Source of the DNA: Blasia pusilla
Lineage: Eukaryota
Direction: 5' to 3'
DNA length: 64,000 nucleotides
NCBI GenBank assembly: GCA_050084515.1
Contig: CM114271.1
Location: 31,062,001 to 31,126,000 of the forward strand
Part shown: one piece after another, positions 1 to 64,000 of the stretch
How positions within the stretch are numbered: position 1 is the first letter of the stretch
Layout of the letters: each line of letters starts with the position of its first letter
Notes under the pieces: generated by a model
What the model was told of the DNA's origin: nothing
The model's database searches: none
What the model saw: the letters and a program-made list of their open reading frames with translations, nothing else
Position numbers and translations under genes: made by a program

Positions 1-699
1 CTCCTTTGACGTCTAAGTCGAAACCATCAATGTAGGCTTCTCCTCATACAAGTGGGCCGATGAGATTAATGGTGCTGAGAGAAGTGGATGTTGAGAATCC
101 AACATCATCATCTAATATAGTAATAGGACTCCCTAAATTAGCGAGTCTTGCTACGTTAGAAGTATGTCCTACTTGCCAATTTGGAAAACAAGCTAGATTT
201 CTTTTTCCAAAGCAAGGTAGAGAAGCATCCAAGATATTGGAGTTGATCCACAGTGATGTGTGGACATATGAATCTCCAAAGATTAGAGAGTCTTTCATCA
301 TCTAATATAATAATAAGACTCCATAAATTAGCGAATCCTGCAACGTTAGAAGTATGTCCTGCTTGCCAATTTGGAAAACAAGCTAGATTTCCTTTTCCAA
401 AGCAAAGTAGAAGAGCATCCAAGATATTGGAGTTGATCCACAGTGATGTGTAGACAGCATCACAACAAAACCTTAGTGGTTGCCAGTACTTTGTTTCATT
501 TATTGATGACTTCTTTAGGTCTATATGGGTATAATTTTTGAAAGCCAAGTCAGAGGTATTCTCAGTGTCCCAAACATTCAGAGTTCTAGTAGAGAAGCAG
601 CCTAAACAACACATTCTGAAATTGCGTTGTGATGGAGGAGGAGAGTATCTTTCAAAACAGTTTGATGACTATTTACGTCAGAATGGCATCCAACGTCAG
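1..699 (+). mobile_element. Ty1/copia retrotransposon, integrase region (GAG-pre-integrase zinc motif and rve core), pseudogenised and cut by a Gypsy-like insertion
   Basis: Translations show VCPACQFGKQAR, LELIHSDVW, YFVSFIDDF, KSEVF and LRCDGGGEY...NGIQRQ, which are typical copia integrase motifs. Homology stops at 699. Confidence 0.9.
106..451 (+). repeat. Tandem duplication (period about 190 bp) inside the copia integrase
   Basis: TCTAATATA...GATCCACAGTGATGTGT occurs at about 111-261 and again at about 301-451. The ORF track shows the same peptide twice. Confidence 0.9.
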
Positions 700-2423
700 T
701 GTCTAGGTAGAGATGCGATTTCATACATAGGGTTGGGGGTTACTCAATTGAGGGTGACTTTTCCATTAGGGCCCGCTCTTAGGTTGGAGGATATAAGGTG
801 GAGTGCACTCAAAGAACAGTCAGTTCTTTGAGTTGAGCCTATTGCGTTGGGAGTTAGCCTTGGTAGTGAGTAGAGCTCTTGGCTATGGTGTTTCCCGCAA
901 GCTTTGACCAAGATTCTTCCATCGTGGAGTGGGTTTGGCTCGATTGTATGTGATTCTATACGTCTTTTATGACAGAAGGTCTTTCACGGATTTCACTCAA
1001 AGAACTGACGTAGATCGATGGTACCTTCGATTGTGGATCAGTAGGATCTGGTTAGGGCTGATTGTGTACTCACCCATGGATGTTCATGTCTTGTGGCCTA
1101 TGTTGGAGGTGTAAATCTGGTGCGTGGATGTTGGAAACAAAGCGCCTTGCTGAGAGCTTTCCAACGCGCTTTAGATCGCGGGATTTCGTCAAGGGAGTTG
1201 GAAGTTATCAAGGTTTGAAGATTCTGGTTTGTGTTTGACGGTTTTCTGATGTGGAGAGCTTGGAGTGCGGAAGCTCTGTTGAAGTTCATCCAAATTGGGT
1301 GAGAGGTTCTTGTTGCTACTTGTATTGTGATCTCATGTGAAGCTATCTGCTCGAGTGTGTGGAGCGTTGCGGATTTCTGCGTGCATGAAATCAGACGGAT
1401 ATTTGTCGGATTTTGCGATTCTGGAGGTGTATGGACAGCAAGTTTGTCTGATTTTTAGCTCAGAGTACAGAGCTCGGTTGTAGCTGATTTTTTGTGGAGA
1501 GATAGCTATGGTGGTCAATTGAATTCTGGTTGAAACAGATTCAATTTGGGTCACGGATTTGTGAAGAAATTGCTGATCGAAATTTCGCGGACTAGCTCAA
1601 GGTCTTGCTATGGTGGACAGCGGATCGGAGGGGCTAGTTGGTTGGTGACTCGTTCATTGTTGGAGACAACTTCTTCGAGGCAACTCGTGGTAGCTCGGGG
1701 CGAGTGGGCGTGAGAGGCGGAGTAAGGAGCAAGAAGCAAGCAAGCGAGCTTGCTTGCTTGCTTGGGCGTGAGGCAGTTTTTGCAGGATTTGTGATTTGAG
1801 TGTTGCATAACTGGTCACCCATCTTTGGGCTATTCCGCCTGGAAGACGCTTAAGTGCTGAGTTCTTAACTATGCCAGTGTACACATTAGTGTAGCTCATT
1901 TGGTGCTGTTCGGAGATGTGTTAGGCACTTTATGCATCTCAGGTTTTTGGTTGATGTACCTCTAGCGCATAGTATGGTGTAGCCTCTCCATGCAGGTGAT
2001 ATTTTCAGGTGATGCGAGTCCGACTAGCACGTCATCGACCCGCGGCAGAGTAGCTATTGCGTTAGAATTGTGTGGTGGGTTCTGTGGATTTAGGGGGCGC
2101 CACGTTTGGTGGATTGTGTTGCCTTGATTTCCATTTGCGATTGGAGGGTTGTCGTTGGACTTCCTGTGTTTGGATCCCCTCCATCGTTGCTTCTTGCTTG
2201 CGCGCCCATTGTTAGGGTTGACGCTGGTTTCCAGAGTTGTGTTACTCCTGTGTGCTACCGGTAGTGAGGCTGGAGTGATGACCAATAGACCGTGGGAGGC
2301 TTCTTGTGGTGATGACAGGTTAGGTTGCCTACACTCATAGCTAGTAGAGCTAGAATAGTATAGCGACATCGACGTCACTTGGTTACTTAGTGGTGATAAT
2401 TTGGTGGTGGTGCGGCATCGGCG

Positions 2424-3850
2424 TTGGTCATCACGGAGCTTTTCGGTGGTCTGGTTGGGGACCGTGGTGCGGACAGTGGTGGTTTCACACGGAGTGGATT
2501 TAGGTATTGGCTACCTTTTCCACTTCCGACGGTTGATGAAGAGGAGGACGAGGGTGTTCCAAACACCGAGTCTTCTTCGTTGTTATCGAGTGTTGCAGCT
2601 CCATTGATTTGGGACATGGACGGGATATATGGGGCCATGAAGGGCCCACGACGATACTCGGGTGCAGTGGGCACCATTGAGTTGTAGGACTTCATGCACG
2701 AGTTTGATACGTGGTGTGATATGCAGATGTTGCGGAACGCCACATTGTTTACACCCTGCTTGGCTTGGAAGGGGTTGTTTCAGCACTTGGAGGGACCACC
2801 CACGGATGATAACCATGAGTTTAGGAAGGACCATGTTGCTGAGATTGAGGCGTGGAGACAATATTGGTCTCTAGGCTATGTGTCTATCACCCATGGTGGT
2901 ATTGGTAGTAGTGCTCCTACTATGCCAGCCAGCCCGACGTTGAGTGGTACGAGTACGAGTCGGAGTGGGGGTACCAATGGAGGTACCCATGGAGGTACTA
3001 GTGGGGGTACTAGTGGAGGTACTAGTGCCCCACCATCGTTTAGCCCGGTTGCAGAGTTCAAGAGGTTGAAGAAGAACTATCAAGGAGTGAAGACAGAGAA
3101 GTTGAGGAGTCTTCAAGAATTTGAGCGAAAGACTGGTGAGAGTCTTCGTGAGGCATACACTCGTATCGACGCTTGATTTCAGATTACCCAGGGTGTGGCG
3201 AGGCTCGTGAAGTCCAGTTTTGGTATGGGATCTTTTGAGAGAGTTGCGGCCAAGCGAGAGTGCGTGATGCTACTTTTATGAGTGATGATTCACCCACATT
3301 AACCCATGTGTTTGCTCTATCGAGAAGATTGAGCTTAACATGGTGAAGGAGAGAGTGGTGACATCCGCATTCAAGGGGATACAACTACTACTTCTCGTGT
3401 GCGGTGACCCACCTCACGATCTCGTAGTAGTAGTGGTGGTGGTAGTAGTAGTGGGAGTCGTGGGGGTACACACGACCTCGTCAGTCCTAGAGGGACACTT
3501 GAGAGACCATTGCCTTCATTTTTGCCCTTGCGGCAGGGCGATCATGTTGGACATGTGGAGGTGATCATGTTAGGAAGTTTTGTCCCCAAGAGGATGGGAG
3601 ACGGACTTTGGAGGATGGGCCTCAGTCGGCCCCAACTCAGTGTGATCATTGCGGGAGACCAGGTCATCCTCGAGAGCGTTGCTTTGATCTTCATCAAGAG
3701 TTGAGATCAGGCCGCGGCCGTGGTGGAGTAGCTCCGAGAGGCCGAGGTGGTAGAGGTGGTAGAGGTGGACCAATGGTTGGAGAGCCTACGGTGGCTACCC
3801 CTACCACTCTGACAGCAGTCGACTATGGTGCCGAGATTGAGCGATTGGAG
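2424..3850 (+). pseudogene. Gag-like region with two zinc knuckles and an RGG-rich tract
   Basis: LQEFERKTGESLREAYTR (retrotransposon gag-like), CDHCGRPGHPRERC (CX2CX4HX4C), an upstream CWTCGGDH knuckle and RGRGGRGGRGG. Frameshifted. Confidence 0.8.
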
Positions 3851-3855
3851 CGAAG

Positions 3856-5010
3856 TTGGCTACTATCGCTGGTATCCAGCATAGATCAAGTTCGGGAGCA
3901 GGGGCTTCCATCTCTTATGGAGGGGATGATCTCTCTTATATGGCGAGTGCAGCACATGTTGAGGCATCAGCTGCAGTTACGAGAGGAGCCACTCAAGCGT
4001 CAGAGCCATGTGGTGCTACTGTGGAGTTGGACCCACAGAGGGGTGAGGCTGGGAGGCAGGCTAGGCTTCCCCAGTCATTCTTGTTGTCTGAGGTGCTTAG
4101 GACTCCATCCATGGTTCCTATGCAGCTTATTGAGCCGACAGTGGGGAGTGAGGCATCTACATCGCGTGTAGTAGACACGGATGCAACATCTAGTGCAGTA
4201 TTGCGGATGGCAACTTCAGTGTTGGGATCTCCATTGTTTTCGGCCACGGAGCTGATGGCTTTAGGAGTTGACTTAGCTCCTGTATTTCAGCTAGCAGCCA
4301 CGTTGTGTGAACGTGGGGATGTTAATGCTACACGTGCTGAGGTGGATGAGGGTGTTGCGGTGGAGCGATCCTCTATGTCAGGTGTAGCATTGCGTACCGG
4401 TGCTACTTGGCAGACAGCAGCGGTAAAGATGGATGCATTAACAGCCCGGCCAGCCATTGATCGTGAGAGGCTTATACCTGGTGTATGTATGTTGGACAAC
4501 CGGAGTGGGATATTCCGATTGGTGAGTCCTACAGGACAGGTGTATAGACCAAATAGAGTCTTGTTAGACTCTGGTGGCCAACCTTTGATGTTGGGAAAGG
4601 CGGCATGTATTGGTTTGGGTATTCGGAGGTCAGAGCTTGAGCCTTGCCCATTCCAGATTCAAACATCACTTGGAGGAGCCAATGATAGGTCTCAATTCAT
4701 GACACGAGAGAAGTTTTCTGTAAAGTTGAGACCAGATCATGCGACTGATAGCTCTCGATTGGGAGTATCTACGGTAGTCACATTAGCTAAGTCGTATGAT
4801 GTACTAGTTGGAGGAGCAGTATTATACCCAATGGGTTTTCAGATGGATTATTGGACTAAGACAGCGTCTTATAGACCTGGTTGGCAGTCCGGGGATGGAC
4901 GTATGAGCCAAGTTCCTGTGAGATTTATTTATGGGGCTCGACCAAGAAGGTCTTCCCCAACAGTGTTAGCATCTGTGGCTGGTTTTAGTGGAGTAGTCAC
5001 TTGGCCATGA
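3856..5010 (+). pseudogene. Aspartic protease region of Gypsy-like polyprotein
   Basis: VLLDSGGQPLM (D-S-G) and YDVLVGGAVL (protease C-terminal motif). Confidence 0.75.
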
Positions 5011-5289
5011 GACTTTTTGGAGGGTAATGTTTCTGCTATGGATTCTCCTATGCATGAGGAGGTAGAGGAGGTCCCTACTTTTGCAGCAGTGGCATCCTTA
5101 TCGTTGGATGTGCCACTTTGGAGTTCAGGCGGTGCACTACGGCAGGAGGCTGATCGCCTAGTGCAGGAAGCTTGGTGTGAAGCTGTTATACCTCACGAGG
5201 AAGAGGAGGCCCCACGGCGGACTCCTACTTCTGGTCCAGTTGGGTTATCCCTATTGGATACTACACCCGGAGGTATGGCAGTATCCGTT

Positions 5290-6250
5290 GGAGGGCATTT
5301 GTGTGTTAGATCTCTTTGGTGGGATTAGCACTGGTTTGGCTGCAGTGTTACAGGCCTGTATTCCTGTGCGGAGATGCGTGTATGTGGAGCGAGATGAGAC
5401 GGCCCAAAGAGTCTCATCCCGACATATTGGTCAGTTGATGCGGAGATATCCTGAGTTGTTGCCGCCATCAGCTATTCGTGGGTAACAGCATGCTTTGCCG
5501 TCACACATTGCATTGTTGGGGGCGCAGGACCTTGAGAGGGTTGGTCCTGTAGATTTGGTGCTTGCTGGATGGCCATGTTAGGGTCATACACGTGCTGGTC
5601 GTGGTGAGGGATTACACGACCCTAGGTCTCGATTGTTTTGGGAGATGTTACGGGTGTTACGACATCTTCAGGTTCATCAGGCACGTGCTCTAGCTTATAT
5701 TCTGGAGAATGTTCCATTGTTGGGTGACACTCGGACCCGGATGATGGCGAGTGTTCATGAGGTGCGGTCTTGGATTGGACCAGCGGTGTTGTTGGATGCA
5801 GCGCGAGTTGGCTTGCGTGCACATCATCCACCCTTTTGGTGGACAAACTTGTTGCCTAGGGAGGTTCTACATCGAGCATATGATGCAGTGCAACGGGATC
5901 CTTGCCTTACAATGGATAGTATCTTGGATACTGGGCGACTTTCTCAGGTGGTGAGGGTTATTGATAGGTCACCCATGGCAGTGGTGAACCGTGTGGGCCA
6001 GCCTAGGATGGCACTACCCATATTTGTGAGTTTTCCCTCGTCACATGCCTACAGGGAAGGTGGTCCCGGGCTTGTATGGGATTCTCATGTGCGACAGTTG
6101 GTGGAGCCTAACGCTGATGAGAGAGAGCGTGCGATGGGATTTGCTACTGGTGTGACAGTGGTTGCTTCCATTTCTGAGGCTTCACGACGTCATGTGTTGG
6201 GTCAAGCCATGGAACTGAATTGTTTGACTTGGATTTTTAGTCTTGGTATG
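5290..6250 (+). pseudogene. DNMT3-like C5 cytosine methyltransferase domain inside the polyprotein (copy 1)
   Basis: Motif I VLDLFGGISTG, II YVERD, IV AGWPC*GH, VI ILENVP, VIII RAHHPPFWWTNL, IX ERERAMGF, X VLGQAMEL, in canonical order. Confidence 0.9.
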
Positions 6251-6619
6251 GCCGAGCAGCGTCAACTTCGGATTATGTCTGTGGGTCTTCCACCCCTTGT
6301 AATGAGCTCGATGGCTACCGGGACGGAAGAGGCATCGGCTGGGGGCGAGGAGAGTAGTATTTTGCATCCTTGGAGTAAATGGGATGTAATGGCTGGGCAT
6401 GTGGAGTTGGTTGCTCATGCTGGTGGAGGAGTTATTTGCTCAGATGATGGTGTAGCTAAGGGTATACCATCTTGTGAGGGGGTCGCGTAGCAGCCAATGG
6501 CATCGTCCTCTCCCTCTAGTGTGCCAGTGGAGGAGACTTGGGAGCCATTACTTGGGCCCAAGCTTACGGGAGGTGAGAAACGACGCTTGATGATGTTCCT
6601 ACGTGCTTATAGGAGTTGT

Positions 6620-7960
6620 TTTTCCTTTAGCATGAAGGAGTTGGGTGCTCTGGTTGGACCCAGTATACGGATTGATTTGGCTAGTGATATGCCAATCTTC
6701 CGTCGTCCCTACCGATATAGTGATATGGAGAGGGACCTGATTCAGAGTAGGACGTTGGACCTTTTGGAGGCTGGATTAGTGGAGTTGTCGCATGGAGAGT
6801 ATGCATCAGCCACTGTCATGCCTGCTAAAAGGATATGCATGGCAACCACACGGATAGGCGGATATGTGGAGATTACCGTCCTATCAATCAGCAAACCAAG
6901 GCTGATAGGTATGCCATGCCTACACCTGAGGAGATCTTTGATGTGGTGGGATAGGCAAAGATTTTCAGTTTTGGATCTTGGCGAGGATACCATCAATTGC
7001 CGATTCAGAGAGTGACAAGGCCAAGACAAAGCATTTTGGGGTGTCAACTCTCATGGCAAGGATTGTTTGTACCGGTGGAAATTCTTACCCTTTGGGTTGA
7101 AGAATGCACTGCCGAGTTTCAGTGAGTGATGGGACAGGATCCTAGCGAGGGTTGGATTTTGTTCGGTGTTACATTGATGATATCTTGGTGTTCAGTAACA
7201 CGGTGGAAGAGCATCAGATACATTTGCAGATGGTGTTTGAGCGGTTGAAAGCTCATGGTCTATGTTTGCATTGAGGAAAGTGTAAGTTCTTCCATGAGGA
7301 TGTTGAGTACTTGGGTCATGTGATCTATCTAGGTGGTTTGGGAGTTTAGCAAGCAAAGGTGGAGGCTATTGCACTTATTCCGCGTCCAGTAGATGTGAGT
7401 AGAGTTCGGGCATTCATGGGATTGGCGAACTACTATCGGAGGTATGTGAAGGGATTCAGTGCTATGGCAAAGCCTTTGAACCAATTGCTGAAATCAGATC
7501 AAGAGTGGCACTGGGGAGATGATCAGGAGAGAGCATTTGTGGAGCTTAAGGCCCAGTTGGTGGCGGCGCCTATCTTGAGGAGACCTATCAGAGGGCGCCC
7601 ATTTCAGTTACACACTGATTGGAGTAGGTTGGGACTTGGAGCGGTGTTGACACAACATGATGATGAGCACATGGAGTTTTTGGTGGCCTATGCAAGTCGT
7701 TCGAATAATGCAGAGGAGTCGCGCTATAGTTCATATGAGGGAGAGTGCTTGGCAAGAGTGTGGGTTGTGGCACACTTTAGGTGTTACTTGTTTGGCACAC
7801 TGAGTTTACCCTTGTTCTTGATCACCGGCCGCTCAAGTGGTTGATGGAGTCTGACAAGCTTACAGGGAAGCTTGCACGGTGGGCTCTTATCTTACAGGAG
7901 TATGACTTCCACGTGGTACATAGACCTGTAGTTGCCAACCTTGATGCTCATGGGTTGAGT
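6620..7960 (+). pseudogene. Reverse transcriptase and RNase H (Gypsy type)
   Basis: PIFRRPYRYS, DYRPIN, LPFGLKNA, YIDDILV (about 7170), FMGLANYYRRYV, LHTDWS, YEGECLA and DHRPLKWL. Confidence 0.92.
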
Positions 7961-8369
7961 AGGAACCCATGTACTAGCCAAGAGGATACAACTGGGGCTA
8001 GATGGCATGGCGAGGTTGATGAGGAGATGGTGCCAGGTTGGCATGCATTCGCCTTTTTATGTTGGTTAGGGGTGGACTCTAGTATGGAGGACCACATCAT
8101 ATCTTACTCTAGTCAGAGGGTAGATGGCCAGCCTTCAGATCCTAAGGTTGGAGATGGTGGTACGGATCAGCGTGATATTCATGATGATGCATTGGTGTTG
8201 GAGTTCCTACGGACCAGTAGGGTGCCAGGCATAGTGAGTGCCAAGGAGCGAGACCGTATTCTTCAACGTGCTAAGAGGTATCGATTGGAGGGAACACATA
8301 TTCTCCGTGTGTGGGAGGATGGTAGAGTACGAGTAGTGCCGCATTTGGCTCAGAGAGAGCGCATTGTGC

Positions 8370-9460
8370 GACATGCCCATGAGGAGTTGGGACATTTTGG
8401 GGTAAAGCGTACGTATAGCTTACTCCTTGGTCAGTATTGGTGGCGTGGCATGCATTCTCAGGTGCAGCAGTTGGTGTGATGTTGTATGGTTTCTGACCGG
8501 GTGAGGGCATCATTCAATGCCCCTACACCACAGTTACACCCCTTGCCTATTATGGGGTTGGATTACCGTTGGAGTGTGGACTTTGCGGGACCGTTACCGT
8601 TGACTGTACGACATCATCGATATGTGTTGGTGATGGTGGAACACTTCTCCAAGTGGATTGAGTTGGTGGCATTACCGGACAAGGAAAGTGAGGGAACGGC
8701 GCGTGCGTTTCTTGATAGAGTGCTTAGTCATTTTGGTGCACCCATCAGCTGAAGTGTTGAACGACCAGGGTACAGAGTTTCAGGGTGAGTTTGAGGTCTT
8801 GTGTGACAAGGCGTTGATTGATCATCGGACTACGTCTCGAGATCATCCAGAGGCGGATGGTTTGGCTGAGCGTGTGGTTCAGACGGTGAAGAGGGCATTG
8901 CGCAAGTATGGCCTCTGAAGGGCATCTTGGAGACAGGATATTCGGTTGCCATGGTTAGCCATGGGGTATAGGTTCAGTCGCCAAGCATCCTTGGCTTCCT
9001 TCTCACCTTATTTTCTGTTATACGGCCAAGATCCAGACTTGCCAGCAGCAATTCGTCGGGAGTCTAGTGAGGTGGTGAACCTTGATGACCCAGAGATGTG
9101 GATGAGAGTGTGTTCTCAGCGGGCGAGCTCTTTCGGAGAGTTATGCCAATGACCTTTGAGAATCTTGCCATTTCTTAACACAAGGATACGTTGCGGTATG
9201 CAACCATTCGGGGTGGAGGTTATCGACCATCGATTTGTAGGTTCCATGTGGGGGACTATGTCTATTTGCAGCAGATTTCATTGACAACGTTGGATGTGAC
9301 GGCAGGCCGCACTATTTTACGAGTGCGCGAGGTGTTAGCTTCTGGAGTTCTCATGTTGGAGGGTCGTGATGGAGTTGTTTGGAAGGACCATGTGCGTAAT
9401 TGTGCGCCATGTCATCTTCCAAATGTGGATGGTACTGTTGACCCAAGCTTAGCCATGATA
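8370..9460 (+). pseudogene. DDE integrase (HHCC, rve core, C-terminal extension)
   Basis: HAHEELGHFG, WSVDFAGPLP, VEHFSKW, DQGTEF, HPEADGLAERVVQTVK and SPYFLLYG. Confidence 0.92.
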
Positions 9461-9469
9461 CATGCTAGC

Positions 9470-9612
9470 TTGAGGTGCATGTTGTGTGGGTCTGCTTGCA
9501 ACGCACCGTATGTTGGTGTGTGATGGTGTTCTAGGGGTTGGCACATTATGTGTTTGACTCACGTATGGATGTTGTTCCTAGTGGAAGGTGGGTTTGTCCT
9601 CGATGTACTTAG
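9470..9612 (+). pseudogene. PHD finger at polyprotein C-terminus
   Basis: Across frameshifts: CMLCG..MLVCDG(C)SRGWH.MCL...VPSGRWVCPRC, the C4HC3 pattern. Confidence 0.8.
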
Positions 9613-9780
9613 GAGAGGTAGATGACTTGATCTTTGCATGATATGGAGGATGTGCGACTAACGATGGGGCAACCTAGCACCCGGCCTTCGATTTGCACCC
9701 AAGAAGGTGTATAGCATGTAGTAGATGTATAGGGCTACTTGGGAGTTAGAAGGACCTAACCGCCAGTTAGGGGGGCGAGT

Positions 9781-9884
9781 TGTGGTACACTTGTGTTTGT
9801 GGATGCTCTCGTGTATATTATGTATGTATGTGAGTATGGTATGTCAACGATGTATGTTGTATGACGATGTGGATTCGCACGACA
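9781..9884 (+). repeat. 3' terminal 'B' repeat of copy 1
   Basis: TG...CA segment directly after the PPT. Its 3' part (GATGTATGTTGT...CGCACGACA) matches the B repeats at 47243-47378, 47862-47997 and 58127-58262. Confidence 0.8.
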
Positions 9885-11803
9885 AGTTACACATCCAGTT
9901 CATAAATTCATAAATGAAGGTTTCCTTGCAACACATCATGCATATATGATGACTACCCTTCAAGAGCAGGAGCCGAGTTATTTTGAAGAAGCTACAAGTA
10001 AAGCCGAATGGATTGAAGCTATGGAGGAAGAGCTTGTTGCATTAAGACATCAACAAACATAGGAGCTTGTTGATATACCTTCCGGTAAGGAAGCTATTGG
10101 TTGCAAATGGGTTTAAAAAATCAAGCGCAATCAAGATGGTACAATTAATAGATACAAAGCGAGATTGGTGGCTAAGAGCTATGCACAACAATATGGTATC
10201 GATTATGAGGAAACATTTAGCCTTGTTGCAAAGATGGCGACTACGAGAACAGTGCTTGCAGTTGCAATAAGTAAGAAGTGCAGATTACATCACATGGACG
10301 TCAAGAATGCCTTCTTGAATGGAGATCTATACGAGGAGGTATATATGACTCAACCACCTGGATACGAGCATCCCAAGTTTCCATTTCGCGTATGCACGTT
10401 GAAGAAAGCTCTATACGGGCTCAAACAAGCTCCAAGAGCTTGGTATGGCAAGATTACATACGTCCTACAAGAGTTGGGTTTTAGGGTATGTGATTCTGAC
10501 TCCTCATTATATGTCTTGAGAGGAAAAAATCATACAGTTCTCATTGTGTTGTATGTTGACGATCTCTTGATTAGTGGGAGTACTGAAGAAATGGTAAAAC
10601 AAGTCAAGCTTAAGTTACAAGCAGAATTTGATATGAAGGACTTGAGAGAACTCAAGTACTTCCTTGGTATTGAGTTTATCAAGGTTGGAGAGAGCATGTG
10701 GTTACTACAACGATAATATGATCTTCATATGCTTTCAAAATATGGTACGACGACTTGTAAGCCAATCTCTACACCGTTGGACCAAAGCGTGAAGCTAAGA
10801 GTGGATCAAGGAGAGCTGCTTGCAGATTCTAATATATACAGGTCCATGGTTGGAAGTTTGATCTATATAACTATAACCAGACCAGATTTAAGCTATGTTG
10901 TTGGCCTGGTGAGCCAGTTTATGCAAGCACCTCGAAACCTCACCTTCATGCTGCGAGGAGGATTATGCGGTATGTGAAATTCTCTATTCAATTCGGGCTT
11001 CAATTTGAACCTTCTCCAAGTTTTCAATTACAGGGATTCATAGATGCTGATTGGGCAGGAAGCGTGTCTGATCGACACTCCACATCTAGTTATTCATTTA
11101 CTTTGGGAAGCGCAACTATAAGTTGGGCTTCAAAGAAGCAACCTATAGTTGCTTTATCTTCAACAAAGGCTAAGTACATAGGAGCAACCAATGCAGCATG
11201 TGAGGCGGTGTGGTTTCATCGATTACTTGTTGAGATTGGTGTTAGTAACTTAGGACCTAGTGTAATATATGCAGACAATATTAGTAGCATCAAGCTTGCT
11301 AATAACCTTATGTTTCATGCTCGTACAAAGCATGTTGAGGTGCACTATCATTTTATAAGAGAGAAAGTGCTTGCAGGAGAAATTGATCAGCAAATTGCTG
11401 ACATCTTTACAAAGGTATTGTCTAGAGATAAGTTTGAGATGTTTAGAAAGGATTTAGGCGTTAGAGATATCGATATGAGCTTGAGGGGGAGTATTGAAGA
11501 TTGAGTTACAGTCAAGCTCATGAGACATCTGAAGTGCTATATTTGGCACTCACACGAAGTAGGGAAGCTTAATCTTCGTTAGTCAGTTAAGCACGATTAT
11601 CTTAACCAAGGTTAGTTAATCACAGTTAGGCTAACTCGAGACTATGGTTAAGGATAGGGTTGGGGTTGCTTGTACATACCCTATATAATTTAGAAGAGGA
11701 CCAGCCTCCACTCATTCTCTCATTGCAAATTTTGTTCTCCATGGTGGTGTGTGTGTGTGAGAGCCGTTTTCCACCTGTTATGCTTGTTTAGCAATTTTCC
11801 ACA
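9885..11803 (+). mobile_element. Ty1/copia retrotransposon 3' part: RT, RNase H, PPT and 3' LTR
   Basis: GIDYEETF, MDVKNAFLNG, LKKALYGLKQAPRAW, YVDDLL, DADWAG, RTKHVEVHYHF and ADIFTK. PPT GAGGGGGAG at 11483-11491. Confidence 0.92.
11492..11803 (+). repeat. Copia 3' LTR (probable)
   Basis: Follows the PPT, starts TATTG (likely decayed TGTTG), contains TATATAA near 11682 and ends CCACA where Helitron homology begins. The 5' LTR lies outside the window. Confidence 0.65.
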
Positions 11804-13390
11804 ATGATGCTATCATTAATACTACGTTGGTGGAAGTGCATCCTTACTTGCAAGATCAAGGAAAAATATTTTCTGATTTTCCATATATGCTCCAAGCTCA
11901 TTTCCAAAGCATGGATGCACACTCCTTTATGGAGCAACAAGAATCACTTTATGATGTAGAAAGATTCTATGAACAAGTACAATTAGGAGAAGCAAGTTTG
12001 AATGAAGAACAACATGTTATTTGGAATACTATACATGATGAGTTTCATCAAATTTTTTTTAAATATTCCCGGATCACCATCTCCAAGATTATTTTTCATC
12101 GATGGCCCAAGGGTGAAACTGGAAAGAAATTTCTATGTAATCTTATTCTTGCAAGTGCTCAAAGTGCAAGAGGTATAGCTTTGGTTGTGGCATCATCGGG
12201 AATAACTGCTCTATGTTTAGATGGAGGATGTGCTGCACATTCACGCTTAAGATTCCAATCAACATTCATGAGAGTTCTACTTGCAAGTAAGCATTTCTTT
12301 ATTCGAATCCCAATTGCTAAAATATTCATTCATGTTCTTTCATCCCTCTAAATATTGCAACTTCTAATTTACTTTTCCGAGTGATTTGTAGTTTACGAGT
12401 CAATAGTGATGCAACACACTTAATTCGTGCTGCAATGCTCATTATATGGGATGAAGCACCTATGACTCATCGTCATGCATTTGAGGCAGTCAATCAAACT
12501 TTCCAAGGTATTATGGGAGTGGTCTCTTTACATCTAAGGCAAACCATCATTTGGTGTAAAACTCATGATATTTTGTGGTAACTTTCGTCAAGTTTTGCAT
12601 GTTATTCATCATGGGGATCTTCTACAAATCATCTAAGCCACTATAAAGAGATCAGCTCTACACTCTAATGTCAAGATTATGAAGTTGACGACAACCATGC
12701 AAGTTCAAAGGTTGGAAGGTCATATGGGTGCTCAACAAGAAACTTTTTCTACTTCGTAATTGGAAGTGGAAGAGGGTCATCTACCTTTGTACCCTCATTT
12801 GGAAGAAGACTTTATACAAGTACCGCCTGAAATGGTTACTAGTAGTAATAAGATATCCTATCTTATTGATCTTATATATGGAAATTCTTCTTCCCGATTC
12901 CATAACATAGACCTCCTAAGAAATACAACTATTTTGACACCAATAAATAGAGATGTTGATGATATAAATGTTGATGTGATGTCTCAATTTCCCGGAGAGG
13001 TAATATTTATTTCATATTCTCTACTTTCATGTTGTTCTTTAAGGTTGAACGTGTGATAAGTACTTCTTCTCACTAGTATATTGGATGTAATTTTCTATAA
13101 GAGCCCATTTATCTTAGTGCTGACTCCGTTGCGAATGAGATATGAATCATATATATCTGACAGAGTTCTTAAACACATGTTTTCCATCAAGACTACCTCC
13201 ACATCGTTTGTGTTTGAAGATTGGTGCACCGATCATGCTTCTACAAAACATGAATGGGTCGAAGGGACAAGCAAATGGGACTAGGTTGGTGATTCGTGAT
13301 TTCATGGAACGTCTCATAGATGCCGAAATCATCGCAAGGAAACATAGTGGAGATGAAATTTTTATTTCACCTATTGGAGATCGAGTTTTT
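11804..13390 (+). pseudogene. Helitron PIF1-family helicase relic with probable introns
   Basis: DGP...GK (Walker A), VASSGITAL..GG..AHSRL, IIWDEAPM, G(N)FRQVL, ILTPINRDVD and LKIGAPIMLLQN...NGTRL. Confidence 0.88.
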
Positions 13391-16170
13391 ATTTTGTCAT
13401 TTCTTTATAAAGAAATAATAGAATAAAATAAAACTTCTTTATTTAAAATTTTCAAAATATGTATGTGCTTGTCATTCCCTCTCGCACCTCTGCAAAGGGG
13501 CATCTTATTAGTTTTAATTAAAAGAGAGGATGAAGGTGATAAAAATTGAAGGTGAAAATTTCCGAATATAAACAAAGAAGGTCGAAAATTCAAAAGCTAA
13601 CACAATCAAATAAAAAATTCCCCGCTAGCTTTAATTTTAGAAAAAAATACCCGGTATCATGAAATTTCAGCTACAGCTAAACGCCTTGCTCTCTATGAAA
13701 GAAAAAAAGAAAGTGAAACAGCGGTACTAATATCCTTTCTCCTTGGGAGATTCCTAAACCTCCTCTTACTTCAAGTCAGGTCCAAGTAAAGCACGTCACG
13801 TTTGGAAATCGTAGTCGCTCTCCTTCCATGGAACTTTCCAACGGATAGGACTCAAGAAGCACGAGAGAAAGGTCTCGGATCCATAAACGCATCGTTCCTT
13901 TATTCCGGGGGAGTTTATGCCGCTCCCACGGATTCCTATCACGTTCATGTACCCCTCCTCTTAAGACTAATGAGATTCGACGCCAAATCCACTACACCCC
14001 CTTGAGAATTGGCTCCGTGAATCCCCGCTACTTTCGCGTCGATTGTGCGCAAAGATCCATATCAAATTTCGAAAACGCCCAAAATCTAATCTCCATGCAG
14101 ATTCATCAAATACCCTAGGGTTCACCCTAAACGGACATGCCCGGTATAGATACCGAGCTAAGGGTTGTGTCCCTTGGGAGAAGACGTTGCCTAGACGTTC
14201 CGATCTTATTCTTGGGGACGTGTAAGTATTTTCTCCGAGGATGCGCACGTCAAGTCAATGAGTTTGTGAGGCGGATCAGATTGAGGGGGGACTGTTCTGT
14301 TCATTTTATGGACGCGTTCTTTTCATACTTCAGTTTTGTTTAGTTTGTATTAAAGAGAATTATCTGAGCGCTCCTATCTGCTCAAACATCATGTCAAAAC
14401 TAGTCAAGCCAATGTATTTGCCGTTTGCTCGTTTGGTTTATGCCAAGCTGCAAATGAAATAGTAAGGGAGTGCAGATAGGAACTCCACAACGCAACCCTC
14501 AACTTGCGCTCGTCTACCTCCTTGGCATCCCATTCCACGAACGGCCAAAAAAAAATACAGTCGATTTCCAAGGATTAGGGATGTGTACTTCTCTACACGT
14601 TTTGAAATGGGCCACAATGCACCCTGAACGCAATTACGGTCCTTGCTAATTCCACGCCCTCCCAACCGTGGTGCTGAAAGTGTAAGACCCATCCGTGGTA
14701 ACAGTTTGAGTTGAATAGTATTACTTGAATCAAAATCTGAAAACTTTCTTGGGTTTTAATTAAATAATAAAACCCCTTGAAAATATGCCCCTAAGTGCAT
14801 TCATGATTGCAACTCCAACAACAAGAATACGTGAAAGTTAGCTTCTTTTCACTATTAGTTAACTATTCATTTATCTCGAAATTATTTCTGAAACTCATCA
14901 TCCAATCCGATTACCTTTTCTTTTCGTTTTTGTTGTTTCTTTACTTTTCTAATGATAAATTAAGTAAATAAACAGGGCACAAGATGTCCATAGTTTACGT
15001 ACTCGCACCGAGTGCCGTTTAGCAGCTTCTGTGACAATCTCATTTGACAAACATCTCTGCAGGGGGACTAAACAGGATCTGCACAGCGCTCGTGGTGATC
15101 GACACTGACGTGCGGACTTGACGAGGCGTAGCCGCCCTATCGCCCCAGGATCCCAGCTGTACCGAGTCATTCTTCTGAAAGCCAAGGACACGTGCCACTA
15201 GAGTCGTTGGCCAACGAGAATTTTTGTCCTAGTACACGTACGGAGGTACGGTGCAGGTCCCAATTTCCCCTGACAAGAATGGAGATGACGATGATGGCAA
15301 ATCGTACCGTCCACTTTCTACTTTCAAGGGCGGTGAAAAGTACCGATTCCTCGGGCGGGCTGCCCTTAAATTAATGCGGAAAAGATTCTTCCATGGTTAC
15401 TTTAGTAACGCACTAGTGGTTTTTCTTATTCTATTTTTTATTCCCTTTGTGACTTGACGAGGGGAAGGATCAACCTATATTTAAATGTTTTGTTAATAAA
15501 AAAGAACTTCCGGATCTCTCCGATTTTCAATTTGCATGCTTTTCTACATTTCCATATTAGTTAGACGGAATTAATTATTTAAAGAAGACAGATGTCGCAA
15601 GGAGAGGTCATTTAAGAAAACAGGTGTCGAGTATAGAAATGTTTGTTGAGATCTTATCGTCCACAATAACATAAATTATTTTTTTCTGATTTTTCTGATT
15701 TTAATTTTGGAAAATTAAAATTGACTGGGATTTGTTAAAAATCTTGAGATCATTTCCTTTCAGAATATATTCTTATATTTTTAAATATAATTAAAAATTT
15801 ATTACGCTCTTTCCAAAGCGCAATTAGGTAACAAATTGATAAAAAAATTCTTCTTGTTTTCTTTTATTTTTTGTTAAATTTTGAACTTAAGATTTAGATC
15901 TTATGCAATCATTGCTGGGTGAGTTTTTATTTTCTCCTCATCTTGTATTTAAAAATATTTTTAATTTCCTTCATTATTTTTCTCTTAGAGCATTGGGTTC
16001 ACGTATGCTTGGTCTCTTTACGATTTTACTAGAGAGTTGGTTATTTTCACACCCATATTTTTTAATAGTTTCTCTTCTTTCTCCAATAACGTGTATTTTT
16101 TTAACTTGATTTTTTTAAGTTAATCCCACCCAATTCTCTTTTTTTCTCAAATTCAATTTCTTTTAGTAAT

Positions 16171-16662
16171 CAAGGTTGCCCATGGACATGTCCGTGTTCG
16201 CGGATTTATGTCAATCCCTAGAACGAACATATCCATGGGTGCTTGGGTTTCCATAGCCCACACCCGAGTATGCTCCGCCCTTAACGTAGAACATAGATGG
16301 GCTCGCCCATCCAACACCCACTCCAACAACCCGTCGTCCGTTCTTGCCACCTTTTTTTTAACCCATACTAAGTCTTCACCTTACTCGTAGAAACCCGCAT
16401 CAAACCTGTCTGGCCCGCGGCCATGCCTACATTAAGAGGGCCCTACGTGGCCAACAGAGCTTGATGCGGGATAGGGCGGGTTTGATGTCGGCCAAGCAAG
16501 GGCTCATAGCCCGCACACCCATTTGATCCCTACTTGACTCCCTTAATCCGAGCCTGTATCTACTCTTGTGTCTCGAGTGTGCGCACGCCATTGGGGTACC
16601 AAAAAAACCAGGTGAGGGACCCGTTGGGCATGTTTGGACAAGTCCGTTTCCATGCAACCATG
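16171..16662. mobile_element. hAT-type MITE (CAAGGTTGC...TGCAACCATG termini)
   Basis: Same terminal inverted motif as 39661-39990. The TSD is not preserved. Confidence 0.55.
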
Positions 16663-16849
16663 CTAATTCTTCTTCAAGTGATTTTCAATCATAAATTTTT
16701 TTGTTTTAACCCTAATTCACTCCATCTAAATCTGTTCAAAATGGATTCCACCCCTTTTAAAATGATTTTTTTCATAATACTTTGACGTTATTACAATTTA
16801 TTATGTCTCCACTTGACTTAAATGACATGCCTATTTCTAGTTCTTTTGA

Positions 16850-17750
16850 TAGTTCTATATATTATGGAACTATCAGTCAGCTTTTTCAATTTTCCAAATA
16901 CATTTGAGGGAATGGAAAACTATCTTGTCTATTTCTTTTGGATGTGTGAGGCTTTCCATATAATCATGTCTCCACTAATATCCTTTCTAGTACCCTCTTT
17001 CAATCAATTGATTATAAAAGGGCTTGATCAAGTTTAAAAGCTTATATCCAAAAATTTACAAAAAATCAACTTTCCAACATTCTTTCTAAGGCATCCTCTT
17101 ACACTCATTGAGCTTATCTACCTTCATGTACGAGTATAGGAGCGGGGGTAAGGCTTATTGAAAATCCTATTACTCTTCTATTTTATCTTCCACAAAGTAT
17201 ATTCTTGATGTCTCTATAGTTACACCTTGGACTTCCTCATCTTTCTCTTCTATATGTGTCTAATAGTGTATGCAAAGAGCCCATTGATGCAAAAGATATC
17301 CACATTCTCTATTGTGTACATAGTGGAGAACGAACGACGATTCATGATATGATTAGAAAGGAATTAGCATTAATGACTCATACTATACACCAGGGTACTA
17401 TATCTTCTACTACCTTTGCACAAACAACGTTTCATCGAAGAGGTCAAAGGCATTTTTTTCTGCTATGATGTGTTGGTTGCTGACCCAATTAGCAAGGTTT
17501 AACTTGGTGTCTTATGCTGCATTTACTCAAGATTCCATAGCCAATGCAAGAGTAAGAATTGAGGAGATAAGTTATGCAATAAAGAAAAATGGTTGATTGA
17601 TTAATTCCTTTGGCAGTGGTAATATTTGGGTACTCACATGTGCCCTTTGATACTTTCTTGAAAGTAAGTGCTCACCCTTCTCTTAAGAATCATCAACTTA
17701 ACCCTTCGCACACTCCTTCTCCCTTCGATGTTACCACTTGTTTTGAAGTT
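16850..17750 (+). pseudogene. Highly decayed CRE-like non-LTR retrotransposon 3' region
   Basis: CKEPIDAKDIHILYCVHSGERTTIHDMIR (CCHC knuckle-like) and PLAVVIFG resemble the element at 24958-27560. Confidence 0.55.
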
Positions 17751-18214
17751 CACCTATGTCCAAATTTTCACTATTTTTGGATACCTTTATATTTGTATAG
17801 AGACTAAGGGTGTTGAATATTGTACAAACATTAAATTACTAGTTCAAACAAGTCTTTTATATTCATGAAAATATAATAAAATTGACCCTCCCCGTCCCTT
17901 CTTAAAACATCCATCCATACTCGTTGATCAACCATAGTATGCATATGTTTGTTCTTGATCCTTGTATGCATGTCCTCTCTCCTCCCATTCTATCCTACCC
18001 CACCCTTTCCATTAGGAGGAATGGAAAGCGTTGGAAGTCTTGGAGGCTCATTTCATCTCCCTATCTAGCTTATCTCTCCTCATTTGTTTAATTACAATTT
18101 CATTTTTTGGAGATATTTTTCATGAAAATATCCAATTCTTGGAATTCCTTTCCTTTTTTTTTCCAAAAGAGTATGTCTCCTTTAATCTCAATCTCTCTCT
18201 CTCTCTCTCTCTCT

Positions 18215-18644
18215 CATGTCAAAACAAACCCACTCTCCTAATGAGAAGGCAGGGAGGACCATAGCTCCCAAGAGGTTCAACAAAGAGAGAATGAGTTCCA
18301 AAGCTCTCTCTCCTTCGGCAATCCCTTCCCTCTCCCGAGCTCCCTCCATGGTAACGTATGCTTGCAAGTCACCTCCTTAGCTCTTGACCTACTACTTGGT
18401 TCAAGGGCCACTTTCCAAAGTGAAAAGTCAATTCTTCTTGTAACCGTAACTTATCCGAAATACTAAGTTTCTCTATATAGCTCCAAATCAGCCGAAACAA
18501 AGGGGAAACTTGCTCTCTCAGGTTACTCATGGCCTCGCTCGTTCGTGGCCTCAGTTGGTCATCTTCGACCCCTTGATGTTGTCCTCCACTATCCTCAAAG
18601 GCACTCTGCTGTAAACTCGTCAATCCATCCTAACAAATATGATA
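18215..18644 (-). repeat. Decayed 'A'-type terminal repeat
   Basis: Colinear with the 39363-40311 element, e.g. AGCCGAAAC.AAGGGGAAACTTGCTCTCT.AGGTTACTC and TATGCTTGCAAGTCACCT. Confidence 0.7.
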
Positions 18645-19499
18645 GTACAAAAAAAATATTTTTTAAAAGATGAAAAAATCACTCTAACAGAAAAAAAAAT
18701 TATAATGCTTTGCCATGGTCCAAGTCTAGAAATAATCCCAAAGAGGAGTTAGAGCACAAGATACGCTACATGTCAAAGATAAAAAAAATTAGAACTTGGG
18801 AGCATGGGACGCTCCCCTTAACACGAAGTTGAAAACATCACTGACTTGTGAACAATCCAAAGAGATCTACAACCCATGACTCAATCTTAAACCCTATAAA
18901 CTCATTCTTGCTTCCAAACACCCTTCCAAATTTCCACATATCACTTTGATATTTCTCATATTGTACGACATAAGAAAATGTTGTAACCATGGCATTAAGG
19001 ATGTATTTTAAGGACTCAAGCATGATAGTTTCAGATTATCACCGTTTGGAAAAGGGTGGCAACCGTTACAAAGACCCTACATAGATAGAACCACGACCAA
19101 TTGGCAAGAGTTGGGGTGACAAGGGCAAACGCATAGAAAAAAGGAACCAACATAAAGAGCACAAAATCAAATCGATTACAAGGGTACATTGATCACCGAG
19201 GGCACCAAAGAAGTTAGTACACAACACTACACACCACAAAAGCACGGAAATGGAGGAGCAAGAAAATGAAAATCACAAGTATGGAACCTTGCAGAGATTA
19301 AAGTGGCGCACATTGACGAATATCCACAAAAGAGAGTAGGGAATAGAGAATATATACATATAGGAGAGAAAGGAATCCAATCAATGATGGAGATAGAGGA
19401 ACCAAAATAATAATTAGAAAAAGGAAATCTGACATGAGTTATGTAGGAGTGAAGCACACGTGCATCGTTAATAATCTGACGAGAAAGAACAAATGAAAG

Positions 19500-19779
19500 T
19501 CTCATGTCTTTCATATGGGAGTGGATAGTATTCATGCAGCATATATGGGGAGTTCCAGCATTAATCACAGTAGGCGAAGGATGACATACTAAGGAGAAGA
19601 GTAACTTGAATATGTAGGGTATCCTTGCTTTGGGATCATTTGGAGTTGTTTTGAGGTACATATCCTTTCGAGAAAATTCCTTTTTTTAGCTTGATTGACT
19701 TTCTATTTTGGGAAGATTTCCCTCCGCTATTATCATAGTTTAGGGTTAAGGAGGTCACTATCACACTTAGCTGAAAGTT

Positions 19780-19820
<41 letters not shown>

Positions 19821-20134
19821 GCTTATGAACTCATTTTCTCTTTGTTGAACGGAACTTGAACCTCCTTCCATGAGGTGGTAAAGCTATGATCCTCCTTGGC
19901 TTGTAAACAACTCTAGCTTCTCACCATTAGAGTGGATTTGGTTTGTCACTAAAAAAAGAGTGATATATGGACTACCGATGTGAGTTATGTTATTTGTGAT
20001 TTTATCATAGATCTTCTTGGTACATGATTGTATGTATGTCTAGTATCTAAGATTGAATGTATTGACCCATTTTATGAGTGTATGGATGGTGACAATGACA
20101 TATTTTGTGTAGCGATGTGTATGTACACAAAACA
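19500..20134 (+). repeat. Decayed solo A-B unit containing a (GA)n microsatellite
   Basis: The interior resembles the A family. The end TGTGTAGCGATGTGTATGTACACAAAACA matches the B terminus. No TSD recovered. Confidence 0.55.
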
Positions 20135-20554
20135 TGACATCCAAACCCTAAAAGTTAGGCAAGAGTCAAGCTCAAGTGCAAAATCTAAAAGGACAATCCG
20201 ACGAGGAGGAAATACAATGTGTTCTTTTGGCTAGGCTAGATAGCTTCCTTGGGAGTAGGGCAATATCGGCATAGAGATTCCAGGCATTGCCGGCCGATGT
20301 AGATAGCGAAGCTCCAATGTTAGCAAAAGTTAGTACATGTGCTAAAAGAGGTCCAATCTTACATAGAAAAGATATTCATGCACATACATAATCCACTCTA
20401 ATCTTAACAAGCTAAACCTAGTATTTTCAAGAGGACTCTTTTCAAGAAGGTGGCTTCACTTATTTGGGAAAAGATAATAACACCACCCGCTCCTTTAAAA
20501 TTATAGTATACACTTAGCCTTTTCTCTCTTAACCTCCTCTATTAAAAAAAATCC

Positions 20555-20740
20555 AATTGGCAAGCTCGTGTCATGCATGGGAGTGAAAGGATTAATCATG
20601 TTGTACACAAATTTCCTTCTTGTTGTTATTAGAAGGAAACATTTTCTCACTGCCCATAAAATTAAAAAATATTGACTGGGTCAAAAAAAAACTGTTTACA
20701 AACGAAAAAAAACACTCTCCGATAATAATAAGATAGATAT
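20555..20740 (-). mobile_element. Decayed Helitron 3'-end fragment
   Basis: The reverse complement aligns with 32280-32485 (ATTAT.GGAGAGTG...AGAAAATGTTT...CAACAAGAA...AACAT.ATTA.TCC.TTCA). The hairpin is decayed. Confidence 0.55.
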
Positions 20741-22431
20741 AAATTAATACTCCTTTTCTTTCCTGTTTGGAAATGTTCATTCTTTCTTCATTAAACATAC
20801 TACTTGACATACGACCAAAACAATTACAGGAAGTTTTTTTAGGAACTCATGGTCCAAATCCTAAAGCGGTGAAAACGCGGACAACGCTGCTGTCACGAAG
20901 GTAGCGGGCAGCGCAACAGTCCCGCTTTCCTGGCCCCTCATCGCTCGAGAATCTACACTGCACGCGACCGAAGTTCAGCGAACACGATGAGCTGGGCAGG
21001 TGATTCTCGATCGCCGAGCTTCAGATACAGCCAGAGAGATCCGTGGATCTGGAGCGATAATCGGCAGTAGATGACGAGGATAGGGATATGATCTGACGCG
21101 TTGGGCAGCGCATTCGAACACCCACATAAGTAATGCGACAGACACGAATTCGGGAAGTCCCAACCTGCACAGAGGGTTGGAAGAATGAATCCGTGATTCC
21201 ACATATGTGACTCGTACACAATGAATATATGACCAAGCATGAATCTTGATCTACAACCACCACCGAGTTTATGGACTGACCCTAGAGTTCAGGAGTACGT
21301 TCCGCACAAAATGTCCTTTGAGTGAAAAGTTCACATAGTCGCCCCAAAAATTGAGAGGCGCTGAATTAGAAGGAAACACCGACCAAACGACTCTAAATGA
21401 CTTTCGCCGATTTCTGGTTAGTGGGGACTGCTGTGAGGATAAGGAAAGTATCGTCCATATTCTCCATAGAACTCAACACGACATTCACGCTTCGATGTCA
21501 TACAGTTGAAACGATGACAGAAAAATCAAAGAGCACACTGCTAGTAGATTGTGTTTTACTTTTACAATGCCAGGATCTGTTTTGCACTGAGGCCAGAACT
21601 TCCTCTTCTCCACGGCTTAGTACTAAGGTACACATCAGGGAAGTGGAGAGGGGATGTCGCCTCCAGAACAGACTCCTCACAGATTCTCGTGACCACAGGT
21701 CCAAATGGCGTCTACAGCCGATATCTCTGAGATTCGATGAGATCAGTTCACCATCACCAATTCGGATGTTAAAAGCCTCCGAGTTGGAACTGGACAAGGC
21801 CAGCAGACGGCAGAGCACTTGACGTCTGCCACTCCATAGAATACCAGTCGGGAAGAGAATGGGGAACACTGGGCAACTTTTTCACAATAAGCACAACTAC
21901 AATTACACTAGGACATCAGAAGAATCTGGTACACAAATAGATTGCAATCAAAACAAGCTCCGTCATTCAGAGGATCCAACAAAGACAGGTGACCACTTCA
22001 GTTCCTTCGACAAAATAGCGTCTTTTCAGCTATCGCTCGGATCTCATTAAATGATCAAGCGATACCATTTCTTGATGCATGTCCTTCCTGAAATAAAGGA
22101 GTTGAAGCATGTACAATAACTCCACAACAGCCAATCGCAATGACTGTGTGAGGGAGTGAATTCTAACACGAGTGAAGAAGGAAGAAATATAGGTCGTCAA
22201 ACACATCTATGTATACATAGCAGTGCGTTTTGGATCTACTCTTTTTCATACATTGTCATATGCCTGCGGCAGCACGTGATTATGGAGCACTAGCCAGGAC
22301 TAACCTCAGACGTTATACATAAACAATAACGGAGCCCTGCATCTGGATTATTTCGAGTTGAAAACAATGTAGTACAAAACGGTTCGACGTCTAATGAGTG
22401 GTCCTCTCTCGCTGGAACGATATGAACGAGA

Positions 22432-24060
22432 CTACTGCTCTTCATATCTGGAGTGGCATGCAGCCAGAAGGGCTGCTCCAATACCTGAGCCATCCTTTGA
22501 AAGCTCGATGACAACATTTTTGGATCCCTCGGGTCCCAGGAGATCGACGAAAGCTTCTTTCAAGAACTCCCTAAATTTTGTGTAATGCTCGTACAAGCCC
22601 CCATCCATAGCAATGACAGTCCTACCACTGCCATTGCTGCTTCTGCCGTCTCTACCAATTTTTCTCAAGACCGCGACGATGGCGGCAGCAGCGAGACGCG
22701 CTCCGCGATAAACAATAATGTCAATGATAGAATATACAACCTTCCTCTCTTCAAAACTGGTGGGATAAATCCCTACGCTTTCTTTCAAAATTTCACCAAC
22801 GACTTCCAAAGTTGGTGAGTCATCGGCGTGCATTTTCGAAATACTGGGGGTCGTCAGGGCAAACTTCTTACAAAGTCTGTCCGGGATCTTGTCACCGAAA
22901 TAGGCAGTTTCTGTCGCCAACTTCAACATCACTCTCCTTACCAGATCCCCAAGGTACATACCCGACATCATTTTCTCAAAAATATGGTCACCAGGATTTA
23001 CCGATTCTGAATCCAGATCGTGATCGGCAAAGGTTGTAGGGAGCGTGGAAGATGAAAAATTGCCCCACTCGGTGTTGACTACGTGTATTCCAGACTTCGG
23101 TGGAGGACCCTTCCATTTCGGTACAGCATCGGCACGCTCGACGTAACATGCATTCGTTCCGGTACCGAAAATGACCGCAACCATCACGTCAGGGCTTGAG
23201 TAACGGCCGCCAGCCAGAGTTCCTACCGTATCATTCACCAAAGCGGCTATGTCCATGTCCAGATTTTGACGACGAATAGCAGCGCGCAAGACTTCCACCA
23301 CATCCTTGCCTACGGTACCCGCCACTTTGAAGCCTTTAGACCAATGAATAAGGTTGCCGGAAGCCACAGATGTCTGCATAACGGGAAATGAGAAAGTGAA
23401 TCCAAGCTCACGCTTGCGATTACCCTGGGGCTTCTCACTTTCGTCTTCCTTGGCTACGAAATCGCGCAGCTTTGAAGCAATGAAGTCGAACAAATCGTCA
23501 CTTTCTCCGATCATGAGGTCTTGAGGGATCGTGAAAATCTCCGATTCCTGATGACACCTTTCCTCTTTGTCGACCCCATTGAACTTCGCGCGCAGAACTC
23601 GAAAGTTCGTGCCGCCTAGATCCAATGCGTAGAATGTACCCTTCTCATTGCCCATTGGCAGTTTCTCGACGAAGGCCGGAAGCATCTTCAGTCTAACCCC
23701 ATCATCGACTGCCAAACCTGCCTCCATCTCCATCACCATTGCATCTATTACTTTCTCCAGTGTGTCTAACGGGGTGGAACATGATTTACGAAACTCATCG
23801 AGCAGGGGTACTGAGTGCTCCTGTAGATCGACTAGAGTTAACTCCTGCTCCTTCTCCTGCTTGGGACTCAAAGAAAACCTAACGCATCTTCGATCCGCTT
23901 TTTGCAATCCCTTGTAGGCAATTGATAGTCTCCTTGCATTGGCAAAAGCAGGACCGAACGAAATCTGCGAGCTGACGACGCCGCACGATGCTCTTGCGTG
24001 CCGACGACTCTGAACTTGGCAGATCACCTCGAGACTCCTCTGTGTGAGCAAGGAAGTCAT
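22432..24060 (-). CDS. HXK: Hexokinase, 542 aa, intronless CDS, probable N-terminal plastid transit peptide
   Basis: LDLGGTNFRV, LGFTFSFP, VNDTVGTL, GTGTNACY, NTEWG, FEKMMSGMYLG, DGGLYEHY and SKDGSGIGAAL in an uninterrupted ORF. The N-terminus is Ser/Arg-rich and acid-poor. Confidence 0.96.
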   Translation of the reverse strand: MTSLLTQRSLEVICQVQSRRHARASCGVVSSQISFGPAFANARRLSIAYKGLQKADRRCVRFSLSPKQEKEQELTLVDLQEHSVPLLDEFRKSCSTPLDTLEKVIDAMVMEMEAGLAVDDGVRLKMLPAFVEKLPMGNEKGTFYALDLGGTNFRVLRAKFNGVDKEERCHQESEIFTIPQDLMIGESDDLFDFIASKLRDFVAKEDESEKPQGNRKRELGFTFSFPVMQTSVASGNLIHWSKGFKVAGTVGKDVVEVLRAAIRRQNLDMDIAALVNDTVGTLAGGRYSSPDVMVAVIFGTGTNACYVERADAVPKWKGPPPKSGIHVVNTEWGNFSSSTLPTTFADHDLDSESVNPGDHIFEKMMSGMYLGDLVRRVMLKLATETAYFGDKIPDRLCKKFALTTPSISKMHADDSPTLEVVGEILKESVGIYPTSFEERKVVYSIIDIIVYRGARLAAAAIVAVLRKIGRDGRSSNGSGRTVIAMDGGLYEHYTKFREFLKEAFVDLLGPEGSKNVVIELSKDGSGIGAALLAACHSRYEEQ

Positions 24061-24957
24061 TTTCGTGGCTTAACGACAGCGTCAATCTCGACTCTGCGAT
24101 CTGTCACAGCTCCTGATCCAGTACTGCTGGACTCCTTCAGAAACTGACTTCCATTCTACTCATTCAGCGCCATCTTCACTCTAATCAACTAACGCAACTG
24201 CGCTCACGTCTCGAGCTCATTCCGCATCATAAGAACTCACCCGATTGGCATGACCTTCTCGTCTCCAAGAAACGGGAAAATATGCCGTGCAACATTCACT
24301 CTCAACCTTTGGCAACGACACGAGGGAGGCTGAACCCGGACCTGTAATGTTTGATATCCAGCAACCACTCTCCTACACAACGACACAGAACATATAGTGT
24401 GAAACTTCCACTCAACTGTTACCCGAGTACAACCTAAATCGTCCAGACCCACCCGAAACCCGTAGCTGAGAAACAAGAGTTAGATTGACCCTCGCTCAGT
24501 TATAAGGAGTCCCACGGAAGACAAGCCGAGATCGTATACGGAACAATTATCCAATGAACGAAGATGCTCAACAAATTCGCCGATCATCAGGCAGCTTGGA
24601 TAGGGATTCGTCAGCGTAATCACAGTCGGCACCTATGCTAACGCAACAAGAACAGGCGGCAGAGCAATACGGTGCGGTCCGGGCAAGGAAGAAAGAACAG
24701 AGCAGAACCGTGAACCGGGGCCGTCAGAACAGGGTGGCCGAGAGCTGCTTCCTGCCTGCGTTGGCTTACCCTCCCTTCCTGGCCTCGGGCGAGAGAAACG
24801 TCGAGTCCACACCTCAAAACCCTAGCGGCGTGGCCTTGGTGAAGCCGCCCAAGGCCAAAACCATCGCCAAACTTGAAGGGGGGTATCCCGGCGGACCTCC
24901 AGTCGCAACCGCGGCACGGATATAACCGTCCAGGAAAGCCTCGCTCGCAATTTTACC

Positions 24958-27560
24958 CAGAGAGAACAAAGATGCACTTCGATAAAAACGAGTGATGGAG
25001 AACCCATCGGAAGTACAAAAGAGGGGACTCAAAGAGTCAAAACCTAGGCCCAACACGACCAGAAAAGGAAGAAGGGGGCATTCCCCCTAACGAAACTCCA
25101 ACAAAGGAAGACAATATCAGACAACAACAACAAGAGAGCTATGACTACTACTAAGTGGGCCTCTAGCAGCGTCCAAAATCCCATTCAGTAACGGCTATGG
25201 AGGCAATCGCAGCAGCTAAGGACAACCCATTTCTCGGTGGAGATGATGGGCGTCCAGTTAACCTCTCCCCATAGCCCCATACATCTCAAGTCGATCAGAG
25301 AAAGCTTGTAGCTCGAGCCAACCGTGACTACCACGGGGACGTGTTCAGAAGAATGAGGGAATCCCGCATGGAGTAGTGCTCTCAGAGACTGGAAGCCACT
25401 CTCCGAGCAACATCGAACATGATATCCCCGCATCGTGAGTGGCTATCCCAGCGTGCCAAATGCACACCAAGTGGATCCAGCTCGGCGACACTCGCGAAGT
25501 CGAACCAACCACCGATGGTTGGGGAGGCCCAGCTTTGCGGAACCGCATCGCTGTGGTATAGGTAAGTGGTGCCTCATGTCACTTCGAGAAGGGCGCGCCT
25601 ATCCATGAGACGGGCCCTAACCTCCATGGGGATATTCCGTCGGACATAGTGCCTCTCTGCCTCAAAGTGGGCTTCCATCAAGGAAGATTGGCCGGAGGTA
25701 ACTAAGGAGGAGAAAGTGGGAGAACGGCTCGGCCTCAACCGAAGCGGGAATCTCTACAAGCCTGAGTGAAGACCGAAGTGGGAAAGAGCCATCCTCGACC
25801 TGGGAGCGTAGTGTAGAAGGGAGGTCTATCTCTAACCAAAAATCGAGCAAAGGAGGGGTGCCACTAATGAGAGAAGACCCTCCACCAAAAGAAACCTAGC
25901 TAACTCCCCATGGGGCACTCTAAGGAGCCGGGTCCTGAAGATCCCCAAACACTTGCATGAGCTTCCTATCAAAGGATCTATATAGGGAAGAAAGGTGACC
26001 CAGTTCTAGTGAGGTAACCAGGTCTCGAGACAAAACAAGAAGAGAGAATGCCGAAGGCGACTTGAGGGTCACCAATCCTCGTAAGATCATCAACCGGTAG
26101 AGTCGAAAGTCGATACAAAGTCCTGGCAGCGGTACTCCCAAGACTAAAGCCCTCCGACAGTCGCAAGAAGCCGTCGGGATATAGATCATCACGTGTCTAA
26201 TGGAGACCAAACTTCCCCACCTTCGCTCTGCAGGGACAACCAGATCTTTATCATCCAGAAGGAACATGCAACCGGAAAGCCTCCATTGAGCCACAAAAAC
26301 AACGCGCCACCCGGAGGGTCACCCCAGCGAGTCCCGAGGACTCCGTGACCTCCTCCTCGAAACCCCGAAGGGGCCCCACAAAGGGAATGAGGTCATGGGG
26401 CGTGAATATAGTAGCCCTATAGAAGGCGTTCTCCACGCCCACTTGGAGAACCACCCCACTGGATGTACATCTAGACAAGCCTCAAACCTAAGGCAACGTC
26501 TCACATCCGGTGGCGTGGCAACTCCAAAGCGGTTCGGATGATTTTGGAAAGCCTCACGGAACCGAGTACGACTCACCAACCGCAAGAGCACCTCACCTAT
26601 GGCAATCGGACGGATACCACCACCCCCTTTGACAACGCAAAAGTTGACTTGGGCCCTTCTCCTGAGCTAGGTGAGAGGCAACTGAAGCAACTTTCGGAGA
26701 AGCCGAGCGGTGTCCTCGGAAGGAAAGCAATCACGAAACATCATACCGAGACAAACCTCCGCCGCAACCTCGGGAACCAGTTCAAAGAGGGACGGGTCAA
26801 GGCCCGTGTCAGTCACGTGCAAAAAGCTGGAATGTCAACCGATACGAGGATTAGCCTCCGGAGGGCATCGATGGGGCAGAGCCATGTCCATCGGGCGAAG
26901 AGCACGCACGGCACTCATGCCAGCTCCGCTCCCTTTTATAAATCGCGCACCTGGCTGCCCAGATCTAAACCAGGTGAACTACTTTCCGCGAATGCCACAA
27001 ACTCACTCAGAGACTCCCAATCACCTGGTGCTATAACCTCTCTATGACCGGCCTTCCTTTAACTTTGAAGACACCATCGTGGAAGGAGAAGTAGTAGGTA
27101 CCACGAGAGCTCATCCATAGGATCAAGGGCGATCCTAGCGAGGGAAGGAGGAACCCCAATAGCATGGGGGATCCTGAAACAACCTCGGAGGGGAAAACGG
27201 GTCTCAAGAGACCTATAATGCTTCCCTGGTGGGACCTCAACCACTCCCATGCCGGGAGGGGGCGATGATGCAGGAAGCACCGGAGAGCATCCATGGTATG
27301 GGAGGGACCACCCATCCAAATCTATTCAGGATGTTTAGCCGCTAAGTGGTTCAACGTTGACAACATGGGCATTTAGTATTGACTAGGGCGGTCCCCCACA
27401 CGGGAGCCAATGCGGTAGAGGCATGGATGCAACTCACCAAGAAGAGGATATGGCCCCTCCAATAAAATCGACAACCTCCGTCAATTTCTGTCATCCCCAT
27501 TCGAACGAGCGGTCTGGCAAAACCACTCTCCGATCCCGGTAATGCTCCCTCTAACATAAA
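24958..27560 (-). mobile_element. CRE/SLACS-like non-LTR retrotransposon relic (RT, CCHC and restriction-like endonuclease region)
   Basis: The minus strand reads KGGGGIRPIAIGEVLLR, FGVATP, VVLQVGVENAF, FLLDD, LDPLGVHL...IATHD and EMYGAMGE. Heavily frameshifted. Confidence 0.7.
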
Positions 27561-28289
27561 CTCTCACCTACCAACATCACCTAGGACTTCTAGTCCCAAC
27601 CCCTCCCAAAAATAAACTCATGAATCTCTTAGAGTTGCTAAGAGTGTGAAAAGATCATGGCCCTTCAAGATAAAATAGATGAGAAGAAAAGTGTATGTAT
27701 GGGAAGGGTAACAAATACAAACGAGAATCGAACCAAAATTACGACAAATACGACAAACAAGAAATGACTTGGGAAAGGAGGGGAAGGGTGGGTGAATCGT
27801 TACCTTAGGAAATTTCTCCAAATGACAATAAGCTAAACCCTAATATTCACATTTGGAACCCTAATATGAACCGAATTCTAAAAAGATGAATAAAAATAAA
27901 AATACTTCACGCCATGCAGAAGGTCCGGATCAAAACGGCTCTTCACGCTCTCCGTTTCGACATGTAGCACGTCTCTTTTTCCCCCCTACGCCTCCGTCCT
28001 TCCTGTCCCAATCCATGCCCCCGTCCCGCCCAAAATCGCTGTTCCGTTTGGACGGATCGGAGAGAGGGAGATCCATTTCGAGGCTTTGCGGTAAGCCTTT
28101 TGGGCGGTTAGATCTTAATTATTAGCTCCGGTTAAACCCGTCACATGCCAGCGCGGAGAGATATAAAATGCATACGTGTCATGCGGAGGAAGCCCCTCTA
28201 AATCCCTAGACTCTTTTAATAATATAGGCGACCCCTTCCGATTACTGCAGTAGGATTAATTTCCTATTGCAGTTATAGTTCGGTTAGAC

Positions 28290-28755
28290 GATCTTTCCAT
28301 GACACGTTTGACCTTCTCTGACCGATAACACTACACCTGGACCATCACCCTCATCCCCCTGGCCATAGAGATGTATGGGGCTATGGGGGAGAGGTTCGAC
28401 TCGTTCCTTACGGACTGCGCCCATCATCTCCACTCGAGAAATGGGTTGTCCTTAACTACTGCAATTCTGTACAGGGGCTGGTCTCCATAGCGTTGCGTGC
28501 CCAGGCTAATGGGATTTTGCGGGGGCTCAGGCTGTGGGAGACGCCGGCGCTAGAGGCCCACTTAGTAGTAGTCATAGCTCTCTTGTTGTTGCTGATATTG
28601 TCTCTGCTGTTGGTGAGTTTCGTCGTTAGGGGGGGAATTCCCCCTTCTTCCTTTTCTGGTCGTGTTGTGGCCTTCAGGTTTTGATTCTTTGAATCCCCCT
28701 CTTTTGTACTTCCGATGGGTTTTCTATCACTCGTTTTTATCGAAGTGCATCTTTA
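28290..28755 (+). mobile_element. 5'-truncated copy of the same non-LTR element (3' end), inverted relative to 24958-25300
   Basis: Near-identical to the reverse complement of 24965-25300, e.g. CTAGAGGCCCACTTAGTAGTAGTCATAGCTCTCTTGTTGTTG and ATCACTCGTTTTTATCGAAGTGCATCTTT. Encodes PLAIEMYGAMGE. Confidence 0.8.
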
Positions 28756-31700
28756 TGAAGGCCTTTTTTGCTTGGACCAACTTAAAAAGTCTTAACCATG
28801 TCAAATCAGCATACTGCCTCCGGTCAGTCTGGACAACTAAGTCTCCTTCGTGCTGTGCTACTTGCGCAACCGGAGTCCGGACCGGGTGATCTACTTACCA
28901 AAACCCGGGCCGGCGCCCAGGAGTAACTGGCCAATTATCACCGCTTTTGCGTCGCGGTGGGGGCCGCCGTTGCACAGTCACTTCGGGGGCCAGTTCGGCA
29001 TTTCCGTTCTTGCAGTGATCGCACCTCCCTATAAGACAGACACGTGTCCCGGTAAGTTCGGACATACCTCCGAGCATGGCACGTCCGGCGCCGCTATAGA
29101 GGTGGCTAAACTGGGGGTTCCGGCTTTTTGTCTTGCGAAGTGCGGTTGGCCCCTTGAAATGGAACGGGGTCACCTTCAAGCGGACTGGATGGTGGCGACA
29201 ATTCCGATTCCTTCGTCACAGTGCTGGGGCCGGCGTAGGAACTTGGAAGGTTCTTCTCTACGTTGAAGTCTCCCGAACTTCTCCTAGCGAATACCCGACT
29301 CCCGAGGGGAGAGGAAGACGTCTAGTTATTGCTATACTAGAACTGTTGTAGCTCCCGAACATAAATAAAGAGCGGTGAACTTATGTGAAGTTTACTATAA
29401 GTAGGTACGGGACTGCTCATCGATGATTCGCCACGTCATCTCGCACAACCACGGTGGACCTCCAATCGGATAGAGTAGGCACGTACGCTGTCCAGCCTCA
29501 GCTTTCATGACGTTTAGTGATGCGAGGGACCGGTGAGGACTGAGGAGTTCCTTGTACACATCGACCCTTTCTCCTCTCAATCCTTGTCGTCTGCCCTTTG
29601 TCTGGCCTTTGGATACACACACGACTACCGTAAGAGACAAAAATAAACTTGGGAATATGTCAAGGCTCTTCAGGTCAATATGATACTTGACGCCAAATCT
29701 CGTCGCTTGGGGATTCACAGCGGAACGATTCGCACGGGCTCGCACCCGGGTTTCTGGCGAAGAGTAAACGCATCGGCTTTTCGCCACTAACCTGGCATAC
29801 ATGCATCCAACATGTGCGCCGTTTCTGATCTAGTCCTCGTTTCCGACTCGGGAGAGGTATAACGGGTTACTTCGTGGGGATTTGCCATGTTTAACCGCGG
29901 CCCCATACCCTTAGGGCTTAATCCCATGCGTGTTGGGACGAGGGTCTACGACCAAAACTTTTGGGCTCAAGGAGTCCTGGCGACCTGGGTCTACTCAAGG
30001 ACTCCTTGGCTAGTCACACCGGTCTAACACCAACCCGAAGAAGCCCATCAGGTTTCTGTTATTGTTCTTTCCTCTTTGTCTTTGCCGGTTCTTTTTATTT
30101 GGAAATGGGTGGTGGCAAAGTCGCGAGGGCTTGTGTCATGCCTTCTAATGGCACGAATCCGGTTCACGGTCTCATTAATGTACGTGCGTCCCATCTGTTA
30201 CGTCATGGTGATATGGAAACTTGGAGTCAAGTCCTCGTGACCTTGGCCGCATAGGACCGGGTCTTCTATAATTCGCAAAGATCCATTTTTCTTTCTTTAC
30301 ATCGTTTATTGGAAGATTAGGTCGTCGCAACCTTTGCGTGGATCATGGGATCAGCCTTTAGGGGCTCATCCCTATTAAGGCGAGTCGTTTCATGCTCCCC
30401 TGGTGGCTCATGGAAATATGTAACTTTAGTTACCATCAACATTTTTCCCCAACATTGGGTGGCTACTGAGGTGCCTGATGGGACCTCTCGTGCACCTATG
30501 TGACCATGTATTCTAAAATTCTAACATCACGATTACGCAAAATTGCTTGTCTCATTCCGTAGATCTTATGTAATTGAGAGTCTGTCACATGGATATCTCG
30601 CGTCATGGGCAACCCAAGTGACACGCCCTCTCCGAGTTAACAAAAATTTGAAGAAAGGAACCTCTAGTGGTCAGTCAGAAATCATATAGTCTGAAAAAAT
30701 AAGAGAGAAATAAGAAAAATTAGTGTGTAGTCGGAGTTATACATGAGACAAATCAATATTTTTTTATAAAATATTTTTGTAACTTGTAAGAACAAGAAAA
30801 AAATTTGTTATTTTCAGATGTCAATTAAAGAGATGTTTGCAAATCAATAAGGTGTTCTCCCATAATAATATAGATTTGGTAAGTTGAGAGTTGCGAAAAA
30901 AAATGTAATTTGCATACTTGAACGTGGCTATTGTGGCCCCCTTTGTTACCATTACGCAATGCCCATGGTAGAAGCCCCTTAGGATCCTAATCCATGGGTA
31001 TATCATTAGTGGCCAAAATTGATCAATGCGACAATAAGAAAGGTTTTGGTGACCCCCACCGTACGAGAATTTCTGATTTTTTGTCATTTTTTCTCACCTA
31101 ACAATGAATTTGTTGACTAATACATACTCCTTTCTTGGAGTTCATGGAATCCTTTTATGGGATGAACACCTTAGGGGCTCAATCCATGGGCCTTAGGTTG
31201 CAACAACCATTATAGGGAATTGCAGAATTTTCTACATCCTAAACGATTGGGCATACAAAATGACCAACATCTTGAAGTATTTTTGTACCCCGATCGAAGA
31301 AAACAACTTGATTACATTGAATCTATACATTTATTTAATAATATACATCATAGCTTCCTAACTTAGACTCACCAAAAAACTTTGTAGATATCCTTAAGTA
31401 AGAGCGTTAATTGATTTAGTTGGAGTTCAAAAAATAGAGGTTGCAAAAAATATATAGAAGGAAAGATGATATTTCCCTCTTTTTAAGGATTACGAAAGAA
31501 TCTTTGTAAACCCCAATAAGATATCTCTCTAAGTGCCCTTTTTTGTGTTATGAAAACAATATAGTGCACAAGTACATTTTAGAAGGTTTTTCCCTAAGTA
31601 CCCTAACTTTAAAGTCTTTTATTTTTCTATGGACTTGTTTATGAAGGAGCAAGTTGCAAAATTATTTTCATGTGTTGGGCTCAATTGCAAACTTTCTGAT

Positions 31701-32219
31701 TTCCAATTATTAGATAAATAATCACCAATCACTCTTTTCTGCCATATGTTGTTTGGTATTTATGCAATAAAAATCAAGTGGAGAACGCAATAAAAATGTA
31801 TAAAAGAATTTCAATGATCCTATTCAAATAATGTATTAATATTATATAAACCTTAGTTATAAGAGAATTGGGAGTTGTGTAAGAAGGAAATCACAAAATT
31901 TCACCTAAGAAAATCCATACAATAAGTTTAAACATAATTTATCCCATTAAGAAGAATTGTTATGCAATATATTGGCATCCCATTCAATGAAAGAGAAGAA
32001 CCAAGGTTACATTTTGACCTAGTCGAATGGAGTTTAGAAATCGGCTTCAGTTTTTCAAGCACATGCCAAAAATCAACATAATAGACAAGGTCTCCTTTGT
32101 ATTAGTATGAAAATGGTCGGCCAGAATTACAAAAACTCCAAAATATATCGTCTTGCTTCATATAGACCCGAAATGTATCGCTTCTCTCAAAAGAACTACC
32201 CGGACCTTAATCTAATTGA

Positions 32220-32485
32220 TACATCTTAAGTTTTTAGTGTGGCAATATCTCTCTATTTTTTGAAAAATTTGTTCATTCTATTCTATATTCTGATTATTGG
32301 AGAGTGCTTTCTTGATTTGAAAACATCTTTTTGCTTGACAAGTGGCATCCGGGTAGCAAGAAAATGTTTACTATTTTACAAGCAACAAGAAAAGGTTTTC
32401 CCCCTCAACGAGCAACAATAAAAAAAAATTATACGTAACATCATTAGTCCCTTCATCCCCGTACATGGTACGGGCTGCCCACTAG
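32220..32485 (+). mobile_element. Helitron 3' terminus (hairpin plus CTAG); 5' end not determined
   Basis: CCCGTAC-ATG-GTACGGG hairpin at 32458-32474, CTAG at 32482-32485, followed by T. Confidence 0.75.
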
Positions 32486-35400
32486 TTCCAAGAAAATAGG
32501 ATTTCATTTCAAAACTTTCTAACTTTGTAAATCCAAGAGATATCTTATCAATATATTTTGAGGCTTCACTTCTTCTCGACTAATATTTTGACATTAATTT
32601 TATAATCTCCCTTATTTCAATTATAATATAGAAGAGATTGTAAATTTTTCATTCATACCTAGCCACATTTAACTAAGTGATTAGCTTTATTTTATATTCG
32701 AAAAAAAATTTTATTTTAAAATAGGCTTTTACCACATTGTAACCTCAATCCCCTTCCAAAAACAATATGATGGACTCTAGAAAGGAATAAGATACTTAAA
32801 TTTTTTTAGGGGTTTTAAGAAGAGAATATCTATAAAAATAAACCATACTTATCATCTAACATTTTAAAAAATTACTATTAAGAAAAAGATTATTTCATTT
32901 CTCTCCCCTTTTCCACAACCTAAAAAATGGACTGATATTTGGTTCTATGCTAATCCAAGCCATTTCCACAAAATTGCTTTCTAGTCAAGTCACTCAATAA
33001 GAGCCTCTAGTCTACTCTTTCTTGGATTAGCCTACTTCCCAACCCACCCCCAAATTATGAGCCTCAAATGGATTTGGAGCTCTTTCCAACCTTGCTCTAT
33101 GTGCGACACCTACTCTAGCACTACGCCATATGTCATGTTAAGTCCGTATACCATCAAATCTTCTTGTTGTGATACTCCACTCTAGCTGTCACTACCCTAT
33201 TTTTACCTTACATAACGAGAGGGCCACATACACACCAATTAAACTAATTTGAGGTTAATTTGGATTAGATGATATTTAATGTGCTTAATTCTTTAGTATT
33301 TGGTAATGTTTGAAATAGGAAAAATTATGAAATAATGAAGATTATATATTGAAAAAACCTTAAATAAAACAAAGTAGGTAGCAATAACCATCCTATATGA
33401 CCAAATTAATTTAATTCTTATCATCTTCTTCTAAGCATTTTTAGTGTCTTCTTCTCATATATGGGGAACATCATGGATGATTACTAGACGTGTATTGATA
33501 GATCCAACTTTCAACCGATATTAATTCCAGGTTAAGCTACAAATATATGGAAGAGAAATCCTATGATTAGCATAATCAGGATTTAGCATGGCTATCTCTA
33601 TTTTTAAGATTTCTTTGAGATTAAAAGAAAGGAGGGAAGAAACTTATTAGGGACTTTTAGGCCTTTCTTGAATTTCACAAGAATCCCAAGCCATTAAATT
33701 CTAGTCAGAAAAATCACGGGATTCAATAATGAAAATTTACTAGATCCATCAATCTAGAAATAGTTATCATACTATTCAAAGTCTCAAAGAGAGATTTACT
33801 AGATCCATCAATCTACAAATGGTTATCGTATTTGTGTGTGTGTGTGAGTGAAAGAGAGAGGGAGAGGGAGAGATTCTAAACTTAATATGAGGCAAATAAA
33901 TTGATATTATTTTCTAAGTTAGTTAAAACTTAGAGAATAATATTATTGCAAATTCCAAACAAGGCAAATTTATCTTCAATAATCTACTCCAAAATCTAAT
34001 CTAGTATGTATTTCTTCCTTAGTTCAACCTATTTTGTTAAATCTTTTGTACAACTTATTTAGTATTTTATAACAAAAACTTCTTAAGAAACTTTCTTGTC
34101 AAGATAAAGTTGTAAGAAAGGGCTCACACTAGTGAGTTTAGAGGTTGAAGGTTGCACTATAACCAGTGGCATATCGTTTTCCATTTTCTCCTAGCTCTAG
34201 AGAGCAGCAAGATAGTTGCATGACTATTAGTCAAAATTATACAGCTTTAGAGGATTGTAAAAAAATAAGTGACATTTCATTCACATCAACAAACAACCAT
34301 TCTTATACAATTGTTAATGGGCATTTTTGTACATCCGCATGATATCCATATTCTTACTGAAAATATTTCTAAACAACTTTGAAGATAAATTGTGTAGAAC
34401 TAAGAACATTAACATGATATAAATAGGTATATTTTCATGCATCAACATCTCAAGTATCTCATCCATCTTCCCTAGTATCTCCTTTTACGTTTGCAAAGCT
34501 ATCAATACAAAAGTTTTAACTAGTGTTACCAGGAATATTCGTTAATCACCTTCTGAAAATTGAATACTTAGTTAAGCCGCATGTCCTAACCTATGCATCT
34601 AGGCCATATCCATCATTGCTTGAAATTAAAGCTCGTGGGAGTTTTTCTACATATTACTCTACTCTATTATTATGGTAGAAAGAATTGAATATAAGTCATG
34701 TGTTAAAGATGAACTCATTTCAATTCAAACATAGATACTCTAAAATATATTCTAAGACTCTTGATTCTAAGGATACGGATCAATAATACAATTGAAAAAT
34801 TATGAAAACCAAATGAATTTATTCAAAGATTTCGGAAAAAGCAATGCAAAAATTTTGCACGGAAAATCATAGCAATGTGAGTTTCAATGCTATATCTCAT
34901 TTGACTAAAGTAAGAACAAAAATCTTGCCGGCCAGTTTGATATATACCAATATAAGTTTCGTGGAATTAATGCATATACGAGACAAGAAAATTTCAACTA
35001 AAAAATGAAAAGAAATTTCCAAAAACTAACAAGAAACAAGAAAAGAATTGAAAAAAGAGTAAAAGAATTTTCGGCATCATGCACCGCACCGTCTTAAACC
35101 CGCCGCTCGCATCAACAAATTTCGTTTTCTTCTCAAATAGAACTTCTTTGATATTAAAAACTACATTTAAATTTAGTAAAATGAAACAGGAGACTCCTGT
35201 GGTTGGTTTATCGTGTTAAAAGCACAGAAATAATCCAATCTCATCGAAATGGATGTACGTGAAGTGTATATCGAATCCAGAGGTTCAAATTGAGAGGACA
35301 TGCATTCCACGCCGTACTGGAACATCCGTGCACTGTGCCGCTATTGTGTCGAGGCGGTTACCTTAATGGCGTTCCCCGACAAGTTAGGACTTAGAATTCC

Positions 35401-36379
35401 TAAAAAATTAATGTACGTGAACGGCGCTCTGGTAGTGCTCGGCGGAACTACGGGTTCGAAAGTCTGAGCTCCCGGGCTCTAGTCATCAGTCAATCTGGAT
35501 TTGGGAAGCACGTTTGCCGTCGCTTTGTGACGATCAAGGAGGGAGCTTCCGAAGGTTCTGCCCTCGACACATACAGACAGACAGCCATGTGGACCTGAGC
35601 TCCCTTCGTTTCTCCGTTCATTCTTTGACGGGTCCTTCTCCCCTGTCGCTGTTGGTGGATCGGTGTGGTCCCCACCGATGCGCTATGGACGATTCGTATC
35701 GTGGATTGGATACACCACGTGGGATTTGCCGGCAATTGAAGGAAAGGGTTTGCACAAGTGTCCAAAATCTCCGTCGGAGTCCACGGGAATCTTTCACGTC
35801 AGCATCTGGATTCTGGACATACGGATAGTTCCGTCCTCCCCGAAGTACGGTCATTTCCGTTGTTCCGCATTATATAATCCCGAGTTATGAAATGTATTCC
35901 CCGATACATTTTACAATATTAAAATTTTTTATTTAGCGATTTTTTTATTTCTTTACATTTTCAATCAATGAAATAGTTTTAGGATAATTTCTTTCTAAAT
36001 TTATTTAAAACGACGTTTAAGAATTTTGAAGTTTTATAATGGCATAATTTAAATCCGTACATAGTATAATTTAATATTAATAATTTGTATCCAATGGGAC
36101 GTTTTGTGCCCGAATAAAATTATTTTGCCGTTTCCTGAACTTGTAGGTAATAAATGGGATCTCTTTCTAAATATGTGCACCTATTTCTAAATATCCCGTG
36201 CATGGTTCCATAAGTTGTTGAAAAGTACTTATGAATATTTTTATTATAATAATAATAATTTTGTATCATAGTAAGATGTGGTGAAAAATGAGAATAAAAA
36301 TTTCATAATCTTGTGCCCTTTCAATAACAAGATCAATAGGAAAGTCTCCAATAAAGAATCACAAATTAGTAAACATACT

Positions 36380-37700
36380 CTCATGGAAATATCCCTTAGC
36401 TCTTATTATTAAACCTCACGGACTCTCATATGCATGTTGAGAGACTTGGGTTACACACTCACAAGATGAGAGGATCATAATTCCGCTTCTTTATGAAAGG
36501 AGGCTCAACAAAGAGAACAAGTTTCCAAGCTCTCTCCCCTTGGATATATCGTGCATCCTCTCTCTCTCCCTCAGCCCTCTACCTGTTGAACTATGCATAT
36601 ATGACACCTCCTGAACCCTAACCTACAATAGCGGATGAAAGGACACTTTCCTCAAATAGAAAGTCAATTCTATATGGAATAAGGAATCTACCCAAAATGG
36701 CAAGTTCTAGAAATAGCTTCAAATAAGCCAAAAACAAGGAGGAGCAATATACCGGGGCTATCCTAATCCTCAACATATCGTCCTCAACCTCTTAAGATTG
36801 ATGTGCAATCTTCCCAAATGTGCGGCACACCTGCTCTATAGTTACACAAAAATGGATATGTCCATGGACATGGATTGCCAAATGTGAAACCCACACTTAT
36901 AGTTCATGATGAAAGGTGAGGCAAAGGTGAGTGGTGCAATAAGGGGGGAGAAAATGGAGGTGGAGAGAGGAAGAAACCGGAGAGATGGAAGACGAAAGTA
37001 AGTGAGAGGGGGGGATGAGAAAGAAGAAGAAAGTGGGGCCCATATGGAAAAGTCCTTCTATAGGACGGACATGGACCTTGTCCACATGCAACCTTGAGCT
37101 ACTCTCTATGCCACTAGAAAGAACGTGATAACTATTGAACACATACACATAGCTACATAATATAACATATATCGTTATCACTATATATACACTCTTAAAT
37201 ATAAGACACCATACCCAATCGTGGAGTTTACACACATAGACAATCACATAGGAAAAAGATCTCAAATCGTCCCTTTAACTTATGATAAGATCCTTGAAAC
37301 TTTAGATAGCCATCTATCCATTCCTACTCATATGACATACATCTTTATAATGCTAAGAGAATTTTTTTTCAAGATGCTCATATGGCTCCATCATTAATCA
37401 CTTTCTTGTCATCAATGTCATTCAAGAAAGTCCAAAACCATAACTATATATCCTATGTATATCTAAGACATATCCATCGTGCTTGATGAAATCTAGTGAG
37501 AGGTAGCGTCAAACATGCCATGTGCTACCCTTTTGAGCATCCATCATGATAAACCAGCATGGTGGTTGTATCTCTGGTAGATCCACACGATATACAATGT
37601 AAAAGTGTAGGTACCATTGCCAAATTTGGATCAATTGCATGTCCTATCAACATTAGGAAGATGACATATGTATGGTGTGAATTGCATAGTCATATGGATG
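36380..37700 (-). mobile_element. Decayed 3' end of a Gypsy-like copy: IN C-term/PHD - PPT - B1 - A2
   Basis: About 37500-37680 aligns with the IN C-term/PHD. PPT-like TTAAAGGGACGA at about 37268-37279, B-like 37133-37266, 2-bp spacer, A-like ending at 37130. Confidence 0.6.
36837..37096 (+). mobile_element. hAT-type MITE inserted in the A repeat
   Basis: Homologous to 39661-39990. Flanks ACCTGCTC / AGCTACTC (6/8 match, decayed TSD). Confidence 0.65.
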
Positions 37701-39362
37701 AGAGATGAACGATGTCTGCTAGATTATACAATGAAGAGTTGGTATGGATGCATATTAGTTTTGTTGTATATATTTTTGATCCACACTTTTTGGTTACTAG
37801 TATTCGATGTACAAATTTGCCTAGGAAGAAGTATTGGATAATGGAAGATAATAGCATAAAGCATTTGCTAGAGTAGCTGGTTGTTGTAACCATTTCAACT
37901 AAATTGAGATAATTCAAAGTCTCAAAATTAGTTCCCAATTCTCTCAATCTCAATTTTTATTTGTCTCGAAACTTCAATCTAAAAGTATCAAAATATTCCA
38001 TGAGTAGTCTCAATTTTCTCTAAAATATTTTTTTCTCAATTTTAATTTAGATAATAGTAATCATTAGGCAGCAAGAATATATCCCTAAACAACAAATATA
38101 GGATAATATAAGGCTTGATTGCTAAGGATTCTTGCAAAGTAAGATGTGAATTATTGAATAGACCTAAAAAGGCAAATCCAATGATTCTCAAAAAATGATA
38201 CATTTTCTAAATTCCATGGCTTTACACACTTTGTGTTGATAGGAAGAAAATGTTGTTTTCCATGCTTGAAACAAAAAAAATCAACCTTGTCATTATAATT
38301 GAGATGATGCATACTGTCCAAAAACTCATCCATGGAATCAATTCCATCTCTTGATACTTGACAGGTGGAACATTCATCTTTAAGGACAATATAGGATGAT
38401 AACTTTGATGGCATATTCAAAGGAAGATTTTTTGGTAAATCTTCTTGGGAAGGCTTAGCATTGCGCAAGCACATATTATATTCATCCATGATAACTTCTA
38501 GATACTAACACCATAAAACGAATTTCTACAACACTCAATCCACAACGTCGGGCTTTCCATCCTTGGGTCTAACTTACCATCGTTTCTAGACCACGTCTGT
38601 CATTTCCTTAACCACCTCCATCTTTTTTGAACCACATCCATCATTTTACGACCATGGTGTTGCCCAAAACCTACTACCTCTCAAATTGAGTTAAATCTTA
38701 ACCAAGGTTAGGAGGTTTTGAGATTTTGTAAGTTGAACCCTATAGGAACTTGCATTTCTCTATTTTCAATTTTCTAGCCTATTATGAAATTTCACTGAAA
38801 TGATCCTACGACCGATTATATTTCCCCATGATATCTTTGCATCTTTTATGGTTCACTTTTTGTTTCTAAAAAAAGGACAAATTTGGGCATAAAGAATCAT
38901 AATTTTCTGATTTTTCATAATGTTTTTAGAATTTTATTATTTTCCAAGAAAAATAACAAATTGCATGACACCCAAAAACTGAGAAACTTTTTTGGAAATG
39001 CCAAATGAATCGGTTGGTCAGATCCGAAATTTTGAGTTGTTTTCCCTTTTGTATGAGGGATATGGGTACTTTGAAGGATGCTCATAAATGGATAGATTTG
39101 GCTAATGATACACCCATCTTTTGTCAATCGTAAAGTATATATTTTGATATGGATACAACCTTGGTTCAGAGTAGAAGTTTGGACTTGTGGGAGGCAGGAT
39201 TTGTAAAGTTATCACATGGAGTGTATCCAATGCCAAAATCATGCAAGGGAAGAAGAATATGTATGGCAATTGGATGGAAAGACGAATGTGTGTAGATTAC
39301 TATCTTATCAACCAACACACAAGGTTAGATTGATATGCCATGCCTACTCTTGAGGAGATCTT

Positions 39363-40311
39363 TGTCATACGCATACAGATTGCTACACAATATATATTGT
39401 TGTCACCGAATACACATACAAGATAGTATACTGACTCATGACATCGAGACGATTGAACACCAAAATATCTCCAATTAAATCAAAATCTCTCACAATGTCC
39501 TCACAAATCCATCTATCTCTCATTTCAAACCAAACTTATTTTCCTAATGAGAGCTTTGGGTTACTCACAAGGCAAGGAGAACCATAGTTCCGCCGCCTCA
39601 TGCCAAGAGGTTTAACAAAGAGACAGTGAGAACCAAAGTTCTTTTTCCTTGGGTATACCCCATGGTTACACAAAACCGGACAAGTCCTTCCTTAGGACAG
39701 ACGTGGATGGGTAAGTCCGGATATGTCCACAAACATGGATTCCAAGAGGTAGGACCCACACTTATAGTCCATGATGGAAGGCAAGGCAAGGATGAGTGGA
39801 GCAATGAGGGAGGAAGGAGTGGAGGTGGAAGGAGGAAGAAACGGTGGAGTATGGAACACGAAGGCAAGTAAGGGGAAGGAGAAAGAAGGGAAAGTTGAGG
39901 CCCATATGGACAAGTCCTTCCATAGGACGGACATAAGTCCACCGACATGGACATGTCCACGGATACAGACTTTGTCCACATGCGACCTTGGTATACCCCC
40001 TTCCATCTCCTAAGCTCTCTCCTTGGTAACCTATGCTTGCAAGTCACCTTCTTGGTTCTTGACTTGTTGTAGGGAGTCAAGGGCCACTTACAAAAGTAGA
40101 AATTCCACTCTACTCATAACGATAACTTGCTCAAAATAGTAATTTTCTTTATGGTAACCTATAGCTCCAATGAGCCGAAACGAAGGGGAAACTTGCTCTC
40201 TTAGGTTACTCGAGGCCGCAACAAGTTATCCTCAACCTCATGAGGATGTTCTCCAATATCTTTGAAGGTGCTCTATTATAAACTCATTTATGCATCCTAA
40301 AAGACGTAACA
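39363..40311 (-). mobile_element. Solo A-B unit with 4-bp TSD (TCTT)
   Basis: TCTT|TGTCATACGC...GACGTAACA|TCTT. It interrupts the RT sequence GAGGAGATCTTTGAT. The minus-strand 5' end is A-like and the 3' end is B-like. Confidence 0.85.
39661..39990 (+). mobile_element. hAT-type MITE with 8-bp TSD GTATACCC
   Basis: GTATACCC|CATGGTTACA...TGCGACCTTG|GTATACCC. Absent from the homologous A repeat near 18300. Confidence 0.85.
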
Positions 40312-40968
40312 TCTTTGATATGCTATGGAATACAAAGTACTTTAGATCTTTATGTTGGCTCTTATAATCTTCCTATAAAGGTGGTGGACATGGAGAAGAT
40401 AAAATTTTGGGGGACATATTGGTTTGGGAGAGATTTTTTATACTAGTGACGATTCTTACCATTTGAGTTGAAGAACATCTTGTAGAATTCTAGAGGGTTA
40501 TGGATAGGACTTTGGCTAGCTTGAAGGATGTACAATGTTACATATATAACATTATCATTTTCAGTTCTATGGTTGAAGAGGATAAGTTACACTTGGAGGA
40601 GGTGTTTTGATGATTGTTGTTAGTATATGGATTAAAGCTATATGGAGGCAAGTGTAGATTTTTGGAGGAGAAAATTGAGTACTTAGGACACACATATACC
40701 AATTTGCGTAATGTGTTCAATATGAGAAGGAAGATGCTATTGCACAAATCAGAGTTGAGTCCGAGCATTTTTAGGATTGGAAAACTTCTATTGACGGCAT
40801 GTCAAGGATTTTAGTGTGATTGCAAAGTTTCAATCTAATCTTGTTGATGAGACTTCATTGAGCATGGCATTGAGGAGAAGATTAGGAGTGAGCCTTTCAA
40901 GAGCTCAATGATAGGCTGATGTCCTCATCTATTCTACAAGAACCTATTTGGGTTATCCATTCTAGGTA

Positions 40969-41894
40969 CTTGTAAGGCACCCGTGCGATGCACGGAGAAA
41001 AAAAAGTTTGAAGAGTTTTTGTTAGTGAGGGGATTAATGATGTTGCACACAAATTCAAACTTTTTTCTTCTTGCCCATAACATGTGAAACATTTTTTCTT
41101 GTCCAATTACCACATGTCAATAGGGCCTCAAAAAAATGTGTCAATAATAGTTTTTTAAATTTTATTTAATTTCAAATTTAAGTATAATTTCTACTTTTTT
41201 AAATCTTAAAAGAGTATGAAAAATTCACCTTTAAATAACACCAATCTCCCATAAATAATTTCAATCCTCCGTAAAAGCTCAAACAATAACTCTTCTTCCC
41301 CTTCCACTCTTCCCACCAAAATAACATTCACTAACCAAAATCTTAGTTAATTTTAATTAACGAAATCATTTTCCTTTTCCATTCAAATTCATTTTCCTTT
41401 CCCAAAATATCATATGTGAATTAATACGATTATTTTTAAAAATTATCATGTTATTTGTTTCAAACTTTTAAATATGATTTCTATTTTATAAAATCTTAGA
41501 AGAGTAATAACATTTCACTATTCTTAGTAATTACAATCCTCCATTCAAATTTAAATGATATCCCAAAACTCGAAGTAATTTTATCTTTCCATAAAATTTA
41601 AACAAAATCTACTCCTCCATTAAATTATTATTATTTTTCCATCAAATATGAATTGAGGTAAAAATTCTAAAAATTTGGTTATTTATCATAATTATTACAT
41701 TTTTAAATATTTATAATCACCCATTATAATATTAAATTGAATATTAATTTATTAATATATGTTCGACTCAAATCCCTATTTTTTCTTTGTTTGATTGTTC
41801 CAAGGCAATAAAATTCAAGGATGTTGCCTATTTTGTCTTATTGTCCGATTATCTTGTCGTATTATGCATATGTGATCGCCAATTATTATATAGA
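40969..41894 (-). mobile_element. Non-autonomous Helitron (926 bp)
   Basis: The minus strand starts A|TCTATATAATAA and ends with hairpin CCGTGC-ATC-GCACGG, then CAAG|T. No TSD. Removing it restores the RNase H sequence (CCATTC.....A/TATAC..ATT.GAGCATGTTGGG). Confidence 0.8.
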
Positions 41895-43520
41895 TATACA
41901 AATTAGAGCATGTTGGGAGTAATTACTTAGAGAGATGACTAGTAGAGGGATTTTTTTGTGGCTTATGTCATTAGATAAAACAACATTGCATAGAAAATGC
42001 ACATCTCCTATAAGTGCATGGTTGTGATGTGGTCGGTAACACATTTAAGTTGCTATCTACTCGAAAAATCCTTTCACGCTCATCACTAATCATCAACCGG
42101 TGAGGTGGTTAATTGAATCTAACAAGGTTAGGGAATCTTATTGGATGGACTCTATTACTACAAGAGTGAAATTTCTAGGTGGTTCATAGGCTAGGTTGGC
42201 TTAAGCATGATACAGATGGATTAATTTGTAACTTGTGCCCAAGTTAGAGAGACAATACACGAGCTTAATGTCACGGAGAGAGTGACAAGAAGATGGTGCT
42301 TGGTTGGCACATATTTTCTGGGTGTTGGGGGATGGTAGAGTATGTGTGGTTCCTCATCCTTCCTAGCGAGCACGTATTGTACGATATATCCATGAGGAGT
42401 TGGGGAATTTGGAGTCAAGCATACTTACAACTTATTTTAAGTTCAATATTGGTGGTGTGAGCCATGTGCATGCATACCAAAGTTCAATAGTTTGTAGCCA
42501 AATATATGGTGTGTTATTGAGTGCAAGCATCCTTTAATGCTCCCACTCCATTATTACGTCCTTTGCCGATCATGAGATTAGGCTCTTGGTGGAGTTTGGA
42601 CTTCGCATAATCTTTTTCATTGATAAGGCCCTATCATAAGTACATGATGGTTGTGGTGGAAAATTTTTCCAAGTGGAGAGAGTTGGTGAGAGTACCAAAC
42701 AAGGCAAGCAAGGGATTGCGTACTTATTTAGAATGGTGCACCGGTGTAGGCCCTGACTCACTAGGGTACCAAGTTTTAGGTCTTCATATATCACCATACC
42801 ACCTTTAGTGATTATCTTGAGGCGAATGGGTTGGTGAAGCAAGTGATACAGATGGTGAAGACAATAAAGAGGAGTATGTAAGTATGGCTTGTAGTGGGAC
42901 TATTTGTGGGAGTGAGACCTATAGTTTCTATGGTTGTCTATGGGATATTGCTTTAGGCAAAAGGCATCTTGCGCGTCATTTTTGCTAGAATTTTTGCTCT
43001 ATGAGAGCCAAATTTGGCTGCAACTATTTGGCTTGGTAGAGGTGTTGGATCTTGATAACTCGATATCATGGGTACGAGCATGTTCATAGAGGAAGGAGAA
43101 TTTTTATAGAGTTATGCATGGCATTTTAGAATTTAGCAATTACTAAGCATAAGGATACATTTAAGTATGCAATCATTTGTGGAGGAGTTTATGGTCAAGG
43201 GATTAGAAAGTCCCTTTCTAAAGATTATGTATATTTACAACAGACGACATCTGTGACCCTAAATGTTACTACAAGAATTATAATTTTGTGTGTGTATGAG
43301 GTGTTACCTATTGGAATCCTCATGTTGGAGGGACAAGATGCATGGTATGTTTTGGAAGGATCATATTATGCAAAACTATGTGCCATGCCATCTTTCGAGT
43401 GAGGACAAGAGAATTGATTTGAGCTTGACAATGGTAACAATGGGCTTGAGATGTATGTTGTGTGGATTTGCAAGGAATGCAACCACTATGTTGGTGTGTG
43501 ATGGTTATTCTAAAGGGTCA

Positions 43521-44856
43521 TGTATGAATACCCTCTCTTGAAACGGTTTCCATGGGACGATGATTATATCCCAGATGAAATCGACATTTGAGAGAGTATA
43601 TACATCTGAGGATCTACTCTCTCGAACGTTGATTTCATGCAATGCGGAAGCTTGCGTTCAGTACATCACACTCACACTACTGACTTGCACCCAAATAGAC
43701 TTAAATAAGTCTCGTTTTGAGTCCATCAACCTTACATCTTCTTGAGTTCCTAACTCAGGCTATCCATCAAGCTCAAAAGTTACTAACCCCTCACTTCCCA
43801 ACACAAGAAAGTCTTTCTAGGCTTGGGAAAAAAAATCCCAGATAGTCCATGCAAGGCACCTAAAACAACGCTCATGCGGTTTCAACTATCCACAGAACCT
43901 CAAATGAGTCTCTAACCAAGACCCAAGATATGAGTCACGGATGGAGATCCACGGTTGACATCCATAATTCGCTCTCTTGGACTTGGCTTTGGGGTGTTTT
44001 GGGATCCACACCCTGAAGCCAACCTTCCAATCCATTCCATACCCTTGGTTTGTCTTGTGGCTTCCCAAAGTAGAGCTCACCTTCCAAGCATCCTTGGAGA
44101 CCCTCCCCTTTATATATAGTTCTAGAGATCTCCACTCCTCCCCAACTTTGGGAAATTCCTCTTCAATTTGCATATCATTCCTCCCACTTGCATCCTTCCT
44201 ATGGAAGGACTTGTCCATATGGGCTCCACCTTCCTCTTCTTTCTCATTCCTCCCACTTGCATTTCTGTTCCATACTCCCTCGTTTCTTCCTCCCTCCACC
44301 TCCACTTTCATCATCCTTGTTGCTCCAGTTGCCCTTGACCTGCCTTCCATCATGAACTGTAAGTGTGGATCCCATCTCTTGCAATCCAAGTTTTTGGACA
44401 TGTCCAAAATTTTTCCTCCATGTCCATCATAGGGAGAGACTTGTCCGTTTTTGAGCAACCGTCTTGGGCCGCTCGTTTAATTTGGCCCTTAACGAAAAAC
44501 TATAATTCTGATAGTTTAGGGATAACTCCTCAATCTTTGCTTATGCCTAGCTTTGTCTACATCCTTAGTGCATCGGAATCATCTTTACATAAGCTTTCCA
44601 ATGCCATCTTATGCATCCCAAAATCACCCTGGGTGTAATCGTTATGATCTTAAACACAACAAAACCTCAAACGCTAGTAAAGTTCCAAATCTTGTTCTAA
44701 CCCCCCTTGGCAACCCACTCTTATTAGACTTGAATTCTTCTCTAGTCTTGCTTCACATCTGGTTTTGGTTTATTGGGTCATGACCATCATCACTTGAAAC
44801 GCCCAATCTTGCTCGCGTCTCATACCTCGTGTCTCATTCAAGAGACGTTTCATACA
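43521..44856. mobile_element. TG...CA element with an imperfect inverted terminus of about 20 bp (solo LTR or MITE), containing a hAT-MITE fragment
   Basis: TGTATGAATACCCTCTCTTGAA ... TTCAAGAGACGTTTCATACA. It interrupts the PHD region. About 44170-44460 matches the MITE at 39661 in reverse. No TSD seen. Confidence 0.55.
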
Positions 44857-45789
44857 CGAATCCATTCTAGTACGAGCCTACTATAGTTCTGATATTCTGC
44901 ATTGGCGTATGTTTGGCTATGAGGGTTGCAAAAATTTAGGTAGCTAGTTGATAATGTCAAGTTAATATGATATGTGCTATTTGGAGTTAAGGGAACCAAT
45001 TTCCAATTAAGGGGACGATTGTGTGATCTTGGTATATATACATGAGTGTATATATTTTTGTATATGAACAGATCTAATCAGGAGATGGAAAGATGTGATT
45101 AACAATGTAGATTGTTTAGCAATGTGTATGGGTATGATCGTTTCACATCATAGTTAGATGAAATGTAGAGTTCTACTCTGTCAATGATGTAGAGAGTTAA
45201 GGGATTTTTCGAGCTTAACTTAATTGTGAAGAGTCAGATGAGATTGGAAACCACTCTGTAGCATCGGGGTTGTAGTTTTAGAAAACCTTCTATTTTGCTA
45301 TTTTGATATTTTGGGCTAAGAAACCTATTGATTGAGTCAATTATTATTTAGTAACTTGTGTGGGTCGAGGTGTGGGTAGGTTGCCATTTTTGATTATTTT
45401 TGGGGGAAGAGCTCTTTTAACTCTTCTCAAGGGCACAAAGGTGAGAGGGATGAGTGACTTTCACAAGCTATCTTTCTCATATATATTGAGCGTTTGTAGT
45501 GCTCATCTAGTTAGGGTTTTGTAGGAGGTTGAGCACTAAAGTTAAAGTTCCCTTATGCAATAGGCCTAATGTGGATATGATATTCATGTGTAGTTTCAAG
45601 GCTAAAATTTGATGTATGAACCATTTTCACTTCACTTTTGTTTTGTGGTCTTGGTATGCATGAGTGAATTTTTTTTTTGTATGGATCTACTTGTGTGTTG
45701 GGAAGATCAATCATGATGTTTGTTGTGTAGATGTGACCAATGATGTGAATTTTTTAGCAACGTGTATATGCATGATAATAGATGTCTAA

Positions 45790-47140
45790 AAAAAATGGGA
45801 GTTGGAGTGAGATATATGCACGCTTTACCCCAAACTTCCCCAACTCCTTAAGGGCATGTTACACCAATCCTACTCTATGCAAAGGATGAAAGGATGAGGC
45901 GTCACTTGCACTCAACCATCCTCCCACACTCACAAAATATTTGTCTCCTCCCACTTGAGTTATATAGCTTGTTATAGGATTTGATTAGGCTCGTTGGCAC
46001 TAGCCCTACGCATTAGGAACATAGCTTGCAACCCGCTATGCTACTAGCTAGTGCATAAGTACTCCAAGACTACCCCATCCTTGGGGATATCTCGACCATT
46101 TTTTACCTCATTACCAGCCATTGGATCTAGGGACTCTCCATCAATTGAGTATGATCAGCGTTCTATTGGTCTCTCTGAACCAACTCATATGTCTCCCCTC
46201 TTGATCAATACTCGTTAGTATTCAAAATTATGCTAAGCACTAAGTTGTATGGATGCCATCTCTTGGTGTACTTGCATCACATGCCAAGAAGTCTCTCTTG
46301 ATTAGCTCTAATCTCTAGGTCTCCACTCACAGTGCCCTTACCTCGTGCATGTACTTTCTTTGTAGGGATCGATGAGGCTCACTAGTGCCTTGGAGGTAAT
46401 ACAACTCACTCACATCTAATGATTGACGTTCTCAACCATCCCTAGAATATTTATCTTGTCACATAATTTAGGTGCATTGCATGACCAAGTACATGTTATT
46501 GAGATGCCTCTATCTTTTTGTATGTGGGAAATTCCATTGTCCACTCTTGGTCATTAGCCTTGGGCTCCACCAATTTCTATCCGTGATCATCCTAACTTAA
46601 GCCAAGGCCACCCTCCTTACAAGCATAAGAGGTGGGAAAACTCATAATTGTGGGGAGTGTAAGTCACTAAGGGTTGATCATTGTACCTTAATGCCTGCAA
46701 CCAACGTCCCACATCCAAAATCAAATCCATAAATTTTTTTTAGGGATGATCTACTTAATTATTCCCTCCTCAATACCTCATGTGCCATCAAGTTTGTCCA
46801 CGAGAGTCATGAACAATGTGCACGCAATTCTACACTCGATGCATCCAACAACCTTGCCATTCAAATCCATGCACAAACATAGTGTACACTCTTCATCATA
46901 GGTGATTTAGATTCACCCAAAAAAGAGAAATTGTAAATAATGCATGGTGGAGAATGATGTCGAAACATTTGCACCATCTCTTAAAACAATTTGGACCTAG
47001 AGTCTCCTAAGCCAATAATTTGTCCAACACAAGATTGACCATGACATGGCCAACCTCCAATAGATCAACAAATGAATGTTTCCTATCTAATCTAATTCCT
47101 ATGCCCCAACATTGAGATGTCCCTCGATACAACACGAGGC
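45790..47140 (-). pseudogene. Highly decayed third DNMT-bearing Gypsy-like fragment (DNMT plus integrase piece)
   Basis: The minus strand reads GGWPCHGQS, LLDASSVELRAH..LSWTNL, LPTIMSFPTSYA..EGG, LVEPKANDQE.TMEF, and near 45850 HALKELGKFGVKR. Confidence 0.7.
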
Positions 47141-47242
47141 TTAGTTGAGGCAATGATGATTATGATAGCCCATAAAAACATACAGTGCATGGGCTCCTCT
47201 CGAACATCAACAATAGGTTTCGACGCACTTGTTCCTCCCATT

Positions 47243-49497
47243 TATCGTGCGCATACACATTGCTACACAACACACATCGCTGGTCACATCCACACCACAC
47301 AACACCGATCTTCCCCACACACGGGTAGATCCATACATCTACAAAAATCAACTCATACATATACATCGAGATCACACAACAAAAATAAGAGTAGTAAACA
47401 ACGGCACATCCAGCCTAAAACTCCATTCCTCAATCTACATTGGCATATTGAGCCTTGTCCACCCTATGCTCTCAGGAAATCCAGACGCTAGCACCGTGGT
47501 CCTATCTCACACACAACAAGAGAGGTGCTTCAACGGCCCAACATTAGAAAGATGGCTTTCCCAAGCCATCTTCCTCCCTTATATAGGGTTGGAAAGATCC
47601 AAAAGGCTCTTCCCCTAAAAATAGCTATCCTCCTTGTAACCTACGCCCATAGGTTACCAGGGGCGGGTGACTTGCTCAACATGTGACCCGGCTGTGAAAG
47701 ACCTCAATAGGAAAGTTGGCAGAAATGACATTCTTGACACAACAGACCTATCCTCAACCTCTTCCGACACCTAGGGACAAAGTTACACTCAAGATAGTTT
47801 GTTGGCTCCTATGCCCTATCCACCATAGATCTCGGCCTATCGACTACTTAGATGTGACAGCTGTCGTGCGCATACACATTGCTACACAACATACATTGCT
47901 AGTCATATCCACACCACAAAATATCGATCGTCCCTACACACGGGTAGATCCACATATGTACAGAAATCAACTCATACATATACCTCGAGATCACACAACC
48001 GCCCCCCTAATTGGCAGTTGGATCCCTCTAACTCCAAATAGAAAATATCATATCTCCCTAACATGACCTACTATCCTACACACATCTTGGACATATCCAT
48101 TGTCCCATGGGAACTACATCAAGAGGGGGAAGGGATCAGACATGATATATGCCACCCTCGAGAATAACCATCACATACCAACATGGTGGCTGCATCCCTC
48201 CCAAATTCGCATAACATACACCTCAAGCCTGTAGGTACCATTGCCAAGCTCGGATCCACTGTCCCGTCCACATTCAAAAGGTGACATCGCGCACAGTTGC
48301 GCACATGATCCTTCCAAACCATACCATCCCGTCCCTCCAACATGAGGACTTCGGTCGGTAATACCTTGCGCACACGTAGGATCGTGCGCTATGGATCGTG
48401 CGCCATGCAGTGACATCTAGCATCGTTGGTGCCGCTTGCTATAAATACACGTAATCTCCATGATGAAACCTCCTAATCCCTCGACGATAACCTCCTCCAT
48501 GAATGGTCGCGTCCCTCAATGTATCCCTATGCTGAGCAATAGCTAAATTCTCAAAGGCCACGGGCATATATAGCTCTACAAAAAATCATCTCCGCCCTCT
48601 GAGAACATGCTTGTACCCACACATGGGGATCGTCAAGATCTAACACCTCCACCATGTCACGTTGAATAACTGCAGGTAAATATGGCTCTCTCCCAAAGAG
48701 CAAAAAGTATGGTGAAAATGACGCCAAGGATGCCTGCCGACTAAAGCGATAACCCATAGCCAACCATGGAAACTATAGGTCCCACTCCCTAAACTTTCCC
48801 TGCTGCAAACAATACTTGCGCAATCCTCTCTTCACCGTCTGTACTACTCTCTCCGCCAACCCATCTGCCTCACAATGATCTATGGATGTGGTGCGATGAT
48901 CTATGAGCGCTGATCATTCAAGGCCTGAAACTTCCCCCTGAACTCGGTACCTTGGTCAGTCAACACCTCCGCCGGTGCACCAAATTGACGAAGCACACGA
49001 TCTAGAAATGCATAAGTTGTTCCCTCGCTTGCCTTGTCCGGTAGTGCCACCAACTCTATGCACTTGGAGAAATGCTCCACCATGACCAACATGTATCTGT
49101 GTTGACGCCCCGTCAATGGCAAAGGTCCCGTGAAGTCTAAACTCCACCGATAACCTAAACCCATAATCGAAAAAGGATGTAATTGGGGAGTGGGAGCATT
49201 GAAGGATGCTCGCACTCGATCACATACCATACATCTGGCCACAAACTGATGTACCCCAATATGCATGCCGTGCCACCAATACTGAACTTGGAGTACGCTT
49301 TACTCCAAAATGCTCCAACTCCTCATGAGCATGTTGCACTACACGTGCTTGTTGAGAAGGATGAGGTACCACTTATATCCTACCATCTTCCCATATCCGC
49401 AAAATATGAGTCCCCTCCCACCTGAACCTCCTAGCTCTTTGTAGGATCCAATCCCCCTCTCTAACACTCATTGTGCTCGCTATGACGCCATAGGATA
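47243..49497 (-). mobile_element. 3' part of a Gypsy-like copy: IN-PHD-PPT-B1-GC-A2-B2
   Basis: Integrase/PHD ORFs at 48119-49497, PPT TTAGGGGGGCGG at 47999-48010, B1 47862-47997, spacer GC at 47860-47861, A2 47381-47859, B2 47243-47378. Confidence 0.9.
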
Positions 49498-49857
49498 AAT
49501 GGTTAGAGATTTTGCCTGCAGCTCTTCCAACTCCCGTTTCCCTTCCAACTCTCTCCATTTTGAAGATAGACTCCGAGATTTACCCTTTGATGTGAAGAGA
49601 AATATCTTCATGCGGGTTAGGCCGATCTCTTTATTTGAGAGGATTTCCAACTTACCATTAGCATGCAAATTGAAGATATGCGACTTTGCAAGCATGCATT
49701 TCTTGGAGTGACACTGGGCAGATCGCGCAGCTAGTTGGCAGTTCCATGCATGCACTAGACATCTTTACGTTAGATGGTTAGATTTTGTTATGGTGCATGA
49801 GGATTGCTACTCCATTCTTGCATGGTTGATGTTAGGGGTGGCTCGGATTATCAATAT

Positions 49858-50334
49858 TGTCACATCTGAGTAGCCGATAGGCCGAGATCTATCGTGGATA
49901 GGGCGTAGGAGCCAGCGGACTATCTTGAGTGTAACTTTGTCCCACGGTGTCGGATGAGGTTGAGGATATGTCCATTGTGTCAGGAACATTGTTTCTGACA
50001 ACTTTCATGTTGAGGTCTTTTACAGCCGGGTGACTTGTTGACCAGGTCACCCGCCCCTGGTAACCTGTGCGTGCAGGTTACCAAGGGGAGGGCTATTTTT
50101 AGGGAAAGAGCCTTTTGGCTCTTCCCAATCCTATATAAGAGAGGAAGATGGCTTTCCTAAGCCATCTTTCTCATGTTGGGTTGTTGCACCTCCCTTGTAT
50201 GTGTGTGAGCTAGGACTAGGGTGCTAGCGTCCGGATTCCTTGATAGCACAGGATGGACGAGACTCGATATGCCAATGTAGATTGAGGAGTGGAGTTTTAG
50301 GCCGGGTGTGCCATTTTTACTACTCTTTATTTTT
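49858..50334 (+). repeat. 5' terminal 'A1' repeat with TATA box and hairpins
   Basis: Matches the reverse complement of 47381-47859 along its length. TATATAA at 50132-50138. Confidence 0.88.
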
Positions 50335-51489
50335 ACATGAGAAAGATGTCAGGGGGCTGGTGGGAATTCGTTGTTTGCAGGTAGGCAAGCGAGTTGCCTT
50401 GGTCGGGCGCCCCAGGAGACGCGTGTGTTGCGGGTGTTTTTCATTTTTATGTTCGGAAGGCCGTGGGCGGAAGCGATGTCCGTTTTTCTCAGATTTTGCT
50501 GGTACGGATTGACGCGAGACAACAGCCGAGTGTAGTGTGTGGTGGAGCGACGGGTGTATGTGAGTGAGGGTGTCGAGAGAGAGAAGAAAAGAGAGCGACG
50601 GCGCGCATGGCGGACGGAGCAGCAGCGGCGGCGGGCGGCGGGCGGCGCGCCCCCTCCCCCTCCCCGCCTCTTCCCCCAAGGTGGGAGGCACGCATAGGAC
50701 CGTGCGCCCCCCCTCTCTCCTCTCTCCTTCCGCAGGCAGGCACGCAGGGAGGCCACGGGCCGGACGGCCCCCCCCCCCCTCCAACGTGGTAGGACGGAGT
50801 AGGGTCGATCGGTGTGCAGTTGTAGCGAACGTGGTAGGACGGACGAGGTCGGTCCGGTGAACGCGGTTGCGCATGGGCAACGTGATGGCAGGGAGGATGT
50901 CGATGTGGTGAGTGACTGACATAGTTGGACGGCGGGCGTGACATGATGTTTTGGGGCACGAGAGGACGTTGCGAGAGTTGACGATGGAGGGGCAGCGTGC
51001 ACGATGTTGACGGGTTGTCCGCATCTGTTGACGGGAGGATCGACGTGTTGGTCGAAGAGAGTGTTGTGTTGCGGAGGTTGTCATATCATGTAGAGGAGTG
51101 CATGTTGACGGTGCAGCAGGTTGGAGGGCGTGATTAGGTTATCCATTCAAGTTCCTTTTCCCGCACTTGTCGTGTGTGATTGAGAGTGCTAGGTATCGGG
51201 TAGTAGCTGGTGCTAGGTGGGTGCAGTGATGGTGACGAGTGTAGATTCTTTTCATGTATAGCATGTTGGTGGATATACGGCGGTTGCCGAGTAGGGGTCG
51301 CATGTATGACCTGAGAGAGTGTCGCTAGGTTAGGTGAGTCAGTTGGGAGGCTCATGGTGAGCCCAAGTGTTGAGCGTGCGTGAGGCCGGGTATGTCATCA
51401 CGGGATTGATGTTAGCATAGGTGAGCTAGTGAGGCGTGTGGGAGACTCTCGGTGAGTCTGAGTGCTTGAGCGGGTGAGACAGGGTTTGT

Positions 51490-54102
51490 CATCACGGCGT
51501 TCTTTCAGGGTTCGGAAGAACGGGGTAGTGAGAGTAGTAGTAGTGGTGTGACACGGAGCGGAGTGAGATACTGAGGGGTTACCAGTGAGGAGCTACCTCG
51601 ACATCCATCCGTGGCTGGATCGTCATCACTGGACACTGGGTCTGGTGACGAGATCACAGACAGAGACAATAGTACTTGGCAAGAGCTCGACGACATGGGC
51701 CACCGGGGCATGCGTCGTTTCTCGGATGCAGTGGGCACCATCCACTCAGATGATTTTATCTAGGAGTTCAAAAAATGGTGCGACTTCCAGGAGATACAGA
51801 CCCACCCCGACACGATTCAACCCTTTCATGGCATGGAAGGGGTTGTTCCAGCACTTGGAGGGTCCTCCGATGGATGACTATATAGAGTTTCGATCAATAT
51901 ATTCAGTAGAGATCGATGCCTGGAGGATGTATTGGGCTCCAGGGTATGTGTCCACTAGTGGTCGTGAGGCATATGATGGGATTGTGAGAGGAGAGAGACC
52001 CACACCATCAGCCCGGAGACTAGATGGAGAGGAGGGCAGTGAGACAGGCGATGTGGCAGAGACCTCTGGTGGTAGAGGGCCACCCAGCTTCAGCCCCACA
52101 GTGGAGTTCTTCCGAAAGTTGGGGAAGAGCTACCAGAGCATACGCACCGAGAAGCTGAAGAGTCTACAGGATTTTCAGTGACGATCGGGTGAGAGTCTGA
52201 GAGAGGCATTCACACGCATGAGGAGGCTGATCATTGCTACGTTTGGAGTGAATGAGGCGCAGTGAGTCCAGTATTGATACGCGGTTTTGGACCGAGAACT
52301 ACAGAGGAGAGTCCGAGATGCGGTGCTGATTCACACAGCGAAGCCCACATTGAAGGTGGTCTCTGAGCGTATTGAGCTCAACATGAGTGAGGAGTAGGTA
52401 GTGACCGCTGGATTTTCTCGAGAGTTGACAGGTCCACAAGCGACGGTGACCCCACAGGTGCCACAGCGAGCACTTGTACCACGGGAGCGGGCCAGTGTGC
52501 CTAGAGAGCAGGGCGGGTACCGTGAGCCTATGAGGCAACGACCCACACCTACATATGTTGCCCAGCAGGGACCGATGTGGTCTTGTTGGACGTGTGGAGG
52601 GGCCCACACATCCAACAAGACCATAGGCAGAGAGACTGCCCACAGCATGGGAGAGGACCACCAGCGCCTACGATTGCTCAGGGGCCATAGAGGATGGCCC
52701 CACCACAGTACCAATGTGACCATTGCCACAGATATGGTCACACTAGGGATAGATGTTTTGACCTTCGCCGGGGGCATGTCGAGGTAGGCCGAGGGCCTGG
52801 GGGGCGTCGTCTGGAGGAGGTCGGGGAGTTCTTCCTGGGGCGTGGTGGTAGAGGACCACCACCAGCCAGAGGAGATGGAGCACAAGCACGGAGCGGCACT
52901 TCTCTCACGCATCAATCGGTTGGAGCGGAGGATTGCTGCCATGCGATGATGCGGCTTAGGAATGCACGGAGCTCTGGCGACTAGTGTGACTCAACTTCTA
53001 CCTCTTACCCCGACCGGGTGAGGATCTCTTGATATGGGATTTATGTGTAGTGCAGCCCAGGTTGAGGTGCAATGGTGACTCGGGAGTCTTTGCGAGAGGC
53101 ACCGAGCCATGGAGAGGTGGAGTTGAGATTGACCCACCAGAGGGGACCGATGGGCGGCAGGCTAGGGTTCCACAGTCGTTCACATTATCGGAGGCACTAC
53201 ACACACCATCGATGGTGCCTCGACGACCAGCGGTGCCTACAATTCAGGCACCTACGTCGACGTCACGAGGAGTTGGAGTGACAACTCCTATGCCGGCTCG
53301 AGTGGAGTCAGTTTTGACCATATTGTTGGAGGTGGCCACCAGAGTGAGTCACACTCCACTATTTTCCGCCATAGAGTTGGCGACGTTGGGAGTTGGACCA
53401 GCTGAGGTTGGCCGCCACGTTGTGTGAGCGTGGAGAGATGACTGCTTCTTGTTCAGAGGTAGTTGAGGAGGTGGTGGACTTGCCCTCAGAGCCGGTGCTT
53501 GGGACGTTCCCCATAGAGTTATGGCATGCGGCGGCGGCGAAGTTGATAGATATGCTAGCTCGACCGACCATAGAGCGAGCAGTGGTGACACATGGAGTAG
53601 TGTTACTGGATAACCGAGCTGGAGTATTTCGCTTGGTTAGTCCGACGGGGACAGTATACCACCCGCAACGCGTCCTACTTGATTCGAGAGCGCAACCCTT
53701 GATGTTAGGGAAGGCGGCGTGTTAAGCGTTGGGGTTACGGAAGGCCGACATTGAGCCTTGTCCCATCCAGATACAGACCTCGATTGGGGGCGTATCACCC
53801 ACTCAGTATATGACTCGCAGAGATAGTTGTCGAGTCAGCGAGCATCGACGGATAGTGCTATGGTGCGCACACGTGCGATTACGACACCAGCTGAGTCATA
53901 CGATGTGTTGGTGGGGAGAATAGTGTTATATCCCCTAGGATTCATCCTTGACTTCTGGGAGGGGACCGTTGCTTATCGGCCAGGATGGCGGTCACGTGAC
54001 GGTCGGATGAGTCAGTTACTGGTGCAGTTTGCGAGACGAGGTGGTCGATCACGAGGCGAGTCTGTGACCACGTTGGCAGCTTTCACAGGTAGTGTTAGCT
54101 AG
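51490..54102 (+). pseudogene. Gag (two zinc knuckles) and protease of copy 2
   Basis: EKLKSLQDFQ, CWTCGGAH, CDHCHRYGHTRDRC and VLLDSRAQPLM. Confidence 0.82.
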
Positions 54103-54393
54103 CCAGGAGAGTTGTTGGAGGGGAACGCACATGCGGAGGATGTCCCAATAGCGGATAGTCCCACGGAGAGACAGGCCATGGCGGGTGTCTCTTCCCATGT
54201 TGGCGAGGCCTCTTCACCATTGTGGGGTACGACTTGGGAGCTACAGAGGAGTGCCGACGACCTCGTGAGGCAGGCGTGGAGTCATGTTTTTATCCTAGAG
54301 CAGCGAGAGTCACGTGGCGATCGAGCTCTTGGAGTGGAGACGTTGACCCCACTAGATACCACACCTCTTGTGTGGCACTGCCCAGAGGAGGGT

Positions 54394-55350
54394 GTTAGGG
54401 TGTTAGATCTCTTTGGAGGGATTAGCACCGGATTGGCTGCACTATTGCAAGCGGGCATACGGGTGCATCAGTACCTTTATGTGGAGAGAGATGAGACTGC
54501 GCGGCGAGTATCATTACGTCACGTGGCGAGATTGGTCCAGAGGTATCCTGAGTTGTTGTCGGTATCTCTGATGCAAGGGGATACCAAAGATACGCTACCC
54601 GCCGACATCTCTTTGGTGGGGGCGCAAGATCTGGATAGAGTTGGCACCATTCATTTGGTGATTGCTGGATGGCCATGTCAGGGTCATTCATCAACTGGCC
54701 GAGGATTTGGATTGCAGGATCTGAGGTCAAGGATGTTTTGGGAGATGTTGCGAGTATTACGACATTTGCAGGAGAGTCAGATATGTTCTCCAGCATACAT
54801 TTTGGAGAACGTGCCGTTGTTGGGAGACACTCGTGCACGTGTGATGACGAGTGTACATCAGGTGAGGTCTTGGTTGGGACCTGATGTGTTGTTAGATGCA
54901 GGGAGAGTTGGGTCACGTGCCCATCGTCCACGACTGTGGTGGACGAACCTCATACCATCAGAGGTATTGAGTCGAGCATACGGTGGAGTCCAGAGAGCAC
55001 CACATCTCACAATGGATGCTATTTTGGTCTCAGGGCGTCGATCTCAGGTGGTGACAGGTGGTGACACGGGATGATAGACCACCGTTGGCCATGGCCAATA
55101 GGGTGGGGGAGTTGAGGGCAGCCTTACCTACGTTGGTGAGCTTCCCATCATCCCATGCCTTTCGTCAGGGAGGGCCAGGCATGATTTGGGATGAGGTGAC
55201 CGGAGCATTGGAGGAACCTACAACAGATGAATGCGAGCGCGCCATGGGGTTCACTACCGGTACTCTGGCGGTGCCAGGGATGACTGAGGCATCACGGAGA
55301 GAGGTGTTGGGGTAGGCGATGGACCTCAACTGTCTCACATGGATAGTCAG
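54394..55350 (+). pseudogene. DNMT3-like C5 cytosine methyltransferase domain (copy 2)
   Basis: VLDLFGGISTG, YVERD, ADI, AGWPCQGHS, ILENVP, RAHRPRLWWTNL, ECERAMGF and VLG*AMDL. Confidence 0.93.
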
Positions 55351-55759
55351 CCTAGGTATGGCTGAGCAGAGACGGATGCGAGTGTCATCCATGCCGTCAC
55401 GTCCACGAGTTGGACCATTGCCTACAGGGTTTGTACAGGCATTGGATGGGGGCGAGACGAGGAGAGATAGGCACCCATGGACTTCCTGGGACGTCGTTCG
55501 AGCAGAGAGTGCGAAGGCGGCTAGAGTAGCACATGTTCATTTTTCGGATGTGGAGCATGGTGTAGGAGGTCAGAGTGGAGTGGCTGTTGCGGAGATGGCT
55601 AGGGTTGCTACATAGCAACCAAAGCCGGAGGTTGCGTCCTCTTCGAGTGAGGTCACGATGGAGACTTGGGAGCCTGTGATAGGTCTCAAGTTGATAGGAG
55701 GAGAGTGATGGCGAGTTCATAGGTTTCTGAGAGGGCATGTCAGTTGTTTTTCCTTCAGT

Positions 55760-58124
55760 ATGAGAGACTTGGGTACGCTGAAGGGTCCCGGGATACGGAT
55801 TGAGTTGGCTAGTGATACGCCGATCTTTCGTCGACCCTACAGGTATTCTGATATGGAACAAGCCTTGATTCAGAGCAGGAGTCAGGACTTGTGGAGTTAT
55901 CACATGAGGAGTATGCATCTGCCACAGTCATGCAGGCGAAGAAGGATATGTATGGCAATTGGACGGATAGGCGGATGGGTGGAGATTACCGTCCTATCAA
56001 CCGACAAACGAGGTCAGATCGGTACACCATGCCTACTCCTGAGGAGATCTTTGATGCGGTAGGGCAGGCAAAGATCTTCAGTACTTTAGATCTCCATGCT
56101 GGCTATCATCAACTTCCTATCAGGTTGGAGGACAGGGAGAAGACAACATTCTAGGGGATAGATCGGTTCGGGAGAGATTGCTTGTATCAGTGGCGGTTCT
56201 TACCATTTGGGTTGAAGAACGCACCTGTAGAGTTTCAGAGAGTGATGGATAGGATTATGGCTGGCTTGGATTTTGTACGATGTTACATAGATGATATTCT
56301 TATCTTCAGGTCCACGATTGAGGAGCATGAGCGACACTTGGAGGAGGTGTTTCGGCGATTGCAGTTACATGGACTGAAGTTACATCCATGCAAGTGCAGA
56401 TTCTTTCAGGAGCAGATTGAGTACTTGGCACACACCATATACCCGAGTGGGTTAGGCGTTCAGCAGACGAAGGTAGAGGCTATTGCGCAGATTCCACGCC
56501 CTACAGATGTGAGTCGAGTCCGAGCATTTCTTGGAATGGCAAACTTCTATCGACGGTATGTCAAGGGTTTTAGTGCGATCGCAAAGTCTTTGACCTTGTT
56601 GACGAGACTTGATCAGGTGTGGTTGTGGGGAGATGATTAGGAGCGAGCATTTCAGGAGCTCAAGGACAGGTTGACGTCTTCACCCATTTTATAGAGACCG
56701 GTTAGGGGTCGCCCATTCCGATTACATACGGATTGGAGCATGTTGGGTCTAGGAGCAGTGCTTACTCACAGGGATGACGAGGAGAGGGAGTTCATTGTGG
56801 CTTATGCGAGCCGATCAAACAACATTGCAGAGGCGAAGTACAGCTCCTACAAGGGAGAGTGCTTGGTTGCAGTGTGGGCCGTGGCACATTTTAGGTGCTA
56901 TTTATTCGGCAATCCTTTCACACTTATCACTGATCATCAGCCGTTGAGGTGGTTGATGGAGTCCGACAAGCTTAGGGGAAAGCTTGCCAGGTGGGCTCTA
57001 TTACTACAAGAGTATGAGTTTGAGGTGGTTCATAGGCAAGGTCGGCTGAACCAGGATGCGGATGGATTGAGTTGTAACCCATGTCCGAGTCAGAGAGACG
57101 ACACAGGAGCTCGATGGCACGGAGAGAGTGATGAGGAGATGGTGCCGGGTTGGCATGCATCTACCTATCTTTGTTGGTTGACTATAGCATGTCAACCACA
57201 GGTGATGACTCCTGTGGTGGGGTTGGATGATGAGTCTTTGGATCCGGAGGTTAGTGAGGAGGCGACAGGTGGTCGTGATATCCATGACGACGTGGAGGTT
57301 GTGGAGTTCTTGCCCACTGGCGTCATTGCGAGTATAGTGAGTGCTAGGGAGCGGAATCGGATCCTACAGAGAGCCAAGAGGTTCAGGTGGGAGGGGACTC
57401 ACATTTTGCGGGTATGGGGAGATGGTAGGATACGAGTGGTACCTCATCCTTCCCAGCGAGCACGTGTAGTGCGACATGCCCATGAGGAGTTGGGACATTT
57501 CGGAGTAAAGCGTTTTACTTACTCCAGGTTGATATTGGTGGCGCGGCATGCATAGTGGGGTACAATGTTTGTGGCGGATGTATGGTATGTGACAGAGTGC
57601 GAGCATTCTTCAATGCTCCCACTCCGCAGTTACATCCTTTGCCGATTATGGGTTTAGGTTATCGGTAGAGTTTAGACTTTGCGGGACCTTTGCCATTAAC
57701 AGGGCGTCATCATAGGTACGTGTTGGTCATGGTGGAGCATTTCTCCAAGTGGATATAGTTGGTGGCACTACCAGACAAGGAGAGCGAGGGAACAGCTTAT
57801 GCGTTTCTAGATCGTGTGCTTAGCCACTTTGGTGCATCGACGAAGGTGTTGATTGACCAGGGTACCGAGTTCAGGGGAGAGTTTCACGCCTTGTGTGATC
57901 AGGCGCTGATAGATCACCGCACCACGTCCAGAGATCATCTTGAGGCGGATGGGTTGGCGGAGAGAGTGGTACAGACGGTGAAGAGAGGATTGCGCAAGTA
58001 TGGCTTGTTGCGGGGACAGTTGAGGGAGTGGGACCTACAGTTGCCATGGTTGGCTATGGGTTATCGCTTTAGTCGGCAGGCATCCTTGGCATCATTTTCA
58101 CCGTACTTTTTGCTCTTTGGGAGA
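55760..58124 (+). pseudogene. RT, RNase H and integrase of copy 2
   Basis: DYRPIN, LDLHAGYHQ, LPFGLKNAP, YIDDILI, TDHQPL, HEELGHFG, DQGTEF and DGLAERVVQTVK. Confidence 0.93.
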
Positions 58125-58126
58125 GT

Positions 58127-58262
58127 TGTGTGATCTCCATGTATATGGATGAGTTGATTTTTGTACATGTGTGGATCGACCCGTGTGTGGGGAAGATCGG
58201 TGTTGTGTGGTGTAGATGTGACGAGCGATGTATGTTGTGTAGCGATATGTATGCGCACAACA
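58127..58262 (+). repeat. 3' terminal 'B' repeat of copy 2 (136 bp)
   Basis: Highly similar to the reverse complements of 47862-47997 and 47243-47378. Confidence 0.9.
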
Positions 58263-58747
58263 ATATTCATCTTTGTCATGATCATCAAGGTTTTTTGGTT
58301 GGTGAGGACCACTTTCCTCATGTGAGGAAAGTTGTGTTGATGGTATGGGAGGCTATTTCCTTCTCTAGATCTCAACCATCTGTGTAGCTTCGCTTTGAAT
58401 ACTGTGATTTTCCAGTGGGTTTATTTATGCCACATAGGATTTGTGGAGGACTAGCCAACCCTAAAGAACGTTTGAGAGGCATATTTTGCCTATGTTGCGG
58501 AGGTGTGTGTTGTGGACCTGTATGGTGGCGACAGGGCTGGCATTAGGATTTGCTCGAGAGATGACTCTAGGAGGCCTAATTTTGCATGCATGTAGACAAT
58601 GAGTTTGAGTGGATTTTGATTTCAATTGCTCAACAATTTTAGGATGATGGGAGACTTGTGGATGTGTAAGTTTTTCTGTCTCCCTGTATGGTTTATGCAT
58701 ATTGTATGGATGATGGCTGACATTTTCTTTTCCCATTTCCATGTGTT

Positions 58748-61700
58748 GTGACAGATTTAATGATAAAAACTACCATCAATATGTCCCATAAGATTAAGCT
58801 AGTGTTACTTCCAATAATAGGGGTTGACAGAACTCAGCCCCTAATGATTTATGCCTTCAAGGATGGAGACACATCAGAGACTATGAGGGATAAAGTAACA
58901 AAGTCTAAAAAGTGGAGAGATGTGAATTTCAACTTTTGGGACAAAAGAATACCTGGGGTTTTGGATAAGGATATGGAGGACTGTTACATATTAGAAGACA
59001 TGGGGGATGAAGTACATGTCATTGACGATTAAACTAACAGGGTTCTGGTCAATGGTGACATTGAGGACTCTAGGCGTAAGAAGAGGACATACAATACATG
59101 GGACTCTAATTTAATGATGGAGGAGTCCATTCATGTAGAGGACTCTATGGCTGCCAGTTCTAGAGGATCTAACACTGCTCCTTCAAGCTCTAGTGGGCCT
59201 AGTGGGCTAGGGGGGGAGGGGGACCTAGTGCAATCCATGTTGATATAGGACAACTAACTAATGAACAAGTGGTAGATGTTGTTGAAGTTAAAGGAACTTG
59301 GACTTCAACACTGATGAAACCCTTTTATACATTCTATTGGAAGAGCAAAACAAGAGGGCTCGATAGTTTAATGAAGGATTTGAAATTAGACCATCATAGG
59401 TGGTCTGTTCGTACCTTTGACAAGCATGGGGAACCTCAAGGCAGATTTATTTGTGAGGAATGTGTTGAGGAGTATGGTACTGCTGATGGGTCAGAGGATA
59501 AGAAGTGTATAGAGAATACCTTCAATAATTGGAGAAAGCATATACTGACAGTTCAACATGAGAGACGGTGGGCTGAGAGGAATAATTGTCTAGTCACAAA
59601 AAAACCAAGTTTCAAATGAGGGGCCTCAGCCTCTTGAGCCTAGATTAGTAGTGGAGGATGGACTTCTTATCATGCAGGAAGTAAACCAGAACTGTGGTCT
59701 CCTTAAATCTCCATATATGCATTGGAGTGGAGACCTTAATGTAGAGCTTGTTGTAGCTTTTAAGTTCAAAGCTCAATGTGTATAGTGTAAAGAGACCATT
59801 CACTTGGCCCCTGCTCATAGAAACCTGAAGACAAACTTGGAGCAACACTTGACTAGTAAGTATCACTTGCGAGGTGTAGAAATAAGCCAGGCTAATGCGA
59901 GGGCACCTTTGAGGACTGGGTCGGTAGGATGACCTCTAAAAACAGTTGACAGGGATACTAGACCCAACAATGCCCTTGACAAGTGGTTGATCAAGACTTC
60001 AAGACAAGGTGGATCTCAACGTGAAGGGGATGGCTCAGGTGGGCCTTCTCACAATGAAAACCTAGATGATTTGACATTATCTCAATTATGTTGGGGGTAT
60101 TGGAGAGATACAGTAGAGTACAAAGGCATTCATAAAGAGGTGAAGGCATTGTTACATGACCAGAAGGGTGGAAAGACCTGGGAAGCAGATGGTAGGGTTA
60201 GAAAGAGGGTTTTTAACCCTACTTCTTTGTCTTGGGTTGACATTAGAGGATTATTCCGATCTATTCATTGTCTATATGTTTCAAGACTAGGAGGTGGTTT
60301 CAAGCACTTGACTTGTGATGAGTGCTTCAACCTGACAAAGGAGGGGGATTTCAGGATGAGAGTTGCTAGGGAAGACAAGACTGGTACTCAACGAGGGACA
60401 AGGTCAAGGCTGATGCGCATAAGGCTGGACTATCTTACAAAGTCTGAACTTCGAATGCAAGCTCGAACTTATGCTGAAGAGAGGAGGTCATTACATTTAC
60501 TGAATTTCAGTTTGAGAATGAGGGTATGTGCACTTGGAACAAAGAAACACAAACTAGATGTCCTACTAGACCAAGCAGCTGGTAGGAAGGATTTGTTCGG
60601 ATTCCTTCGGAATATCATAGAAGCCCATAAGAGTCAAGCATTTGGAGGACGTGAAGCTTTATGGGATTTTCTACAAGATATGGGAAAAAACCTAAATAGG
60701 AAGGAGAGAGGATGTAGGTATTCTCAAAGAACTAAAGCTATACCTTAGGCTTTACTAAAGTTTGGTGGAAGACCTGTAGCCCATTGTTTTGCATTGAACC
60801 TCATGGGTCCAAGCTTGAAGACACCGAAAAGAGCAAGAACTAAATTTTCCACCTTCAGATACGGCATTCAACCTGAGATTTTTGCTGAAGTGGGAAGGAT
60901 ATTGAATGCAAAAAAATATGATCGAATATTATTGGGGATATCCCCGTGATATTTGCTGAAAATGAAACCAGAGTTAAAAGTCGAGTGAGGTAAATTTGAA
61001 TTAAGTGCTATTGAATTTCTTTGTATATTTCTTGTTTTAGCATGCATGGGACATTTTCACGATGCTTAACTTACAGAATTGATTTGGCTACTCCTTGATT
61101 GTGGCAGGTGGGACTCCAAGTGGGACACTCTGGTGGGGTTTTGTGGCCCAATTGAAGATCACATATGTTCAATGGGATTAGAAGTCTTAGTCGGGGAGGG
61201 TGACGAGGGTTATGAGAAGATTATGTCAACTTTTGAGAGTCAGCGGATTGGTATATATGGTAGTGTTATTATCGTGAATCCTTTGCATGAAAATTTGCCT
61301 AAACTAGTTATTTGTGCTACTTGCACATGTAATAGCTTTACCTCACACTGGGTAAGAAAGCAATGGGAAGAGATGAAAAAAATGTGGGATATACATAGTA
61401 GGGCAAAAGTAGGCCCTGTATTAGGTCATGCCTCCGACGATGATGCACGGAGACGAAAGCTTATGCTAGAGGATTATATGGGCAGAGGTTCATATGGAGG
61501 GCTATGCCGTATACAGTTGGATTGGGAAGCATGGGGGTTCACTGTCCATGAATTCCCTAATGGGGATCGTGGGGGGGGTTAGGTGATCAAGATCCTCCCC
61601 ATTGTGGGAAGAAATTGTTGAATCCGCTGGATCGAGCAAACCACCCGATAAAGTTAGGTCCTTACATTGCTTCGTTGGAACATGTACAGAAGGTTTTTCA

Positions 61701-62303
61701 TCTCTATCCCCACAAGAAACACAAGCTCAATTATGATGATACAACTAGGAGGGATAGAAAAAATTGGGGTTCTGGCCAAAGGGTTGCTAGCAGGGACGTG
61801 CAAGCTTGTTTGTATGACTTGCAAACAAGAAGGGATGAAGCACAAGAGAGGACCTTGGGAACTATTGTGTATCTCCCCATATGTGGAGATTACATAGATG
61901 TTTTTTATTCCCACAATTTTGTGAAGCATGATTTGTGGACAAGGATCATGCTTTGCTCTAAAATCACTTCATTCCTACGGTTATGGAGGTTGTGGTTGAA
62001 ATTACGCACTGATATATATAGTGAGAAGAATATGATTAGTATACAACCATTCCATGATGGGCATTGTCATGTCATTTTGCTATTCAACTAATTTGTCTTT
62101 TTCAAGATAAATATCCATTGGTCCCTGTCCCTCTTCATCTAACAGGGTCTGATTGTTTTGAGATATTCTTTTCCAAAGTTGGAGGGATGGCAGGTCATGT
62201 TGCAAGTGCTAACATGTCCCTCTTCATCTAACAGGGTCTGATTGTTGTGAGATATTCTTTTCCAAAGTTGGAGGGATGGCGGGTCATGTTGCAAGTGCCA
62301 ATC
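58748..62303 (+). pseudogene. P-element/THAP9-like DDE transposase relic with N-terminal zinc fingers and one intron
   Basis: AENETRV (first D region), GHASDDD, DQDPPHCGKKLLN (DxxH..K..N), RDRKN and GSDCFEIFFS. Zinc-finger-like CEEC...KHILTVQH. A GT-AG intron at 60990-61107 splices in-frame to SRVRWD. Confidence 0.6.
62126..62303 (+). repeat. Tandem duplication, 89-bp period
   Basis: TGTCCCTCTTCATCTAACAGGGTCTGATTG...GTTGCAAGTGC at 62126 and 62215. Confidence 0.9.
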
Positions 62304-63553
62304 ATGACTTGTCCAAGTTGATGCACTTTGGTCTCGGAATTGGAGGTCACTTTTGTTGTGGTTTTTTGTGTGGTCACAATCGTTTATGATGGTCCCAAAT
62401 TATTTCCAACCCTATCTTGTCTTCATTCGGAAGGCAATCGGCCTTCAAAATGCGGAGTGTATGTGGCCATGTTAGAGGCACTATGCACCTTGCTTTAGAT
62501 TGTACGGGTCATCCTTATCACATCGCAATATCTTAAACCAACCAAAATTTGATCTTGGCTGGAAACGCCACATCATTGTACCGACTTACTTACGAAGGCC
62601 ATGCCTTCCCTCTGTCGAGATAGACACTGACCTTCAAAAACAACCTGTCAACTTTGCAGCTTTCACGTCTTGAGAGAATTGCGAAGAGTCATGTATATCT
62701 AATCATACGTTTCCAAAGACAAAGACAACGACCTTTGTGAAAGGCCGTCGAAAAGATTTGAGTCCCTTTTCATGTCCGTGCGAGACAAATCCGGACGATT
62801 AACAATTCCATGAGAAAGTCTTTAAGGGTGACAACAATAGATTTGACAAACACCAAGGACGAGGATTTACCCACCATACGAAACAAGAAAAGGGCTTAAA
62901 AAGTGGCTATGAACGGCTTTGGAGAATACACGAGATCACGCTCACTGAAGGAGTGGAACGCACTCGAGAATTTCTTCAACACGTTACGAAAACCGCATTG
63001 AAATATTTTTCTCGTGAGACTTCTTGGAAAAGCCTTGGTCACAAATAAGGGGAACAACGTTGTATAGAGAAAATCGACGTCACTGGAATCACCAAGCTAT
63101 ACAGCAGACTTGCCACAAACGGGTGTACTAGAAACTATGAATAAGAACATCCCGGTAAACATCCCGGTAAAATGGAATAGAAACTATGAATAAGAACTAT
63201 AGCCTATGTAGCTCTTTGTAAGAATGCTTTCTCAGCGCATCAATCGATCCTTCTATCTACCTACGTCAGTCTTACAACCCATGACTTGCACGTGGACTGA
63301 TCAATCCATGTCGTAAGATTCGCTAATAAGTCTCTCCACGCTATGAAGGTGCGACGAATCCATCAGCTAAGTGTACAGAAATTTACAGGAGAAAATTGTG
63401 GGAGCCCTGTTGTACTGTATAGAATTCGATAACCTGATGATACAGAGAGGTGGCTAGTAGATCTGACAGACAACCCAGTTGATAGACTGAAGCTGGATGG
63501 CCAATGAATGATGAACTAGGCTTACAAAACTTTCGATGTGGAGAAAGGAGGGT

Positions 63554-63910
63554 CTAAAGCTGAGGTTCACGAACCCATTGTTGGTGGTCACTGGTATTGA
63601 AGCCATATACTTGCGGCTTTCCATTTATATATCCTTCTTCGCCTCCAAGTTTGTCGGCTGGCCCCTGACTTCTCTTCATATACCAGGCGATCCAGGTGAA
63701 GATTTCAAGAATCAGAGCCACAACTGCAATGGTGCACAGAATTACAATGTAAGCAGTCTTCCAACCTTTGGCCGGTTGAAGAATGTCGATTCCCTCGAAG
63801 ACGTTGACTATGCTAATAATGATGAGCGCAAATCCGCACGAGTGGTGGTACACGTTCCAGTACTTTCGCAACTTGTGCTCCTTATTTGGTCTCAACGCTA
63901 GCGCCGTGAT
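63554..63910 (-). CDS. Final exon of a cytochrome b561 (CYBDOM/ferric-reductase type) gene
   Basis: LRPNKEHKLRKYWNVYHHSCG...IVNVFEGIDIL..WKTAY. Splice acceptor TTTTCAG at 63911-63917. Upstream exons lie outside the window. Confidence 0.88.
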   Translation of the reverse strand: MTALALRPNKEHKLRKYWNVYHHSCGFALIIISIVNVFEGIDILQPAKGWKTAYIVILCTIAVVALILEIFTWIAWYMKRSQGPADKLGGEEGYINGKPQVYGFNTSDHQQWVREPQL

Positions 63911-64000
63911 CTGAAAATAGATAGCACAAGATTGTGAGCGTCACGCATCTCATCTCCATCACGTTTTCGTTATTGACAGAACTTGCTCTCCTCAAATCCC

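Follow-up and report, generated by a model that had tools for sequence, protein, structure and literature searches.

A 64,000-nucleotide stretch of the liverwort Blasia pusilla (the window) carries several copies of a Gypsy-like retroelement. Copy 2 (49858-58262, + strand) has the order A1-UTR-gag-PR-DNMT-RT-RH-IN(truncated)-B. As the earlier note had it, TG...CA ends lie within an exact 4-bp target site duplication (TSD), ATAT (49854-49857 and 58263-58266), with boundaries ATAT/TG at 49854-49859 and CA/ATAT at 58261-58266; this ATAT is also compatible with a 2-bp duplication, and a 4-mer would match by chance at about 0.005. Repeat A1 (49858-50334, 477 bp) starts with TGTCA and has a TATA box at 50132, and repeat B (58127-58262, 136 bp) ends in CAACA. 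The two ends are indeed unrelated: A against B gives one 24-nt match (E 0.026) and nothing else. Between them, on the same strand, lie gag with CCHC knuckles and the protease region (51700-53900, with stops and frameshifts), a C5 cytosine DNA methyltransferase (DNMT) with LFGG, PCQ and ENV motifs and a frameshift near 55070 (54370-55370; PF00145, E 9e-9), a reverse transcriptase (YIDD) and RNase H with in-frame stops (55885-57100; RVT_1 1.7e-29, RT_RNaseH 3e-32), and the zinc finger and DDE core of an integrase (57400-58125; rve 1.3e-11). The integrase ends abruptly at 58125, where it is joined straight to B, and there is neither a polypurine tract (PPT) nor a PHD finger. Because copy 3 goes on at this point, copy 2 is a deletion derivative and not an intact full form.

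Copy 3 (minus strand) is 5'-truncated. It consists of integrase and PHD finger (48070-49490; PHD E 1e-3, under the curated cut-off), a PPT (47998-48010) adjoining B1 (47862-47997), A2 (47381-47859, 85% identity to A1 of copy 2) and B2 (47243-47378). Its B1/A2 junction (47856-47865) is the palindrome GACA-GC-TGTC, which holds both putative integrase ends and a 2-nt spacer. Copy 4 (39002-45777, + strand) is made of old, interrupted RT-RH-IN-PHD pieces and PPT-B1-A2-B2 (45007-45777). The ending PPT-B1-spacer-A2-B2 claimed for these two copies is thus present in both, with a GC spacer in copy 3, and their repeat ends align end to end at 59%. The third claimed case, copy 5 (36380-37667, minus strand), is a decayed IN/PHD remnant with PPT-B1-GT-A2. 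Copy 1 (701-9884, + strand), inside a Copia element, has a 5'-truncated A1, gag-PR-DNMT, RT-RH-IN-PHD, PPT and B (9780-9884), with a predicted self-primer at 819-833 and a predicted binding site at 995-1009. It was said to have no LTR pair; A-ORFs-PPT-B is seen, but the left end is probably not genuine. Its A aligns with a related full A from position 131 onward only, and we read its two Copia flanks as pieces of the Copia ORF that do not adjoin, so that no TSD is readable and an intact insertion is ruled out. All window copies are damaged. A solo A-B unit of another subfamily (39363-40311, minus strand), holding a later insertion, has TG...CA ends and the TSD TCTT, in register with the homologous RT site of copy 2. 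The earlier note is silent on this unit, and on the DNMT domain between protease and RT.

Is there a complete form? Relatives were taken from 80 metagenome loci, the best 80 of 330 confirmed; the counts that follow leave out duplicates of one locus (L023, L041, L049, L056, L066, L077). Six relatives carry A1-ORFs-PPT-B1-A2-B2 complete in single contigs, which bears out the claim that a Gypsy RT and DDE integrase are joined to this layout. The earlier note had held beforehand that the layout should occur inside one TSD pair and that B, or B with A, should not stand as an LTR at both ends. Five of the six full copies have TG...CA ends within a 4-bp TSD, and B lies upstream of A1 in 0 of 24 A1 copies (L030, window copy 1 and L014 not counted), which excludes an LTR of B+A at both ends. 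An LTR of A+B is likewise excluded, as B follows A1 in no aligned copy. Of the 10 elements in which both ends are present, 8 have a TSD (chance 0.005-0.009 each); L069 has none and that of L009 has one mismatch. A 2-bp TSD was considered and rejected, since a length of 4 bp suits seven elements and is the only fit in five of these. One further locus, L014, has B in front, as PPT-B-GT-A followed by a primer site and UTR-like DNA; the contig may have collapsed in assembly, or the locus may be a genuine B+A LTR or one-LTR form. As a sequence arrangement, these contigs establish a full form of about 9-10 kb, A1-UTR-gag-PR-DNMT / RT-RH-IN-PHD-PPT-B1-GC-A2-B2, which is bounded by TGTCA...GACA and sits within a 4-bp TSD. 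The two identical terminal LTRs of a canonical LTR retrotransposon are absent, whereas TG...CA, a TSD in the canonical range of 4-6 bp and a PPT are present.

Could the ends be those of an ordinary two-LTR Gypsy element rearranged after insertion, or small A-B units inserted beside B? The damage to every window copy, the direct joining of coding DNA to B in copy 2 and L009, and the B-A-UTR order of L014 are in keeping with such an origin. However, five of the six full layouts lie within a TSD, and families whose A and B sequences are unrelated show the layout again. In 11 of 14 cases the nearest neighbour of A2 is the A1 in its own element, and the spacer is always 2 nt rather than a 4-bp TSD. 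The rearranged two-LTR reading, which we consider very improbable, is largely refuted.

The family is high-copy and transcribed, as seen in DNA contigs and RNA reads of B. pusilla (for RNA, raw runs under the same species label). Where contigs end at B, their flanks are unrelated to one another (agreement 0.37-0.38 in 27 and 49 contigs), and B-GC-A is crossed by 18 contigs and by 40 and 71 RNA reads from related copies. Twenty RNA reads continue beyond the end of B into varied flanks, so that not all RNA ends in A2. Most reads are less than 95% alike (588/637 and 678/713) and therefore come from other copies. Read ends pile up at two places only, with 5 molecules.

By their sequence, RT, RNase H, DDE integrase and PHD are of the Gypsy type, and a C5 DNA methyltransferase is present in addition. 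The order PR-RT-RH-IN is that of Ty3/Gypsy, with DNMT inserted between PR and RT. Copy 2 matches the RVT_1 and RT_RNaseH_2 profiles; in the relative L014 the protease matches Asp_protease_2 (E 2e-4, under the curated cut-off), and the closest solved structure to the L014 protein is Ty3 Gag-Pol (E 4e-98). The DDE integrase with its H2C2 finger (rve and Integrase_H2C2 matches) has, by our count, 34 residues from the second D to E, and ends in a PHD with no chromodomain there. No Pfam match to a tyrosine recombinase was found in six frames of copy 2, and no minus-strand ORF of at least 200 aa in L014, L043 or L044. Ginger DNA transposons have a Gypsy-like integrase without RT, and terminal inverted repeats; the Blasia element differs in having RT and RNase H.

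The combination of Gypsy enzymes and split repeats had been put forward as undescribed. It is already known: in Klebsormidium nitens, the element KnitGypsy-Dnmt3 couples Gypsy domains to 'DIRS' repeats (de Mendoza et al., 2018; PMC5890265, Fig. 4c legend). It resembles the Blasia element in its Gypsy domains, its DNMT and, going by the legend, its DIRS-like repeats, and is presented there as an acquisition of the K. nitens lineage; the text parts of PMC5890265 give no TSD, junction, PPT or priming for it. The Blasia element differs in its land plant host and in having gag-PR-DNMT and RT-RH-IN-PHD as two ORFs with a stop between (in L014). The K. nitens protein P0121 has the order DNMT-RT-RH-IN, as in Blasia, and matches the DNMT of copy 2 pairwise at 42% identity over 151 aa; we infer that it belongs to a KnitGypsy-Dnmt3 copy. 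In an RT tree (quick search without bootstrap, midpoint root, without named or DIRS references, 14 short rows left out), K. nitens proteins fall into one 92-row group with these elements (SH-aLRT 92), and chromodomain-bearing matches fall outside it.

How might such an element replicate? In the PAT model, strand jumps that lead to a circle are directed by the split repeats. Split-repeat (DIRS/PAT-type) replication, as first proposed for this family, is probably wrong, since a PPT (a G tract) adjoins the start of B1 and a predicted self-priming site adjoins A1, which points to LTR-type reverse transcription instead. No TGG-type tRNA primer site follows A1, as had been noted, and a predicted Tf1-like self-priming pair would explain this. 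In copy 2 the predicted self-primer (50163-50176, + strand) begins 31 nt past the TATA box, at the predicted RNA 5' end; the candidate primer-binding site (50335-50348, + strand), adjoining the end of A1, is its reverse complement, a 14-nt exact pair that is also paired in the predicted fold. Where a canonical LTR retrotransposon has its tRNA site, exact reverse complements of at least 10 nt to the A1 interior are found in 12 of 24 copies, against 1 of 720 controls (L003, L030 and L014 not counted). The pair differs in sequence in each of three families, and a fourth family, found afterwards, has a 16-nt pair in L014. Among the eight pairs for which a TATA box was scored, six sit 31-34 nt past it. 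The other 12 copies fall under the 10-nt threshold; two of the hits, L019 and L037, have their best pair at another site, which is 88-117 nt away from the TATA box, and the whole 201-nt fold has a z of only -1.45.

Tf1/Sushi and Tcn1 chromoviruses have a pair of ordinary LTRs. They carry a chromodomain, the Blasia element instead a PHD finger and a DNMT. Their self-priming site, which pairs with the 5' end of the RNA (PMC4600332 and PMC6317226, in excerpt), is like the predicted pair. PAT, TOC1, Kangaroo and Ngaro share the A1-B1-A2-B2 split direct repeats (PMC4157794, in excerpt); unlike these, the Blasia element has a DDE integrase, protease, PPT, TG...CA and a 4-bp TSD, and lacks a tyrosine recombinase. 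DIRS elements usually have a Dam-like adenine methyltransferase according to PMC5890265, and the Blasia enzyme is a C5 methyltransferase. Could replication still be PAT/Ngaro-like, with RNA running from A1 into B2 and a DDE integrase in place of the tyrosine recombinase, acting at one new B/A junction? The common layout suggests this, the missing permuted form (0/24) would need no extra assumption, and some RNA reads cover B and pass its end. B1 and B2 of one element, which show no fixed differences, pair up as nearest neighbours in no more than 2 of 8 and 4 of 12 cases, a result that speaks clearly neither for nor against the copying of B2 from B1 in each cycle. A PAT/Ngaro-like scheme gives no account of why A ends exactly at the self-priming site in four families or why B starts exactly at the PPT; moreover, the RT is Ty3-like and the tyrosine recombinase is absent from copy 2. 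We consider it unlikely.

Past PPT-B, 14 of 22 copies have exactly 2 nt and then A, and 8 end in host DNA (not counted are L040, with B1 fused to A2, L076, with an interrupted B end, and L009, without a PPT). The spacer is GC in 6 copies, AC in 4, GT in 3 and TC in 1, and the B1/A2 junction is a conserved palindrome with two putative integrase ends a constant 2 nt apart (14 of 14). In IS3/IS30 copy-out-paste-in transposition, which is DNA-only and without reverse transcription, a DDE enzyme cuts abutted ends with a 2-3 nt spacer; the B1/A2 junction may be analogous. Foamy virus integrase cuts a palindromic LTR-LTR junction after CA on both strands, leaving a 2-nt 5' overhang (Delelis et al., 2005; PMC1180852, in excerpt); that palindrome arises by joining of cDNA ends, whereas the Blasia palindrome is permanently built into the element and transcribed with it. 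Might the TG/CA ends instead be produced by RNase H, primer sites or a host nuclease after self-primed LTR-type reverse transcription, with integrase merely trimming and inserting? The priming sequences fit this equally well, but the B1/A2 junction has no purine tract and no primer site, and the conserved palindrome with its 2-nt spacer has the geometry that foamy virus integrase cuts. This origin of the ends appears quite improbable.

We favour self-primed LTR-type reverse transcription, followed by joining of the ends and cleavage of the internal palindrome by integrase, in a liverwort representative of the Gypsy-DNMT3 lineage of streptophytes, with KnitGypsy-Dnmt3 as type element; the probability, for scheme and lineage together, is roughly 0.6. 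RNA would start about 30 nt past the TATA box in A1. Its 5' end would pair with the site adjoining A1 and prime the minus strand, as in Tf1, and the plus strand would start at the PPT before B1. These steps would make the LTR of reverse transcription B-GC-A, with outer ends that lack a conserved TG/CA. Joining of the A end to the start of B would then create the A2/B2 junction, which corresponds to the junction in a 2-LTR circle. Within the LTR, integrase would cut the palindrome CA-GC-TG behind the CA of each strand and insert the ends so made. A cut at the 5' B/A would give the full form; other site pairs or later recombination may account for the short form (A-ORF-PPT-B) and for solo A-B. 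A symmetric 2-LTR circle would also predict the mirror form A-B-A-ORF-B, found in 0 of 24 copies. The join would therefore have to be asymmetric, e.g. if the plus strand were extended past the A end into B, and this asymmetry is an extra assumption. The DNMT would probably methylate new cDNA, as has been proposed for such elements (PMC5890265, in excerpt).

Apparently unreported are the occurrence in liverworts, Sphagnum and Closterium, the self-priming pair and the B1/A2 palindrome; a search that did not extend to Repbase, subscription journals, book chapters and supplements found no description of bryophyte members, TSDs or priming of such elements. The chances are about even that K. nitens, Closterium, liverworts and Sphagnum share an old green-plant Gypsy lineage in which the integrase sites moved to a palindrome within the LTR, and insertion needs joined ends and internal DDE cleavage. 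LTR-pair finders should miss a family with no LTR pair. Its ORFs are annotated as hypothetical genes in Marchantia, and can inflate counts of bryophyte DNA methyltransferases.

Are LTR-LTR junctions true precursors of integration for integrases of the retroviral type? This is an old dispute. Such a role has been argued for in foamy virus (PMC1180852, in excerpt), and the present family offers a direct test, as its integrase ends lie side by side only at the internal palindrome. If the favoured scheme is true, it would be a natural retroelement with junction cleavage as the sole integration route. Its split repeats would then be convergent, derived from an ordinary self-primed LTR, and would suggest a simple path from LTR to split repeat.

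The split-repeat layout proposed in an earlier note on this DNA, where it had been pieced together from several copies, is found complete elsewhere. Among the best 80 of 330 confirmed loci of a metagenome scan, assumed to be plant DNA, six carry A1-ORFs-PPT-B1-A2-B2 within a single contig, A and B being the terminal repeats. The TSDs of these full-layout loci are AAGG, CATA, GGTC, CCAA and TTTT (the last within a T run); in one, L069, a TSD was looked for and none was found. TACA flanks the short form L036, and the related locus L009 has a TSD with one mismatch. The tabulation of layouts and TSDs that the note had proposed, run on the same best 80 of 330 loci, gives 10 elements that have both ends, among them copy 2 and the solo A-B unit of the window; a 4-bp TSD is present in 8 of these 10 (chance about 0.007 each). 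PPT-B is followed by two nucleotides and A in 14 of 22 copies and by host DNA in 8 of 22. B upstream of A1 was found in 0 of 24 A1 copies, with locus L014 as an exception: its positions 8554-9317 read PPT-B-GT-A, then a self-priming site and UTR-like DNA. The likely cause is a collapsed assembly, with a tandem arrangement or an element with a single LTR as alternatives.

Within the window, the coordinates of the earlier note hold. Copy 2 (49858-58262, plus strand) is flanked by ATAT/TG on the left and CA/ATAT on the right, and sequence comparison finds no relatedness between its A and B. Copy 3, 5'-truncated and on the minus strand (repeats at 47243-48010), reads PPT, B1, GC, A2, B2; copies 4 (39002-45777, plus) and 5 (36380-37667, minus) have the same PPT-B1-A2 arrangement, decayed. 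The copy 2 integrase breaks at 58125, joined to B without a PPT, whereas that of copy 3 runs on into a PHD finger. As copy 2 is broken at integrase/B and the left end of copy 1 (701-9884, plus) is probably a deletion joint, the window holds no full copy. The solo unit (39363-40311, minus) carries a TCTT duplication that aligns in register with copy 2 at the homologous RT site; the TSD is therefore 4 bp.

Other remnants are present. An old copy fragment with DNMT and integrase pieces (45794-47175, minus) directly adjoins the B2 end of copy 3; this, and the solo unit within copy 4, suggest a family nested in itself. Decayed A or A-B units at 18190-18640 (minus) and about 19500-20136 (plus) belong to the subfamily of the solo unit and copy 5, and their TSDs are unreadable. 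A repeat of about 220-270 bp occurs in three copies 77-81% alike (36854-37072, 39664-39938 and 44186-44460), two of them inserted in A repeats of the family. Copy 1 is surrounded by a Copia-type element (1-700 and 9885-11520; family assigned by reading the sequence) that contains a tandem duplication of 190 bp at 105-456.

How might such ends arise? B starts immediately 3' of a G-rich PPT, and A ends immediately 5' of a stretch that is reverse-complementary to one near the TATA box in A. This self-complementary pair is 14 nt in copy 2 and 15 nt in copy 1; pairs of at least 10 nt are found in 12 of 24 copies vs 1 of 720 controls. The paired sequences vary among families, and a 16-nt pair was found afterwards in a fourth. 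Tf1 is described with the same self-priming arrangement as is predicted here (PMC4600332), and Tcn1 and TAR as plant cases (PMC6317226). At B1/A2 the outer ends TGTCA and GACA abut as GACA-GC-TGTC; AC and GT spacers would represent C-to-T decay of GC on one strand or the other.

In reverse transcription, LTR borders are set by the positions of the PPT and the primer site. With a PPT before B and a primer site after A, the standard rules thus predict an LTR B-GC-A, with the integrated ends located inside it; A2/B2 would be the joint between both outer ends of this LTR. The cDNA ends would be joined and then cleaved internally by the DDE integrase. This is proposed because the border signals give B-GC-A and because, at a comparable junction, foamy virus integrase is reported to cut both strands after CA (PMC1180852); as a reading of sequence patterns, it appears reasonably probable. 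Because a symmetric circle would also produce A-B-A-ORF-B, a form not seen in the copies examined, an asymmetric intermediate is assumed, e.g. one formed by plus-strand run-on. In a nearest-neighbour test, A copies of the same element paired in 11 of 14 cases and B copies in 6 of 20. The short and solo forms can equally have originated by recombination. Coding DNA is joined exactly to the first B bases in two independent elements (window 58106-58140; L009 7280-7320), and both joints pass through a short purine run resembling a PPT end; a jump where plus-strand synthesis starts may account for them.

The element is present in many copies in Blasia pusilla, with a summed contig depth of mostly 10^3-10^5 vs about 6 at the host flank; varied flanks adjoin B ends. 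DNA contigs span B-GC-A, as do 40 and 71 RNA reads. Element RNA is mostly sense, provided the library has the usual orientation, and part of it extends past B.

The plus strand of copy 2 has Pfam matches to DNA_methylase, RVT_1, RT_RNaseH, RT_RNaseH_2 and rve; a Pfam scan of its minus strand gave no matches. L014 has two ORFs, gag-PR-DNMT and RT-RH-IN-PHD, with one stop between, and Ty3 Gag-Pol is its best solved relative. Named homologues of the DNMT region are from Marchantia, Calypogeia and Sphagnum (43-69% identity); those of the RT ORF additionally include Riccia, Closterium and Klebsormidium nitens. In an RT-RH tree of 114 rows, from a quick search and without named reference elements, copy 2 clusters with elements from liverworts (98). 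This cluster lies inside a group of 92 rows (92) to which K. nitens and Closterium also belong; matches that bear a chromodomain and those from animals fall outside this group. In two related RT-IN-PHD polyproteins, P0023 and P0029, the DNMT lies between RNase H and integrase and not before RT; it may have taken up a second position or been captured a second time. Another, P0170, lists PF05869, which we take to be a Dam-type adenine methylase family, in place of the C5 methyltransferase. Marchantia gene models of the family include P0061-P0063 and P0066 with Mp_Vg identifiers, presumably denoting the male V chromosome.

Elsewhere in the window, an uninterrupted 545-codon hexokinase frame (22432-24069, minus) shows its highest identity to Marchantia hexokinase (72%) and to Riccia (62-63%), which would place the host among the complex thalloid liverworts. 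A decayed PIF1-like helicase of Helitron type was identified by eye at 12000-13400 (plus). At 24968-28754, an RT-like interior is enclosed by inverted repeats about 200-280 bp long (24968-25252 vs 28754-28418), and by eye the element looks DIRS1-like. The target of copy 2 (49491-49853 and 58267-62100) is low-copy and contains disrupted ORFs, possibly those of a DNA transposon; a Pfam search of 59933-60745 gave no match. At 63554-63940 (minus) lies the final exon of what is probably a host membrane protein, presumably cytochrome b561/DOMON-like.

Is the combination new? The earlier note had claimed so, but the type is already known as KnitGypsy-Dnmt3 of K. nitens, a Gypsy element with DNMT and DIRS-like repeats (PMC5890265). 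That the element is real and belongs to this described type is held at a probability of about 0.9. That paper regards the element as acquired by the K. nitens lineage; the element's DNMT had no activity in yeast, a result rated inconclusive by the authors (PMC5890265). A preprint of 2026 makes passing mention of 'streptophytes (Gypsy-DNMT3)' (10.64898/2026.05.21.726589), and DNMT3 in streptophyte retrotransposons is mentioned in PMC12344493; a wider host range may therefore be known to their authors. The literature searched holds no fuller description, and figures or supplements may hold TSDs and bryophyte members. No account of the self-priming pair, internal palindrome, TSDs or bryophyte-wide range was found in the literature searched. 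Together, these features allow a direct test of junction cleavage by a DDE integrase.

Follow-up and report, generated by a model that had tools for sequence, protein, structure and literature searches.

A palindromic junction between split repeats of a Ty3/gypsy-DNMT retrotransposon as a candidate internal integrase site in a bryophyte-like genome

Results

Repeat units and element copies in the window

The window, i.e. the whole 64,000-nucleotide stretch of DNA that was analyzed, contains several copies of a retrotransposon built on two repeat units, A and B. All copies examined, in the window and in the metagenome loci described below, are decayed, and none carries an intact integrase. The copy termed E2 lies on the minus strand. 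Following the forward numbering, it starts at 47243, next to unrelated flanking DNA, with a terminal A unit (47243-47380; A1 of the first-pass annotation), followed by the 3' copy of the B unit (47381-47859; B1), which includes a TATA box around 47579-47586 and a putative self-primer around 47541-47554. The internal copy of the A unit (47862-47999; A2) comes next, and its start is abutted by the polypurine tract (PPT) TTAGGGGGGCG at 48000-48010, the unit standing directly after the tract on the coding strand. The decayed integrase gene of E2 (48119-49299) still displays an H2C2 zinc finger, a rve core with visible D, D and E residues, and a C-terminal PHD finger.

Element E3, on the plus strand (49858-58262), has the form B-genes-A and is flanked by a 4-bp duplication, ATAT, at 49854-49857 and 58263-58266. 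Its B unit (49858-50334) contains TATATAAG at 50133-50140 and a putative self-primer at 50163-50176, and is followed by the primer binding site (PBS, 50335-50348), by the genes encoding DNMT (54103-55074), RT (55852-56640), RNaseH (56695-57555) and rve (57759-58133), and by the A unit (58125-58262). Element E1, also on the plus strand (700-9896), shares about 70% identity with E3 and lies inside a copia element, the two flanks of which are not contiguous. It includes a putative self-primer (819-833), a PBS (995-1009), a PPT (9767-9777), in which the 11-mer of the E2 tract is found again, and an A unit (9780-9884). The 5' B of E1 is truncated, with about 70 nt missing, and the TGTC at position 700 is coincidental.

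Two further decayed copies retain parts of the 3' block. In E5 (45007-45777, plus strand), a PPT (45007-45017) is followed by A (45019-45139), a GT spacer (45140-45141), B (45142 to about 45643) and a terminal A ending with GATA at 45777. In E6, on the minus strand, the junction at 37125-37138 has an A unit and a reverse-complement PPT next to it (about 37139-37275). In addition, a solo B-A unit of 949 bp (39363-40311, minus strand), flanked by the duplication TCTT at 39359-39362 and 40312-40315, sits in the RT gene of another copy.

Coding content and classification

A domain scan of the open reading frames (ORFs) detected RVT_1, RT_RNaseH, Integrase_H2C2 and rve, in the same order, in E3, E1, E2 and one metagenome copy (L046); PHD and DNA_methylase domains were also found. 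The match to PF00145 (9.4e-9), which assigns the methyltransferase at the level of the C5 class, falls in the ORF at 54103-55074, between protease and RT, and relatives combine PF00145 with RVT_1 and RNaseH. A protease motif and a CCHC knuckle were recognized by eye. No match to the tyrosine recombinase model PF00589 was obtained in 46 ORFs or proteins at E<=0.01, and the Phage_integrase domain is absent from all the scanned ORFs of E1, E2, E3 and L046. The element is a Ty3/gypsy retrotransposon of gag-PR-C5 DNMT-RT-RNaseH-DDE integrase-PHD composition with DIRS-like split repeats. Two equal terminal LTRs with TG..CA att sites at their ends were not found in it: its 5' end is B alone and its 3' end is A-NN-B-A, with the TG/CA termini located in the interior of the unit that PPT and PBS delimit.

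The nearest proteins, with 49-69% identity, come from Marchantia, Calypogeia and Sphagnum, and suggest a bryophyte-like host. The family is present in high copy number in at least two organisms, as 20002, 1357, 2118 and 6831 contigs were collected from four public runs. No long direct repeats were found at the distant DNMT loci L058, L059, L064, L072, L075 and L078-L080.

The junction between internal A and 3' B

Positions 47856-47865, at the boundary between internal A and 3' B of E2, read GACAGCTGTC, i.e. GACA (47856-47859), a GC spacer (47860-47861) and TGTC (47862-47865). The palindrome falls exactly at the meeting point of the 479-bp B unit and the 138-bp A unit. By BLAST, the former matches the reverse complement of 49858-50334 with 85% identity, while the latter aligns at 87-90% identity both with 47245-47380 and, in reverse complement, with 58125-58262; the end of B and the start of A defined by these alignments bracket the GC spacer. 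The window contains no second exact copy of this 10-mer, and three matches with no more than one mismatch are found against 1.42 expected, so that the motif alone is not significant; what matters is the position of the palindrome, rather than the motif itself.

Junctions were surveyed in the 64-kb window, in 80 independent metagenome loci and in the contigs of the four public runs. The decayed junctions GTGATA-AC-TATTGA of E6 (37125-37138) and GATC-GT-TTCA of E5 (45136-45145) align in register with the one at 47860. A fourth, weaker junction is present in E1 (GACA-AG-TTAC, 9881-9890), and the metagenome loci contribute seven more of the form GACA-NN-T(G/A)TC. Of 12 distinct internal junctions from A to B, four in the window and eight in metagenome loci, 11 have a spacer of exactly 2 bp between CA and TG; in the twelfth (L048, identical to L051) a deletion spans the junction. 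The spacer length is constant, while its letters vary: GC in E2, L005, L013 and L046, GT in E5 and E6, AT in L021, L053 and L067, AC in L063 and AG in E1. The palindrome and its decayed equivalents, as reported in the first-pass annotation, are thus real, and the proposed spacer comparison across copies sustains a fixed length and not a fixed sequence.

In the public runs X1, X5 and X6, exact matches start at 47862 in 29, 51 and 266 contigs, respectively, and the letters upstream are heterogeneous (agreement 0.35-0.38), which supports a terminus at that position. In 18, 19 and 55 contigs of runs X2, X5 and X6, alignment to the B unit of the window is lost at 47850/47854, about ten bases before the junction, and the unaligned upstream letters agree with each other (0.70-0.83); we read these contigs as probably containing a diverged B which continues across the junction. 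Apparent skips of 620 and backward joints in the contig alignments were discarded, as they derive from alignment switching between the two A copies and do not represent real forms.

Unit order and target duplications

On the coding strand, the order is B-PBS-genes-PPT-A-GC-B-A. This DIRS-like arrangement (A-coding-B-A-B, with the letters used generically) was found in three full copies (L021, L046 and L067) and in six more 3' blocks among the loci, and E2 and E5 show it within the window. Inserted copies start with the TGTC of B and end with the GACA of A. Outside these termini, perfect 4-bp target duplications flank TGTC...ACA in seven of eight testable copies (ATAT in E3, TCTT at the solo unit, TCTC in L021, AAGG in L046, AATC in L067, CACA in L018 and TTCA in L044), while in L015 three positions of four match. 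The duplications flank the whole A/B unit and not its parts. This rules out a chance origin of the junctions from neighboring insertions, each with its own duplication, an explanation that would have undone the initial interpretation. Tyrosine recombinases are not known to make TG...CA ends or 4-bp duplications.

All of the 19 5' ends recovered from the loci, corresponding to 18 distinct insertions, begin at the start of B with unrelated flanking sequence before it, and none has the mirror form B-J-A-NN-B-genes-A, where J denotes the joint between B and A described below. The form described above is present at 9 of 15 distinct 3' ends; at the remaining six, A is directly followed by flanking DNA, with no B-A beyond. 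These shorter ends may result from double cuts, from 1-LTR-circle products or from later recombination between A units. Similarly, B-genes-A copies and solo B-J-A units may have been made at insertion or by later recombination.

Priming sites and the U5|U3 joint

In E1, in E2 and in 11 of 12 loci, the A unit stands immediately behind a PPT, either TTAGGGGGGCG or CTAGGGGGGCG. The PBS adjoins the 5' B in all 16 loci listed, two degenerate copies included, and locus L006 is truncated immediately after a CAC beside its 5' B. In E3 the PBS follows B without a gap; its bases 50335-50348 form a perfect 14-nt complement to 50163-50176, a match reached in none of 2000 shuffles. E1 carries a different 15-nt pair with equal spacing (819-833 and 995-1009), which covaries relative to E3, and about 11 of 18 loci contain complements of 10-17 nt, which lie 155-176 nt ahead of the PBS and are themselves preceded by a TATAAAG-like motif. 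A tRNA-type PBS, TGGTGGGAATTCG, about 22 nt past B in E3, had also been considered; it was dropped, since the self-primer pair starts right after B and covaries in E1.

At 47380/47381 the U5 end of B (..TTATTTTT) stands directly on the U3 start of A (GTTGTGTG..). We read this boundary, joint J, as a probable true end-to-end joint of the cDNA. The joint is found in every full copy, and is precise (..TTTTC|AGTTGTGG) in five of seven loci and in E2. In L018 it contains 10 nt derived from the PBS, together with 5 nt of filler; in L021 it contains 17 nt, 11 of which copy nearby U5, plus 2 nt from the PPT side. Such variants resemble the aberrant 2-LTR circle junctions of retroviruses.

Discussion

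A proposed integration route

We interpret the palindrome, with a probability of roughly 0.6, as an uncut internal integrase site of a bryophyte-type Ty3/gypsy-DNMT element, whose inserted copies would be circular permutations of its cDNA. The order of a full copy is TSD-[TGTC..B]-PBS-gag/PR/DNMT/RT/RNaseH/IN/PHD-PPT-[A..GACA]-GC-[TGTC..B]-J-[A..GACA]-TSD, where TSD is the target duplication. Transcription would start about 25-30 nt past the TATA box within B, a distance appropriate for such a box, which places the predicted start of E3 at 50161-50163; the RNA would end within the 3' B. The first 14-17 nt of the RNA, complementary to the PBS immediately after B, would permit self-priming of the Tf1/sushi type. 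With the PBS directly after B and the PPT directly before A, ordinary reverse transcription should give a linear cDNA in which both LTRs are A-GC-B and the palindrome lies 113-139 bp inside U3. Joining of the outer cDNA ends, either before strand transfer or after it, would connect the U5 end with the U3 start and form joint J. The integrase would cut after CA on both strands, at the palindrome of the PBS-proximal LTR, leaving recessed CA-3'OH ends with 2-nt 5' overhangs, to be inserted with a 4-bp stagger.

Part of the initial interpretation is retained in this scheme. The palindrome does consist of two TG...CA integration termini placed head to head with a 2-bp spacer, a DDE-type enzyme is indicated by the presence of rve, with no tyrosine recombinase in the scanned ORFs, and cleavage of either strand after CA by an integrase would fit the TG...CA ends. 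The circle-based route then proposed is only partly upheld: joined-end cDNA is supported, because the U5|U3 joint is found in every full copy, but the palindrome is not the joint of circularization, since the positions of PBS and PPT place it inside U3, where it is copied through RNA in each cycle.

Alternative explanations

Joint J could have been made by the polymerase without ligation, an explanation which we consider unlikely, though the strongest of the alternatives. Once the PBS-proximal LTR, the first to be completed, has been cut by the integrase at its palindrome, the plus strand would switch at the U5 end to the released A fragment or to the U3 end and copy it. The product would be a linear B...A-GC-B-J-A precursor with correct CA ends, and a covalently closed circle would never form. 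Directionality would be expected from such a process, matching the lack of mirror forms among 19 5' ends, and the 11-nt copy of U5 in the L021 filler is of the templated kind that polymerase switching typically leaves. Host end joining, however, yields such fillers as well, and the process would require the integrase to cut linear DNA at an internal site.

The literal version of the earlier proposal, in which a symmetric circle, either 2-LTR or with abutted ends, is cut at whichever palindrome and the palindrome is the circle joint, has little chance of being correct. It is consistent with the TG/CA half-sites, the 2-bp spacer and the 4-bp duplications, and LTR-LTR palindromes are reported to be cut by retroviral integrases (PMC1180852, PMC1905944). 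On the other hand, the positions of PBS and PPT imply that the cDNA ends at the B|A boundary rather than at the palindrome, and random cutting of a symmetric 2-LTR circle is contradicted by the absence of the mirror product from all 19 5' ends, against 9 of 15 3' ends with the observed form. The end-joined cDNA favored here, as a symmetric circle, should itself open at one palindrome as readily as at the other, and a preference for the PBS-proximal site needs an extra assumption; possibly, that LTR becomes double-stranded first.

It is very improbable that B+A is a conventional LTR, with the extra A-GC and the missing 5' A produced by nested or adjacent insertions or by rearrangement after insertion. 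Such a unit is indeed bounded by TG...CA and exists solo with its own duplication (39363-40311), but the same order recurs in four window copies and in nine independent loci of diverged subfamilies, no PPT precedes B and no PBS follows A, the duplications flank the whole unit only, and the PBS stands beside the 5' B in all 16 loci listed. Insertion of closed-circle cDNA by a tyrosine recombinase, in cis or in trans, is hardly credible: Ngaro/PAT-like elements do have split direct repeats arranged as A1-coding-B1-A2-B2 (PMC5890265, legends to Fig. 1e and Fig. 4c), but rve is present and Phage_integrase absent in the ORFs of E1, E2, E3 and L046, and TG...CA ends with 4-bp duplications in seven of eight copies contradict it.

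Implications

The broader claim, to which we would give even odds, is that in a whole streptophyte Ty3/gypsy lineage the att sites have left the LTR ends and now reside in a palindrome within U3, so that every productive insertion would proceed via end-joined cDNA, with a DDE integrase always opening the PBS-proximal LTR. If the interpretation of the palindrome given above is correct, inserted copies record in their sequence the use by a DDE integrase of an internal palindrome on end-joined cDNA, and joint J would be a scar, left at each insertion, reporting how cDNA ends are joined in plants. Bryophytes amenable to genetics carry younger relatives, which makes the model directly testable. LTR finders which expect two equal terminal repeats will mis-annotate Gypsy-DNMT elements of this permuted form, and insertions could be dated from the A1/A2 and B1/B2 pairs if both pairs are identical at insertion, as the model implies.

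Comparison with known systems

The repeat architecture is already published for KnitGypsy-Dnmt3 of Klebsormidium nitens, as de Mendoza et al. 2018 (PMC5890265, legend to Fig. 4c) had pointed out the A-coding-B-A-B arrangement in Gypsy-DNMT elements; a 2026 preprint citing that work names the element 'streptophyte Gypsy-DNMT3'. Both elements, compared by description only, have a Gypsy-type Pol with a C5 DNMT inside, and differ in host, bryophyte-like in our case. The available part of the main text of PMC5890265 does not describe termini, spacer, duplications, PBS/PPT positions or mechanism for KnitGypsy-Dnmt3. Among the papers listed in the literature searches, neither a published mechanism nor a bryophyte description was found for such elements.

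Ngaro/PAT-like elements share the order A1-coding-B1-A2-B2, an internal junction made of abutted termini and an implied joined-end cDNA; they use a tyrosine recombinase and form no target duplication, in contrast to the DDE integrase, TG...CA ends and 4-bp duplications found here. In IS3-family elements of the IS911 type, a DDE enzyme likewise acts on abutted ends with a short fixed spacer; unlike the present element, these are bacterial DNA transposons without reverse transcription, in which the junction is made by the transposase. Tf1/sushi elements and plant Tcn1 differ in that their LTRs are of the ordinary type, with terminal att sites. The PBS of these Ty3/gypsy elements is complementary to the 5' end of their own RNA and not to a tRNA (PMC6317226), a feature predicted for our element as well.

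A precedent for the cutting step is provided by retroviral 2-LTR circles, whose palindrome at the LTR-LTR junction is cleaved by the integrases of PFV and HIV-1 (PMC1180852, PMC1905944); there a DDE integrase acts on a palindrome of att half-sites and produces 3'-processed ends, as would be the case here. PBS- and PPT-derived insertions are a further likeness, found here at the U5|U3 joints. In retroviruses the palindrome is a ligation joint with 4 bp between CA and TG and belongs to a side route, whereas here it is templated in U3, has 2 bp, the route would be obligatory and the ligation joint would lie at B|A. Integrase cleavage of retroviral 2-LTR junctions in vivo is generally viewed as a minor route, and an end-joined-cDNA route, debated for retroviruses since the 1980s, is usually considered marginal. 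An older model of retroviral integration, reportedly that of Panganiban and Temin, took the circle as the precursor. If our reading is correct, the element described here represents a natural, obligatory version of that abandoned model, converging with the split repeats of DIRS elements and the circle junctions of IS3.

The palindromic junction and its spacer

The repeat units A (138-139 bp) and B (479 bp) are named according to the plus-strand usage of the first-pass annotation. Unit orders are given on the coding strand, which is the minus strand for E2, the copy carrying the finding; being palindromic, the B/A junction reads identically on both strands. BLAST comparison of the region against the window located A at 47243-47380, at 47862-47999 (90% identical) and, as reverse complement, at 58125-58262, and B at 47381-47859 and, as reverse complement, at 49858-50334 (85%). 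The last base of B is 47859 and the first of A is 47862, and the palindrome GACA-GC-TGTC, noticed in the first-pass annotation, was confirmed at these unit boundaries (47856-47865). Both decayed equivalents proposed there are real (37125-37138 and 45136-45145) and align in register with the junction at 47860; a weaker fourth case is found in copy E1 (9881-9890). With up to one mismatch, the 10-mer has 3 matches in the window against 1.42 expected, so that the motif alone is within chance, and the weight of the palindrome is in its location and recurrence.

Recurrence was evaluated on the window and on 80 loci, retrieved when an alignment of the DNMT region was used to scan public metagenome contigs. 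The A-end motif was detected at 27 sites, followed in 9 by two nucleotides and the start of B, and in 18 by unrelated sequence. The 9 sites, copies E5 and E6 and a deleted junction (L048=L051) make up 12 distinct junctions. Random variation of spacer length or sequence had been indicated beforehand as evidence against a circle junction: the length proved stable, being exactly 2 bp in 11 of the 12, while the sequence did not, since GC (E2, L005, L013, L046), AT (L021, L053, L067), GT (E5, E6), AC (L063) and AG (E1) were all found. Except for AG, all variants differ from GC by transitions within CAGCTG, a pattern that could stem from deamination at CHG sites.

Organization of the inserted copies

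E2 reads genes-PPT(TTAGGGGGGCG)-A-GC-B-A/flank on the minus strand, PPT being the polypurine tract, and E5 reads PPT-A-GT-B-A/flank. The plus-strand copy E3 (49858-58262) is arranged as flank/B-genes-A/flank, and a solo B-A unit (39363-40311) lies within the RT gene of another copy. Self-comparison revealed that the full elements L021, L046 and L067 share the split repeats of the window copies; in each, the two B units are separated by about 8.7-10.6 kb, and the second B is bracketed by two A units some 450 bp apart. Mapping of the L046 units on all loci defined 15 distinct 3' ends. The form PPT-A-NN-B(-A), where NN is the spacer, is present in 9 of them, complete in six (L005, L021, L046, L053, L063, L067) and partial in three (L013, L018, L048=L051); the other 6 are PPT-A/flank (L014=L022, L015, L024, L030, L033, L044=L068). 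At the opposite side, 19 of 19 5' ends open with the B start, either TGTCATGACC or a sequence differing from it by one base, each after unrelated flank; these correspond to 18 distinct insertions, a flank being common to L045 and L046.

Contig data from four public runs support 47862 as a true terminus: matches begin there in 29 contigs of X1, 51 of X5 and 266 of X6, preceded by heterogeneous sequence. In X6 (organism B), summed contig depth is very high over the terminal ~50 bp of A (47863-47913) and almost absent over B; the A end is therefore conserved between species, with B turning over.

Perfect 4-bp target duplications were found outside TGTC...ACA in 7 of 8 testable copies: ATAT (E3), TCTT (solo unit), TCTC (L021), AAGG (L046), AATC (L067), CACA (L018) and TTCA (L044); in L015, CTTA and CCTA match at 3 of 4 positions. 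Since the duplications surround the entire B...A unit, the junctions as chance adjacent insertions are ruled out. E1 (700-9896), whose 5' B is truncated and whose flanks are not contiguous, was left out of this count.

E1 is nested in a Ty1/copia element (1-699 and 9897-11504), with RVT_2 at 10117-10716 and, on the left, integrase-like sequence containing a 162-bp tandem duplication (105-266 and 295-456). Elsewhere in the window, a PIF1-like helicase fragment (11761-12351, +, 6.3e-11) may belong to a Helitron. A GC-richer island contains a hexokinase ORF of 545 aa without interruption (22432-24069, -; Hexokinase_1 7.8e-70, Hexokinase_2 2.3e-78), which represents either a retrocopy or a host gene intronless over that span. 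An inverted repeat pair (24968-25287 and 28368-28754, ~320-390 bp, 76% identical) surrounds a GC-rich stretch.

Element identity

ORFs of E3 match DNA_methylase (54103-55074, +, 9.4e-9), RVT_1, RT_RNaseH, Integrase_H2C2 and rve, and the remnant integrase of E2 matches H2C2, rve and a C-terminal PHD finger; L046 likewise has the order DNMT-RT-RNaseH-rve-PHD. The closest named relatives of the DNMT ORF are Marchantia, Calypogeia and Sphagnum proteins (49-69% identity), in some of which the methylase is joined with RT and RNaseH. No tyrosine recombinase was matched among 46 ORFs and proteins scanned. On the basis of its domains and DNMT relatives, the element belongs to the Gypsy-DNMT3 elements as a bryophyte-type member, its host type being taken from the names of the relatives.

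The C5 cytosine DNA methyltransferase ORF contains FGG, PCQ and ENV motifs and lies between protease and RT in the polyprotein. The PHD finger (48119-48388, -, PF00628, 0.0026; L046 9722-10072, 4.4e-10) replaces a chromodomain in the integrase. A stretch of 688 bp present in E2 is missing from E3 (58125 versus 48000-48687), and with it the C-terminus of the integrase, the PHD finger and the PPT. The end of this deletion coincides exactly with the PPT/U3 boundary, between GGGAGA/G and GGGGCG/G, suggesting template switching or a deletion through microhomology.

KnitGypsy-Dnmt3 is described as having DIRS-like repeats with Gypsy domains in the Fig. 4c legend of de Mendoza et al. 2018 (PMC5890265), whose section 9 proposes no mechanism for them, and a passage of a 2026 preprint mentions 'streptophytes (Gypsy-DNMT3)'. 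Literature searches, section 9 of the 2018 paper included, returned no description of termini, spacer, joint or integration route, nor any for bryophytes; the element is new, while its kind is already published.

Predicted priming sites and cDNA ends

A polypurine tract lies directly 5' of A in E1, E2 and 11 of the 12 loci listed. In E3, the 14 nt starting from the first base after B (50335-50348) are the perfect complement of 50163-50176, a match reached in 0 of 2000 shuffles; the latter segment is about 25-30 nt downstream of TATATAAG (50133-50140). E1 contains a different 15-nt complementary pair (819-833 and 995-1009) with the same spacing, which amounts to covariation. Complementarity of 10-17 nt at a distance of 155-176 nt is kept in about 11 of 18 loci, reaching 17 nt in each of the three youngest, and a TATAAAG-like motif is located upstream of the self-complementary stretch. 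The predicted primer-binding site (PBS) layout corresponds to that of Tf1/sushi self-priming, also predicted for plant Tcn1 elements in a passage of PMC6317226.

A short hairpin covers the predicted transcription start (50142-50172, 47546-47576, E1 807-833), its downstream arm being the putative self-primer. Its loop is inverted in contigs of other copies (TTGGGAA versus TTCCCAA), with loose ends at 47563.

By the standard model, these PPT and PBS positions imply cDNA LTRs of the form A-GC-B, and consequently the B/A boundary of inserted copies would be a U5/U3 end-to-end joint, J. Five of 7 loci, and E2 (47380/47381), have a precise joint (..TTTTC/AGTTGTGG). In L018, 10 nt of PBS sequence and 5 nt of filler are present at this point; the insert in L021 is 17 nt long, of which 11 nt copy nearby U5, and is accompanied by 2 nt from the PPT side. 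As J falls outside the inferred RNA, it would need remaking at every cycle.

Proposed integration route

The inserted copy would be a circular permutation of the cDNA, produced by joining of the outer cDNA ends and opening of the palindrome, each strand being cut after CA. Such cuts would leave recessed CA-3'OH ends with 2-nt 5' overhangs, exactly the substrate ends of a DDE integrase. A closed 2-LTR circle contains two identical palindromes, and cutting the PPT-proximal one would yield the mirror form B-J-A-NN-B-genes-A. Among the metagenome loci the mirror form is present at 0 of 19 5' ends, versus 9 of 15 3' ends for the observed one; opening would therefore be directional. Speculatively, the PBS-proximal LTR could become duplex first and take the sole intasome, or else J could be made when the plus strand jumps to the A fragment that has been released. 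The frequent B-genes-A copies may derive from double cuts, from 1-LTR circles or from later A x A recombination.

The circle-based DDE route proposed in the first-pass annotation is thus retained in part and sharpened: the palindrome would be an att site templated within U3 rather than the ligation joint, the ligation-type joint would be the neighboring B/A boundary, and opening in a single direction is added.

Read-ins of PBS or PPT sequence and fillers like those at J are established among the aberrant junctions of retroviral 2-LTR circles. Palindromic LTR-LTR junctions are cleaved by the PFV and HIV-1 integrases (PMC1180852, PMC1905944).

Follow-up and report, generated by a model that had tools for sequence, protein, structure and literature searches.

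DNA methylation normally silences transposons, and it is for this reason that cytosine methyltransferases (DNMTs) encoded by transposons themselves are puzzling. Such transposon-encoded DNMTs have been described in dinoflagellates and in one charophyte alga (PMC5890265). KnitGypsy-Dnmt3 of the alga Klebsormidium nitens is a gypsy-type element whose polyprotein includes a non-rearranged DNMT3-like domain, and SymbioDIRS-Dnmt3 of Symbiodinium carries a DNMT3-like domain in its Pol polyprotein; the SymbioDIRS-Dnmt3 domain caused de novo CG methylation in yeast (PMC5890265). A 2025 paper mentions, for "streptophytes" as a whole, retrotransposons that contain DNMT3. Our literature search found no paper that names DNMT-bearing retrotransposons in bryophytes, and the supplements of the 2025 paper may list some.

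We have analyzed a 64,000-nucleotide stretch of a Blasia pusilla contig, referred to throughout as the window. A first-pass annotation of its letters had proposed that a DNMT3-like domain is carried in a retroelement polyprotein, and it had cited de Mendoza et al. (2018) for DNMT-carrying retrotransposons in dinoflagellates and a charophyte alga, which is indeed what that report says. We find that the window family is a land-plant relative of KnitGypsy-Dnmt3. A known kind of element is now extended to land plants from a freshwater alga and dinoflagellates. Our best explanation is that window positions 49858 to 58262 (copy 2) are a dead insertion of a bryophyte Ty3/gypsy-type retrotransposon family. 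We put the probability of this explanation as a whole, that is, the gypsy-DNMT3 family, the dead copy, and the mechanism proposed below taken jointly, at roughly 0.75.

Copy 2 is a dead gypsy-type insertion

Copy 2 lies on the plus strand between two copies of the target-site duplication ATAT, one directly before its 5' TG terminus (49854 to 49857) and one directly after its 3' CA terminus (58263 to 58266). TG...CA termini with a 4-bp target duplication were also found in two related loci, L057 (CATA) and L020 (TCTC). The left end of copy 2 is a long terminal repeat (49858 to 50334), the "A" of an A-coding-B-A-B layout, which begins with TGTCAC, includes CCTATATAAG, and is 85% identical to minus-strand positions 47859 to 47381 at the 3' end of copy 3. 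The right end is a short terminal repeat, "B" (58125 to 58262), with CA at its end.

The coding region between these repeats begins with a gag region in several shifted frames (51551 to 53014), which was located by tblastn with the intact ORF1 proteins P0144 and P0085; a pattern search placed a CCHC zinc knuckle within it at 52715 to 52756. The protease region follows (53092 to 54102). Its active-site motif is LLDSR (53675 to 53689), where copy 1 has LLDSG, and Asp_protease Pfam families were matched at the same position in the relatives P0437 and P0173. The region ends in an in-frame TAG (54100 to 54102) at the protease-DNMT boundary, where intact relatives have Trp. Next come a linker, a DNMT3-like C5 methyltransferase domain, and the ORF1 tail (54103 to 55615, frame broken). 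ORF1 ends with TAG CAA CCA (55613 to 55621), an exact UAG-CARYYA. ORF2 begins with a frameshifted reverse transcriptase (RT) and RNase H (55622 to 57155; RVT_1, 8.5e-23; RT_RNaseH, 1.1e-32) and continues with an integrase made up of an H2C2 zinc domain and an rve core (57271 to 58124). About 690 bp present in copy 3, containing the integrase C terminus, the PHD finger, and the polypurine tract, is missing from copy 2. Copy 2 is dead: its ORF1 has at least six frameshifts, its protease motif is mutated, its DNMT carries both a frameshift and a stop, and the end of its integrase is deleted.

Two identical terminal LTRs, one criterion for Ty3/gypsy elements, were not found; instead, the repeats are split, with a long repeat at one end and short-long-short repeats at the other. 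The complete A-coding-B-A-B layout was present in L057 and L020, 2 of the 10 long loci examined, and two more showed paired short repeats only. The window itself has the long 5' end in copy 2 and the short-long-short 3' end in copy 3, whereas the layout of copies 1 and 2 is only A-coding-B. Most simply, the last long and short repeats of copy 2 were lost by recombination between two short repeats. The A-coding-B-A-B layout matches that given for KnitGypsy-Dnmt3 in the legends to Fig. 1e and 4c of the earlier report, and it is shared by SymbioDIRS-Dnmt3 (PMC5890265). However, SymbioDIRS-Dnmt3 is a DIRS element with a tyrosine recombinase, whereas the window element has a DDE integrase (rve), the gypsy-type RT-RNase H order, and 4-bp duplications.

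The methyltransferase domain of copy 2

C5-methyltransferase motifs I to X are encoded in order, without circular permutation, at 54403 to 55330 of copy 2, and these coordinates identify the span 54394 to 55350, singled out in the first-pass annotation, as the DNMT domain. On the plus strand we found motif I (LDLFGGISTG, 54403 to 54432), motif II (YVERDE, 54478 to 54495), motif IV (GWPCQG, 54667 to 54684), motif VI (ENVP, 54805 to 54816), motif VIII (RAHRPRLWWTNL, 54916 to 54951), motif IX (ECERAMGF, 55229 to 55252), and motif X (VLG*AMDLN, 55304 to 55330). In a Pfam search, the frame 54103 to 55074 (323 amino acids) matched PF00145 with 35.6 bits and an E value of 9.4e-9, above the cut-off of 22 bits, the match spanning profile positions 49 to 120 only. 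The motifs lie between protease and RT as the first-pass annotation had claimed, and the profile match that it named as a check was obtained. Its statement that the protease-side ORF (53827 to 54102) and the DNMT ORF share a frame is also correct, but the DNMT frame opens at 54103 and not at 54112, and a TAG separates the two.

Between motifs VIII and IX, the frame of copy 2 is shifted by a 10-bp tandem duplication (CAGGTGGTGA, twice, at 55045 to 55064), and motif X is interrupted by a stop at 55313 to 55315. With its frame broken, the DNMT of copy 2 could not give rise to an enzyme; intact forms are present in relatives. The observation of a DNMT domain in a retroelement polyprotein is confirmed.

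The domain is closest to DNMT3A, DNMT3B, and DNMT3C

We compared a profile of the family with PDB sequences and obtained 53 distinct matches at an E value of ≤0.01. The top 29 were DNMT3A/B/C, the next 6 were DRM, and the remaining 18 were bacterial or DNMT2. The E values were 2.7e-18 for DNMT3A, 2.5e-16 for DNMT3B, 5.8e-16 for DNMT3C, 6.3e-11 to 1e-8 for DRM, and 5e-6 for HaeIII, while DNMT1 and CMT gave no match among the PDB sequences at this threshold. For the fold test, the relative P0004 (80% identical to copy 1 and 69% to copy 2) stood in for the broken window copies. Its AlphaFold2 model had a pLDDT of 90.8. In a Foldseek search of the PDB, the best 48 matches listed were all DNMT3A/B/C (best E value, 9.5e-20; TM score, 0.84 on the target), and the predicted fold superposes on DNA-bound DNMT3A. 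Judged by profile scores and the predicted fold, DNMT3A/B/C are the closest solved structures, and the domain is probably DNMT3-derived. The likeness to the DNMT3 catalytic domain, which had been read from two motifs, is thus borne out by a profile search that places DNMT3A ahead of DRM and by the Foldseek matches listed. The unpermuted order of motifs I to X is DNMT3-like as well and sets the domain apart from DRM.

Canonical DNMT3A/3B/3C and the window family share their motif order, and motif VIII (AHRxRxxWxNL) and motifs IX to X align. There are also differences. Motif IV reads PCQ in the window family but PCN in DNMT3A in the printed alignment, and the stretch from motif VIII to motif IX is about 98 residues long rather than about 60. 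A Pfam search of the window ORFs and of the intact ORF1 proteins found neither PWWP nor ADD; canonical DNMT3 has these readers, whereas the window family has a PHD finger on its integrase instead. Finally, unlike canonical DNMT3A/3B/3C, the DNMT of the window family is encoded in a transposon polyprotein.

Further copies in the window

Besides copy 2, the window contains a second full copy, three partial copies, and one DNMT remnant. Copy 1 (701 to 9884, plus strand, its 5' limit of 701 being approximate and read from the sequence) is nested in a Ty1/copia element. Its DNMT motifs I to X (5306 to 6220) are in a single frame with stops at 5483 to 5485 and 5579 to 5581, one of which falls within motif IV (PC*G). 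Its ORF1 ends with TAG CAG CCA (6488 to 6496), a frameshifted PHD finger lies at about 9400 to 9612, and a short repeat lies at 9778 to 9884, all on the plus strand. We searched for a clean target duplication of copy 1 and found none. Copies 1 and 2 are 68 to 72% identical in DNA sequence, and both are pseudogenes.

Copy 3 (47242 to 49490, minus strand) is truncated at its 5' end. It consists of an integrase, a partial PHD finger (48388 to 48119), a polypurine tract, and the short (47999 to 47862), long (47859 to 47381), and short (47380 to 47242) repeats. The DNMT remnant (46328 to 47136, minus strand) is old and heavily decayed and belongs to the same bryophyte clade, with amino acid identity of up to 48%. 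Copy 4 (39002 to 43577, plus strand) is made up of RT, RNase H, and integrase fragments with other repeats interspersed, and it lacks the DNMT part.

The family is widespread in bryophytes and has a sister group

Protein searches identified named relatives in Marchantia polymorpha, M. paleacea, Calypogeia fissa, and Sphagnum species. The proteins from Marchantia, Calypogeia, and Sphagnum have the order DNMT, RT, RNase H; in the Marchantia proteins P0091 and P0100, Pfam finds the DNMT, then RVT_1, and then RNase H. Every catalytic motif is present in M. polymorpha protein models. Intact ORF1 proteins of 1,280 to 1,333 amino acids contain gag, protease, and DNMT. The DNMT arrangement is also found in 129 metagenome stretches, and 395 cluster representatives match the DNMT family profile at an E value of ≤1e-30. 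The relatives in Marchantia, Calypogeia, and Sphagnum agree with the earlier inference that a land-plant-type genome hosts a family of DNMT-bearing retroelements. An ESM Atlas look-up returned "Eukaryota, commonest Streptophyta" with a score of 0.90, which we treat as a lead and not as evidence.

The spacing of the motifs is fixed in 32 relatives (I to IV, 87 residues; IV to VI, 44; VI to VIII, 40; VIII to IX, 98), and across the family there is little or no variation in PC, ENV, and the RxR-type motif VIII. A PHD finger lies C-terminal of the integrase, partial in copy 3, frameshifted in copy 1, and present in relatives. The 80 metagenome loci, of which only L003 has frames of at least 600 amino acids, were used for junction, repeat, and dN/dS comparisons and not as intact references. 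In its active form, an element of the family spans about 9.2 kb, with a long repeat, the coding region, and short-long-short repeats in succession. The products of its ORF1 are gag (CCHC), an aspartic protease, and, at the C terminus, the non-rearranged DNMT3-like domain; ORF2 continues in that frame with RT, RNase H, integrase, and the PHD finger.

The broken state of copy 2 might be taken to mean that its DNMT stretch is a pseudogene of a host DNMT3, or a chimera formed only once, that happens to adjoin a retrotransposon, and nothing beyond that state points this way. A DNMT placed between protease and RT is found both in two window copies with only 68 to 72% identity and in Marchantia, Calypogeia, Sphagnum, and Klebsormidium proteins, and the DNMT of copy 2 lies inside the 4-bp target duplications; the 129 metagenome stretches and 395 cluster representatives likewise speak against a single event. 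The pseudogene or chimera reading is refuted by this recurrence and by the target duplications, and we give it practically no chance of being right. Because the arrangement recurs in two window copies, in named bryophyte proteins, and in 129 metagenome stretches, it is not due to chance. Nor is the domain limited to a few chimeric copies, a possibility that the first-pass annotation had raised against itself: there are two full window copies and a remnant in addition to the bryophyte proteins and the 395 representatives. The DNMT belongs to the retrotransposon family.

The K. nitens protein KFL_009030040 (P0439) has the DNMT at residues 312 to 369, RVT_1 at 770 to 930, RNase H at 974 to 1103, and integrase at 1235 to 1401, an order that it has in common with the window family. 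The window family, like KnitGypsy-Dnmt3, is gypsy-type with a non-rearranged DNMT3-like domain in the polyprotein, and the dN/dS of the DNMT is under 0.2 in both (PMC5890265). However, the hosts of the window family are land plants (liverworts and mosses) rather than an alga, and the DNMTs of the window family and K. nitens are at most 46% identical. The conserved UAG/UAA-CARYY stop that follows the DNMT in the bryophyte clade has no counterpart in the K. nitens protein model, which runs on without a break. A PHD finger follows the integrase in the window family, whereas none was seen in the K. nitens protein, which is partial.

In the DNMT tree, P0439 is among the 54 rows on the window side of a 100/99 split, as opposed to 47 rows of another architecture; the tree took 25 of the 184 other-type rows, and it places P0439 on the window side but no more finely than that. 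The other side of this split is a sister group with the order RT-RNaseH-DNMT-integrase-PHD (e.g., P0104, P0110, and P0160), drawn from metagenome, Logan, and EukProt records. Its DNMT lies between RNase H and integrase, whereas that of the window family sits between protease and RT. The two DNMTs are homologous (E value below 1e-56 to the family profile in all 150 matches listed), and so are the RT, the integrase, and the C-terminal PHD finger. Three points appear to be new: the conserved UAG-CARYYA end of ORF1, the PHD finger after the integrase, and the larger sister architecture.

ORF1 ends in a conserved readthrough-like context

The type I readthrough context is defined as UAG-CARYYA (PMC5382211). 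At the end of ORF1, the sequence fits this definition exactly in copy 1 (TAG CAG CCA) and in copy 2 (TAG CAA CCA). A stop occupies this codon in 53 of 54 related loci (TAG in 37 and TAA in 16), and CARYY follows it in 51 of the 54, with the exact CARYYA in 2. ORF2 is in frame with ORF1 at the junction in 52 of the 54 loci, and in 52 the ORF1 tail is conserved, in the frame of ORF2, over the 24 codons before the stop. This pattern suggests that ORF2 is made through programmed stop-codon readthrough. Type I readthrough in plant viruses, e.g., of the tobamovirus replicase, likewise combines an exact UAG-CARYYA with an in-frame downstream polymerase part, but the setting here is a retrotransposon, and the break is placed behind protease and DNMT instead of behind gag. 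P0173 and the Klebsormidium protein model, two relatives that are further removed, have no stop between DNMT and RT.

Alternatively, the stop could be a true terminator, with ORF2 translated separately, either by termination-reinitiation at a nearby ATG or from another transcript. An ATG does lie two codons past the stop in copy 1 (TAG CAG CCA ATG) and in most loci, including most of those from mosses, but copy 2 and L003 keep TAG CAA CCA while having AAG and GTG, respectively, in place of the ATG. The sixth motif position favors separate translation in that most moss loci have C there instead of A (TAG CAA CCC ATG); yet TAGCA.CC is invariant in four sequences whose mean column identity is otherwise 62%. 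RNAalifold predicted a weak fold downstream of the stop (-13.1 kcal/mol; covariation term, +0.42) with no covariation support, and the lack of a covarying structure would also suit separate translation, but the plant-virus examples of UAG-CARYYA need no downstream structure (PMC5382211). Moreover, a shared frame is not required for separate translation, yet 52 of the 54 loci have one. We therefore regard separate translation as unlikely and prefer readthrough.

Selection on the domain and its possible role

We estimated dN/dS between copies 1 and 2 by the Nei-Gojobori method and obtained 0.144 for the DNMT (322 codons), 0.120 for RT-RNase H, 0.164 for protease, and 0.230 for gag, values that are rough, since dS is close to saturation (pS, 0.67). 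Between copy 1 and L005, the DNMT value was 0.172. Thus, purifying selection on the DNMT domain is as strong as that on RT. The first-pass annotation had made its reading depend on such selection, and the window copies agree with it.

If the stop is read through as we suggest, the DNMT would be present on every Gag-protease precursor, and RT and integrase would be present on a minority only. The particle would then take up the DNMT in amounts like those of Gag, and the protease would cut the enzyme free. Its target for methylation may be the new cDNA of the element or the DNA where the element inserts, a role that de Mendoza et al. proposed for such elements, and the PHD finger on the integrase may read histone tails and in this way steer insertion. 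A further-reaching version is that particles are loaded with hundreds to thousands of DNMT domains by way of the leaky UAG, that cDNA is methylated before or at integration, that the integrase PHD finger picks the chromatin, and that, together with the sister group, the family forms an old and widespread superfamily that writes its own epigenetic state. We consider this version possible but doubtful.

It could also be that the domain does not methylate the DNA of the element and instead has an RNA target, acts in trans on the DNA of the host or of rival transposons, or serves only as a module that binds DNA or chromatin. When the KnitGypsy-Dnmt3 domain was assayed in yeast, no DNA methylation was seen, a negative result that weighs little given that human DNMT3B was equally negative, and RNA methylation was raised by de Mendoza et al. 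for LINE-type elements (PMC5890265). The domain does without the PWWP and ADD readers of DNMT3 and has PCQ, not PCN, in motif IV, both of which would fit such a role; however, the catalytic and SAM-binding motifs are all conserved across the family, the dN/dS of the DNMT is as low as that of RT, and the fold predicted for P0004 superposes on DNA-bound DNMT3A. We judge a role other than self-methylation to be quite unlikely and favor methylation of the cDNA or the insertion site. The observed/expected CpG ratio is 0.60 to 0.76 in the copies and 0.66 in the whole window; the depletion in the copies is no different from that in the window and so has no bearing on self-methylation.

DNMT-bearing elements are abundant and constrained in liverworts and mosses. 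Dinoflagellates and the charophyte alga are hosts that are hard to manipulate, whereas M. polymorpha is a genetically tractable land plant, and since its protein models have every motif, the role of a transposon DNMT can be tested there genetically. The conserved UAG-CARYYA after the DNMT yields a testable prediction about the amount of enzyme relative to RT and integrase, and the PHD finger on the integrase yields one about the choice of insertion sites.

Sister copies are transcribed

Reads with a likeness of at least 95% numbered 238, 246, and 215 in three RNA-seq runs of the host species. Most of these reads are 95 to 99% alike and hence come from sister copies, which are transcribed at a low level. 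Across 51 to 58 kb, the first mate is nearly always on the minus strand, the strand meaning of which depends on the library convention. Loose read ends at 54653 and 54687 continue into copy-1-like DNMT sequence.

Copy 2 is a decayed member of a gypsy-type retrotransposon family

Self-comparison of the window revealed several pieces of one gypsy-type family: copy 1 (~701-9884, plus strand), copy 2 (49858-58262, plus strand), copy 3 (49490-47242, minus strand, from the integrase onward), and copy 4 (fragments within 39002-43577). Pfam and tblastn gave the domain order gag (CCHC), protease, DNMT, RT, RNase H, and integrase, confirming the placement of the DNMT between protease and RT that the first-pass annotation had proposed. 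Copies 1 and 2 belong to different sublineages, since their DNA is merely 68 to 72% identical. Copy 2 is missing ~690 bp that would hold the end of the integrase, the PHD finger, and the polypurine tract. Copy 1 was inserted within a Ty1/copia element (535-700 and 9885-11504), whose integrase frame breaks off at ~700 and whose RT (10117-10716) and RNase H (10833-11504) lie 3' of the copy 1 end at 9884. In addition, tblastn located an old DNMT remnant (47136-46328, minus strand) just past the copy 3 end, a third DNMT-bearing piece of the bryophyte clade with at most 48% protein identity.

The copy 2 frame 54103-55074 (323 amino acids, stop to stop) matched PF00145 at 35.6 bits, above the cut-off of 22. 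Motifs I, II, IV, VI, and VIII (54403-54951) all lie in this frame, while motifs IX and X (55229-55330) lie in the next frame over. The profile match and the motif coordinates agree in identifying 54394-55350 as a methyltransferase domain, as first annotated. The catalytic GWPCQG is undamaged. We found two lesions in this domain: a 10-bp tandem duplication (55045-55064) that shifted the frame and a stop in motif X (VLG*AMDLN). The protease-side ORF (53827-54102) does share a frame with the DNMT, as had been claimed, but one TAG lies between them, at a codon that is Trp in relatives. The copy 1 DNMT (5306-6220) occupies a single frame with two stops, one within motif IV (PC*G). Copy 2 is best read as a Gypsy-DNMT3 element of bryophytes that is now dead.

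The methyltransferase is most similar to DNMT3

When the single copy 2 ORF was compared with PDB sequences, DNMT3A was the best match (1.2e-9), followed by DRM2 (~1e-3) and M.HhaI (5e-3). A family profile built from ten members found 53 distinct PDB sequences at E≤0.01. The top 29 were DNMT3A/B/C (2.7e-18 to 1.7e-12), next came 6 DRM sequences (6.3e-11 to 1e-8), and then 18 bacterial enzymes and DNMT2; neither DNMT1 nor chromomethylase was among the 53. We also modeled the intact relative P0004, which is 80% identical to copy 1 and 69% to copy 2, with AlphaFold (pLDDT 90.8; 32-row alignment). In a Foldseek search of the PDB with this model, ranks 1 to 48 as listed were all DNMT3A/B/C (best E, 9.5e-20). 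That DNMT3 enzymes lead both rankings bears out the earlier impression of DNMT3 likeness. The motifs are in unpermuted order, in contrast to DRM. The family differs from DNMT3A in having PCQ instead of PCN in motif IV and a greater distance between motifs VIII and IX. Pfam found no PWWP or ADD domain in the window ORFs or the intact ORF1 proteins. The identity of both the domain and the family, a bryophyte Gypsy-DNMT3 element, is well supported.

Relatives are found in liverworts, mosses, and an alga

Word-indexed searches (E≤0.001) returned 81 proteins of 177 to 566 amino acids and 24 of 567 to 2000. The named relatives, from Marchantia polymorpha, M. paleacea, Calypogeia fissa, and several Sphagnum species (50 to 70% identity), establish a land-plant family beyond a few chimeric copies, as the first-pass annotation had supposed. 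Marchantia P0091 and P0100 have the order DNMT, RVT_1, RNase H; ORF1 proteins of 1280 to 1333 amino acids (P0114, P0141, P0144, and P0145, and also Marchantia P0085 and P0090) run gag-protease-DNMT and then end.

An exhaustive profile search yielded 9496 representatives at E≤1e-3, 1750 at 1e-10, and 395 at 1e-30. Local domain probes divided the best 150 of these, every one with E below 1e-56, into 17 with the DNMT before RT (type A, the order in the window), 79 with RT-RNaseH-DNMT-integrase, either ending there or continuing into a PHD finger (type B), and 54 with DNMT alone. Type B is a gypsy-type sister group (P0104, P0110, P0160, and ~180 others) with the order RT-RNaseH-DNMT-integrase-PHD; its 184 rows with a full DNMT domain come from metagenome, Logan, and EukProt records. 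A type-B query returned 118 proteins, and the sole one with a named organism, KFL_009030040 of Klebsormidium nitens, has the Pfam order DNMT, RVT_1, RNase H, integrase, which is type A.

We built a maximum-likelihood tree of 101 DNMT domains: 40 type A, 36 unclassified, and 25 type B, the last drawn at random from the 184 with the other 159 omitted. A branch with 100/99 support separates 54 rows, namely all 40 of type A and 14 unclassified with zero type B, from 47 rows with zero type A. K. nitens KFL_009030040 shares both the type A order and the side of this split with the window copies. Both window copies fall with Marchantia, Calypogeia, and Sphagnum in a 28-row clade (100/99), in separate subclades.

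A conserved, possibly leaky stop separates ORF1 from ORF2

The intact ORF1 proteins end at the position of the copy 1 in-frame TAG (6488-6490), beyond which RT continues in the same frame. Among 54 loci with a placeable ORF2 start, the codon before ORF2 was TAG in 37, TAA in 16, and TAC in 1; CARYY(N) occupied the six bases that followed in 51 of the 54, with C as the sixth base in most moss loci, and a conserved ORF1 tail occupied the 24 preceding codons in the frame of ORF2 in 52. Copy 1 (TAG CAG CCA) and copy 2 (TAG CAA CCA) both match exactly UAG-CARYYA, by which plant viruses signal type I readthrough (PMC5382211). This context suggests that ORF2 could be expressed by programmed readthrough of the ORF1 stop, although the C at the sixth base of most moss loci departs from the signal. 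An ATG close to the stop would alternatively permit reinitiation there; a search for structure downstream of the stop found no covarying one.

The stop appears characteristic of the bryophyte clade, because it is absent from the distant type-A proteins P0173 and P0305 and from the K. nitens model, which is continuous at the junction. P0173 and P0305 (ENA metagenome) are single continuous frames of 2188 to 2327 amino acids encoding gag-CCHC, protease, DNMT, RT, RNase H, and integrase. The Marchantia models P0090 and P0091, in which DNMT is joined to RT, skip ~60 to 100 residues around the stop relative to window 6235-6539. Judging from the tblastn coordinates, it is as if the predictor had placed an intron over the stop, and existing annotation may conceal a leaky stop.

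Terminal repeats and the PHD finger

At its start, copy 2 has a long repeat of 477 bp (49858-50334; TGTCAC..., with TATA-like CCTATATAAG), and at its end a short repeat of 138 bp (58125-58262; ...ACA). Copies 1 and 2 show only long-coding-short. At the end of copy 3, a polypurine tract is succeeded by a short, a long, and a second short repeat. Two of 10 long metagenome loci examined, L057 and L020, have the complete layout of long, coding, and short-long-short (~9.2 kb), and two more of the 10 have paired short repeats. This is the A-coding-B-A-B layout that de Mendoza et al. (PMC5890265; legends, Fig. 1e and 4c) give for DIRS elements and note for KnitGypsy-Dnmt3, the K. nitens element. Target duplications of 4 bp flank copy 2 (ATAT), L057 (CATA), and L020 (TCTC). 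The target duplication of copy 2 is still in place, and its missing repeats were therefore, on the simplest interpretation, lost by recombination between its two short repeats after insertion.

In this family a PHD finger lies beyond the integrase. That of copy 3 gave a partial Pfam match (48388-48119, minus strand; E, 0.0026), under the cut-off because the frame is cut, and copy 1 retains frameshifted PHD traces at ~9400-9612. The region can be aligned to the integrase-PHD part of relatives and has the PHD-type zinc finger pattern CMLC...VCDG.SRGWH..C. By analogy with the chromodomains of chromoviruses, this finger may read histone tails for targeting.

The DNMT evolved under purifying selection and the family is transcribed at a low level

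We calculated Nei-Gojobori dN/dS with codons aligned through stored proteins. Between copies 1 and 2 the ratio was 0.144 for the DNMT (322 codons; pN, 0.205; pS, 0.668), 0.120 for RT-RNase H, 0.164 for protease, and 0.230 for gag; between copy 1 and the metagenome locus L005 it was 0.172 for DNMT, 0.167 for RT, and 0.313 for protease, with synonymous sites near saturation and all ratios inflated by post-insertion decay. The cautious reading is that, during divergence of the sublineages, constraint on the DNMT was about equal to that on RT, in keeping with purifying selection on the domain.

DNA runs with one species label cover the stretch, and run X1 has 82,298 contig records on 46300-58300 at ≥95% likeness. 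Three RNA-seq runs with the same species label gave 238, 246, and 215 reads at ≥95%, with 11, 22, and 18 of them at ≥99%. Over 51-58 kb the first mate was almost exclusively on the minus strand, which in most stranded libraries would denote sense RNA. Loose-ended reads at 54653 and 54687 run on into copy-1-like DNMT sequence, and the joints 50334>58125 and 58262>49858 match the junctions, long-to-short and short-to-long respectively, between repeats in complete copies. The reads show low-level transcription of the family, for the most part from sister copies of copy 2.

Possible function and relation to known elements

In the most likely mechanism, which builds on the proposal of de Mendoza et al. 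for such elements (PMC5890265), the enzyme would be made as part of Gag-protease-DNMT, in excess of RT and integrase, and would methylate the element's own cDNA or insertion site. In the single assay of a type-A relative, done in yeast, KnitGypsy-Dnmt3 produced no methylation, and human DNMT3B was likewise negative there (PMC5890265). Elements of the Gypsy-DNMT3 kind have been known from K. nitens since 2018, and "streptophytes" in general are mentioned in a 2025 paper and a 2026 preprint. In our literature search, supplements aside, liverwort or moss examples were not described in any paper. Three features appear to be new: the UAG-CARYYA stop conserved behind the DNMT, the PHD finger that follows the integrase, and the large sister architecture.

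Other features of the window

Right after copy 2, 58300-62100 has a G-over-C skew of 0.25, as in copy 2, with long frames at 59203-59619, 59933-60748, 61070-61582, and 61561-62091, and represents another repeat or gene. The block at 24000-30000 is GC rich (0.51 to 0.53) with a strong A-over-T skew, and it contains an inverted repeat (24968-25287 versus 28754-28368) that is 76% identical.
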